Shown here in pieces: positions 1-64,000 of a stretch of DNA of 64,000 nucleotides. Made by a program: the position numbers and the translations under genes. The stretch lies in NCBI RefSeq assembly GCF_003334305.1, contig NZ_QOWS01000004.1; one strand, written 5' to 3'. Numbering within the stretch: the first letter of the stretch is position 1; every line of letters begins with the position of its first letter. The stretch comes from Escherichia coli (GTDB lineage Bacteria; Pseudomonadota; Gammaproteobacteria; Enterobacterales; Enterobacteriaceae). The notes below the pieces were generated by a model, which had not been told where the DNA came from, ran no database searches, and saw only the letters and a program-made list of their open reading frames with translations.

Positions 1-550
1 GCAGGCGCAGATCCAGCGTGCCATAACGCTGCCACAGCAGCCAGCAAGCAATCGCCAGCAGCAGAGTGCCAAGACGCCCCAGCGCAAACCACAGTTTGCC
101 CTCTTTGCTGTTGCTGGTAAGGAACACCGCACACAAGGCCATGACTTCAGCCATTACCACGAACATGCCGAGGTTGCTGGCGATGACGGCGCAGACGGCG
201 GCAGCCATCAACATATTGATCTGCAAGCCGTTGCACTTCACCTGCGCGTGGCGATGCCAGTCAATGTTGTAGAGGCTGACAAACAGACCGCACAGACCGA
301 GCGTAATCAGCCAAATCGCGTTAAGCGGAGAGATTTGCACATCGTAGCTTACCAGCGACAGCGCACCGCTCACGCCAACCGCGCCAGTCAGTACAGTGAA
401 GCCCGCGGCTGCCGTATACAGACTACCAACCGCGCCGCCAATTCCGGCTATCCAGCCACTTAGCGTCTTTTGAAAAGAAAAGAGAAATGCCAGAACAGCG
501 GCGGCGACAAACCATGCCACGCCGCTATTGATCAGGGAAATTGCGCTCAT
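1..550 (-). CDS. hycC: Formate hydrogenlyase membrane subunit HycC, N-terminal part; gene continues beyond window start
   Basis: Minus-strand frame open from ATG at 550-548 to the window edge; translation begins MSAISLINSGVAWFVAAAVLAF (hydrophobic); ATGA overlap with the hycB stop. Confidence 0.85.
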   Translation of the reverse strand, partial: MSAISLINSGVAWFVAAAVLAFLFSFQKTLSGWIAGIGGAVGSLYTAAAGFTVLTGAVGVSGALSLVSYDVQISPLNAIWLITLGLCGLFVSLYNIDWHRHAQVKCNGLQINMLMAAAVCAVIASNLGMFVVMAEVMALCAVFLTSNSKEGKLWFALGRLGTLLLAIACWLLWQRYGTLDLRL

Positions 551-1158
551 TTAGCCTCTCCACTTTGAGCCTGCTGAAACAAGGTGAGATCGCCAAAGTC
601 CGTGTTAAAGGTCAGCTCACGCTTACGTTTGCTGACGCGGGCGATATCGGTGTTATCCACCAGATGCAGGGCTTTAGTCGGGCACATCCGCACGCAGGCC
701 GGACCTTGTTCATCAAAACTGCAAAGGTCACATTTGACGGCGATCGCGCGAATACCCGGCACCCAGTCAAGCAGCGTACTGATACGCGCCGGAGCAGGCG
801 GTGCCGGTGGCGCTTTCGGGGTATTGGCATTTGCAGGAATATCCAGCGGACGGCTGCCGGAAAATTCAATTGCGCCAAACGGGCAGGCGATGCCGCACAG
901 CTTGCAGCTTACGCACAGGCTTTCATTCAACTGCACGGCCCCATCAACGCGGGTGATGGCGTTAACCGGGCAGACCACCGCGCAGGGTGCATCTTCACAG
1001 TGGTGACAGAGCTGCGGCGCAGATTCTTTTTCATTTAGCATCACTCTCAGGCGCGGCATTGATTGCAGGCCGTGCTGGCGATGCGTCTCTGAACAGGCGG
1101 CCTCACAAGTGTGGCAGCCGATACAGAGCGTGGAGTCAGCAATTACAAAACGATTCAC
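547..1158 (-). CDS. hycB: Formate hydrogenlyase 4Fe-4S ferredoxin-type subunit HycB
   Basis: 203-aa ORF with repeated CxxCxxCxxxCP cluster motifs; synteny hycA-hycB-hycC. Confidence 0.93.
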   Translation of the reverse strand: MNRFVIADSTLCIGCHTCEAACSETHRQHGLQSMPRLRVMLNEKESAPQLCHHCEDAPCAVVCPVNAITRVDGAVQLNESLCVSCKLCGIACPFGAIEFSGSRPLDIPANANTPKAPPAPPAPARISTLLDWVPGIRAIAVKCDLCSFDEQGPACVRMCPTKALHLVDNTDIARVSKRKRELTFNTDFGDLTLFQQAQSGEAK

Positions 1159-1282
1159 CAGGCATTCCTCAGGTGATTGTCATTTTTGACGAAAACATGC
1201 CGATGAAATGTCATTTTCGACACTCATCGACACGCCCATCCCCAAACAGGCGTAACGCCTGCAAAACGGGCAAAGCCTCAGC

Positions 1283-1744
1283 TCATGCTGCCGGGCTTTG
1301 TCCCTTTACCAGTTGGCTTAAATTCACCGGCACATTGTTTTCAATGGCGGTGTATAAGCTGTCGTAAACGCCAGCGATTTTTTCGAGATAGTGTTCCAGA
1401 ACCTGTTCGCGATCGCGGATGTTGACCTTGCCATCAATCATGCCGTCAATGCTCAGTTGCGCCTGCGCAATCCGCTGTTTGTCTTCGCCATCTTTTGTTT
1501 CGACGTAATACTCGATGGTGTGGCTGTTAAAGCCATCCGCCAGGGTGACGTAAATACGAAAATGTTCAAAAAGGACGAAACAGAGTTCTTTGTCCGGCGC
1601 GCAGCTCATGGCGTGATGCAGGCGCGCTTTCGATAACGTGATCCCCTGAACCAGCGAATTGCAGTAGATGTGCCACTGGTCCTGTAGGCGACGATGCCGC
1701 TGTGCGATGTAATCGGCTTTCTCGCTTATTTCCCAAATAGTCAT
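1283..1744 (-). CDS. hycA: Formate hydrogenlyase regulatory protein HycA
   Basis: 153-aa ORF (MTIWEISEKADYIAQ...); divergent from hypA. Confidence 0.9.
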   Translation of the reverse strand: MTIWEISEKADYIAQRHRRLQDQWHIYCNSLVQGITLSKARLHHAMSCAPDKELCFVLFEHFRIYVTLADGFNSHTIEYYVETKDGEDKQRIAQAQLSIDGMIDGKVNIRDREQVLEHYLEKIAGVYDSLYTAIENNVPVNLSQLVKGQSPAA

Positions 1745-1780
1745 TGTCAGGTTACCCGTTTAACAGAGATGCCAGCTTTA

Positions 1781-1795
1781 AGCATTTTTTGTGCC
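1781..1795 (-). promoter_or_regulatory. Candidate sigma-54 (-24/-12) promoter for hyc operon
   Basis: Minus strand reads TGGCAC-N7-ATGC with GG and GC at the canonical 10-nt spacing, about 40 bp upstream of hycA ATG. Confidence 0.5.
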
Positions 1796-1851
1796 AACTT
1801 TTAATTTATTGTTATTAAAGAGATTTTTAAGCTAAAGATGAATTTCGTCGC

Positions 1852-1883
1852 CGTGTCGACGTGTCATTTCGACATCATCGACA
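1852..1883. promoter_or_regulatory. Candidate FhlA upstream activating sequence (inverted TGTCGACA/TCGACA repeats)
   Basis: Sequence tgtcgacgtgtcatttcgacatcatcgaca lies between the divergent sigma-54 promoters; FhlA is encoded in the same locus. Confidence 0.5.
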
Positions 1884-1909
1884 TTATTCACCGCAGGGAT
1901 AATCAACAC

Positions 1910-1925
1910 TGGCACAATTATTGCT
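1910..1925 (+). promoter_or_regulatory. Candidate sigma-54 (-24/-12) promoter for hyp operon
   Basis: TGGCACaattaTTGCT about 30 bp upstream of hypA ATG. Confidence 0.55.
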
Positions 1926-1955
1926 TGTAGCTGGCAATAGTTAATGGGAGGCGAT

Positions 1956-2306
1956 ATGCACGAAATAACCCTCTGCCAACGGGCACTGGAATTGATCGAA
2001 CAGCAGGCCGCAAAACACGGCGCAAAACGCGTAACTGGGGTCTGGCTCAAAATTGGCGCATTTTCTTGTGTCGAAACCAGCTCTCTTGCCTTTTGTTTTG
2101 ATCTGGTTTGCCGCGGCAGCGTGGCGGAAGGTTGTAAACTGCACCTCGAAGAACAAGAGGCCGAATGCTGGTGTGAAACATGCCAACAGTATGTGACGCT
2201 ACTGACCCAGCGCGTCCGCCGCTGTCCACAGTGTCATGGTGACATGCTACAGATTGTGGCAGACGACGGTTTACAGATTCGGCGGATAGAAATAGACCAG
2301 GAGTGA
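1956..2306 (+). CDS. hypA: Hydrogenase nickel-incorporation protein HypA
   Basis: Start chosen at MHEITLCQRALEL (116 aa) inside the 120-aa track ORF; C-terminal CxxC...CxxC zinc motif. Confidence 0.88.
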   Translation: MHEITLCQRALELIEQQAAKHGAKRVTGVWLKIGAFSCVETSSLAFCFDLVCRGSVAEGCKLHLEEQEAECWCETCQQYVTLLTQRVRRCPQCHGDMLQIVADDGLQIRRIEIDQE

Positions 2307-2309
2307 GCG

Positions 2310-3182
2310 ATGTGTACAACATGCGGTTGCGGTGAAGGCAACCTGTATATCGAGGGTGATGAACATAACCCTCATTCCGCGTTTCGTAGCGCGCCATTTG
2401 CCCCGGCGGCACGCCCGAAGATGAAAATCACCGGCATTAAAGCGCCTGAATTTACCCCCAGCCAGACTGAAGAAGGCGACCTGCATTACGGTCATGGCGA
2501 AGCGGGCACTCACGCACCGGGCATGAGCCAGCGTCGGATGCTGGAAGTCGAAATTGACGTGCTGGACAAAAACAACCGTCTGGCTGAACGCAACCGCGCG
2601 CGCTTTGCTGCCCGCAAGCAACTGGTGCTCAACCTGGTTTCCAGCCCTGGTTCCGGTAAAACCACCCTGCTGACGGAAACCTTAATGCGCCTGAAAGACA
2701 GCGTTCCGTGCGCGGTTATTGAAGGTGACCAGCAAACCGTGAACGATGCCGCACGCATTCGCGCTACCGGCACACCAGCGATTCAGGTGAACACCGGTAA
2801 AGGCTGCCATCTTGACGCACAGATGATTGCCGACGCCGCACCGCGTCTGCCACTGGACGATAACGGTATTCTGTTTATCGAAAACGTTGGCAACCTCGTA
2901 TGCCCGGCCAGCTTCGATCTCGGTGAAAAACACAAAGTGGCGGTGCTTTCCGTTACCGAAGGTGAAGACAAACCGCTGAAATATCCGCATATGTTTGCCG
3001 CCGCCTCGCTGATGCTGCTCAACAAAGTTGACCTGTTGCCGTATCTCAACTTTGACGTTGAAAAGTGCATCGCCTGCGCCCGCGAAGTCAATCCAGAAAT
3101 TGAAATCATCCTTATTTCCGCCACCAGCGGTGAAGGGATGGACCAGTGGCTGAACTGGCTGGAGACACAGCGATGTGCATAG
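2310..3182 (+). CDS. hypB: Hydrogenase maturation GTPase HypB
   Basis: 290 aa; N-terminal MCTTCGCG metal-binding motif and GSGKTT P-loop. Confidence 0.93.
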
Positions 3183-3445
3183 GCGTTCCCGGCCAGATCC
3201 GCACCATTGACGGCAACCAGGCAAAAGTCGACGTCTGCGGCATTCAGCGCGATGTCGATTTAACGTTAGTCGGCAGCTGCGATGAAAACGGTCAGCCGCG
3301 CGTGGGCCAGTGGGTACTGGTACACGTTGGCTTTGCCATGAGCGTAATTAATGAAGCCGAAGCACGCGACACTCTCGACGCCTTACAAAACATGTTTGAC
3401 GTTGAGCCGGATGTCGGCGCGCTGTTGTATGGCGAGGAAAAATAA
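3173..3445 (+). CDS. hypC: Hydrogenase maturation chaperone HypC
   Basis: 90 aa starting MCIGVPGQI (conserved N-terminal Cys); overlaps hypB 3' end. Confidence 0.85.
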
Positions 3446-4566
3446 TGCGTTTTGTTGATGAATATCGCGCGCCGGAACAGGTGATGCAGTTAATTGAGCA
3501 TCTGCGCGAACGTGCTTCACATCTCTCTTACACCGCCGAACGCCCTCTGCGGATTATGGAAGTGTGCGGTGGTCATACCCACGCTATTTTTAAATTCGGC
3601 CTCGACCAGTTACTGCCTGAAAACGTTGAGTTTATCCACGGTCCGGGTTGCCCGGTGTGCGTACTGCCGATGGGTAGAATCGACACCTGCGTGGAGATTG
3701 CCAGCCATCCGGAAGTCATCTTCTGTACCTTTGGCGACGCCATGCGCGTACCAGGGAAACAGGGATCGCTGTTGCAGGCAAAAGCACGCGGTGCCGATGT
3801 GCGCATCGTTTACTCGCCGATGGATGCGTTGAAACTGGCGCAGGAGAATCCAACCCGCAAAGTGGTGTTCTTCGGCTTAGGTTTTGAAACCACCATGCCG
3901 ACCACCGCCATCACTCTGCAACAGGCGAAAGCGCGTGATGTGCAGAATTTTTACTTCTTCTGCCAGCATATTACGCTTATCCCGACGCTTCGCAGTTTGC
4001 TGGAACAGCCGGATAACGGTATCGACGCGTTCCTCGCGCCGGGCCACGTTAGTATGGTTATCGGCACTGATGCCTATAATTTTATCGCCAGCGATTTTCA
4101 TCGTCCGCTGGTGGTGGCTGGTTTCGAACCGCTTGATCTACTGCAAGGCGTGGTCATGCTGGTGGAGCAGAAAATAGCGGCCCACAGCAAGGTAGAGAAT
4201 CAGTATCGTCGGGTGGTACCGGATGCCGGTAACCTGCTGGCGCAACAGGCGATTGCCGATGTGTTCTGTGTCAACGGCGACAGCGAATGGCGCGGCTTAG
4301 GCGTGATTGAATCTTCTGGTGTACACCTGACGCCAGATTATCAACGATTCGATGCCGAAGCGCATTTCCGCCCGGCACCGCAGCAGGTCTGCGATGACCC
4401 GCGCGCACGTTGTGGTGAAGTATTAACGGGCAAATGTAAGCCGCATCAATGCCCGCTGTTTGGTAACACCTGTAATCCTCAAACCGCATTTGGTGCACTG
4501 ATGGTCTCCTCCGAAGGAGCGTGCGCCGCGTGGTATCAGTATCGTCAGCAGGAGAGTGAAGCGTGA
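3445..4566 (+). CDS. hypD: Hydrogenase maturation protein HypD
   Basis: 373 aa with CGxH and CPVC motifs; start overlaps hypC stop. Confidence 0.93.
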   Translation: MRFVDEYRAPEQVMQLIEHLRERASHLSYTAERPLRIMEVCGGHTHAIFKFGLDQLLPENVEFIHGPGCPVCVLPMGRIDTCVEIASHPEVIFCTFGDAMRVPGKQGSLLQAKARGADVRIVYSPMDALKLAQENPTRKVVFFGLGFETTMPTTAITLQQAKARDVQNFYFFCQHITLIPTLRSLLEQPDNGIDAFLAPGHVSMVIGTDAYNFIASDFHRPLVVAGFEPLDLLQGVVMLVEQKIAAHSKVENQYRRVVPDAGNLLAQQAIADVFCVNGDSEWRGLGVIESSGVHLTPDYQRFDAEAHFRPAPQQVCDDPRARCGEVLTGKCKPHQCPLFGNTCNPQTAFGALMVSSEGACAAWYQYRQQESEA

Positions 4567-5573
4567 ATAATATCCAACTCGCCCACGGCAGCGGCGGCCA
4601 GGCGATGCAGCAATTAATCAACAGCCTGTTTATGGAAGCCTTTGCCAACCCGTGGCTGGCAGAGCAGGAAGATCAGGCACGTCTTGATCTGGCGCAGCTG
4701 GTAGCAGAAGGCGATCGTCTGGCGTTCTCCACCGACAGTTACGTCATTGACCCGCTGTTCTTTCCTGGCGGTAATATCGGCAAGCTGGCGATTTGCGGCA
4801 CTGCGAATGACGTTGCGGTCAGTGGCGCTATTCCGCGCTATCTCTCCTGTGGCTTTATCCTCGAAGAAGGATTGCCGATGGAGACACTGAAAGCCGTAGT
4901 GACCAGCATGGCAGAAACCGCCCGCACGGCAGGCATTGCCATCGTTACTGGCGATACTAAAGTGGTGCAGCGCGGCGCGGCAGATAAACTGTTTATCAAC
5001 ACCGCTGGCATGGGCGCAATTCCGGCGAATATTCACTGGGGCGCACAGACGCTAACCGCAGGCGATGTATTACTGGTTAGCGGCACGCTCGGCGACCACG
5101 GGGCGACTATCCTTAACCTGCGTGAGCAGCTGGGGCTGGATGGCGAACTGGTCAGCGACTGCGCGGTACTGACGCCGCTTATTCAGACGCTGCGTGACAT
5201 TCCCGGCGTGAAAGCGCTGCGTGATGCCACCCGTGGTGGTGTGAACGCGGTAGTTCATGAGTTCGCGGCAGCCTGCGGTTGTGGTATTGAAATTTCAGAA
5301 GCGGCACTGCCGGTTAAACCTGCTGTGCGCGGCGTTTGCGAACTGCTGGGACTGGACGCCCTTAACTTTGCCAACGAAGGCAAACTGGTGATCGCCGTTG
5401 AACGCAACGCGGCAGAGCAAGTGCTGGCAGCGTTACATTCCCATCCACTGGGAAAAGACGCGGCGCTGATTGGTGAAGTGGTGGAACGTAAAGGTGTTCG
5501 TCTTGCCGGTCTGTATGGCGTGAAACGAACCCTCGATTTACCACACGCCGAACCGCTTCCGCGTATATGCTAA
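4563..5573 (+). CDS. hypE: Hydrogenase maturation carbamoyl dehydratase HypE
   Basis: 336 aa; codon at 4563 is GTG; C-terminal PRIC motif. Confidence 0.9.
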   Translation: MNNIQLAHGSGGQAMQQLINSLFMEAFANPWLAEQEDQARLDLAQLVAEGDRLAFSTDSYVIDPLFFPGGNIGKLAICGTANDVAVSGAIPRYLSCGFILEEGLPMETLKAVVTSMAETARTAGIAIVTGDTKVVQRGAADKLFINTAGMGAIPANIHWGAQTLTAGDVLLVSGTLGDHGATILNLREQLGLDGELVSDCAVLTPLIQTLRDIPGVKALRDATRGGVNAVVHEFAAACGCGIEISEAALPVKPAVRGVCELLGLDALNFANEGKLVIAVERNAAEQVLAALHSHPLGKDAALIGEVVERKGVRLAGLYGVKRTLDLPHAEPLPRIC

Positions 5574-5646
5574 TAAAATTCTAAATCTCCTATAGTTAGT
5601 CAATGACCTTTTGCACCGCTTTGCGGTGCTTTCCTGGAAGAACAAA

Positions 5647-7725
5647 ATGTCATATACACCGATGAGTGATCTCGGACAGCAAGGGTTGTTCGACATCACT
5701 CGGACACTATTGCAGCAGCCCGATCTGGCCTCGCTGTGTGAGGCTCTTTCGCAACTGGTAAAGCGTTCTGCGCTCGCCGACAACGCGGCTATTGTGTTGT
5801 GGCAAGCGCAGACTCAACGTGCGTCTTATTACGCATCGCGTGAAAAAGACACCCCCATTAAATATGAAGACGAAACTGTTCTGGCACACGGTCCGGTACG
5901 CAGCATTTTGTCGCGCCCTGATACGCTGCATTGCAGTTACGAAGAATTTTGTGAAACCTGGCCGCAGCTGGCCGCAGGTGGGCTATACCCAAAATTTGGT
6001 CACTATTGCCTGATGCCACTGGCGGCGGAAGGGCATATTTTTGGTGGCTGTGAATTTATTCGTTATGACGATCGCCCCTGGAGCGAAAAAGAGTTCAATC
6101 GTCTGCAAACATTTACGCAGATCGTTTCTGTCGTCACCGAACAAATCCAGAGCCGCGTCGTTAACAATGTCGACTATGAGTTGTTATGCCGGGAACGCGA
6201 TAACTTCCGCATCCTGGTCGCCATCACCAACGCGGTGCTTTCCCGCCTGGATATGGACGAACTGGTCAGCGAAGTCGCCAAAGAAATCCATTACTATTTC
6301 GACATTGACGATATCAGTATCGTCTTACGCAGCCACCGTAAAAACAAACTCAACATCTACTCCACTCACTATCTTGATAAACAGCATCCCGCCCACGAAC
6401 AGAGCGAAGTCGATGAAGCCGGAACCCTCACCGAACGCGTGTTCAAAAGTAAAGAGATGCTGCTGATCAATCTCCACGAGCGGGACGATTTAGCCCCCTA
6501 TGAACGCATGTTGTTCGACACCTGGGGCAACCAGATTCAAACCTTGTGCCTGTTACCGCTGATGTCTGGCGACACCATGCTGGGCGTGCTGAAACTGGCG
6601 CAATGCGAAGAGAAAGTGTTTACCACTACCAATCTGAATTTACTGCGCCAGATTGCCGAACGTGTGGCAATCGCTGTCGATAACGCCCTCGCCTATCAGG
6701 AAATCCATCGTCTGAAAGAACGGCTGGTTGATGAAAACCTCGCCCTGACCGAGCAGCTCAACAATGTTGATAGTGAATTTGGCGAGATTATTGGCCGCAG
6801 CGAAGCCATGTACAGCGTGCTTAAACAAGTTGAAATGGTGGCGCAAAGTGACAGTACCGTGCTGATCCTCGGTGAAACTGGCACGGGTAAAGAGCTGATT
6901 GCCCGTGCGATCCATAATCTCAGTGGGCGTAATAATCGCCGCATGGTCAAAATGAACTGCGCGGCGATGCCTGCCGGATTGCTGGAAAGCGATCTGTTTG
7001 GTCATGAGCGTGGGGCTTTTACCGGTGCCAGCGCCCAGCGCATTGGTCGTTTTGAACTGGCGGATAAAAGCTCCCTGTTCCTCGACGAAGTGGGCGATAT
7101 GCCACTGGAGTTACAGCCGAAGTTGCTGCGTGTATTGCAGGAACAGGAGTTTGAACGTCTCGGCAGCAACAAAATCATTCAGACGGACGTGCGTCTAATC
7201 GCCGCGACTAACCGCGATCTGAAAAAAATGGTCGCCGACCGTGAGTTCCGTAGCGATCTCTATTACCGCCTGAACGTATTCCCGATTCACCTGCCGCCAC
7301 TACGCGAGCGTCCGGAAGATATTCCGCTGCTGGCGAAAGCCTTTACCTTCAAAATTGCCCGTCGTCTGGGGCGCAATATCGACAGCATTCCTGCCGAGAC
7401 GCTGCGCACCTTGAGCAACATGGAGTGGCCGGGTAACGTACGCGAACTGGAAAACGTCATTGAGCGCGCGGTATTGCTAACACGCGGTAACGTGCTGCAG
7501 CTGTCATTGCCAGATATTGTTTTACCGGAACCTGAAACGCCGCCTGCCGCAACGGTTGTCGCCCAGGAGGGCGAAGATGAATATCAGTTGATTGTTCGCG
7601 TGCTGAAAGAAACCAACGGCGTGGTTGCCGGGCCTAAAGGCGCTGCGCAACGTCTGGGGCTGAAACGCACGACCCTGCTGTCACGGATGAAGCGGCTGGG
7701 AATTGATAAATCGGCATTGATTTAA
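5647..7725 (+). CDS. fhlA: Formate hydrogenlyase transcriptional activator FhlA (sigma-54 enhancer-binding protein)
   Basis: Start chosen at MSYTPMSDLGQQ (692 aa) inside the 704-aa track ORF; GETGTGKE AAA+ motif and C-terminal HTH. Confidence 0.9.
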   Translation: MSYTPMSDLGQQGLFDITRTLLQQPDLASLCEALSQLVKRSALADNAAIVLWQAQTQRASYYASREKDTPIKYEDETVLAHGPVRSILSRPDTLHCSYEEFCETWPQLAAGGLYPKFGHYCLMPLAAEGHIFGGCEFIRYDDRPWSEKEFNRLQTFTQIVSVVTEQIQSRVVNNVDYELLCRERDNFRILVAITNAVLSRLDMDELVSEVAKEIHYYFDIDDISIVLRSHRKNKLNIYSTHYLDKQHPAHEQSEVDEAGTLTERVFKSKEMLLINLHERDDLAPYERMLFDTWGNQIQTLCLLPLMSGDTMLGVLKLAQCEEKVFTTTNLNLLRQIAERVAIAVDNALAYQEIHRLKERLVDENLALTEQLNNVDSEFGEIIGRSEAMYSVLKQVEMVAQSDSTVLILGETGTGKELIARAIHNLSGRNNRRMVKMNCAAMPAGLLESDLFGHERGAFTGASAQRIGRFELADKSSLFLDEVGDMPLELQPKLLRVLQEQEFERLGSNKIIQTDVRLIAATNRDLKKMVADREFRSDLYYRLNVFPIHLPPLRERPEDIPLLAKAFTFKIARRLGRNIDSIPAETLRTLSNMEWPGNVRELENVIERAVLLTRGNVLQLSLPDIVLPEPETPPAATVVAQEGEDEYQLIVRVLKETNGVVAGPKGAAQRLGLKRTTLLSRMKRLGIDKSALI

Positions 7726-7734
7726 CTGCAAATT

Positions 7735-7758
7735 GCCGGACAGATCTGCCTGTCCGGC
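7735..7758. terminator. Hairpin between convergent fhlA and ygbA (candidate bidirectional terminator)
   Basis: gccggacag-atctgc-ctgtccggc, 9-bp perfect stem. Confidence 0.5.
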
Positions 7759-7761
7759 ATA

Positions 7762-8115
7762 CTATTCACGAGGTTTTTTCGGACGATATTTTTCCGGCAG
7801 TTCTGGCACCGGACGCTTGTCATCGATGAGATGACGCACGGTTAAGATCGGATGACGCCACAGCATTCTCGGCCCGGCCCAACGCATAATCTGTTTCATC
7901 TCTTCACGCTTTGCAGGCTGGTAACAGTGCACCGGACACTGCTTACAGGCTGGTTTCTCTTCGCCGAACACACATTTATCCAGCCGCTTTTGCGCGTAAA
8001 CAAACAACGCCTCGTAATGCTCCGGCTCCGCTGACGCCTGCGGGCATTTCGCTTGATAAAGATCGATCATTTTTTTAATCGTCAGTTTTTCACGAGAGAT
8101 ACGCTTGCCGGACAT
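7762..8115 (-). CDS. ygbA: Cys-rich small protein YgbA (NsrR-regulon member)
   Basis: 117-aa ORF matching YgbA. Confidence 0.85.
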   Translation of the reverse strand: MSGKRISREKLTIKKMIDLYQAKCPQASAEPEHYEALFVYAQKRLDKCVFGEEKPACKQCPVHCYQPAKREEMKQIMRWAGPRMLWRHPILTVRHLIDDKRPVPELPEKYRPKKPRE

Positions 8116-8132
8116 GCTGCCTCCACCTCATT

Positions 8133-8155
8133 AAGATGTATTTATATTACATCTT
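8133..8155. promoter_or_regulatory. Candidate NsrR operator upstream of ygbA
   Basis: aagatgtatttatattacatctt, an 11-1-11 imperfect inverted repeat 18-40 bp upstream of the ygbA ATG. Confidence 0.5.
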
Positions 8156-8401
8156 AATCTTAAAGGGCACTATGACTCTAAAGAAGAAAGGTTCGCCAAC
8201 CGACGCAATTTTGCGTACTTGCTTCATAAGCATCACGCAAAAGCTGCAAAACAGCATCTTTCCCGGAACCAGCATCAAGAACTCACCGTTCGCTTCTTCC
8301 CCTGAAATGATTAACTCCGGTATCATGTGCGCCTTATGTGATTACAACGAAAATAAAAACCATCACACCCCATTTAATATCAGGGAACCGGACATAACCC
8401 C

Positions 8402-10963
8402 ATGAGTGCAATAGAAAATTTCGACGCCCATACGCCCATGATGCAGCAGTATCTCAGGCTGAAAGCCCAGCATCCCGAGATCCTGCTGTTTTACCGGATG
8501 GGTGATTTTTATGAACTGTTTTATGACGACGCAAAACGCGCGTCGCAACTGCTGGATATTTCACTGACCAAACGCGGTGCTTCGGCGGGAGAGCCGATCC
8601 CGATGGCGGGGATTCCCTACCATGCGGTGGAAAACTATCTCGCCAAACTGGTGAATCAGGGAGAGTCCGTTGCCATCTGCGAACAAATTGGCGATCCGGC
8701 GACCAGCAAAGGTCCGGTTGAGCGCAAAGTTGTGCGTATCGTTACGCCAGGCACCATCAGCGATGAAGCCCTGTTACAGGAGCGTCAGGACAACCTGCTG
8801 GCGGCTATCTGGCAGGACAGCAAAGGTTTCGGCTACGCGACGCTGGATATCAGCTCCGGGCGTTTTCGCCTGAGCGAACCGGCCGACCGCGAAACGATGG
8901 CGGCAGAGCTGCAACGCACTAATCCGGCGGAACTGCTGTATGCAGAAGATTTCGCCGAGATGTCGCTGATTGAAGGCCGTCGCGGCCTGCGCCGTCGCCC
9001 GCTGTGGGAGTTTGAAATCGACACCGCGCGCCAGCAGTTGAATCTGCAATTTGGCACCCGCGATCTGGTCGGTTTTGGCGTCGAGAACGCGCCGCGCGGA
9101 CTTTGTGCTGCCGGTTGTCTGTTGCAGTATGCGAAAGATACCCAACGCACGACCCTGCCGCATATTCGTTCTATCACCATGGAACGTGAGCAGGACAGCA
9201 TCATTATGGATGCCGCGACACGTCGTAACCTGGAAATTACTCAGAACCTGGCGGGCGGTGCGGAAAATACGCTGGCTTCTGTGCTCGACTGCACCGTCAC
9301 GCCGATGGGTAGTCGTATGCTGAAACGCTGGCTGCATATGCCAGTGCGCGATACCCGCGTGTTGCTTGAGCGCCAGCAAACTATTGGCGCATTGCAGGAT
9401 TTCACCGCCGAGTTGCAGCCGGTACTGCGTCAGGTCGGCGACCTGGAACGTATTCTGGCACGTCTGGCTTTACGAACTGCTCGCCCACGCGATCTGGCCC
9501 GTATGCGCCACGCTTTCCAGCAACTGCCGGAGCTGCGTGCGCAGTTAGAAACTGTCGATAGTGCACCGGTACAGGCGCTACGTGAGAAGATGGGCGAGTT
9601 TGCCGAGCTGCGCGATCTGCTGGAGCGAGCAATCATCGACACACCGCCGGTGCTGGTACGCGACGGTGGTGTTATCGCATCGGGCTATAACGAAGAGCTG
9701 GATGAGTGGCGCGCGCTGGCTGACGGCGCGACCGATTATCTGGAGCGTCTGGAAGTCCGCGAGCGTGAACGTACCGGCCTGGACACGCTGAAAGTTGGCT
9801 TTAATGCGGTGCACGGCTACTACATTCAAATCAGCCGTGGGCAAAGCCATCTGGCACCCATCAACTACATGCGTCGCCAGACGCTGAAAAACGCCGAGCG
9901 CTACATCATTCCAGAGCTAAAAGAGTACGAAGATAAAGTTCTCACCTCAAAAGGCAAAGCACTGGCACTGGAAAAACAGCTTTATGAAGAGCTGTTCGAC
10001 CTGCTGTTGCCGCATCTGGAAGCGTTGCAACAGAGCGCGAGCGCGCTGGCGGAACTCGACGTGCTGGTTAACCTGGCGGAACGGGCCTATACCCTGAACT
10101 ACACCTGCCCGACCTTCATTGATAAACCGGGCATTCGCATTACCGAAGGTCGCCATCCGGTAGTTGAACAAGTACTGAATGAGCCATTTATCGCTAACCC
10201 GCTGAATCTGTCGCCGCAGCGCCGTATGTTGATTATTACCGGCCCGAACATGGGCGGTAAAAGTACCTATATGCGCCAGACCGCACTGATTGCGCTGATG
10301 GCCTACATCGGCAGCTATGTACCGGCACAAAAAGTCGAGATTGGACCTATCGATCGCATCTTTACCCGCGTAGGCGCGGCAGATGACCTGGCTTCCGGGC
10401 GCTCAACCTTTATGGTGGAGATGACTGAAACCGCCAATATTTTACATAACGCCACCGAATACAGTCTGGTGTTAATGGATGAGATCGGGCGTGGAACGTC
10501 CACCTACGATGGTCTGTCGCTGGCGTGGGCGTGCGCAGAAAATCTGGCGAATAAGATTAAGGCATTGACGCTGTTTGCCACCCACTATTTCGAGCTGACC
10601 CAGCTACCGGAGAAAATGGAAGGCGTCGCCAACGTACATCTCGATGCGCTGGAGCACGGCGACACTATCGCCTTTATGCACAGCGTGCAGGACGGCGCGG
10701 CGAGCAAAAGCTACGGTCTGGCGGTTGCTGCTCTGGCGGGCGTACCGAAAGAGGTTATTAAGCGCGCACGGCAAAAACTGCGTGAGCTGGAAAGCATTTC
10801 GCCGAACGCCGCCGCTACGCAAGTGGATGGTACGCAAATGTCTTTGCTGTCCGTACCAGAAGAAACTTCGCCTGCGGTCGAGGCACTGGAAAACCTGGAC
10901 CCGGATTCACTGACTCCGCGTCAGGCGCTGGAGTGGATTTATCGCTTGAAGAGTCTGGTGTAA
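8402..10963 (+). CDS. mutS: DNA mismatch repair protein MutS
   Basis: 853 aa with Walker [10 protein letters not shown]. Confidence 0.97.
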
Positions 10964-10969
10964 TAAAAA

Positions 10970-10996
10970 TTCCCGATAGTCTTTTGCTATCGGGAA
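10970..10996 (+). terminator. Candidate mutS terminator hairpin
   Basis: ttcccgatag-tcttttg-ctatcgggaa 10-bp stem; weak T tract afterwards. Confidence 0.4.
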
Positions 10997-11068
10997 TATT
11001 AACGACAACTGACGAATCAAATAAAAATACCCTGTATAATAGGAAAGCTTATTTTACAGGGTAAAACC

Positions 11069-11725
11069 ATGCCATCTACACGCTATCAAAAAATCAATGC
11101 CCATCACTATCGCCATATATGGGTCGTTGGTGATATTCATGGTGAATATCAGTTATTACAATCCCGCTTACATCAACTCTCTTTTTTCCCCGAAACCGAC
11201 TTACTTATTTCTGTCGGCGATAATATTGATCGTGGGCCGGAGAGTCTTGACGTCCTGCGCCTGCTAAACCAGCCCTGGTTTATCTCCGTTAAAGGCAACC
11301 ACGAAGCAATGGCGCTGGATGCGTTCGCGACCGGCGATGGCAATATGTGGCTTGCCAGCGGTGGTGACTGGTTTTTCGATTTAAATGATTCAGAGCAACA
11401 AGAGGCAATAGATCTGTTGCTGAAATTCCATCACCTTCCACATATTATTGAAATCACTAACGACAACATAAAATATGTCATCGCACATGCAGATTATCCG
11501 GGGAGTGAATATCTCTTTGGTAAAGAAATAGCGGAGAGCGAATTACTCTGGCCTGTTGATCGTGTGCAGAAATCGCTTAATGGCGAGTTACAACAAATAA
11601 ACGGCGCTGATTATTTTATATTTGGACATATGATGTTTGATAACATTCAGACGTTCGCTAACCAGATTTATATTGATACCGGCACGCCGAAAAGCGGGCG
11701 GCTGTCATTTTATAAAATAAAGTAG
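11069..11725 (+). CDS. pphB: Serine/threonine protein phosphatase 2 (calcineurin-like metallophosphatase)
   Basis: 218 aa; GDIHG and GNHE metallophosphatase motifs. Confidence 0.9.
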   Translation: MPSTRYQKINAHHYRHIWVVGDIHGEYQLLQSRLHQLSFFPETDLLISVGDNIDRGPESLDVLRLLNQPWFISVKGNHEAMALDAFATGDGNMWLASGGDWFFDLNDSEQQEAIDLLLKFHHLPHIIEITNDNIKYVIAHADYPGSEYLFGKEIAESELLWPVDRVQKSLNGELQQINGADYFIFGHMMFDNIQTFANQIYIDTGTPKSGRLSFYKIK

Positions 11726-11726
11726 T

Positions 11727-11752
11727 CTCATGCTTCTTCTGTGAAGCATGAG
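11727..11752. terminator. Hairpin between convergent pphB and ygbI
   Basis: ctcatgctt-cttctgtg-aagcatgag 9-bp stem. Confidence 0.45.
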
Positions 11753-11775
11753 TAACCAAATGTTATTGCAGGCCA

Positions 11776-12543
11776 TTATTCATTTTTCGCAACCAGCAAA
11801 GAGAGATCCTGCTTCGCCAGCGCGCGACTGGCACTCTCCGGCAAACCGTCGTCTGTGATAATCTGATCAAACTCGCTTAATGGTAACGCCAGCCATGTCG
11901 CCACCTGACCATATTTCGTCGCATCACAGACCAAAACTCGCTGGCGGCTGGCACTGGCAATCGCCCGTTTCACCGTGACTTTATCTTCCGCTGGCGTAGA
12001 AATCCCCCGCACACTCCATGACGATGCAGAAATAAAAGCCTGATCAATCATCAGGCTGCGCAGCATGGTCGCAGCGGCTTCCCCGACACAGGAACGGTTT
12101 TCCCGACACACTGCACCGCCAGTGTGAATAATTGTGCAATTACTGTTGTCGAGCAAGTAGTTCGCAATAACGAAATCGTTTGTGACCACAGTCAGTGACT
12201 CCATGTGAATCAGATGCTGTGCTATCGCTAACGTGGTCGTTCCCGCATCCAGATAGATACAACTTCCCGGCTGAACAAGACTTGCCGCCAGCTTGCCAAT
12301 AGCCGCTTTTTGCGTCATTGCCAGCGCAGTTTTTACCTGATGAGAAGGTTCATGCGCCACGCGTCCCGGAGACTGGACGCCTCCGGACACCAGCACAACG
12401 GCTCCCTGCTGCTCCAGTTTTTGTAAATCCCGACGAATGGTCATATGTGACACATTCATTCTGTCCGTTAGTTCAGCAATACTGACAATGCCTTTTTCAG
12501 CTACCATCTCAAGGATGATTTGGCGACGCTCTACGGGTATCAA
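11776..12543 (-). CDS. ygbI: DeoR-family transcriptional regulator YgbI
   Basis: DeoR-like N-terminal HTH plus sugar-binding domain; start placed at in-frame TTG (255 aa); an upstream ATG at 12573 would give 265 aa. Confidence 0.8.
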   Translation of the reverse strand: MIPVERRQIILEMVAEKGIVSIAELTDRMNVSHMTIRRDLQKLEQQGAVVLVSGGVQSPGRVAHEPSHQVKTALAMTQKAAIGKLAASLVQPGSCIYLDAGTTTLAIAQHLIHMESLTVVTNDFVIANYLLDNSNCTIIHTGGAVCRENRSCVGEAAATMLRSLMIDQAFISASSWSVRGISTPAEDKVTVKRAIASASRQRVLVCDATKYGQVATWLALPLSEFDQIITDDGLPESASRALAKQDLSLLVAKNE

Positions 12544-12738
12544 CTTTTGCTCCTTCCTTTGTCCTGCTGACATTCTACGCTATTTGCCTGCGAAACGTGC
12601 GCGGCGCAACTAACGCTTAGTTCACATAAAATAACACACAATGTTAATTTATGTGAATCAGCTCACCATATCGTTATCTTCCAGCGCTTATATTCACAAT
12701 ATCAAACAAAATATCACTTAAATTAACAAGGAGAGCAG

Positions 12739-13647
12739 ATGAAAACGGGATCTGAGTTTCATGTCGGTATCGTTGGCTTAGGGTCAATGGGAATGGGAGC
12801 AGCACTGTCATGTGTCCGCGCAGGTCTTTCTACCTGGGGCGCAGACCTGAACAGCAATGCCTGCGCTACGTTGAAAGAGGCAGGTGCTTGCGGGGTTTCT
12901 GATAACGCCGCGACGTTTGCCGAAAAACTGGACGCTCTGCTGGTGCTGGTGGTCAATGCGGCCCAGGTTAAACAGGTGCTGTTTGGTGAAACAGGCGTTG
13001 CACAACATCTGAAACCCGGTACGGCAGTAATGGTTTCTTCCACTATCGCTAGTGCTGATGCGCAAGAAATTGCTACCGCTCTGGCTGGATTCGATCTGGA
13101 AATGCTGGATGCGCCAGTTTCTGGTGGTGCAGTAAAAGCCGCTAACGGTGAAATGACTGTCATGGCCTCCGGTAGCGATATTGCCTTTGAACGACTGGCA
13201 CCCGTGCTGGAAGCCGTTGCCGGAAAAGTTTATCGCATAGGTGCAGAACCGGGACTAGGTTCGACCGTAAAAATTATTCACCAGTTGTTAGCGGGCGTAC
13301 ATATTGCTGCCGGAGCCGAAGCGATGGCACTTGCAGCCCGTGCGGGGATCCCGCTGGATGTGATGTATGACGTCGTGACCAATGCCGCCGGAAATTCCTG
13401 GATGTTCGAAAACCGGATGCGTCATGTGGTGGATGGCGATTACACCCCGCATTCAGCCGTCGATATTTTTGTTAAGGATCTTGGTCTGGTTGCCGATACA
13501 GCCAAAGCCCTGCACTTCCCGCTGCCATTGGCCTCAACAGCATTGAATATGTTCACCAGCGCCAGTAACGCAGGTTACGGGAAAGAAGACGATAGCGCAG
13601 TTATCAAGATTTTCTCTGGCATCACTCTACCGGGAGCGAAATCATGA
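12739..13647 (+). CDS. ygbJ: NAD-dependent 3-hydroxyisobutyrate-dehydrogenase-family enzyme (L-threonate dehydrogenase type)
   Basis: 302 aa; N-terminal GxGxxG Rossmann motif. Confidence 0.88.
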   Translation: MKTGSEFHVGIVGLGSMGMGAALSCVRAGLSTWGADLNSNACATLKEAGACGVSDNAATFAEKLDALLVLVVNAAQVKQVLFGETGVAQHLKPGTAVMVSSTIASADAQEIATALAGFDLEMLDAPVSGGAVKAANGEMTVMASGSDIAFERLAPVLEAVAGKVYRIGAEPGLGSTVKIIHQLLAGVHIAAGAEAMALAARAGIPLDVMYDVVTNAAGNSWMFENRMRHVVDGDYTPHSAVDIFVKDLGLVADTAKALHFPLPLASTALNMFTSASNAGYGKEDDSAVIKIFSGITLPGAKS

Positions 13648-14906
13648 TCAAGATTGGCGTTATCGCCGATGATTTTACCGGCGCGACGGATATCGCCAGT
13701 TTTCTGGTGGAAAACGGTCTACCAACGGTACAAATTAACGGTGTTCCAACAGGTAAAATGCCGGAAGCAATCGACGCACTGGTGATCAGCCTGAAAACGC
13801 GCTCCTGTCCGGTGGTTGAAGCCACACAGCAATCGCTGGCGGCTCTGAGCTGGTTGCAACAGCAAGGTTGCAAACAGATCTATTTCAAATACTGCTCTAC
13901 TTTCGACAGTACGGCGAAAGGTAATATCGGCCCGGTTACCGATGCATTAATGGATGCTCTCGACACGCCGTTTACGGTCTTCTCTCCGGCCCTGCCGGTC
14001 AACGGACGTACGGTTTATCAGGGGTATTTGTTCGTAATGAATCAACTGCTGGCCGAATCCGGGATGCGCCATCACCCGGTAAATCCCATGACCGACAGCT
14101 ATCTTCCCCGTCTGGTTGAAGCGCAATCCACAGGGCGCTGCGGCGTCGTTTCGGCACATGTTTTCGAACAAGGTGTGGATGCCGTTCGTCAAGAGCTGGC
14201 TCGCTTACAGCAAGAGGGCTACCGCTACGCGGTGCTTGATGCGCTGACCGAACACCATCTGGAAATTCAGGGAGAAGCCTTGCGCGATGCCCCACTGGTA
14301 ACGGGTGGTTCTGGTCTGGCGATTGGCCTGGCCCGGCAGTGGGCGCAAGAAAACGGTAACCAGGCTCGCGAAGCAGGGCGTCCGCTCGCTGGGCGCGGCG
14401 TAGTGCTCTCCGGTTCATGCTCTCAAATGACCAACCGCCAGGTGGCACATTACCGTCAAATTGCACCAGCCCGTGAAGTTGATGTGGCACGCTGCCTCTC
14501 AACCGAAACTCTGGCCGCTTATGCACACGAACTGGCAGAGTGGGTTCTGGGCCAGGAAAGTGTACTTGCTCCACTGGTTTTTGCCACCGCCAGCACTGAC
14601 GCATTGGCAGCAATTCAACAGCAATACGGTGCACAAAAAGCCAGTCAGGCAGTAGAAACTCTATTTTCTAAACTAGCGGCGCGGTTAGCAGCGGAAGGCG
14701 TGACACGCTTTATTGTCGCAGGCGGTGAGACCTCCGGCGTAGTCACACAGAGCCTGGGCATAAAAGGGTTTCATATTGGCCCAACCATTTCTCCCGGCGT
14801 GCCGTGGGTAAACGCACTGGATAAGCCTGTCTCACTCGCCCTTAAATCTGGCAACTTCGGTGATGAAGCCTTTTTTTCACGAGCCCAAAGAGAGTTTTTA
14901 TCATGA
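13644..14906 (+). CDS. ygbK: Four-carbon acid sugar kinase (DUF1537; 3-oxo-tetronate kinase type)
   Basis: 420 aa starting MIKIGVIADDFTGATD; ATGA overlap with ygbJ. Confidence 0.85.
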   Translation: MIKIGVIADDFTGATDIASFLVENGLPTVQINGVPTGKMPEAIDALVISLKTRSCPVVEATQQSLAALSWLQQQGCKQIYFKYCSTFDSTAKGNIGPVTDALMDALDTPFTVFSPALPVNGRTVYQGYLFVMNQLLAESGMRHHPVNPMTDSYLPRLVEAQSTGRCGVVSAHVFEQGVDAVRQELARLQQEGYRYAVLDALTEHHLEIQGEALRDAPLVTGGSGLAIGLARQWAQENGNQAREAGRPLAGRGVVLSGSCSQMTNRQVAHYRQIAPAREVDVARCLSTETLAAYAHELAEWVLGQESVLAPLVFATASTDALAAIQQQYGAQKASQAVETLFSKLAARLAAEGVTRFIVAGGETSGVVTQSLGIKGFHIGPTISPGVPWVNALDKPVSLALKSGNFGDEAFFSRAQREFLS

Positions 14907-15541
14907 GCGATTTCGCAAAAGTAGAGCAGTCTTTGCGAGAGGAGATGACGCGGATTGCCAGTTCATTCTTTCAGCGCGGCTATGCAACCGGTTCGGCTGG
15001 CAATCTGTCGCTGCTTTTACCTGACGGGAATTTACTGGCGACACCGACAGGTTCATGCCTGGGCAATCTCGATCCGCAGCGGCTTTCCAAAGTCGCCGCG
15101 GATGGCGAATGGTTAAGTGGTGACAAACCCTCAAAAGAGGTGCTCTTTCATCTGGCGCTGTATCGCAACAATCCGCGCTGTAAAGCGGTGGTGCATTTGC
15201 ACAGCACATGGTCGACGGCGCTTTCCTGCCTGCAAGGGCTGGACAGCAGCAACGTTATTCGTCCGTTCACACCATACGTGGTGATGCGGATGGGAAATGT
15301 CCCGCTGGTGCCTTATTACCGACCGGGCGATAAACGCATCGCACAGGATCTGGCGGAACTGGCAGCAGACAATCAGGCTTTTTTACTGGCAAATCATGGC
15401 CCAGTGGTTTGCGGTGAAAGCCTGCAAGAAGCCGCCAACAATATGGAAGAGCTGGAGGAAACGGCAAAGCTGATTTTTATTCTCGGTGACCGCCCGATCC
15501 GTTATCTGACCGCAGGTGAAATTGCGGAATTAAGGAGTTAA
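14903..15541 (+). CDS. ygbL: Class II aldolase/adducin-family protein (3-oxo-tetronate 4-phosphate decarboxylase type)
   Basis: 212 aa; ATGA overlap with ygbK. Confidence 0.85.
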
Positions 15542-15545
15542 TGCA

Positions 15546-16322
15546 ATGCCTCGTTTTGCAGCTAATTTATCCATGATGTTCACCGAAGTGCCTTTTATTG
15601 AACGCTTCGCCGCAGCGCGAAAAGCCGGGTTCGATGCTGTGGAATTTCTGTTTCCCTATGACTACTCCACCCTGCAAATCCAAAAGCAACTGGAGCAAAA
15701 CCATCTGACACTGGCGCTGTTCAATACCGCTCCCGGAGATATTAATGCGGGGGAATGGGGATTATCCGCCCTTCCCGGACGTGAGCACGAAGCACACGCA
15801 GACATCGACCTGGCACTGGAATATGCATTGGCGCTCAATTGTGAACAAGTCCATGTGATGGCAGGCGTCGTGCCCGCTGGCGAAGACGCTGAACGGTACC
15901 GGGCAGTATTTATCGATAATCTCCGCTACGCTGCCGACCGCTTTGCGCTACACGGCAAGCGAATATTAGTTGAAGCACTCAGCCCCGACGTTAAGCCTCA
16001 TTATCTCTTCTCCAGCCAGTATCAGGCACTGGCTATTGTTGAAGAGGTTGCGCGAGATAACGTGTTTATTCAACTAGATACTTTTCATGCGCAAAAAGTA
16101 GATGGCAACCTGACGCATTTAATCCGCGACTACGCTGGGAAATATGCGCACGTACAAATTGCCGGACTACCTGATCGACATGAACCGGACGATGGAGAAA
16201 TCAACTATCCGTGGCTGTTCCGCCTGTTCGATGAGGTGGGATATCAGGGCTGGATCGGTTGTGAATATAAACCTCGTGGCCTCACCGAAGAAGGGCTTGG
16301 CTGGTTTGACGCCTGGCGCTAA
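15546..16322 (+). CDS. ygbM: Hydroxypyruvate-isomerase-like TIM-barrel protein (2-oxo-tetronate isomerase type)
   Basis: 258 aa. Confidence 0.85.
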
Positions 16323-16410
16323 TTCGTTAAATCCCTAATTACAACGTACCCATACATCCCCCCATCTACGGATGGGGTAGGTTAACTATAACTTTCAGAC
16401 AGGGTTTCCC

Positions 16411-17775
16411 ATGTCCACAATTACATTGTTATGCATTGCGTTAGCTGGCGTAATCATGCTGTTGCTGCTGGTCATCAAGGCAAAGGTACAACCATTCGTT
16501 GCTCTGCTCCTCGTCAGCCTGTTAGTCGCACTTGCGGCGGGTATACCGGCGGGCGAAGTGGGTAAAGTGATGATCGCCGGGATGGGCGGTGTGCTTGGTT
16601 CCGTCACTATTATTATTGGTCTGGGCGCTATGCTGGGGCGTATGATCGAACACTCTGGTGGTGCAGAGTCACTGGCTAATTATTTCAGTCGCAAGTTAGG
16701 TGACAAACGAACTATCGCTGCGCTGACTCTGGCAGCGTTCTTCCTCGGTATTCCCGTCTTCTTTGATGTCGGCTTTATTATTCTTGCGCCAATCATTTAC
16801 GGTTTTGCCAAGGTTGCCAAAATATCGCCACTCAAATTTGGCCTGCCTGTCGCTGGAATCATGCTAACTGTTCATGTGGCGGTACCGCCGCATCCAGGCC
16901 CTGTCGCCGCAGCGGGGTTACTCCACGCAGACATCGGCTGGCTAACCATCATCGGTATTGCGATTTCTATTCCCGTAGGGATTGTTGGCTACTTTGCAGC
17001 GAAAATAATCAATACGCGCCAATATGCGATGTCGGTGGAAGTACTGGAACAGATGCAACTGGCTCCGGCCAGTGAGGAAGGCGCAACAAAATTAAGCGAT
17101 AAAATAAATCCACCGGGCGTCGCGCTGGTCACCTCGCTAATTGTTATTCCTATCGCGATTATCATGGCGGGTACGGTTTCCGCAACACTGATGCCGCCTT
17201 CGCATCCCCTGCTTGGTACGCTACAGCTGATCGGCTCACCAATGGTAGCTCTAATGATTGCGCTGGTGCTGGCATTCTGGTTATTGGCTTTACGTCGCGG
17301 CTGGAGCTTACAACACACCAGCGACATTATGGGCTCAGCCCTTCCCACTGCGGCGGTAGTGATTTTGGTTACTGGTGCTGGAGGGGTATTTGGCAAAGTG
17401 CTGGTGGAATCGGGCGTCGGCAAAGCCCTTGCCAATATGCTACAAATGATTGACCTGCCTCTGTTACCAGCCGCATTTATTATTTCACTGGCTCTGCGTG
17501 CATCGCAGGGGTCAGCAACCGTAGCAATCCTGACAACCGGCGGGTTACTCTCAGAAGCGGTGATGGGATTGAATCCGATTCAGTGCGTATTGGTGACGCT
17601 GGCAGCCTGCTTTGGTGGGCTTGGCGCGTCACATATTAATGACTCAGGGTTCTGGATTGTGACCAAATATCTGGGGTTGTCGGTAGCAGACGGTCTGAAA
17701 ACCTGGACAGTGTTAACGACCATTCTCGGTTTTACCGGATTCTTAATTACCTGGTGCGTATGGGCGGTAATTTGA
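16411..17775 (+). CDS. ygbN: GntP-family permease
   Basis: 454 aa, highly hydrophobic multi-pass protein. Confidence 0.88.
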   Translation: MSTITLLCIALAGVIMLLLLVIKAKVQPFVALLLVSLLVALAAGIPAGEVGKVMIAGMGGVLGSVTIIIGLGAMLGRMIEHSGGAESLANYFSRKLGDKRTIAALTLAAFFLGIPVFFDVGFIILAPIIYGFAKVAKISPLKFGLPVAGIMLTVHVAVPPHPGPVAAAGLLHADIGWLTIIGIAISIPVGIVGYFAAKIINTRQYAMSVEVLEQMQLAPASEEGATKLSDKINPPGVALVTSLIVIPIAIIMAGTVSATLMPPSHPLLGTLQLIGSPMVALMIALVLAFWLLALRRGWSLQHTSDIMGSALPTAAVVILVTGAGGVFGKVLVESGVGKALANMLQMIDLPLLPAAFIISLALRASQGSATVAILTTGGLLSEAVMGLNPIQCVLVTLAACFGGLGASHINDSGFWIVTKYLGLSVADGLKTWTVLTTILGFTGFLITWCVWAVI

Positions 17776-17784
17776 CCTTAATAA

Positions 17785-17815
17785 AAAGGTCCGATGGGCA
17801 TCGGACCTTTTATTT
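17785..17815. terminator. Bidirectional rho-independent terminator between ygbN and decarboxylase operon
   Basis: aaaggtccgatg-gg-catcggaccttt, 12-bp perfect stem followed by T-rich run. Confidence 0.65.
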
Positions 17816-18050
17816 AACGCTTACCTTCCACCAGCAGCGGCGGGATGCTCGGCACCATTGGCGCGTCATCAATATCTTTCTGCGTCATGCGGAACGCTTC
17901 GGGATAATGTTCGCGGCTGGTACGGCGCAGCGGTTCGGTATCGCGCCAGGTATAAAGGCAATGCTGGCACTGATATACCGTCCAGACATCTTTCACCGGC
18001 GATTTCGCCATCACTTCAATCTGTTCATCGGCACAACGTGGACAAATCAT
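17814..18050 (-). CDS. ecdD: Small zinc-ribbon subunit of UbiD-type hydroxyarylic acid decarboxylase (EcdD/VdcD/BsdD family)
   Basis: 78 aa with CPRC...CQHC; immediately downstream of the UbiD-like gene. Confidence 0.75.
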   Translation of the reverse strand: MICPRCADEQIEVMAKSPVKDVWTVYQCQHCLYTWRDTEPLRRTSREHYPEAFRMTQKDIDDAPMVPSIPPLLVEGKR

Positions 18051-18060
18051 CTTCTTCTCC

Positions 18061-19488
18061 TTATTTACGTGCAGCCAGCATAGCGGTCAGTTTTTCAGCC
18101 CAGGCTTTGGTTTCCGGTAAATCCACCACCGGTTGGCTGTAGTGACCACGGTTGTCCGGGGCGACAGGCGTAGTGGCGTCGATAATCAGCTTGTCGGTGA
18201 TCCCCGCAGGGCTTGAGCCTGGATCGAGTTCCAGCACGGACATATTCGGCAACTGCACCAAATCCCCTGCCGGGTTCACTTTCGAGGAGAGCGCCCACAT
18301 CACCTGCGGCAGGTTGAACGGGTCAACGTCTTCATCGACCATAATCACCATCTTCACGTAGCCCAGACCATGCGGCGTGGTCATTGCGCGCAGGCCCACC
18401 GCGCGGGCAAAGCCGCCGTAGCGTTTTTTGGTGGAGATAATCGCCAGCAGGCCATGGGTGTACATGGCGTTTACCGCCTGCACTTCAGGGAACTCGGCTT
18501 TCAGCTGCTGATACAGCGGCACGCAGGTGGCTGGCCCCATCAGGTAGTCGATTTCGGTCCACGGCATACCGAGGTACAGCGATTCGAAAATCGGCCTGGT
18601 GCGGTAAGAGACTTTATCGATGCGCACCACGGTCATGTTACGCCCGCCGGAGTAGTGCCCGGTAAACTCACCGAACGGCCCTTCGATTTCGCGTTTACGG
18701 CTTTCGATAACCCCTTCGAGGATCACTTCTGAACCCCACGGCACATCAAAACCGGTCAGCGGGGCGGTGGCGATCGGGTACGGGCTTTCACGCAGCGCGC
18801 CTGCCATTTCATACTCAGACTGATCGTATTTCAGCGGCGTGGCCCCCATCAGCGTGATGATCGGATCGTTACCGAGCGTGATCGCAATCGGCAGATCTTC
18901 ACCGCGCTCTTCTGCTTTATGCAGATGCAGGGCGATATCGTGCATCGGCACCGGTTGCAGGCCGAGCTTACGCTTGCCCTTCACTTCCATGCGGTAGATG
19001 CCGACGTTCTGCTTGCCGAAGTTATCTGGGTCGAGCGGATCGCGGGAAACCACGCAGGCTTTGTCGAGATAGAAACCGCCATCGCCATCGTTTAAACGAA
19101 ACAGCGGCAGGATATCGAACAGGTTAATCTCTTCGCCATCGACGGTGTTCTGCGCCCAGGCTGGATTGGCGCGGCGCTCCGGGGCAATCGGGAAGTTATC
19201 CCAGCGGCGGATAAACTCATCAATCTGCTTTTTGACCGGGGTGTTTGGTGGCAGGCCAAGGGAAATCGCGTGGTTCTGCCAGGAACCGATGGTATTCATC
19301 GTCACGCGGGCATCGGTAAAGCCGCGAATATTATCAAACCACAGCGCGGGCGCGCCGTCGCCGATACGCCCGGTGGCGTTAGCTGCTGCTGCCAGATCCG
19401 GCTCAGCGTTCACCTCTTCGCTGATTTTCAGTAACTGGCCGTGGTCATCAAGCGCCTGTAAAAAGCTGCGTAAATCATCAAATGCCAT
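18061..19488 (-). CDS. ecdC: UbiD-family reversible (de)carboxylase (EcdC/VdcC/BsdC type)
   Basis: 475-aa ORF recognised as a UbiD-family decarboxylase; ATGA overlap with the upstream UbiX-like gene. Confidence 0.85.
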   Translation of the reverse strand: MAFDDLRSFLQALDDHGQLLKISEEVNAEPDLAAAANATGRIGDGAPALWFDNIRGFTDARVTMNTIGSWQNHAISLGLPPNTPVKKQIDEFIRRWDNFPIAPERRANPAWAQNTVDGEEINLFDILPLFRLNDGDGGFYLDKACVVSRDPLDPDNFGKQNVGIYRMEVKGKRKLGLQPVPMHDIALHLHKAEERGEDLPIAITLGNDPIITLMGATPLKYDQSEYEMAGALRESPYPIATAPLTGFDVPWGSEVILEGVIESRKREIEGPFGEFTGHYSGGRNMTVVRIDKVSYRTRPIFESLYLGMPWTEIDYLMGPATCVPLYQQLKAEFPEVQAVNAMYTHGLLAIISTKKRYGGFARAVGLRAMTTPHGLGYVKMVIMVDEDVDPFNLPQVMWALSSKVNPAGDLVQLPNMSVLELDPGSSPAGITDKLIIDATTPVAPDNRGHYSQPVVDLPETKAWAEKLTAMLAARK

Positions 19489-20081
19489 TATTCATTCTCC
19501 TGAGAAAAATTCCGGGCCTGCGGCAATCCTTGCCAGCGCCTGGCATGGGGATGTTCGAGGCCAAATTTATCCAGCACGCGGGCTACCACATGGTGGACAA
19601 TGTCATCTACCGTTTCGGGATGGTTATAAAAGGCAGGCATCGGCGGCACCATCGCCACGCCCATGCGTGAAAGTGCGAGCATATTTTCGAGATGGATGGT
19701 GCTAAGCGGCATTTCACGCGGCACCAGCACCAGTTTGCGGCCTTCTTTGAGCACGACGTCCGCCGCGCGCCCTACCAGGCCATCGGCGTAACCAGCGCGG
19801 ATACCGGCGAGCGTTTTCATACTGCACGGAATAACGATCATGCCGTCGGTACGAAAAGAACCGGATGAGATGATCGCCGCCTGATCCGCCGGGTTATGGC
19901 TGAAGTCTGCGAGGGCAGCAACATCGCGAGCGCTGTAAGGCGTTTCCAGTTCAATGGTGGTTTTCGCCCACTTCGACATCACCAGATGAGTCTCGACATT
20001 CGGCATCTCCCGCAGCGCTTGCAGTAATGCCACACCAAGAGGCGCACCGGTAGCCCCTGTCATCCCGACGATCAGTTTCAT
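19488..20081 (-). CDS. ecdB: UbiX-family flavin prenyltransferase (EcdB/Pad1 type)
   Basis: 197 aa starting MKLIVGMTGATGAPLG. Confidence 0.85.
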   Translation of the reverse strand: MKLIVGMTGATGAPLGVALLQALREMPNVETHLVMSKWAKTTIELETPYSARDVAALADFSHNPADQAAIISSGSFRTDGMIVIPCSMKTLAGIRAGYADGLVGRAADVVLKEGRKLVLVPREMPLSTIHLENMLALSRMGVAMVPPMPAFYNHPETVDDIVHHVVARVLDKFGLEHPHARRWQGLPQARNFSQENE

Positions 20082-20097
20082 TGCTTATCCTCTTAAT

Positions 20098-20113
20098 TGT
20101 TCGTATACGAACA
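20098..20113. promoter_or_regulatory. Perfect 16-bp palindrome, candidate MarR-family operator
   Basis: tgttcgtatacgaaca lies 17 bp upstream of ecdB ATG in the divergent promoter region shared with the MarR-like gene. Confidence 0.5.
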
Positions 20114-20227
20114 TTATTATTAACATACTCCTTCATTTCCACAGCGGCAAGGATTGAAAAGTAACAACATCTTCTTCGTCACTAAAAAACCGCTATGATA
20201 GCGACAGAGAATTAGCCCGGAGTTTAC

Positions 20228-20635
20228 ATGGCGTTACGAAATAAAGCGTTCCATCAGTTACGACAGCTTTTTCAGCAGCACACGGCTCGCTGGCAGCACG
20301 AGTTACCTGACCTGACCAAACCACAGTACGCGGTGATGCGCGCCATTGCTGATAAACCTGGTATCGAACAGGTGGCACTGATAGAAGCAGCTGTCAGCAC
20401 CAAAGCAACGTTAGCAGAAATGTTGGCAAGAATGGAAAATCGTGGCTTAGTCAGACGTGAACATGACCCCGCTGATAAGCGGCGACGCTTTGTCTGGTTG
20501 ACTGCCGAAGGCGAAAAGATACTTGCTGCGGCGATACCCATTGGTGACAGCGTGGATGAGGAATTTTTGGGGCGTTTGAGTGGAGAAGAGCAGGAGCTGT
20601 TTATGCAGCTGGTGCGCAAGATGATGAACGCATAG
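20228..20635 (+). CDS. MarR/SlyA-family transcriptional regulator
   Basis: 135 aa; divergent from the decarboxylase operon. Confidence 0.85.
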   Translation: MALRNKAFHQLRQLFQQHTARWQHELPDLTKPQYAVMRAIADKPGIEQVALIEAAVSTKATLAEMLARMENRGLVRREHDPADKRRRFVWLTAEGEKILAAAIPIGDSVDEEFLGRLSGEEQELFMQLVRKMMNA

Positions 20636-20646
20636 GGGGCAAATTT

Positions 20647-20682
20647 CCGGATGCGACGCTATCGCGTCTTATCCAGACTACA
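20647..20682. repeat. REP-like palindromic element
   Basis: ccggatgcgacgctatcgcgtcttatccagactaca resembles the REP sequences at 42680 and 49183. Confidence 0.5.
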
Positions 20683-20710
20683 AATACACCGACTCACCAA
20701 CCGAAAGAAA

Positions 20711-20740
20711 AAAGGCCAGCCTCGCTTGAGACTGGCCTTT
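20711..20740. terminator. rpoS rho-independent terminator (bidirectional hairpin)
   Basis: aaaggccag-N12-ctggccttt; on the minus strand the hairpin is followed by TTTTTTCTTT. Confidence 0.65.
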
Positions 20741-20755
20741 CTGACAGATGCTTAC

Positions 20756-35352: not shown

Positions 35353-36408
35353 TTACGCGCAGATAAAGTCCAGCACGTCCTTCATGCTTCCCTGTTTGTT
35401 CATCACGTCAAAACTTGCGCATTCGGTCTTCTGTTCGTAGACCGTATTCATGTTTTCGCGAAGCGTTGTAATACGCTGCACCGCCACATCTAACTGACGT
35501 GTGCCATTAATGGGTTCATAGAAAGCCGCCGCCAGAGAGCGTGGTTGATCGGTGCCTTTTTCTGCCAGCGCCCAGGAGGCGTAGGCACGGCTGGCAAAGC
35601 TGTTCTGTTTGCCGGTTGGGGAGACTTTAAGTGCGGCTTCCGTAAAGGCACGTATGGTCTGATTAGCTAACGCTTCGTCACCGCCAAGGTTTTCGACCAG
35701 CAGATCTTTATCAATGCAGATATAGGTGTAGAACAGTGCAGAACCGAATCCGGTTTCACCAAGATGCCCGGCACCGGCATCTTCAGAAGCCTGGCGCAAA
35801 TCATCAACGGCGGTGAAAAAATCATCTTCGACAATCGTTTCACTGACACCAAATGCGTGCGCTACCTGGCAGGCGGCTTCAACATTAAACTCGGGTTTAT
35901 TCGCCAGCATACGACCAGACATGGCAATATCTACCGCCATACGGTCTTTGCGTAACAACGCGAGATCTTCCTCTTTTGGCGCGCGCTTTTCTTCTGCAAG
36001 CTGATGGGCCAGCGCTTTTACGGCGTCAAATTCTGCCGGGCTGATATGGACTAACTGTTCAGTTTCGGCGTTAGTGAGCGGATCTTTTGGTTTTTTGTCG
36101 TTTTTAGCTTTCCCAAGATAATCTGCAATTTTTGCCGCCCATTCGATGGCTTTTTTCTCTTCGATTCCTTTCTCAATCAGGATAGTTGCCGCCTCACGCG
36201 CAATACGCCCACTGCGAATACCAATATGGCCCGCCAGTGCCTGTTCAAAAAGTGCAGAAGTGCGCCACGCACGTTTCAGACTTTTCGAGGAAACGCGCAG
36301 ACGCGTTGCTCCACCCAGCACCACAGTTTTTGGCGCACCGGTATCATCACGGTTAAGGTTGGCAGCAGGGTAAGCGGTTAACAAATGAAGCTGAATAAAT
36401 GTTGTCAT
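35353..36408 (-). CDS. casC: Cascade subunit CasC/Cas7e
   Basis: 351 aa, ...YPAANLNRDDTGAPKT... Confidence 0.92.
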   Translation of the reverse strand: MTTFIQLHLLTAYPAANLNRDDTGAPKTVVLGGATRLRVSSKSLKRAWRTSALFEQALAGHIGIRSGRIAREAATILIEKGIEEKKAIEWAAKIADYLGKAKNDKKPKDPLTNAETEQLVHISPAEFDAVKALAHQLAEEKRAPKEEDLALLRKDRMAVDIAMSGRMLANKPEFNVEAACQVAHAFGVSETIVEDDFFTAVDDLRQASEDAGAGHLGETGFGSALFYTYICIDKDLLVENLGGDEALANQTIRAFTEAALKVSPTGKQNSFASRAYASWALAEKGTDQPRSLAAAFYEPINGTRQLDVAVQRITTLRENMNTVYEQKTECASFDVMNKQGSMKDVLDFICA

Positions 36409-36419
36409 GAGATAGTCCT

Positions 36420-36956
36420 TTATTGATTTTGTTCGTTATCGGCGTCGCCAGCCTGGTAATATTCCAGCGCCCAGCGGATACGGATAAATTCGGTTGGCCG
36501 CTGCTGGCGGCGGTGATGATTGAGCAGGTCGTCGCTCTCCTGGCACCAACGGAAGACCCCCTCTGCCAGAGAGTCAAGATTGACGGAACCGTTTAATAAT
36601 CTGACTGCGCGGCGTAACTGGCGCAGTAATTCATCCGGTGTTTTTACTGCCGACAGACGAGTAAAACGCCCCTTTGACATTACCGCCGCCAGCTGCGCGG
36701 CAAAAGGCTGCCGTTCATCAATAGCTTTAACATTGGCGCTAACTGCGGCTATCAGCGCCAGTGCGGTGATACGCCACTCAGGTTCATCCTGCCACTTTAT
36801 TTGTCTGTTCTTCAGAAACAGGCGAAATCCATCCGTCAGACAAACATCATTAACCGTCGTACTACGCCGCAGACTGGCACGTTCGCCACGTTTCTCCTGC
36901 AATTCCTCGTGCCATTTGCGCAGCGTGGCTTTGTGCTCCTCTTTTACAATACTCAT
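36420..36956 (-). CDS. casB: Cascade small subunit CasB/Cse2
   Basis: 178 aa; position between casA and casC. Confidence 0.85.
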   Translation of the reverse strand: MSIVKEEHKATLRKWHEELQEKRGERASLRRSTTVNDVCLTDGFRLFLKNRQIKWQDEPEWRITALALIAAVSANVKAIDERQPFAAQLAAVMSKGRFTRLSAVKTPDELLRQLRRAVRLLNGSVNLDSLAEGVFRWCQESDDLLNHHRRQQRPTEFIRIRWALEYYQAGDADNEQNQ

Positions 36957-38515
36957 TCAGCAGCCTCCTGCTTTTTCTCCCTGGCGGCTTTAGCACTTTG
37001 CTTCTCCGCCGATGTTGTGAAATATTTCTTGCGCGCGGTCATAACGCGTTTCAAATCAACAGGCTCATATGGATTGGTGAATACACGCTCGTCAAAATCC
37101 TGACGCGCGAATAACCAAATTTCCTTTTGCCATTTGCCGAGTAATTCGTCCGCATCCTGACCTTCTTCAATTTGGCGCACTAACCTCAGGAAGCGATGCT
37201 GAGTTTTGTTCCAGAAGTCGATATCCACAAAACTGAAATCACCCCGTGCACCTTTTGGATCGGAGAACCACGCTTCTTTCAATGCACTTCGTAACAGACT
37301 TAGAATCCGTGAAGCCGTTTGCGCAGCCAGACGCAGTTTCGGTATCTGGCCTTCTTTTTTCTTGAGCAGCAGCGGGAAATGGTGTTCGTACCAACAGCGC
37401 GCTTTCATGTTGTCGAAATCATAGCCAAATCCCCACAGGCCTACTTTTGCCTGTTTCAGACTGCTGGCATTAAAGAGTTTCACCACCAGCGCGGGAAGTT
37501 CCGTATTGTTTTCTGATTTACCCGTTTCGATAAGGCCTAACCAGTCGCGCCAGATTAAACCGCCCGGTTGTGGTTTGACCGAGTAAAACTCGCCCCCCTC
37601 TTTAAGTGGTATACGGTAAGGCGTTAAGGGATGCTGCCACATGGCATAATTCGCACCGTAATTTTTGGTCGTCATCAGGCTCAGGAGCGCGTCGCTCTGT
37701 TCACCGCAAATATCGCAGTTGCCGACTGTCGTGGTATTAAAATCAATACGAATACGGCGCGGCATTCCCCAGTAAGCCTGGAGTTTATTGACCTGATCAT
37801 GGGTTACCACCGCACCGGCCAGTTCGCTGGTTCGCGTCGGGCCAAGCCAGGGGAAAACCAGATCGTCAAATTTTTTGGGTAGCGGTAAGTCGGCTTCATC
37901 CTGCGGCATCACATTGGGCCACAGTTTGCGCCACAAGGGCGTTTGTTGATTGCCTTGATATTCCTGTAATTCAATCAGAGTGGTCATCGGCCCACCGCCG
38001 CGCAAACCGGTGCGATAGCCTTTGCCGCCTGATGGCGCATTTAACTGTAGGGAGAACAGAGCTAACGCGGAACAATGAGGGCATACGTGTTCAGTCACGC
38101 CACGCTTAATAAAGTGGTCTTTATTAAACTTCGTTGTTTGAGCGCCGGGAATCTCAGGCAGTAGCGAAGCGACCTGAACTTTATCTCCCTTGAGCGCCTC
38201 GAAATCCTGCATAAATGAAGGGGAATCTGCCCCAAACTGGAAAGCGTGTTCTAAGGACAGCAATGCTTCCCGTAGCTTTTCAGCCTCCAGTCCGTCTTCC
38301 CAGATATCATCCCAACGACCGTGATTTTTGGGCGCGAAGCTGGTTTGTAGTAGCCCCAGCAAAAACTGCCAGGCCGCACCCTGGAGATCTGCCCGCGGCG
38401 CAGCGATATCGACAACATTTTCATCAGCCAGATCGACTGGTGCCAGCTTGCCTGTCGTTCCGTCTTTAAAACGAACAGGCAACCACGGGGTTGTCAGAAG
38501 TGAAAACGAGTTCAT
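36953..38515 (-). CDS. casA: Cascade large subunit CasA/Cse1
   Basis: Start chosen at MNSFSLLTTPWLPVR (520 aa), preceded by GAGAGG at 6-nt spacing; the track ORF extends to 38584 (543 aa). Confidence 0.85.
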   Translation of the reverse strand: MNSFSLLTTPWLPVRFKDGTTGKLAPVDLADENVVDIAAPRADLQGAAWQFLLGLLQTSFAPKNHGRWDDIWEDGLEAEKLREALLSLEHAFQFGADSPSFMQDFEALKGDKVQVASLLPEIPGAQTTKFNKDHFIKRGVTEHVCPHCSALALFSLQLNAPSGGKGYRTGLRGGGPMTTLIELQEYQGNQQTPLWRKLWPNVMPQDEADLPLPKKFDDLVFPWLGPTRTSELAGAVVTHDQVNKLQAYWGMPRRIRIDFNTTTVGNCDICGEQSDALLSLMTTKNYGANYAMWQHPLTPYRIPLKEGGEFYSVKPQPGGLIWRDWLGLIETGKSENNTELPALVVKLFNASSLKQAKVGLWGFGYDFDNMKARCWYEHHFPLLLKKKEGQIPKLRLAAQTASRILSLLRSALKEAWFSDPKGARGDFSFVDIDFWNKTQHRFLRLVRQIEEGQDADELLGKWQKEIWLFARQDFDERVFTNPYEPVDLKRVMTARKKYFTTSAEKQSAKAAREKKQEAAE

Positions 38516-38612
38516 ACGCATCCTCTCGTAAAAAAGACCATCCCAGGTCGGTTGTCCATCTTTCCATCCTTTTCGGTGTATCAACTATTCAGAGAGTCCT
38601 GTCGCAGACATC

Positions 38613-41312
38613 TCAACCAACCTTGCCAATCAATCCTTCCGTAGCCGAATACCCGCAACTTTCGTCATCGTTGACTAAAATCACGTTTGCCATCTCCGGA
38701 TCTTGTCGCTGTTCAATGCACCACAGCCTGAACGCCTCTCCCTCCAGTAAAGAAAACTCATCCCGATGTTTTTTCCACCAGCTTCGGCGCACTCTGACAA
38801 CGCTCATTTCCCATGCGTGAGCACCGGTGGCATAAGGCTTCACCACACCGTCAATACAGGTAGCCAGCCACAGGGAAACAGACTCCTCAGCCAGACGTGT
38901 CGACAGTTTTTCCGGGAGGTAATCGTTGATATTGGCGGCATAGCCGGGCCTGAAGTTCAGCACAAACTTTTTAGCCATTGCGCGATCGCAGTAATATTTG
39001 CCCACTTGCTCCTGCTCGCTGCGGGCAAATCCTTCCGGCATTACCACGTCCTCACCGTAGACGGATTCAATAAGAAGCCGGGCTGCGTATGGCATCTGAA
39101 TAGCACCTTGCTCACGCAGCACACGCTGCGTCAGCCAGATTCGCCCATGATCGGGATAGACAAATGCACTGTTACGCATGGCACTGCCAAACCATTCGTC
39201 GCCAGGAGAGTCGTCCCAGACGGGAGCCAGAATCAGCAATTCAGGGGGGGAACGCTCGTCCTTTCCGTCACGCTTTAACTGACCATTAATATCGCGGATA
39301 TGCCGCTGTAATCGTCCTGCTCGCTGAATCAGCAAATCAACAGGGGCCAGGTCGGAGATCATTTCGTCCAGGTCAATATCCACGCTTTGCTCAATTACTT
39401 GTGTACAAACAATGACTTGCGACGCTCTCTGTAAACTACAATATTTACCAAAGCGTGCCAGTGTCTCCGTTTCAATTCGCTGGCGATCGCTAAAAGCAAA
39501 GCGGCTATGAAAAAGTGAAAGGCTGGAAGCAGGAATGACGCCGCGGGCAAGCAGCTGACGATGAACCTTAATAGCGTCATCGACAGAATTCCGGATCCAG
39601 GCGATGCATTTCCCCTGACTTACCGCCGATTCGATACGCGCAATACACTCTTGTTCACTATGAAGCCAACCCACGCTGACGCTACGCTCAACGTCTTTGC
39701 GCGTCGCTACCCGGTGTGAGTTCACATCGGATTTCGTGACATGCGTCAGCCAGGGGTAATCATCCTTTTCCAGGAACGGAGCTTCTTGCAGGCCCTCTGT
39801 ACCCCGCGCAAAGGCAGCGACGAGTTTGTCGCGCTGCTGTTGAGATAACGTGGCAGAAAGCAAAATAACGCTGTTTCCGCCACGCGCCTGCCGCTCGATC
39901 AACCCTTCAAGAATGCACGACATGTAAGCGTCACAGGCGTGGATCTCATCAGCCAGCAGGATTTTGTTACTCAGCCCCAGAAGCCGCAGATTATTATGTT
40001 TGAACGGCATCACCGCCATCATCGCCTGATCCAGCGTGCCGACGCCAATTTCAGCCAGCAACGCCTTCTTGTTACTGTCGGCAAACCAGGCCGCACATCC
40101 CTGACTGAACGTTTGTTCATCCGGTTCTTCTGACCCGACTAAATCACCAGACCAGAGTGATTCATTAAAGCGGTCCATTAATGTGCGGGCACTATGTGCC
40201 AGCACCAGGCTGGGGCGGGATTCTGGCGAATAGAAAGCAAGCCAGGTTTTGACCAGCCGATCGTACATGGCATTGGCCGTTGCCATTGTTGGCAGACCAA
40301 AAAACAGCCCCTGAGCTTTCCCCGCAGCTATCAACCTGTGCGCCAGGATAAGCGCCGCTTCTGTTTTACCTGCGCCAGTCACATCTTCCAGAATAAATAA
40401 CTGCGGTCCTTGCTGGCTGATATCCAGATCCAGCACCTTTTGCTGTAACGGTGTCGGATTCTCAATAAAAGGAAACAGCGTATTAATTCCGTTGAAAGGC
40501 GCGACTTTTGCTTTTAGAGGAAAGACGGTTAAGGCGTTTTGAGCCTGAATTAAAGTTTTCTGCCAGTAACCTTTAATATCCATTGGGTGTGCGACGCGTG
40601 GAAAAAATCGCGTTGACGAACCCGTCCAGTCTGCGAGCACGACGGTTGCAGAGATATACCAGGAAAGGTGTTTTATAAGTTCAATGCCCTCATCATCATC
40701 CCAGAATGCGGGGATCTCTATGAGCGGAAACAGTGGTTTGATTTCAAGGAGAAAATCTCGTGCTGCAGCTTTGTCTTCAGGCAGAAAATTATCCAATTCA
40801 TCCATACGATCAGGGGGCCGACCATGATGCCCTGTCGTCACGGGCATCCACATTTCTATCACTCGCCTAAGTTTGCGCGGAGAGAGCGAAGATGAAGGAA
40901 GTAACTCCTGACATTCACTTAAATAATGATTCCACAACCAGTAGCCCAGCGTTGAATGAGAGATTTTTTCGTAATTTTTTCTGGCACCTTCCTGAATCTT
41001 GAGTTCAGGGGGCAGGTAAAGTTGTTGAAAAGAGCGGGCAAATTTTCCAATATCGTGCCAGCACAGCAACCAGGCGAAAAATTGAGCCGCCTGTTCCTTG
41101 TCAGAAATCCCTAATTGACGAAAATAATCAGCCAGCCCGAAGCAATTTCTTTTAACCATTAAATAGCCCATCGCGGCTACATCCAGCGAATGCCAGCAAA
41201 GAAGGTGATAGTCGTCGCCCCCGTCTTTCTCGCCGCGTCGGGTTTTTCCCCAGAAATCAAAAAAAGTCACAATATTTTTATCCTTCAGTAAACTTAAAGG
41301 ATATTTACGCAT
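38613..41312 (-). CDS. cas3: CRISPR-associated helicase-nuclease Cas3 (HD nuclease + DEAD/DEAH helicase)
   Basis: 899 aa; N-terminal HD motif (HDIGKF) and helicase motif GAGKTEAAL. Confidence 0.93.
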   Translation of the reverse strand: MRKYPLSLLKDKNIVTFFDFWGKTRRGEKDGGDDYHLLCWHSLDVAAMGYLMVKRNCFGLADYFRQLGISDKEQAAQFFAWLLCWHDIGKFARSFQQLYLPPELKIQEGARKNYEKISHSTLGYWLWNHYLSECQELLPSSSLSPRKLRRVIEMWMPVTTGHHGRPPDRMDELDNFLPEDKAAARDFLLEIKPLFPLIEIPAFWDDDEGIELIKHLSWYISATVVLADWTGSSTRFFPRVAHPMDIKGYWQKTLIQAQNALTVFPLKAKVAPFNGINTLFPFIENPTPLQQKVLDLDISQQGPQLFILEDVTGAGKTEAALILAHRLIAAGKAQGLFFGLPTMATANAMYDRLVKTWLAFYSPESRPSLVLAHSARTLMDRFNESLWSGDLVGSEEPDEQTFSQGCAAWFADSNKKALLAEIGVGTLDQAMMAVMPFKHNNLRLLGLSNKILLADEIHACDAYMSCILEGLIERQARGGNSVILLSATLSQQQRDKLVAAFARGTEGLQEAPFLEKDDYPWLTHVTKSDVNSHRVATRKDVERSVSVGWLHSEQECIARIESAVSQGKCIAWIRNSVDDAIKVHRQLLARGVIPASSLSLFHSRFAFSDRQRIETETLARFGKYCSLQRASQVIVCTQVIEQSVDIDLDEMISDLAPVDLLIQRAGRLQRHIRDINGQLKRDGKDERSPPELLILAPVWDDSPGDEWFGSAMRNSAFVYPDHGRIWLTQRVLREQGAIQMPYAARLLIESVYGEDVVMPEGFARSEQEQVGKYYCDRAMAKKFVLNFRPGYAANINDYLPEKLSTRLAEESVSLWLATCIDGVVKPYATGAHAWEMSVVRVRRSWWKKHRDEFSLLEGEAFRLWCIEQRQDPEMANVILVNDDESCGYSATEGLIGKVG

Positions 41313-41507
41313 ATATTAAAAATTATCTGTGATATATATCATTCAATAAAATATTTACATTATGAATAATCAAATAATTTTCATCCGTAATATATATGAA
41401 TAATAAACATAGGCATAATATTCACATAAACAATATAAATTAAAAAAGGGTGCAGGAGACCAAACCATCACAATTCAGTACGCGGGGTTTTACCCCCGCG
41501 TGGTGGC

Positions 41508-41660
41508 TACTTCTTCGATTCGTAAGCGAGAACTGCCTTAAACTCCATACCACGTTCTCTGATACTCAACTCACACAACGAGTCGCCTACCATCAGCGTG
41601 AATCCCAGTACTGTAAAACACAGCACTATGATTGCCACAAGGGCATATTTTGTCAGCATG
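41508..41660 (-). CDS. hokX: Hok-family type I toxin (50 aa), not present in the ORF track
   Basis: Manual translation of the minus strand from ATG 41660-41658, preceded by GGGAGG: [50 protein letters not shown], stop TAG. Hok/Gef signature; the hokX symbol is from memory of the K-12 cysH-cas3 gap. Confidence 0.85.
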
Positions 41661-41923
41661 TCTTGCCTCCCTGCAAAGAAGAGACTAACATTCGAATTGT
41701 TTGGGTTCGAACGTAAGCCTCAGGTTGATAGAAATATCGCCTGGGGCTTTTGTCCATCTGGAACCTCGCGAATGCTTAACGCCAGACAGCCTCAAGCACC
41801 CGACGCCATTCTATACCTGATAATTCTTCCAGCGGCGTTCACGTTTAAAATCAGGAATACTGCTCGCAAAATAAAAACGCCCCCATCATTTCTGACAGAG
41901 GCGTTTAATTTATCCGGCAATAT

Positions 41924-42658
41924 TTACCCTTCGTGCAATCCACATTCCCTTTTTAAGCCAAAGAAACGTGTTTCTTCTTCCGACATGCCAGGTTCCCATT
42001 TACGGGTTGTATGGGTATCACCGACCGATAAATATCCTTCATCCCATAATGGGTGATATTTCAGGCCATGTTTTTGCAGGTACTGATAAATAGTTCGGTT
42101 ATCCCAGTCGATAATCGGCAGCACTTTAAATACGCCACGCTGAATTGCCAGCACCGGTAAATTGGCGCGACTGCCGGATTGTTCACGGCGCAGGCCAGCA
42201 AACCAGGTTTGCGCGTTAAGTTCTTTCAGAGCCCGGTTCATCGGTTCGACTTTGTTGATGTCATTGTACTTTTCAATGCCTTCAACGCCCTGTTCCCACA
42301 GTTTGCCGTAGCGTGCTTCCTGCCAGGCGGCGCTTTCGGTAGCGCGGTACACTTTCAGGTTGAGCTTGAGTTTGTCCGTTAACTCGTCAATAAAGCGGTA
42401 GGTTTCCGGGAACAGATAGCCGGTGTCGGTGAGGATCACCGGAATATCCGGGTGAATCTGATTCACCAGATGCAGGCTCACCGCCGCCTGAATGCCAAAG
42501 CTGGAAGAAAGTACATATTCACCGGGCAGATTATCCAGCGCCCAGGCAACGCGGCCTTCAGCGTCCAGTTTTTCCAGTTCGGCGTTAGTTTCTGCCAGCG
42601 CCAGAATGCGATCTACCTTCGGCAGTTCGTTCAGGGCGTTTAGATCGAGTTTGGACAT
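41924..42658 (-). CDS. cysH: Phosphoadenosine phosphosulfate reductase
   Basis: Start chosen at [13 protein letters not shown] (244 aa) inside the 295-aa track ORF, which extends upstream across a REP element. Confidence 0.93.
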
Positions 42659-42679
42659 AGATTCCTCACTGTTTGCCTT

Positions 42680-42716
42680 GCCTGATGCGACGCTCACGCG
42701 TCTTATCAGGCCTACA
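42680..42716. repeat. REP element in cysI-cysH intergenic region
   Basis: gcctgatgcgacgctcacgcgtcttatcaggcctaca; an almost identical copy is at 49183. Confidence 0.7.
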
Positions 42717-42731
42717 AGACCGGGCTGATGG

Positions 42732-44444
42732 TTAATCCCACAAATCGCGCGCCGGATCGAGCACCGGGCGAATGATGCCCGCACGCACCGTAAAGTCGCC
42801 GAAGCCTTCACCCGCTTCGCGCTCTTTCGCCCAGCGCCCTATCAGTTCATCAAGCGACGCCAGGATTTCCGGCTCGGTGATGTTTTCTTTATACATCCGT
42901 GGGATACGTGTCCCAATGCGGTTGCCGCCAAGATGCAGGTTGTAGCGACCCGGCGCTTTACCCACCAGGCCCACTTCCGCCAGCATCGCGCGACCACAAC
43001 CGTTCGGGCAGCCTGTTACACGCATCACGATATGCTCATCGCTGACACCATGTTTCGCCATTAAATTATCGATGTTGTCGATAAAAGACGGCAGGAAACG
43101 CTCTGCTTCCGCCATCGCCAGCGGGCAAGTCGGGAACGAGACGCAGGCCATCGAGTTTTCACGCTGCGGCGTGACGGCATTCATTAACCCGCTCTCTTTG
43201 GCGATCTTCTCGATCTTCGCTTTCTCGCTTTCCGGTACACCGGCGATGATCAGATTCTGGTTCGCCGTAATGCGGAAATCGCCTTTGTGGATCTTCGCGA
43301 TCTCCAGCAGGCCGGTTTTCAGCGGACGCCCCGGATAATCAAGGATGCGACCATTTTCGATAAACAGCGTCAGGTGCCAGTTATCATCAATGCCCTTAAC
43401 CCAGCCAATACGATCGCCTCGTCCGGTGAACTCATATGGACGGATCGGTTCAAATTTGATCCCCGCGCGACGCTCCACTTCCGCTTTAAACGTCTCAACC
43501 CCCACGCGCTCCAGCGTGTATTTGGTTTTGGCATTTTTACGATCGGTTCGGTTACCCCAGTCACGCTGAGTTGTCACGACGGCTTCGGCCACCGCCAGCG
43601 TATGCTCCAGCGGCAGATAGCCAAACTCGCTCGCCGTGCGGGCGTAGGTTTTCTTGTTGCCGTGTTCGATAGAAAGCCCACCGCCCACCAGCAGGTTGAA
43701 GCCTACCAGCTTGCCGTTTTCGGCGATTGCCACGAAGTTCATGTCGTTGGCATGCAGATCGATATCGTTCTGCGGCGGGATCACTACCGTGGTTTTGAAC
43801 TTACGCGGCAGGTAGGTCTGACCAAGGATCGGTTCTTCATCAGTAGTGGCGACTTTTTCCTGGTCGAGCCAGATCTCCGCATACGCGCGGGTACGAGGCA
43901 ACAGATGCTCAGAAATCTTCTTCGCCCACTCGTACGCTTCCGCGTGCAGCTGCGACTCGTAAGGGTTCGAGGTGCAGAGTACGTTACGGTTCATGTCGTT
44001 AGCTGTCGCCAGCGCATCAAGACCGACCGAGTGCAGCATCTGGTGCACCGGTTTGACGTTCTTTTTCAGAATGCCGTGGAACTGAAACGTCTGGCGGTTG
44101 GTCAGGCGAATGCTGCCATAGATGGTGTTTTCACCGGCAAATTTATCGATCGCTTGCCACTGTTTGGTGGTGATCACGCCACCCGGCAGACGACAGCGCA
44201 ACAGCATCGCATGGCGCGGCTCCAGCTTCTGTTCAGCACGTTCGGCGCGGATGTCGCGGTCATCCTGCTGATACATGCCGTGGAAGCGGATCAGCAGGAA
44301 GTTATCGCCCTTAAAGCCGCCGGTCAGACCGTCGTTTAAATCTTCCGCAATGGTGCCGCGCAGGTAGTTGCTTTCAAGCTTCATGCGCTCGGCGTCTGTC
44401 AGTTTACCTTCGACCACTAAAGGCCCTGGATGTTTTTCGCTCAT
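42732..44444 (-). CDS. cysI: Sulfite reductase hemoprotein beta subunit
   Basis: 570 aa. Confidence 0.96.
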
Positions 44445-46243
44445 TAGTAGACATCTCGCTGATAACGGCGCTCTACGCGCAGCTCACTTAAAAATTCATC
44501 CGCCGCTTCGGTGTCCATGCCACCAAATTCGGCAATCACTTCCAGAAGTGCCTGCTCAACGTCTTTCGCCATGCGATTAGCGTCACCGCAGACATAAATA
44601 TGGGCACCGTCATTGATCCAGCGCCACAGCTCCGCGCCCTGTTCGCGCAGTTTGTCTTGTACGTAAACTTTTTCTTTTTGGTCGCGCGACCAGGCGAGAT
44701 CGATCCGCGTCAGCACACCCTCTTTGACGTAGCGCTGCCACTCCACCTGGTAGAGGAAATCTTCCGTAAAGTGCGGGTTGCCAAAGAACAGCCAGTTTTT
44801 ACCCGGTGCTTCGTCGGCAGCACGTTGCTGCATAAAGGCGCGGAACGGCGCGATGCCGGTGCCTGGGCCAATCATAATCACCGGGGTTTCCGGGTTAGCG
44901 GGCAGGCGGAAGTTATCGTTATGTTCGATAAATACGCGGAGTTCGCCCTCTTCTTCCACGCGGTCCGCGAGGAAGCTGGAGGCACCACCGGCACGGGCGC
45001 GGCCTTCCACGTCGTAACGCACCACACCAACGGTGACGTGTACTTCGTTCTCGACTTCCGCCTGCGAGGAGGCGATGGAATACAGACGCGGCGTCAGCGG
45101 GCGCAGCAGATTAATTAGCGCTTCGGCATCAAGCTGTGCCGGGGAGAAACGCACCATGTCAACAATCGGCGTCGTCGCGGCGTAATGCTGTAACTTCGCT
45201 TTATCGCCCACCAGCGGCAGCAGTGTTTCACTGCGGGTAAGCGTGGCGTAATTCTCAACAATGTTGGCGGTGTTGACGGTCAGTTCGAAGTGCCACTGTA
45301 GCGCTTCGTTCAGAGGCAACGTTTTGCCCTCGACGGTGACAGGTTCATCGCCTGTCAGCCACAGCAGTTCGACAAGTTCTTTCACCAGTGCCGGATCGTT
45401 CTGATACCAGACGCCCAGCGCGTCACCCGGCTGGTAACGCAGGCCCGAGTCACCTAAGTCAATTTCGATATGGCGAACGTCTTTTTCAGAGTTACGCCCG
45501 GTAATTTTCTGGTTAACAGAGAGGCTAGCCACCAGTGGCGCGTCTTTGCTGTACGGGCTGGTGTGGATTTCATTTACCGCGCCAGTAGCGACGGATTGCG
45601 AAGGTGCCGCGACAGGCGCACGCGATTTAAGCGCATCAACCACGCGGGCGCGCCACTCGCTGGCAGCAGCCTGGTATTCAACATCGGCATCGACACGGTC
45701 GAGCAGGCGTTCACCGCCCAGTTCCGCCAGCTTGCTGTCGAAATCTTTCCCGGACTGGCAGAAAAATTCATAAGAGCTATCGCCGAGGCTAAACACGGCA
45801 AACGCGGTGTTTTCCAGCTTTGGCGCTTTTTTGGAGAACAGGAACTTATGCAGCGCGACGGCTTCTTCCGGCGGTTCCCCTTCCCCTTGCGTTGACGTCA
45901 CCACGATAAGCAGTTTTTCGCTGGCGATTTGTTTGAATTTATAGTCGCCCGCGTTCACCAGCTTAACGTTCAGTTTTGCCGTCAATAAATCATCGCGTAA
46001 TGCTTCAGCAACCCGGCGCGCATTGCCGGTTTGCGAAGCAGAGATAATAGTTATACCCGGCATTTCTGCGGCTGGCGCTGGCGTCGCTGCAAGCGCAGCA
46101 GGCTGCTGATTGAGCACGCCCCAGAAATAGCCAGAAACCCAGGCAAGCTGGGTGGGAGTTAAATCGGTCGTGGCCGCCTGAAGGCGTGCCAGTTGCTCCG
46201 GGTTCAACGGAAGCAACGCGGAAGGTGGGACCTGTGTCGTCAT
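44444..46243 (-). CDS. cysJ: Sulfite reductase flavoprotein alpha subunit
   Basis: 599 aa; flavodoxin-like and FAD/NADPH-binding domains. Confidence 0.96.
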
Positions 46244-46558
46244 GCGTCGTTATGTTCCAGTAAGCAAAGCTGTTTCTGCGCCCTGTCAGCGCCCATAAAA
46301 CAGAAGAGAAGGTAAGGTTAACGGGGCAAATGGTGTGGATTAAAGACGGGATAGCGATAACTAATAACCAAATCGACTAACCTGTTTTAGCAATAGTCTT
46401 TAACAACAAAATAGATTAACCAACCCAATGAAAAACAAATGAATTTAGCCAATCATTAAGATAAATCAGCGATTTTGCGCAACAAAGTCGTTTTAGATAA
46501 TGCGAAAAAACAGCCTTTCCGGTACTCTACGGCGGTTTTATCGTCCTGTAGAGAAATT

Positions 46559-46924
46559 ATGATGTCCACCACGTTATTTAAAGATTTCACCTTCGAAGCC
46601 GCTCACCGCTTACCACACGTCCCGGAAGGGCATAAATGTGGTCGCCTGCACGGGCATTCCTTTATGGTGCGACTGGAAATTACCGGGGAAGTCGATCCGC
46701 ATACGGGCTGGATTATCGATTTCGCTGAACTAAAAGCGGCGTTTAAACCAACCTACGAGCGCCTCGATCACCATTATCTCAATGATATTCCAGGTCTGGA
46801 AAACCCAACCAGCGAGGTTTTAGCAAAATGGATTTGGGATCAGGTTAAACCCGTTGTGCCGCTGTTAAGTGCGGTGATGGTAAAAGAAACCTGTACCGCA
46901 GGTTGTATCTATCGCGGCGAATGA
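46559..46924 (+). CDS. queD: 6-carboxy-5,6,7,8-tetrahydropterin synthase QueD
   Basis: Start chosen at [18 protein letters not shown] (121 aa) inside the 149-aa track ORF. Confidence 0.9.
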
Positions 46925-47001
46925 TAAGAGTGTGTCGGCGGTCAATTTCCCTTAAGTAACGCTATGTTAGGGTGTTGTGTTCTGGATATCTGGGGCATGA
47001 C

Positions 47002-48273
47002 ATGGAAGACGACTGCGACATTATTATTATTGGTGCCGGTATTGCAGGCACCGCTTGCGCGTTACGCTGCGCACGAGCGGGTTTATCCGTTTTGTTACTG
47101 GAACGCGCTGAAATCCCCGGCAGCAAAAATCTTTCCGGCGGGCGGTTATATACCCATGCACTCGCGGAACTCCTCCCGCAATTTCATCTGACCGCGCCTC
47201 TTGAACGACGCATCACTCACGAAAGCCTTTCCCTGTTAACGCCCGATGGCGTAACGACGTTTTCCAGCTTACAGCCCGGCGGTGAATCCTGGAGTGTATT
47301 ACGTGCACGGTTCGATCCGTGGCTGGTTGCCGAAGCCGAAAAAGAAGGTGTCGAATGCATCCCCGGAGCGACGGTGGATGCACTGTATGAAGAAAACGGC
47401 AGGGTGTGTGGTGTCATTTGTGGTGACGATATTCTCCGCGCCCGTTATGTGGTGCTGGCAGAAGGTGCCAACAGCGTCCTGGCTGAACGTCACGGATTAG
47501 TGACTCGTCCTGCTGGCGAAGCGATGGCGTTGGGGATCAAAGAAGTGCTGTCGCTGGAAACATCCGCTATTGAAGAACGTTTTCATCTGGAGAATAACGA
47601 AGGCGCAGCGTTGCTGTTCAGCGGCAGGATCTGTGATGACTTACCCGGCGGCGCATTTCTTTATACTAATCAACAAACGCTCTCGTTAGGGATTGTTTGC
47701 CCGCTCTCTTCCCTTACGCAAAGTCGTGTTCCGGCAAGCGAGCTGCTGACTCGCTTTAAAGCGCATCCGGCAGTGCGCCCGCTTATCAAAAACACGGAAT
47801 CACTGGAGTATGGTGCGCATCTGGTGCCAGAAGGTGGCTTGCACAGTATGCCGGTGCAATACGCCGGTAACGGCTGGCTGCTGGTGGGCGATGCGTTGCG
47901 CAGTTGCGTCAATACCGGAATTTCCGTGCGCGGCATGGATATGGCGCTGACTGGCGCGCAGGCGGCGGCACAAACGCTGATAAGCGCCTGCCAGCACCGC
48001 GAGCCGCAAAATCTGTTTGCGCTTTATCATCACAACGTAGAGCGCAGCCTGCTATGGGATGTTCTACAACGTTATCAGCATGTTCCGGCGCTTTTGCAAC
48101 GCCCTGGCTGGTATCGGGCGTGGCCTGCGTTAATGCAGGATATTTCCCGCGATTTATGGGATCAGGGTGATAAACCTGTTCCACCGCTGCGCCAGTTATT
48201 CTGGCGTCATTTACGTCGTCATGGCCTGTGGCATCTGGCGGGCGATGTTATCAGGAGTCTGCGATGTCTGTAG
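47002..48273 (+). CDS. ygcN: FixC-like FAD-dependent oxidoreductase (ETF:quinone oxidoreductase family)
   Basis: Start chosen at MEDDCDIIIIGAGIAGTA (423 aa), giving the FAD-binding GxGxxG motif at the N-terminus. Confidence 0.85.
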   Translation: MEDDCDIIIIGAGIAGTACALRCARAGLSVLLLERAEIPGSKNLSGGRLYTHALAELLPQFHLTAPLERRITHESLSLLTPDGVTTFSSLQPGGESWSVLRARFDPWLVAEAEKEGVECIPGATVDALYEENGRVCGVICGDDILRARYVVLAEGANSVLAERHGLVTRPAGEAMALGIKEVLSLETSAIEERFHLENNEGAALLFSGRICDDLPGGAFLYTNQQTLSLGIVCPLSSLTQSRVPASELLTRFKAHPAVRPLIKNTESLEYGAHLVPEGGLHSMPVQYAGNGWLLVGDALRSCVNTGISVRGMDMALTGAQAAAQTLISACQHREPQNLFALYHHNVERSLLWDVLQRYQHVPALLQRPGWYRAWPALMQDISRDLWDQGDKPVPPLRQLFWRHLRRHGLWHLAGDVIRSLRCL

Positions 48274-48524
48274 CCCATAATCTCTGGCGCGTTGCTGATG
48301 CGCCGCACATTGTTCCGGCTGACTCCGTTGAGCGTCAGATGGTACAACGGTTGATTAACGCCTGTCCGGCAGGTCTTTTTTCGCTCACACCGGAAGGTGA
48401 CTTACGCGTTGATTATCACGGCTGCCTGGAGTGTGGCACCTGCCGTTTGCTGTGCGACGAATCCACACTACAACAGTGGCGCTATCCGCCTTCCGGATTC
48501 GGCATCACCTACCGCTTTGGATAA
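48264..48524 (+). CDS. ygcO: FixX-like ferredoxin
   Basis: Start chosen at MSVAHNLWRV (86 aa); C-terminal CxxCxxC motif. Confidence 0.8.
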   Translation: MSVAHNLWRVADAPHIVPADSVERQMVQRLINACPAGLFSLTPEGDLRVDYHGCLECGTCRLLCDESTLQQWRYPPSGFGITYRFG

Positions 48525-48540
48525 ATAATAAGGATAATTT

Positions 48541-49116
48541 ATGCCCCTCTTACACCTGCTCCGCCAGAATCCGGTGATTGCTGCCGTTAAAGATAATGCC
48601 AGCCTGCAACTGGCAATCGACTCTGAATGCCAGTTTATTTCCGTGTTGTACGGCAATATCTGCACCATCAGTAATATCGTTAAAAAGATTAAGAACGCCG
48701 GGAAATATGCTTTTATTCATGTTGATTTGCTGGAAGGCGCGTCAAATAAAGAAGTCGTGATTCAGTTTTTGAAACTGGTGACCGAGGCGGACGGCATTAT
48801 CAGTACCAAAGCCTCAATGTTGAAAGCGGCAAGAGCGGAAGGTTTTTTCTGTATTCATCGCCTGTTTATTGTTGATTCAATTTCGTTTCACAACATTGAT
48901 AAGCAAGTTGCGCAATCGAATCCGGATTGTATTGAGATCCTGCCAGGCTGTATGCCCAAAGTGCTGGGCTGGGTGACAGAGAAAATCCGCCAACCGCTGA
49001 TTGCCGGTGGGCTGGTGTGCGATGAAGAAGATGCGCGTAATGCGATTAACGCGGGTGTCGTGGCGCTTTCCACCACGAATACCGGGGTCTGGACGTTAGC
49101 GAAAAAATTACTTTGA
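48541..49116 (+). CDS. ygcP: GlpP-like glycerol-3-phosphate-responsive antiterminator family protein
   Basis: 191 aa. Confidence 0.8.
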   Translation: MPLLHLLRQNPVIAAVKDNASLQLAIDSECQFISVLYGNICTISNIVKKIKNAGKYAFIHVDLLEGASNKEVVIQFLKLVTEADGIISTKASMLKAARAEGFFCIHRLFIVDSISFHNIDKQVAQSNPDCIEILPGCMPKVLGWVTEKIRQPLIAGGLVCDEEDARNAINAGVVALSTTNTGVWTLAKKLL

Positions 49117-49151
49117 CGGGATAATCGTAACCAATTGAATTTGGTTTGATT

Positions 49152-49220
49152 TGTAGGCCGCACGCCACATCCGACATTCAGCGCCTGATGCGACGCTTGA
49201 CGCGTCTTATCAGGCCTACA
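49152..49220. repeat. REP/BIME-like cluster between convergent ygcP and ygcQ
   Basis: tgtaggccgcacgccacatccg... followed by gcctgatgcgacgcttgacgcgtcttatcaggcctaca. Confidence 0.7.
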
Positions 49221-49263
49221 AGTCCCCAGGCCAGAACCGTAGGCAGGATCATCCGGCAACACG

Positions 49264-50124
49264 TTATTGGCAATCTGCGTGAATGTTTGTCACCAGTGCC
49301 TCCAGCACCACTTTCCAGTCATCAACCACGCCAACATCTGCCTGTGAAAATACCGCAGCGCTGGCGTCATGATTAATCGCCACCACAAACTTGCTATTGC
49401 GTACGCCCGCCATTAACGCTGCTGCGCCAGAAGCGCCAACAACAATACACACCTCAGGTGCCAGCAGATGTCCGGAAATACCAATCACTTTTTCAGCATC
49501 AACGCCACCGTTCATCACTCGCGCCCGACTGTAGCCCACTTCGGCTCCCAGCTTTTCTGCCAGCATAGCGATTTCCTGGTTATCTGCCTCTCCGCCCTGC
49601 CCCACCACCAGCACCCGTCTGGCCTCAGCTAATGGGTCGCGAGTAACATTTTTCAGATCCTCTGTGCTAACCAGCCAGTCGGGAAGCGCACCCGGGACAA
49701 TGTTCAGTTGTTGCATTCCAGAGGGCAACGTGGCGTTTTTCGCTGCTCCCGCCTGACGCGCCAGGGAAAGGCATAGCGGGCGTTTTTCTGTTTGCAGCGT
49801 CGCCGTTAGCGCATTTCCCCAGTGGGATTTGCGCACGCTTACGGTTGGAATATCTAACGAAGTCACCTGGCAGATGCTTGCACCATGTAAACGCCAGGCC
49901 AGCCGGGTCGACAGTTCATCGCCAAACGTTCCCGGCGGAAAGAGAACAACGTCCGCAGGCGTTCGCTGCCACTGTTCCACCAACGCATCCAGCACCTGTT
50001 CCGCCACTACAGGCTGAGGTTCAATCTGCCAGTGCGCCAGGGTACAACCGCTGAAATCCTGCGCCGCCAGCCAGCTTGCTATTGCGGCATTCTCCTGATT
50101 TATTGTCACAATTGCGATATTCAT
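49264..50124 (-). CDS. ygcQ: Electron transfer flavoprotein alpha subunit (FixB-like)
   Basis: Start chosen at MNIAIVTINQ (286 aa) inside the 297-aa track ORF. Confidence 0.85.
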   Translation of the reverse strand: MNIAIVTINQENAAIASWLAAQDFSGCTLAHWQIEPQPVVAEQVLDALVEQWQRTPADVVLFPPGTFGDELSTRLAWRLHGASICQVTSLDIPTVSVRKSHWGNALTATLQTEKRPLCLSLARQAGAAKNATLPSGMQQLNIVPGALPDWLVSTEDLKNVTRDPLAEARRVLVVGQGGEADNQEIAMLAEKLGAEVGYSRARVMNGGVDAEKVIGISGHLLAPEVCIVVGASGAAALMAGVRNSKFVVAINHDASAAVFSQADVGVVDDWKVVLEALVTNIHADCQ

Positions 50125-50900
50125 GGCTGCATCCTTTGGCGTAAATAGTCCTGCCATAGCTTTTGAGCTTTTTCTGCTACCGTTTGCCCATCAATCAGCG
50201 TCGCTCCGCGTCGTTGCTCTGCTCTTGCCAGTTGCAGACACTGCATCGCTGGCATTTCGGCAGCAACAGTTTTACGGATAATTTCTGCTTTCCCCGCAGC
50301 CATTCGCTGGCGCATTCCCGGTACTGGCAAGGCCACTTCACCGCACTGACGCACGGCAATCACCGCAGGCAAGCGAACCCGGCAACAACGCAAACCATGT
50401 TCAGTACGCTGTTCGAGGGTGATAAACAGCGCGTCGAGAGTGAAACGCTCCACCTGGGTGAAGCAGGGCCAGCCCAGCATTTCCGCCAGCAAAAATGGCG
50501 TTTGCCCATTCTGCCCTTCGCTGCTTTGGCAGCCGGTAATTATCAGATCCAGCGGATTCTGATGCTGCCATTCGGCAATATGGCGAGCGACAAATTCCGG
50601 CGCAAAGCGCAGATCTGCCGCCGTCTCCAGCAATACAGCTTCCTCAAACCCAAGAGCCATGAGATAGCGCAGCCAGTGCAATGCCCGTTCATCCCCCATG
50701 CTCAACGCGGTTAAAGACATCGGCGTACCGTTTTTTCTCTGCGCCAACAGCAGCGCGGCAGCGGCCTGTTCATCAGCACCGAGTAAACTTCGCAGTAGCG
50801 AAATATCCGGTCCGCTTTTACCCTGAGCCGCCGCCTGCCACTCTTTTTCCGCCAGCATTCCGGCATCCGGTTCGGCTTTAAACGCTAACAGAATGTTCAT
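50121..50900 (-). CDS. ygcR: Electron transfer flavoprotein beta subunit (FixA-like)
   Basis: Start chosen at MNILLAFKAEPDAG (259 aa); ATGA overlap with ygcQ. Confidence 0.85.
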   Translation of the reverse strand: MNILLAFKAEPDAGMLAEKEWQAAAQGKSGPDISLLRSLLGADEQAAAALLLAQRKNGTPMSLTALSMGDERALHWLRYLMALGFEEAVLLETAADLRFAPEFVARHIAEWQHQNPLDLIITGCQSSEGQNGQTPFLLAEMLGWPCFTQVERFTLDALFITLEQRTEHGLRCCRVRLPAVIAVRQCGEVALPVPGMRQRMAAGKAEIIRKTVAAEMPAMQCLQLARAEQRRGATLIDGQTVAEKAQKLWQDYLRQRMQP

Positions 50901-52215
50901 TCGCACCTCCTACATTTCCCGCCGCCACCAGCGGGAGGGCTTTAGTTTCTGGTGCCCATAGCCAGGTCACAACAAAACCAACCAACAACACTGTCGCCAG
51001 GAGCAATAAGGTGACTTGCATTCCCCACTGCGCCAGCACCCACGGCAGCAGGCCAGTACTTACCGCCGCGCCAAGTCGACTCATGGCGGTGGCAAAACCG
51101 ACGCCCAGCGAGCGAATGTCAGTAGGAAAACTTTCCGCAGGCAAAATGCCCACCAGATTACTGACTGCCGAAATGGTGGTGCTGAAGAGAACAAAAAGCA
51201 GCAGCGTTAATGAACTGCCGGAAGGCAAACAGGCCATGACTACCAGCGTTGCCGCCAGCAGCAAAAAACTTCCCAGCAAAAATTTGCGATGTGCCAGCAG
51301 GTGCGTCAGAACTAATCCCAGCAGCGCGCCCACAATTAACAACGCATTAAGCATCAGGCTGGCAGTCAGCGCATCTTCCAGACCAATAGTCTGGGCGATA
51401 GTTGGCAGCCAGGTATAAATCACAAACCATGGGATTACGAGGCAGACAAAGAAGACGCTGTTAAACGCCGTTCGCCGCCAGTAACGCGAAGAGAACAAGG
51501 TTTTGATGTGTTTATGGGTCGCCGTTACCACTTCATCGCCCAGTAAAACATGGGGACCAAAATAGCGATGCACGATAGCGTGAGCTTCTGCAAAACGCCC
51601 CTGGCGCAGTAGCCAGCGTGGTGATTCTGGCGTTCCCCAGCGTAATAACGTAATCAACAACGCGGGCAGAGCTGCCGATGCCAGTAGCCAGCGCCAGGCC
51701 TCCGGGTTTTCGGAAATAAAGTGATGTCCGGCAATACTTGCCAGCACATAGCCTACGGTCCACACCACGCTGAATGCGCCCAGCAAAATACCGCGATGGC
51801 GGCGCGGGGAAAATTCAGCCAGCAAGGTGTGACCTACTGAATAATCGCCTCCCAGACCAATGCCAATCAAAATGCGCAGTCCAATAAGATGCTCTGGCGT
51901 GGTGGCAAAAAATTGTAAAAACGAAGCAAGCGTAATCAGCAAAAAGCTGAAGGTGAAGATTTTTTGCCGACCAATATGGTCGGAGATCCACCCAAGAACC
52001 AGGCTGCCAAGGAACAAACCAAGGAGCGCCGAGCCGCCGATCATTCCCGCCATAAACGGCGTCAGTTGCATGGCGGGCGTAAGCTGAATAATGGCGTAAC
52101 CAATGACGCCGAGAACATAACCGTCGGTCAGGTGTGCGCCGAAAGTGAGCGCAGCAATGCGGCAGTGAAAACGGTTAAGCGGTAAATCATCCATTCGCAC
52201 CGGTGAAGTGTTCAT
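50878..52215 (-). CDS. ygcS: MFS transporter (sugar/metabolite:H+ symporter type)
   Basis: Start chosen at MNTSPVRMDDLPLNRF (445 aa); 12-TM-like hydrophobicity. Confidence 0.85.
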   Translation of the reverse strand: MNTSPVRMDDLPLNRFHCRIAALTFGAHLTDGYVLGVIGYAIIQLTPAMQLTPFMAGMIGGSALLGLFLGSLVLGWISDHIGRQKIFTFSFLLITLASFLQFFATTPEHLIGLRILIGIGLGGDYSVGHTLLAEFSPRRHRGILLGAFSVVWTVGYVLASIAGHHFISENPEAWRWLLASAALPALLITLLRWGTPESPRWLLRQGRFAEAHAIVHRYFGPHVLLGDEVVTATHKHIKTLFSSRYWRRTAFNSVFFVCLVIPWFVIYTWLPTIAQTIGLEDALTASLMLNALLIVGALLGLVLTHLLAHRKFLLGSFLLLAATLVVMACLPSGSSLTLLLFVLFSTTISAVSNLVGILPAESFPTDIRSLGVGFATAMSRLGAAVSTGLLPWVLAQWGMQVTLLLLATVLLVGFVVTWLWAPETKALPLVAAGNVGGANEHSVSV

Positions 52216-52308
52216 CTTTACCCCTTCATTGTCCGGTAATAAGAACGGCTTCTCGCCTGAGAAGCCGAAAAGGCAACGCCCCGTCATCGCGGAACGCTGC
52301 CTGACACA

Positions 52309-53763
52309 TTATTTTTCAATCGGATAGATAGTACCCGTATTCATAATGCCATTAGGATCGAACTGCTTTTTCAGCCCTTCCAGCAACGCCCACGCGCTGC
52401 CGTGTTCCAGTTTGCTCCAGTGAACGCGATGTTTACCGATACCGTGGTGGTGCACCATCGAACCGCCGAGGCGAATGGTTTCTTCACAGATGATCTTGTT
52501 GAGCGGATTGTGGTACTTGTCGATTTCCTCTTCCGGCTTACAGTCAACGACGTTGTAATCGTAGACGAAGTACATGTTGGTGCCGTTCTGATAGCTATGA
52601 GAGGAATGACCGCCCAGCATGGTGATGTCGTCGGCGTGCGGGAACTCAGTACGAATACGGTTAATAACGCTTTCGTAGATTTCGTGGATGCAGCTCCAGC
52701 AGCCGGACACTTCAGTGGTAAAGCCCATGTTGCCGGTTTTGAGGATCTGCACACGTTCGGCAGCCACTTTATCCGGTCCCCAGTTCAGGTTGTTAAACCA
52801 GGTTTCGATCAGCTTGCTGTCCACGCGCTGGCATTGCGGGTAGCGGGCAACGATTTCCGCAATCCCTTCGCCCGTCGCCTTCGCAATGCGAGGGTTACCT
52901 TCAGCCATAAAGATCAGCACGCATTTTCCGTCTGCAAAATGGGTGAAGTGTTGGGTGCCATCTTCAGCGTCATACAAACGAGCGATCGACGGACGATACC
53001 CTTCCACCATGACTTCACGCAGGATGTTGAAGCCGGTTTTCATGTCTTCCAGGATATAGCCGTAGAAGAGGTTGTTTTCCGGGGTGAATTTAAAGATTTT
53101 CACTGTTACTTCAGTGATATAGCAAAGTGCACCTTCGTTACCGATGATGATGTGGCGAATGTCCGGGCCAGCCGCGCGGCGTGGCACGTTTTTAATGCGT
53201 GTGACGGTGCCATCAGCCAATACTGCTTCCAGACCAACGACCATATCTTCGATTGCGCCGTAGAGTGTGGAGAACTGCCCGATACTGCGGGTTGCTACCA
53301 GGCCGCCCATCTGAGCCAGCGGCTTTGACTGCGGAGAATGCCCCGTGGTGTAACCTTTTTCACGCAACGCATTTTCCAGCACCTCCAGCGGAACGCCACA
53401 TTGCGCCGTCGCCTGCATATTCTCAATATCAATATTAATGATTTGATTCATGGCGGAGCCGTCGAGCACCACCGAGTTTTCCACAACGGTTTCCAGCCCA
53501 CCTTCAGTGGCGGAAGCGCCGGTACGCGGCACACCGTTAATTTTGTGCGCATTCATAAAATTCAGCACACGGGAGACTTGTTCTGTGGAACCGAGTTTTA
53601 CGACCGCTGCCGGAATCGGCAAAGTATAAATACCATGAATATCCGGAAATTTACGAAAACGGTCAATACTGTTCTTCTTTAATACTGTTTCATCGGTAAT
53701 TACGCGATCTGCACCAACAATTTCCTTTAGCTGGTCGACAATCGCTGCGCGAGATAAAGACAT
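52309..53763 (-). CDS. ygcU: FAD-linked oxidoreductase (GlcD / alkyl-DHAP-synthase-like)
   Basis: 484 aa, intact. Confidence 0.88.
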   Translation of the reverse strand: MSLSRAAIVDQLKEIVGADRVITDETVLKKNSIDRFRKFPDIHGIYTLPIPAAVVKLGSTEQVSRVLNFMNAHKINGVPRTGASATEGGLETVVENSVVLDGSAMNQIINIDIENMQATAQCGVPLEVLENALREKGYTTGHSPQSKPLAQMGGLVATRSIGQFSTLYGAIEDMVVGLEAVLADGTVTRIKNVPRRAAGPDIRHIIIGNEGALCYITEVTVKIFKFTPENNLFYGYILEDMKTGFNILREVMVEGYRPSIARLYDAEDGTQHFTHFADGKCVLIFMAEGNPRIAKATGEGIAEIVARYPQCQRVDSKLIETWFNNLNWGPDKVAAERVQILKTGNMGFTTEVSGCWSCIHEIYESVINRIRTEFPHADDITMLGGHSSHSYQNGTNMYFVYDYNVVDCKPEEEIDKYHNPLNKIICEETIRLGGSMVHHHGIGKHRVHWSKLEHGSAWALLEGLKKQFDPNGIMNTGTIYPIEK

Positions 53764-53832
53764 AGTAATTCCTTCCTGATAATAAAAATGGAATAATCAT
53801 TAATAAGAGAAAACAGAAACCACCGTTATGGA

Positions 53833-54618
53833 TTAGCGCACTAAATAACCACCATCGACCACTAATAAATGCCCATTGACATAATTTGAAGCCGGACTTG
53901 CGAGGAATACAGCTGCGCCCATTAAATCCTGAGTATCGCCCCAACGGTTTGCCGGAATATGATCAAGAACGCGCTGATTGGTTTCTGGATTACTGCGTGT
54001 CGCCAGCGTAATATCTGTTGCATAATAGCCAGGGGCGATACCATTTACCTGAATATTATATTGACCTAGCTCATCACAATAAGCTTTGGTGAACCCGGCA
54101 AGAGCATGTTTAGTGGCAGAATATGCAGGTGACCATTGTCCACCTAAGTAAGAGAACAATGAACAGATATTAATAATTTTGCCGCTTTTCTGCGGGATCA
54201 TAATTTTTGCAGCTTCATAGCTTAACTCGAATGCGGCGGTCAGGTTCACATCAATCATCGGATCCCAGTCGGCACGACCGAAGTCCAGCACCTTATTCAG
54301 CTTACAAATACCGGCATTGTTTACCAGAATATCAACTGTACCGAAACGCTCACAGCAAGCAGCGATAATCTTCTGCGGCGCGCCTTCTGCGGTGATATCC
54401 ACCTGCATGAAGTCCACCTCAACACCCTGTTTTTCAATCATTTCCTTTGTTTCGCCGTTATCTTTGACGAAACTAGGAATAAAGATATTTGCGCCAGCTT
54501 TGGCCAACGCCATGGCAAATGCCTGGCCTAAACCGCTATTCCCACCGGTAACAATTGCGGTTTTACCTTTCAGTGAGAAAAAATCCATTGAGAACGCATT
54601 GAGAGATTCGATTGACAT
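53833..54618 (-). CDS. ygcW: Short-chain dehydrogenase/reductase
   Basis: Start chosen at MSIESLNAFSMDFFSLKGKTAIVTGGNSGLG (261 aa), giving the TGxxxGxG motif near the N-terminus. Confidence 0.85.
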   Translation of the reverse strand: MSIESLNAFSMDFFSLKGKTAIVTGGNSGLGQAFAMALAKAGANIFIPSFVKDNGETKEMIEKQGVEVDFMQVDITAEGAPQKIIAACCERFGTVDILVNNAGICKLNKVLDFGRADWDPMIDVNLTAAFELSYEAAKIMIPQKSGKIINICSLFSYLGGQWSPAYSATKHALAGFTKAYCDELGQYNIQVNGIAPGYYATDITLATRSNPETNQRVLDHIPANRWGDTQDLMGAAVFLASPASNYVNGHLLVVDGGYLVR

Positions 54619-54742
54619 AGTTAGCTCCAATTTCCGTAAGGCAAAAAAAAAGAAAGGTAACTTCCCCCGCGAGAGGGAAGTTACCTTTCTCATTATCTCT
54701 GGTAACTGGAGATAATTTTTAGCATAACGGCATAACTGCTAA

Positions 54743-54758
54743 TGTGATCGTAATCACA
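54743..54758. promoter_or_regulatory. Perfect consensus CRP-binding site in ygcW-yqcE divergent promoter region
   Basis: TGTGAtcgtaaTCACA, both half-sites exact with 6-bp spacer. Confidence 0.6.
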
Positions 54759-54936
54759 GTGTGATATTCGTATTGTCAAATAGTTTTAAAAAGCAGAAGC
54801 GTGATTACTCTCACACAACACCTCTGCTTTCCATGTTATTTCTTATTGCAATTACTAGAGACCTGAGAAAAGTAATCCACCTGAAAGGGCGGCTTACTTT
54901 TCTCTTTTTTTTGTCTATTACAAATGGGAATACGAT

Positions 54937-56214
54937 ATGCAACACAACTCATATCGCCGTTGGATAACCCTCGCGATAATTAGTTTTAGCGGCGGCGTTA
55001 GTTTCGACCTGGCTTATTTACGTTATATTTATCAAATTCCCATGGCGAAATTTATGGGATTCAGCAATACCGAGATAGGTTTAATAATGAGTACCTTTGG
55101 TATTGCGGCTATTATTCTTTATGCCCCCAGCGGCGTTATTGCCGATAAATTTTCACACCGCAAAATGATTACTTCCGCGATGATCATTACCGGATTACTG
55201 GGTCTGTTAATGGCAACGTATCCACCGCTGTGGGTAATGCTCTGTATTCAGGTCGCCTTTGCGATAACGACGATTTTAATGCTGTGGTCGGTGTCGATTA
55301 AAGCCGCCTCGTTGCTGGGCGATCATAGTGAGCAAGGGAAAATTATGGGCTGGATGGAAGGGCTGCGCGGCGTCGGTGTAATGTCGCTGGCGGTGTTTAC
55401 CATGTGGGTCTTTTCTCGCTTTGCACCGGATGACAGCGCCAGCCTGAAAACAGTCATTATCATCTACAGTGTGGTTTACATCTTGTTGGGGATTCTGTGC
55501 TGGTTTTTTGTTAGCGATAACAACAACCTGCGCAGTGCCAATAACGAAGAAAAACAGTCATTCCAGCTTAGCGACATCCTTGCCGTTTTGCGTATCAGCA
55601 CCACCTGGTATTGCAGCATGGTGATTTTTGGTGTCTTCACAATCTACGCCATTCTGAGTTACTCCACCAACTATCTGACCGAAATGTACGGCATGTCGCT
55701 GGTGGCAGCGAGCTACATGGGGATTGTGATCAACAAAATCTTCCGCGCGCTGTGCGGCCCACTTGGCGGCATTATCACCACCTACAGTAAAGTGAAATCC
55801 CCTACCCGCGTGATCCAAATCCTTTCCGTACTCGGCCTGCTGGCGTTAACTGCCCTGCTCGTCACGAACTCTAACCCGCAATCGGTCGCGATGGGGATTG
55901 GCCTGATTTTACTGCTGGGATTCACCTGTTACGCCTCACGCGGGCTGTACTGGGCCTGCCCTGGCGAAGCGAGAACACCGTCTTACATTATGGGCACCAC
56001 GGTAGGTATTTGTTCGGTGATTGGATTCCTGCCGGATGTCTTCGTTTACCCGATTATCGGCCACTGGCAAGACACCCTGCCCGCAGCAGAAGCCTACCGC
56101 AATATGTGGCTGATGGGAATGGCGGCGCTTGCCATGGTGATTGTCTTTACCTTTTTGCTGTTCCAAAAAATTCGTACTGCTGATAGCGCCCCCGCAATGG
56201 CTAGCAGCAAGTAA
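54937..56214 (+). CDS. yqcE: MFS transporter
   Basis: 425 aa, hydrophobic. Confidence 0.88.
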   Translation: MQHNSYRRWITLAIISFSGGVSFDLAYLRYIYQIPMAKFMGFSNTEIGLIMSTFGIAAIILYAPSGVIADKFSHRKMITSAMIITGLLGLLMATYPPLWVMLCIQVAFAITTILMLWSVSIKAASLLGDHSEQGKIMGWMEGLRGVGVMSLAVFTMWVFSRFAPDDSASLKTVIIIYSVVYILLGILCWFFVSDNNNLRSANNEEKQSFQLSDILAVLRISTTWYCSMVIFGVFTIYAILSYSTNYLTEMYGMSLVAASYMGIVINKIFRALCGPLGGIITTYSKVKSPTRVIQILSVLGLLALTALLVTNSNPQSVAMGIGLILLLGFTCYASRGLYWACPGEARTPSYIMGTTVGICSVIGFLPDVFVYPIIGHWQDTLPAAEAYRNMWLMGMAALAMVIVFTFLLFQKIRTADSAPAMASSK

Positions 56215-56240
56215 GCCAGGAAAATTACAGGAGAAAAATC

Positions 56241-64000: not shown

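Follow-up and report, generated by a model that had tools for sequence, protein, structure and literature searches.

The ygcP gene of Escherichia coli raises the question of which RNA, if any, is read by a protein whose RefSeq product name, 'glycerol-3-phosphate responsive antiterminator', rests on homology, and of which small molecule it answers to. In the window of 64,000 nucleotides of E. coli DNA analysed here, the ATG-to-TGA open reading frame of 191 codons observed at 48541-49116 on the plus strand was confirmed, and its product is 100% identical to the RefSeq protein of that name, WP_001130266.1. A literature search returned no paper on the function or regulation of ygcP, ygcU, ygcW or ygcE. 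A preliminary description of this DNA had seen in ygcP a GlpP-like antiterminator embedded in an ETF cluster, and had proposed riboregulation of a neighbouring operon on the pattern of Bacillus, where GlpP responds to glycerol-3-phosphate (G3P). The analysis presented here makes it probable that YgcP is a GlpP-type ligand-responsive RNA-binding antiterminator whose targets are the leaders of ygcW and yqcE, in the divergent control region of these two genes.

Residues 12-184 of YgcP align with positions 1-173 of the 173 positions of the Pfam family PF04309 (G3P_antiterm; E = 1.6e-62), which upholds the GlpP homology over the full length of the family, and solved relatives are found in GlpP from Listeria (3kts, E = 1e-27) and TM1436 from Thermotoga (1vkf, E = 8e-15). 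An AlphaFold2 model of YgcP (pLDDT 90.5, pTM 0.88) predicts the (β/α) barrel of both solved members, matching 3kts in Foldseek with a TM score of 0.87-0.90 and an rmsd of 1.6 Å and 1vkf with a TM score of 0.79-0.89. This fold is a phosphate-binding TIM barrel common to many enzymes; the Pfam search of YgcP found PF04309 only, with no CAT or PRD domain and no classical RNA-binding domain, and a search of NCBIfam with YgcP gave no family. Experimentally mapped RNA-binding residues of GlpP were not found in the literature. Comparison of the YgcP group with the GlpP proteins that adjoin glycerol genes reveals 40 near-invariant positions common to both and, at high thresholds, no strictly group-specific residue; with looser thresholds the ygc-type proteins are set apart by an invariant W144 and C160 and a near-invariant H106 and S115, with A96 also standing out, differences which are suggestive of a different ligand.

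Of 5426 complete E. coli genomes, 5098 contain at least 80% of the 3.8-kb stretch from ygcN to ygcQ around ygcP. The gene order of this stretch bears out the description of ygcP as embedded in an ETF cluster: the gene is flanked by ygcN/ygcO (FixC/FixX-like) on one side and by the convergent ygcQ/ygcR (ETF alpha/beta-like) on the other. As a conserved partnership this context does not hold, since ETF/Fix genes accompany ygcP in 30-32 of 57 loci, whereas ygcW and ygcU are present in all 57 and ygcE in 53.

A covariance model of the conserved leader (R1), run over the 64-kb window and related loci, has exactly two matches in the window, both in the spacer between ygcW and yqcE, a single-copy sequence found at 5088 places in 5068 E. 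coli genomes. With R1, the RNA target left unidentified in the preliminary description would be recognizable at 54707-54643 on the minus strand and 54850-54912 on the plus strand. The ygcW leader (54643-54707, minus strand; R1 match 54635-54721(−), 78.9 bits, E = 7e-13; published RNA ecr2774) extends from the 5′ strand of a hairpin, P1, to the end of a U tract, 25 nt upstream of the ygcW ATG at 54618. From its folding and the covariation of its helix, P1 (54679-54707) is proposed to be both the antiterminator and the protein-binding hairpin; it pairs AGUUACC (54707-54701) with GGUAACU (54685-54679) and presents in its loop the boxes AGAGA (54700-54696) and GAGAAA (54691-54686). The intrinsic terminator that follows (54643-54691), identified by pairing, folding and covariation, has a 19-bp stem (54691-54650) and a T run to 54643, and its 5′ arm takes in the P1 3′ strand as well as the second GAGA box. 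The yqcE leader (54850-54912, plus strand; R1 match 54836-54919(+), 76.3 bits, E = 2e-12; published RNA ecr2775) likewise runs from P1 through the U tract and stops 25 nt short of the yqcE ATG at 54937. Its P1 (54851-54876), delimited by sequence, folding and covariation, pairs AUUACU (54851-54856) with AGUAAU (54871-54876), a G-C pair of the ygcW P1 being A-U here, and encloses AGAGA (54857-54861) and GAGAAA (54865-54870); folding and covariation place its intrinsic terminator at 54865-54912, with the stem at 54865-54904 and a T8 run at 54905-54912. The common layout is thus a short P1 hairpin with the loop AGAGA-N3-4-GAGAAA, whose second GAGA box, together with the P1 3′ strand, doubles as the opening 13 nt of the terminator 5′ arm. 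Terminator-containing leaders before the target operons are a hallmark of the GlpP family, and both ygcW and yqcE possess them. Searches of Rfam 15 with 16-kb and 361-nt sequences returned nothing at the gathering threshold, SurA reaching 22.8 against 100 bits and PyrG_leader 18.4 against 65.

The idea of a riboregulated neighbouring operon therefore stands, on terminator-containing leaders supported by comparison and by published transcripts, but two of the three leaders proposed for it were wrong: the region before yqcE contains the leader and folds into the terminator and antiterminator that were to be looked for, while those before ygcN and ygcS do not, and R1 has no match outside the ygcW-yqcE spacer. 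In the ygcN leader (46925-47001) the Shine-Dalgarno sequence is buried within a conserved hairpin that lacks a U tract. The ygcS leader (52216-52308, the ygcU-ygcS spacer) contains a 9-bp hairpin at 52267-52246(−), conserved in position and without the GAGA/P1 layout, which is probably an ordinary intra-operon attenuator or stabilizer. The RefSeq start of ygcS is itself probably too early. No R1 match in the window precedes ygcP. The ygcW leader had been overlooked because ygcW was started at an ATG at 54693; in this longer frame the terminator would be coding sequence, the shorter protein aligns with the KduD profile from its residue 5 onwards, and in 32 of 57 homologous upstream regions an in-frame stop interrupts the would-be extension. 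The family-consistent start of ygcW is 54618, as in RefSeq, and that at 54693 is 75 nt too early.

Folding energies place the two structures of each leader far apart. The terminators reach −34.2 kcal/mol (z = −6.1) for ygcW and −21.6 kcal/mol (z = −4.2) for yqcE, while P1 folded alone reaches −6.7 and −1.4 kcal/mol respectively, and because P1 alone is so weak a stabilizing factor is required. That P1 nevertheless forms is indicated by comparison: 93.8% of cells in the helix are paired, as against 19-56% in slid control registers, and 42 double-change cells are observed versus 8.8 in shuffles, a count reached by none of 500, with the same result on a MAFFT alignment. The pair 16-47, for example, is G-C in 69 copies and A-U in 18, and compensatory changes (G-C to A-U, U-A to C-G and A-U to G-C) occur in several lineages. 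In the terminator, 17 modelled pairs are 91.3% paired and 11 of them show compensatory change. Invariance exceeds 90% in the GAGA boxes and in the outer stem GAGAAAAG, while the apical stem varies freely, with covariation, a pattern of conservation that fits a sequence-specific protein contact.

Transcripts from this spacer have already been observed. A 73-nt minus-strand RNA (ecr2774) and a 63-nt plus-strand RNA (ecr2775) were reported in the ygcW-yqcE spacer of K-12, the latter marked '##' in Table S5 and displayed in the northern-blot figure, and both were put down as 'simple stem-loop, perhaps REP-like' (Romero et al., 2014). Their 5′ ends are 139 nt apart, compared with 143 nt between the P1 5′ strands, and their 3′ ends 275 nt apart, compared with 254 nt between the hairpin ends, so that each RNA would end about 10 nt past its stem; conversion to window coordinates is uncertain by about 10-15 nt, and the spacing fits the prediction at any coordinate offset. 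The two RNAs are most likely the terminated leader transcripts of ygcW and yqcE.

Upstream of the ygcW leader lies the CRP site TGTGATCGTAATCACA (54743-54758), a perfect palindrome of the form TGTGA-N6-TCACA whose centre lies about 41 bp before the inferred leader start. This exact site underlies a CRP ChIP-seq peak in ETEC (PMC4287617) and is footprinted by CRP in vitro with a Kd of about 1.7 nM (PMC12871828). A second, predicted CRP-like palindrome, CGTGATTACTCTCACA (54800-54815), has its centre about 41 bp upstream of the inferred start of the yqcE leader, and ygcW and yqcE were both among the top CRP predictions of PhyloScan (PMC1794230). A promoter TTGACA-16-TGTGAT predicted from sequence in a SELEX paper has its −10 element inside the CRP site and clashes with the observed RNA 5′ ends. 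In a SELEX survey the spacer was flagged as H-NS-bound, and silencing may therefore dominate in vivo.

These elements can be assembled into a circuit. Two back-to-back promoters, the ygcW side bound by CRP and the yqcE side bearing the CRP-like site, with both sites centred near −41, would each start a nascent RNA about 2 nt before the 6-7-bp P1. When effector is absent, the more stable terminator would form and RNA polymerase would release the 63-73-nt RNAs known as ecr2774 and ecr2775. Effector-bound YgcP would bind P1 and lock it, and the locked P1 would sequester the terminator 5′ arm and permit read-through into ygcW-ygcU(-ygcS-ygcR-ygcQ) and yqcE-ygcE. The first of these proposed operons, from annotation, profiles and linkage (49264-54618, minus strand), comprises ygcW (KduD-like SDR), ygcU (GlcD-like FAD oxidase), ygcS (MFS transporter) and ygcR and ygcQ (ETF beta and alpha), linkage to ygcP being universal for ygcW and ygcU only; the second, from annotation and profiles (54937-57719, plus strand), comprises yqcE (MFS transporter) and ygcE (FGGY-family kinase). 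YgcE scores 97.9 bits against the GlpK model, for which the cut-off is 590, and is an FGGY kinase rather than GlpK. No protein neighbouring YgcP has an NCBIfam equivalog above cut-off. By analogy with the G3P supplied by GlpK, the effector would probably be a phosphorylated intermediate produced by YgcE. Nothing supports G3P as the cue here: the genes downstream of the YgcP leaders are not the glycerol genes (glpFK, glpD, glpTQ) of a GlpP regulon, and for this reason G3P is probably not the effector of YgcP.

The leader was found well beyond E. coli. R1 was applied to 75 related loci, each of them retrieved by way of a ygcP homologue, and found the motif in all 52 loci that have ygcW/ygcU and in none of the 23 that do not. 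The 89 copies in related loci precede ygcW (44), yqcE (37), ygcU (4), ygcE (2) and two unmapped genes; across several phyla they lie a median 22-27 nt upstream of ygcW, yqcE, ygcU or ygcE in the same orientation. Samples independent of retrieval through YgcP are small, consisting of five contigs and two plasmids. Four of the five metagenome contigs found by the motif alone contain ygcP and the fifth ends where ygcP would lie; of the plasmids retrieved with YgcU as the only query, a megaplasmid of Streptomyces carries ygcP together with the motif, and one from Vibrio pelagius has neither and carries an RpiR-like HTH/SIS gene instead. Linkage of the regulator gene to leader-bearing operons, as expected of the GlpP family, is thus observed. 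Against the model, ygcP in E. coli itself lies 5.5 kb away from the leaders and belongs to another transcription unit. The YgcP-motif link is correlative and could partly reflect membership of one mobile pathway module. The YgcP system occurs in Proteobacteria, Firmicutes and Actinobacteria, and in Clostridia GlpP homologues that adjoin true glycerol genes (GlpK at 850 bits, GlpA/GlpO-like, GlpQ and GlpF) carry the same kind of leader. On balance we favour a wider proposal, held less firmly than the circuit itself: that YgcP proteins and the leader AGUUACU-AGAGA-N4-GAGAAAAGUAACU(terminator) would form a cross-phylum riboregulatory module, sometimes plasmid-borne and absent from Rfam 15 and the literature searched, which responds to a non-G3P phosphorylated effector of an uncharacterized catabolic pathway; that GlpP proteins generally read a hairpin loop with two GAGA boxes; and that ecr2774 and ecr2775 are products of attenuation.

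The co-occurrence of ygcP and leader might also arise if YgcP were a pathway enzyme or a ligand-binding protein, for instance for a phospho-sugar, with the leaders under another factor or none and the whole module moving as a unit. YgcP has a ribulose-phosphate-binding-type TIM barrel whose nearest structures after the GlpPs are GGGPS, NanE, TrpA, DERA and OMP decarboxylase (TM 0.6-0.7), it has no classical RNA-binding domain, and ygcP is always encoded among enzymes, all of which would suit an enzyme. Yet read-through of a leader built on the same plan requires GlpP, the founder of the family, and P1 is too weak to outcompete the terminator unaided. The E. coli ygc cluster encodes no further specific regulator, nor do minimal clusters such as those of Thalassobacillus and Halobacillus, and the sole cluster found without ygcP has also lost the leader and has an RpiR-like regulator; we consider an enzymatic YgcP unlikely.

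Control by the RNA itself, as riboswitches or autonomous attenuators that respond to a metabolite or to the kinetics of transcription and translation independently of YgcP, would account for the mutually exclusive, covarying terminator and antiterminator structures and for their position in the 5′ UTRs of catabolic genes. A typical aptamer would have no room, however, in the approximately 35 nt before the terminator, which hold a single 6-7-bp helix and a purine-rich loop. This loop resembles the repeated purine motifs of HutP and TRAP, no Rfam family matches, the motif tracks a gene module that always accompanies ygcP, and the validated counterpart in Bacillus subtilis depends on a protein, which makes such autonomous control quite improbable. 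Finally, ecr2774 and ecr2775 could be free-standing trans-acting small RNAs, or REP-like structures, with no role in cis, given that discrete 63-73-nt RNAs accumulate and that each is essentially one long hairpin. The spacer is single-copy and no dispersed repeat, the terminator arm pairs with the conserved sequence that precedes the hairpin, and copies in several phyla are always upstream of, and co-oriented with, ygcW, yqcE, ygcU or ygcE; a purely trans or REP-like nature is highly improbable, while a trans role may exist alongside the cis role.

Antitermination by YgcP at the two leaders, the reading that we prefer, would turn a label given by homology to an E. coli y-gene into a testable circuit with two RNA targets of about 65 nt, their promoters and a global input through CRP, and two orphan small RNAs of K-12 would be reread as terminated leader transcripts. 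The designation 'glycerol-3-phosphate responsive' is probably wrong for the YgcP subfamily and is not justified by its downstream genes. The leaders would also offer a handle on the substrate of the ygc cluster (ygcW, ygcU, ygcE, transporters and ETF), with a leader-reporter serving as a biosensor of the inducer, and if GlpP-family proteins recognize RNA as suggested here, by a pair of GAGA boxes within a terminator-overlapping hairpin, structural studies and the engineering of synthetic-biology parts could build on this rule.

The closest known system is GlpP of B. subtilis, which acts on the glpD, glpFK and glpTQ leaders in dependence on G3P and shares the PF04309 family and the predicted fold with YgcP. 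The glpD leader is the only experimentally validated GlpP target, and deletion of glpP abolishes expression from it. Its 5′ UTR contains GGUC-CU-GAGA-UGAG-GAGA-GACC running into the terminator arm (PMC9604022 Table S4), and thus has the layout of the ygc leaders, in which two GAGA boxes are enclosed by a helix whose 3′ strand begins the terminator 5′ arm; about 0.1% of shuffles reproduce this layout. The P1 sequence of the ygc leaders, AGUUACU...AGUAACU, is distinct from that of glpD, and a sequence HMM of the ygc leaders did not match the B. subtilis glpD UTR, so that the likeness is claimed in layout and not as alignable homology. In both systems the regulator gene is linked to its targets and a catabolite layer is added, by CcpA in Bacillus and by CRP here. 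The genes behind the YgcP leaders are nevertheless different from those of GlpP, comprising a KduD-like SDR, a GlcD-like FAD oxidase, an FGGY kinase, MFS transporters and, in some lineages, ETF/Fix proteins.

More distant systems share parts of this design. The divergent RpiR/MurR-type gene (HTH_6 and SIS) of Vibrio pelagius takes the place of ygcP and leaders beside an SDR/FAD-oxidase/FGGY-kinase module, which suggests an equivalent regulatory role with a phosphosugar-type effector, although this is a single example with a weak SIS match (E = 0.003), and regulators of this type are DNA-binding repressors or activators whereas YgcP would be an RNA-binding antiterminator. HutP and TRAP of B. 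subtilis bind repeated NAG triplets, short purine motifs, in a ligand-dependent manner. Like the YgcP leaders with their GAGA boxes, their targets use a short repeated purine signal rather than an elaborate RNA fold, but these proteins have unrelated folds, form ring oligomers and read many repeats, in contrast to the two boxes in one hairpin loop of the ygc leaders. BglG, the classic case of leader antitermination in E. coli, works alike together with SacY/LicT and their RAT elements, a sugar-responsive protein stabilizing an antiterminator hairpin over the terminator of a catabolic leader. The proteins are unrelated, the CAT and two PRD domains of the BglG family being absent from YgcP in Pfam, the RNA elements differ, and YgcP would sense a small-molecule ligand where BglG-type proteins sense PTS phosphorylation. 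If the proposed circuit is true, E. coli would possess, after BglG, a second and unrelated family for metabolite-responsive antitermination at leader terminators.

The window covers a part of the E. coli chromosome containing cysJIH, queD, ygcNOP, the minus-strand genes ygcQRSUW and then yqcE-ygcE. The GlpP-like gene noticed in the preliminary description at 48541-49116(+) is genuine: this ORF of 191 codons (ATG to TGA) is identical to RefSeq ygcP, its product matches Pfam PF04309 (G3P_antiterm) end to end (E = 1.6e-62), and the AlphaFold2 model of YgcP (pLDDT 90.5) superposes with a TM of 0.87-0.90 on Listeria GlpP (3kts), which together with Thermotoga TM1436 (1vkf) represents its solved relatives. 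Beyond the GlpP structures, the structural neighbours of the model are phosphate-binding TIM-barrel enzymes (TM 0.6-0.7). Of 5426 complete E. coli genomes, 5098 contain at least 80% of the 3.8-kb stretch around ygcP. The GlpP-type label is already the standard annotation; NCBIfam holds no model for YgcP, and no papers on ygcP itself were found in the literature searched. Four residues (W144, C160, H106 and S115) that show complete or near-complete conservation in the ygc subfamily alone hint at a ligand other than glycerol-3-phosphate (G3P).

Alignment of YgcP with protein-database homologues (52-90% identity, including close relatives in Clostridia, Vibrio and Bacilli) was used to fetch 80 loci from GTDB species genomes, onto which the E. 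coli proteins were mapped. In the 57 ygcW-bearing loci the partners of ygcP are ygcW and ygcU (57/57 each) and ygcE (53/57), whereas the ETF/Fix genes occur in only 30-32, so that the ETF cluster in which ygcP had been described as embedded is not a conserved link. The ygcP-ygcW loci extend over Enterobacterales, Vibrio, Listeria, Halobacillus, Sporomusa, Enterococcus and Streptomyces.

Within 46000-58500, a single terminator-like site stood out in a consensus scan. Its 19-bp stem leads into a T run at 54691-54643(-), with the RefSeq ygcW start (54618) on one side and the start of the divergent yqcE (54937) on the other. The ATG at 54693 initially taken as the ygcW start would place this hairpin within the gene. 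That start was rejected and the shorter one at 54618 is correct, because the KduD family profile alignment begins at residue 5 of the 261-aa form of YgcW, a GGAG lies 7 nt 5′ of its ATG, and the would-be extension is broken by an in-frame stop in 32 of 57 homologous upstream regions. Essentially all ygcW-bearing loci share a leader 5′ of ygcW, AGTTACT-AGAG(A)-N4-GAGAAAAGTAACTTCC...GGAAGT..GCTTTTCTC-T8, of which E. coli has a second copy on the plus strand 5′ of yqcE, spotted by eye and later by model. R1, a covariance model of the leader trained on 68 examples, locates just two sites in the 64-kb window, at 54635-54721(-) before ygcW (78.9 bits) and 54836-54919(+) before yqcE (76.3 bits), further matches being only weak opposite-strand shadows of these two. 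Among the leaders previously suggested as targets, the yqcE region thus does contain one; no R1 site was found in the window before ygcN, ygcS or ygcP, and the ygcN and ygcS candidates fall away. Across 75 related loci R1 identifies 89 copies, preceding ygcW (44), yqcE (37), ygcU (4), ygcE (2) or unmapped genes (2), with a median distance to the start codon of 22-27 nt; the motif is present in 52/52 of these loci with ygcW and 0/23 without. Rfam 15 has no family matching the ygc leaders.

Two checks were independent of the YgcP-based retrieval. A plain leader-pattern search of metagenome contigs returned five contigs, four of which carry ygcP while the fifth ends where ygcP would be expected. 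A YgcU search of plasmids yielded a Streptomyces clavuligerus megaplasmid with both ygcP and the leader motif, and the Vibrio pelagius plasmid pATCC25916 (locus L088, 7294-11943), where a module of SDR, FAD-oxidoreductase and FGGY-kinase has neither. Its proteins are 52-58% identical to YgcU and YgcW, and it has instead a divergent gene that is RpiR-like (HTH_6, E = 3e-6; weak SIS match, E = 0.003); it looks as if one regulator has been swapped for an unrelated one.

Other structured elements occur around the cluster. In the ygcU-ygcS spacer, ygcU is followed by a 9-bp hairpin, CGGCTTCTC-AGGC-GAGAAGCCG, whose tail is rich in T (52246-52267(-)). This position is occupied by a hairpin in Enterobacterales, and in some of them, such as Limnobaculum, the hairpin is clearly a terminator, complete with T run. 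It was ruled out as a GlpP-type leader, having none of that layout. The RefSeq ygcS start (52287) puts this hairpin within ygcS, and the ATG at 52215 is the likelier start since homologues align only from residue 11-30. The queD-ygcN spacer (~46973-47002(+)) contains a conserved hairpin without a U tract that buries the ygcN Shine-Dalgarno sequence, abuts the start codon and covaries among genera (E. coli, Citrobacter, Enterobacter, Lelliottia-like). This hairpin may serve to control translation of ygcNOP, hence of ygcP itself. Between the convergent ygcP and ygcQ, 49143-49216(+) contains REP-type palindromic repeats, for which Rfam naRNA4 is a weak hit at 34 bits, short of its gathering score of 59.5. 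One flank of the cluster has a type I-E CRISPR-Cas operon with a Hok/Gef toxin gene, and the opposite flank a CRISPR array (~34400-41700 and ~58360-58940, positions inferred from the strain A7 record); this is the known iap-cas-cysH region of E. coli, unrelated to the ygcP finding.

The leader can adopt two structures. The terminator is well supported by covariation, with 91.3% of cells paired over 17 modelled pairs, compensatory change at 11 pairs and 90 double-change cells against 21 in shuffles. Mutually exclusive with it is a 6-7-bp hairpin, P1, in which an upstream AGUUAC(C/U) pairs with (G/A)GUAACU, the middle of the terminator 5′ arm. P1 is 93.8% paired with 42 double-change cells (8.8 in shuffles, 0/500 of which reach 42), while slid-register controls pair at 19-56%, and its covariation is also seen on a structure-agnostic MAFFT alignment. 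Several lineages acquired compensatory changes, namely G-C to A-U in enterobacterial yqcE copies and Sporomusa, U-A to C-G in enterobacterial ygcW copies, and A-U to G-C in Listeria, Streptomyces and one enterobacterial metagenome-assembled genome. The loop of P1 (AGAGA-N4-GAGAAA), like the outer stem of the terminator, is over 90% invariant in sequence, the apical stem being freely variable, a pattern that would be expected if a protein read the 5′ part. As the terminators (-34.2 and -21.6 kcal/mol) are far more stable than P1 (-6.7 and -1.4 kcal/mol), termination is the default state. In Limnobaculum eriocheiris (locus L027, 13868-13972) the ygcW-yqcE spacer is just 130 nt and both leaders have collapsed to one palindromic hairpin flanked by A9 and T9; with neither P1 5′ strand nor the promoter region left, it seems to be a variant produced by recombination or deletion and should be uninducible.

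Published data place transcripts and CRP binding at this spacer. CRP ChIP-seq in ETEC gave a peak at ygcW/yqcE that contains the site TGTGATTACGATCACA (PMC4287617), and an in vitro footprint of this site yielded a Kd of ~1.7 nM (PMC12871828). The site corresponds to the palindrome at 54743-54758; a second CRP-like palindrome lies at 54800-54815. Romero et al. (2014; PMC4681348) reported two 'potential novel sRNAs' here, the 73-nt ecr2774 on the minus strand and the 63-nt ecr2775 on the plus strand (the latter in a northern-blot figure), and classed both as 'simple stem-loops, perhaps REP-like'. The REP-type reading is rejected, the spacer being single-copy in E. coli, and the K-12 leaders are identical to those in the window. 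Compared by spacing, which needs no coordinate offset, the 5′ ends of the two RNAs are 139 nt apart against 143 nt for the P1 5′ strands, and their 3′ ends 275 nt apart against 254 nt for the hairpin ends; the RNAs would therefore begin ~2 nt before P1 and stop ~10 nt past the stem, where the U tract ends. With starts placed by this geometry, both CRP sites would be centred near -41, the class II CRP position. No further mention of ecr2774 or ecr2775 by name was found in the literature searched. A genomic SELEX survey flagged the spacer (54619-54936) as H-NS-bound and gave a sequence-predicted promoter, TTGACA-16-TGTGAT, that has its -10 within the CRP site and is at odds with the RNA 5′ ends of Romero et al.

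We propose that CRP-dependent promoters fire divergently from the spacer, that each transcript would end at its own leader by default, and that effector-loaded YgcP would clamp P1 and the GAGA boxes, withholding the first 13 nt of the terminator 5′ arm. The effector is probably a phosphorylated product of the FGGY kinase YgcE. Pointing this way are the parallel with GlpK and G3P, a barrel fold of the phosphate-binding type and the RpiR/SIS regulator, phosphosugar-type, that replaces YgcP in V. pelagius. The mechanism as a whole (RNA binding by YgcP, CRP-driven transcription and effector) is inferred. It retains the core of the preliminary description, riboregulation by antitermination, without its G3P and ETF links and most of its candidate leaders; what is new is that two RNA targets have been named, that these are conserved across phyla and that they connect to known transcript and CRP data. 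The system is unusually ready for testing.

The closest characterized counterpart is the B. subtilis glpD leader, expression from which requires glpP (PMC9604022). Its 5′ UTR (Table S4 therein) reads ...CGGUCC-U-GAGA-UGAG-GAGA-GACCAC..., with GGUC and GACC paired and GAGAGACCAC... opening the 5′ arm of a terminator of -40 kcal/mol. An HMM of the ygc leaders did not detect B. subtilis glpD at the sequence level; what they share is the layout, in which a short helix comes with a pair of GAGA boxes spaced by 4 nt and has its 3′ strand inside the terminator arm. The glpD layout is reproduced in ~0.1% of shuffles. Eighteen retrieved loci lack ygc genes (Lachnospiraceae, Blautia, Oscillospiraceae), and many of these have GAGA-N2-4-GAGA hairpin-terminator leaders directly before true glycerol genes, among them GlpK (850 bits), GlpA/GlpO-like, GlpQ and a MIP channel (glpF). 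Such leaders lie after or before the GlpP homologues of loci L061-L081, as at L080 10615-10690, L075 10620-10700, L078 13476-13555 and L081 1754-1830; in L081 the leader stands in front of glpP itself, which suggests that this gene is autoregulated. The two-GAGA-box layout looks like a property of the whole GlpP family, and the ygcP system is of the GlpP antitermination kind.

Follow-up and report, generated by a model that had tools for sequence, protein, structure and literature searches.

The spacer between the divergently transcribed genes ygcW and yqcE of E. coli contains a perfect match to the CRP consensus, which raises the question of which of the two operons this site serves and what becomes of the transcripts that begin on either side of it. 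The locus was analysed within a 64,000-nucleotide stretch of the E. coli chromosome, referred to here as the window, in which ygcW (minus strand, an SDR oxidoreductase) and yqcE (plus strand, an MFS transporter) flank the palindrome, designated CRP site 1. The genes ygcU, ygcS, ygcR and ygcQ lie downstream of ygcW on the same strand. The left boundary of the spacer had initially been placed at 54694, next to the start of the longest open reading frame (ATG at 54693). The annotated and conserved start of ygcW is the ATG at 54618, which gives a protein of 261 amino acids, and the true spacer comprises the 318 bp from 54619 to 54936. The 1-kb stretch around CRP site 1 is found in 5078 of 5426 complete genomes with 95–100% identity. 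The spacer of K-12 differs from that of the window by only four substitutions (at 54728, 54783, 54842 and 54848) and no indels, and is identical to it at both CRP sites described below; published K-12 data therefore carry over to the window. The features of the locus are listed in Table 1.

Table 1. Genes, promoter elements and leader RNA elements of the ygc locus (positions in the window)
Feature	Position	Strand	Description
ygcP	48541..49116	+	PF04309 "glycerol-3-phosphate responsive antiterminator", GlpP family
ygcW	53833..54618	-	KduD-like SDR oxidoreductase; first gene after the minus-strand leader
ygcW leader RNA (ecr2774)	54638..54711	-	73 nt; 2898315-2898388 in U00096.2 (Table S5, PMC4681348)
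ygcW leader intrinsic terminator	54643..54691	-	19-bp stem (54691..54650), U-run down to 54643
5' box, ygcW leader, CCAGUUACCAGAGA	54696..54709	-	AGUUACC, predicted to pair with GGUAACU in the terminator left arm
Extended -10, ygcW promoter	54716..54724	-	TGcTAAAAA; TGnTA conserved
CRP site 1, TGTGATCGTAATCACA	54743..54758		10/10 match to TGTGA-N6-TCACA; assigned to the ygcW promoter
CRP site 2, CGTGATTACTCTCACA	54800..54815		9/10 match; assigned to the yqcE promoter; overlooked in the initial annotation
Extended -10, yqcE promoter	54834..54842	+	TGtTATTTC; TATTTA in K-12
5' box, yqcE leader, CAAUUACUAGAGA	54849..54861	+	AUUACU, predicted to pair with AGUAAU in the terminator left arm
yqcE leader RNA (ecr2775)	54850..54913	+	63 nt; 2898527-2898590; northern-confirmed (PMC4681348)
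yqcE leader intrinsic terminator	54865..54912	+	Stem-loop 54865-54904, U8 at 54905-54912
yqcE and ygcE	54937..57719	+	MFS transporter and FGGY sugar kinase; downstream of the plus-strand leader

The exact palindrome with a 6-bp spacer, first noticed on inspection of the sequence, is present between ygcW and yqcE as described. No other exact TGTGA-N6-TCACA match occurs in the window, where 0.04 are expected from shuffled sequence, and any such match occurs in 4 of 100 shuffled windows. The ygcW/yqcE region ranked second among the CRP targets predicted across species by PhyloScan in 2007 (PMC1794230). The binding of CRP to the palindrome, also proposed at the outset, agrees with published data: CRP ChIP-seq of ETEC H10407 gave a peak at ygcW/yqcE with TGTGATTACGATCACA (PMC4287617), which is the opposite-strand reading of the palindrome, and in a Footprint-seq report on K-12 acTGTGAttacgaTCACAtta at ygcW/yqcE has a Kd of 1.7 nM in vitro (PMC12871828). 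The palindrome is thus a genuine high-affinity cAMP-CRP site that was already known, having been predicted, footprinted and found by ChIP. Taken alone it adds nothing new, and it is the architecture surrounding it that matters.

The initial annotation further held that cAMP-CRP activates one or both operons from this one site. Activation stands for yqcE-ygcE, which a 2021 study places among novel validated Crp-activated operons on the basis of crp-null expression and EMSA (PMC8085971), the EMSA evidence being taken here for the operon as a whole. CRP activation of the ygcW side is predicted from the sequence. The picture of a single site for "one or both operons" is probably inaccurate in its details, with the perfect site serving ygcW and a second site serving yqcE.

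This second site, CRP site 2, is located 57 bp from CRP site 1. Allowing at most one mismatch, the window contains four CRP-like sites, as compared to 1.65 expected. One-mismatch sites also occur far from the spacer, at 12652–12667 and at 22252–22267; the sequence of the latter, TGTGACCGTGGTCGCA, is listed as an intragenic CRP ChIP-seq target in nlpD of ETEC (PMC4287617).

In galP1-type class II CRP promoters the CRP site is placed near -41.5, in place of the -35 element, and is followed by a TGn extended -10. Both promoters of the spacer have this class II geometry, each with its own CRP site and its own extended -10, and neither has a -35 element, CRP site 1 overlapping the -35 position of the ygcW promoter and CRP site 2 that of the yqcE promoter. 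The centre of site 1 (54750.5) lies at about -41.5 from the predicted ygcW-side start site at 54709, and that of site 2 (54807.5) at -41.5 to -42.5 from the yqcE-side start site at 54849/54850. The 5' ends known from RNA-seq put the two centres at -39.5 (ygcW) and -42.5 (yqcE), not exactly at -41.5.

The same arrangement was found in related genomes. The sample comprised 59 loci with yqcE orthologs across Enterobacterales, of which 56 had analysable spacers; the divergent ygcW/yqcE pair, ygcU, ygcE and ygcP are retained across the loci sampled, and two CRP-like sites are present in all 56 spacers. The distance from CRP site 1 to the ygcW start codon is 131.5–144.5 nt and that from CRP site 2 to the yqcE start codon mostly 128.5–148.5 nt. 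The distance from site centre to extended -10 (TGnTAnnnn) is 29.5–30.5 nt on the ygcW side in 54 of 56 loci and on the yqcE side in 55 of 56, the class II spacing thus being satisfied by 109 of 112 promoters. The gap between the two sites, on the other hand, varies from 36 to 173 bp while the distances of the sites to their own promoters stay fixed, which indicates that each CRP site belongs to its own promoter. Among 55 distinct sequences the half-sites of both sites are more conserved than their N6 spacers and flanks, the flank being the 18 nt that separate each site from its -10: the values are 1.76, 0.48 and 0.34 bits for the half-sites, spacer and flank of site 1, and 1.82, 1.04 and 0.31 bits for those of site 2. 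Half-site conservation extends from Escherichia to Pantoea and Vibrio. In Vibrio hannami the geometry is the same, with TGTGAGCATTTTCACA centred 41.5 nt before one leader and a weaker site in the equivalent place on the other side. Limnobaculum eriocheiris (L034) is an exception to the two-module rule, with a spacer of only 130 bp in which one leader copy is present and CRP-like sites of 8/10 or better are absent. In Klebsiella spallanzanii and Citrobacter youngae (L007 and L009) an insertion of about 127 bp (CGCATCAGCAACTTGAAGTATGAAGGG...) between the yqcE leader terminator and yqcE stretches the spacer to 445–447 bp.

Different promoters have been quoted for this spacer. A genomic SELEX paper describes it as H-NS-associated and gives the promoters TTGACA-16-TGTGAT and TTCTCA-18-GATAAT, neither of which fits the mapped RNA 5' ends. 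The second of these, at 54687–54716 on the plus strand, was the sole match of a sigma-70 scan and was rejected as the yqcE promoter because of this mismatch with the mapped ends.

Both promoters lead to an intrinsic terminator before the first gene, and the short terminated RNAs are published. Romero et al. reported ecr2774 and ecr2775 in 2014 as novel small RNAs of the class "simple stem-loop, perhaps REP-like", the abundance of the small RNAs that they detected varying with growth medium (PMC4681348). Their coordinates map to the window without indels and span the predicted start sites through to the ends of the U-runs. Each terminator ends 25 nt ahead of the ATG of its gene. The predicted folding energy is -31 kcal/mol (z = -7.9) for the ygcW terminator and -20.5 kcal/mol (z = -4.7) for the yqcE terminator, and the consensus terminator stem derived from 86 distinct aligned leaders has 15 pairs, 6 of them with compensatory changes. 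Since both promoters feed leader terminators, CRP is probably required, though not enough by itself, for the catabolic genes to be expressed.

A covariance model of the leader, R1, scores the ygcW leader at 82.4 bits and the yqcE leader at 77.6 bits, and the two leaders of E. coli have no 11-mer in common. The model finds two leader copies per Enterobacterales locus, except for the single copy of L. eriocheiris, and nothing further in 1.2 Mb of window and flanking sequence. No third copy, for instance upstream of ygcN, ygcS or ygcP, was found by R1 in the window and its flanks of ±10 kb, where the weaker matches are the reverse strands of the two leader hairpins. No Rfam family covers the leaders in the spacer, in the whole window or in the six distant loci described below; the best match over the spacer has 22.8 bits, as compared to a gathering threshold of 100. 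The Rfam search also identified the sok antitoxin RNA (RF01794, 113 bits) at 41644–41801 on the minus strand of the window, a match that indicates a hok/sok-type toxin-antitoxin locus.

In the alignment both transcripts start with (C)A(G/A)UUAC(C/U)-AGAGA-N3-5-GAGAAA(G/A)GUAA(C/U), which is followed by the terminator stem. This leader element overlaps the 5' arm of the terminator and is a candidate for an alternative structure, in which the 5' box would pair with the left arm of the terminator, although the evidence is weaker than that for the terminator itself. Over the 86 leaders, 91.9% of the cells of the box:left-arm helix are paired, as compared to 16–53% when the partner is slid by 1–3 columns. 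Compensatory changes occur at two pairs (G:C 59 and A:U 22; U:A 55 and C:G 23), these being counts of cells in related sequences, with paralogous leaders among them, and perhaps reflecting few evolutionary events. At the pair that varies between G:C and A:U, the left-arm base is unpaired in the terminator consensus and faces a mismatch in the yqcE terminator of E. coli. The antiterminator hairpins alone, at -6.7 kcal/mol for ygcW and -1.4 kcal/mol for yqcE, are no better than those of shuffled sequence; their weakness suggests that termination is the default and that a factor is needed to hold the alternative structure.

YgcP, encoded in the same cluster, is a candidate for such a factor. It matches PF04309 over the full length of the Pfam model (positions 1–173 of 173, E = 1.6e-62) and has relatives of known structure in the PDB (3kts and 1vkf), while NCBIfam has no model for it. 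No paper was found in the literature on the function of ygcP, on these leaders, or on RNA binding or antitermination by YgcP. The gene is present in all Enterobacterales loci with sufficient flank, except for L043 and for three loci that are cut or partial (L015, L027 and L047). YgcP is much more strongly conserved than the products of the neighbouring operon genes: its sequence identity between E. coli and Citrobacter or Klebsiella is 96–97%, while that of YgcN/YgcO is 64–78% and that of YgcQ/YgcR 58–74%. Serratia, Pantoea and Erwinia lack ygcNO and ygcQR, and their ygcP adjoins the kinase gene.

Homologs of YgcP with 54–63% identity are found in Vibrio, Clostridia, Negativicutes and Bacilli. 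Six such distant loci were analysed, with Vibrio, Clostridium, Sporomusa, Fodinisporobacter and Thalassobacillus among them. In all six the ygcP homolog adjoins genes for an SDR, an FGGY kinase and a FAD-oxidase, with or without ETF and transporters, and R1 finds one or two leaders directly before SDR, kinase, FAD-oxidase or transporter genes, with 36–67 bits and one weaker copy at 22 bits; the co-occurrence of ygcP and leaders is partly a matter of synteny and hence not independent evidence. The helix in these distant taxa takes the variant forms AUUAC:GUAAU or GUUGC:GCGAAC. For all 10 distant leaders, folding of the 5' segment gives the box:left-arm helix and folding of the full-length sequence gives the terminator. 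The leaders of Clostridium sediminicola follow ordinary TTGACA/TTGACT-17-TATACT promoters without a CRP site, which indicates that the RNA element predates its coupling to CRP and does not depend on it. The MFS transporter is replaced in the Vibrio and Firmicutes clusters (L061–L066) by transporters of the BCCT or OpuA type (betaine/choline/carnitine family), and in Sporomusa a second leader copy precedes a BCCT gene. The presence of such transporters beside the distant clusters hints at the class of substrate.

The reading favoured here, and considered likely overall, is that the spacer holds two mirrored modules, each started by CRP and attenuated by a terminator, with read-through brought about by YgcP and an inducer. 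CRP at site 1 would start the leftward ygcW transcript and CRP at site 2 would separately start the rightward yqcE transcript, the default products being the terminated RNAs ecr2774 (73 nt) and ecr2775 (63 nt). YgcP with bound inducer is proposed to act in trans on both leaders, where it would stabilise the weak box:left-arm hairpin and thereby keep the terminator from folding, and read-through would then reach ygcW(-ygcU...) on one side and yqcE-ygcE on the other. A possible inducer, on the model of GlpK, glycerol-3-phosphate and GlpP, is the phosphorylated compound that the YgcE kinase yields. CRP binding, the CRP-dependent expression of yqcE-ygcE and the two short RNAs are published, and to these the present analysis adds the second site, the promoter geometry, the covarying terminators, the alternative pairing and the link to PF04309 across phyla; the roles given to YgcP and the inducer are what we infer from them.

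CRP sites shared between divergent promoters are known, and the perfect palindrome might alone activate both promoters, with site 2 as a bystander. It is the stronger match of the two (10/10), and it is the only one of them in the ChIP-seq table (PMC4287617) and, in the available part of the Footprint-seq report, among the sites with a Kd below 10 nM (PMC12871828). However, site 2 is equally conserved in its half-sites and its distance to the yqcE -10 and leader is fixed in 55 of 56 loci, unlike its gap to site 1, while site 1 lies at about -98.5 from the yqcE start in E. coli, a position that varies among other species; a shared site is thus regarded as improbable. That the palindrome is a chance match without function, which could appeal to the prior of 0.04 per window, has been refuted by published in vivo and in vitro binding data and is at odds with the range of species over which its half-sites are conserved, so that its probability is close to nil.

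The identity of the two transcripts allows for other readings as well. Two discrete short species (63 and 73 nt) that each start from a promoter of their own and end at a terminator of their own, whose abundance depends on the medium and one of which was confirmed by northern blot, are what would be expected of free-standing small RNAs that act in trans under CRP control. Every lineage, Firmicutes among them, nevertheless has the element immediately before a cluster ORF of the same orientation, 25–100 nt ahead of the start codon. This position is not that of a free-standing RNA, and the element is always accompanied by a protein of the antiterminator family. This explanation in place of attenuated leaders is therefore held to be unlikely, although the two roles are not mutually exclusive. 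Neither is there much probability for a scheme that leaves YgcP uninvolved, with the box and its inverted repeats serving as DNA operators of a repressor or with the leader acting as a protein-independent riboswitch. The inverted repeat AGTTACC-N15-GGTAACT, just downstream of the start site, is in a typical position for a repressor, and the lack of significant stability of the antiterminator hairpin alone would be compatible with an operator or a riboswitch. In the loci sampled, however, PF04309 is always conserved and no DNA-binding regulator is; the U-runs, moreover, are polar and coincide with the 3' ends mapped for the RNAs. The two leaders of one genome differ at paired positions (G:C as opposed to A:U) yet remain complementary, and pairing within RNA consequently fits better than a protein that reads both half-sites. 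As for a riboswitch, a ligand-binding aptamer would have to fit into the approximately 30 nt upstream of the terminator, which is very little, and none of the riboswitches in Rfam matches.

The favoured reading of two CRP-started, attenuated modules has parallels in several known systems. The promoters are similar to those of the galP1 type in the position of the CRP centre near -41.5, in the extended -10 and in the catabolite control of a sugar or polyol operon. Unlike these, the ygcW-yqcE spacer contains two back-to-back promoters, each with its own CRP site, and CRP controls here the production of short RNAs and not of mRNA directly.

The closest similarity is to the GlpP system of Bacillus subtilis (glpD, glpFK and glpTQ), the targets of which consist of a promoter, a GlpP site and then a terminator in the 5'-UTR (PMC9604022). 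YgcP is a full-length PF04309 protein and the ygc leaders have the same layout of promoter, short 5' segment and terminator. The glpD and ygc leaders both carry a purine-rich GAGA...GAGA(G/A)A stretch at the base of the terminator left arm, with CCUGAGAUGAGGAGAGACC in the glpD leader (Table S4, PMC9604022) at the position corresponding to CCAGAGAUAAUGAGAAAGG in the ygcW leader; this resemblance is a lead and not a test. Catabolite control is layered on top in both, by CcpA in the Bacillus system and by CRP in the ygc system. The two differ in their genes, with an SDR, an FGGY kinase and a FAD-oxidase with ETF in place of glpK and glpD, in the leader sequence, which in the ygc system is distinct and has the GUUAC:GUAAC alternative helix, and in the Gram-negative hosts; antitermination by YgcP is, moreover, a proposal.

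The BglG/SacY systems, with their RAT and terminator, are likewise built on a protein-stabilised hairpin that overlaps the 5' arm of a terminator and on an inducer that acts besides catabolite control. The ygc system, in contrast, has neither a CAT-PRD protein nor a RAT consensus, and YgcP belongs to an unrelated fold family, PF04309. The listing of ecr2774 and ecr2775 concerns the same transcripts as those described here, but connected them with neither CRP, the genes downstream nor an antiterminator (PMC4681348).

While the CRP site was known, the attenuator/antiterminator layer appears to be an undescribed instance of GlpP-type control. The leaders may be the founding members of an as yet undescribed class of cis-regulatory RNA that crosses phyla and is read by the YgcP subfamily of PF04309, with a 5'-terminal (A/G)UUAC box, an AGAG...GAGAAA loop and a GUAAC-containing terminator arm as its features; the balance tips slightly in favour of this wider claim. 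If true, E. coli and other Gram-negative bacteria would here have their first protein-dependent antitermination switch of the GlpP type, and it would govern a conserved, uncharacterised polyol- or sugar-phosphate pathway made up of an SDR, an FGGY kinase and a FAD-oxidase with ETF. The architecture accounts for two unexplained "small RNAs", ecr2774 and ecr2775, and gives YgcP, an orphan "putative antiterminator", a concrete candidate RNA target. It also provides a compact and portable terminator/antiterminator pair that has been kept from E. coli to Clostridia. The ygc genes are predicted to be silent despite active CRP unless YgcP and its inducer are present, and this silence may partly explain why the function of the cluster is still obscure.
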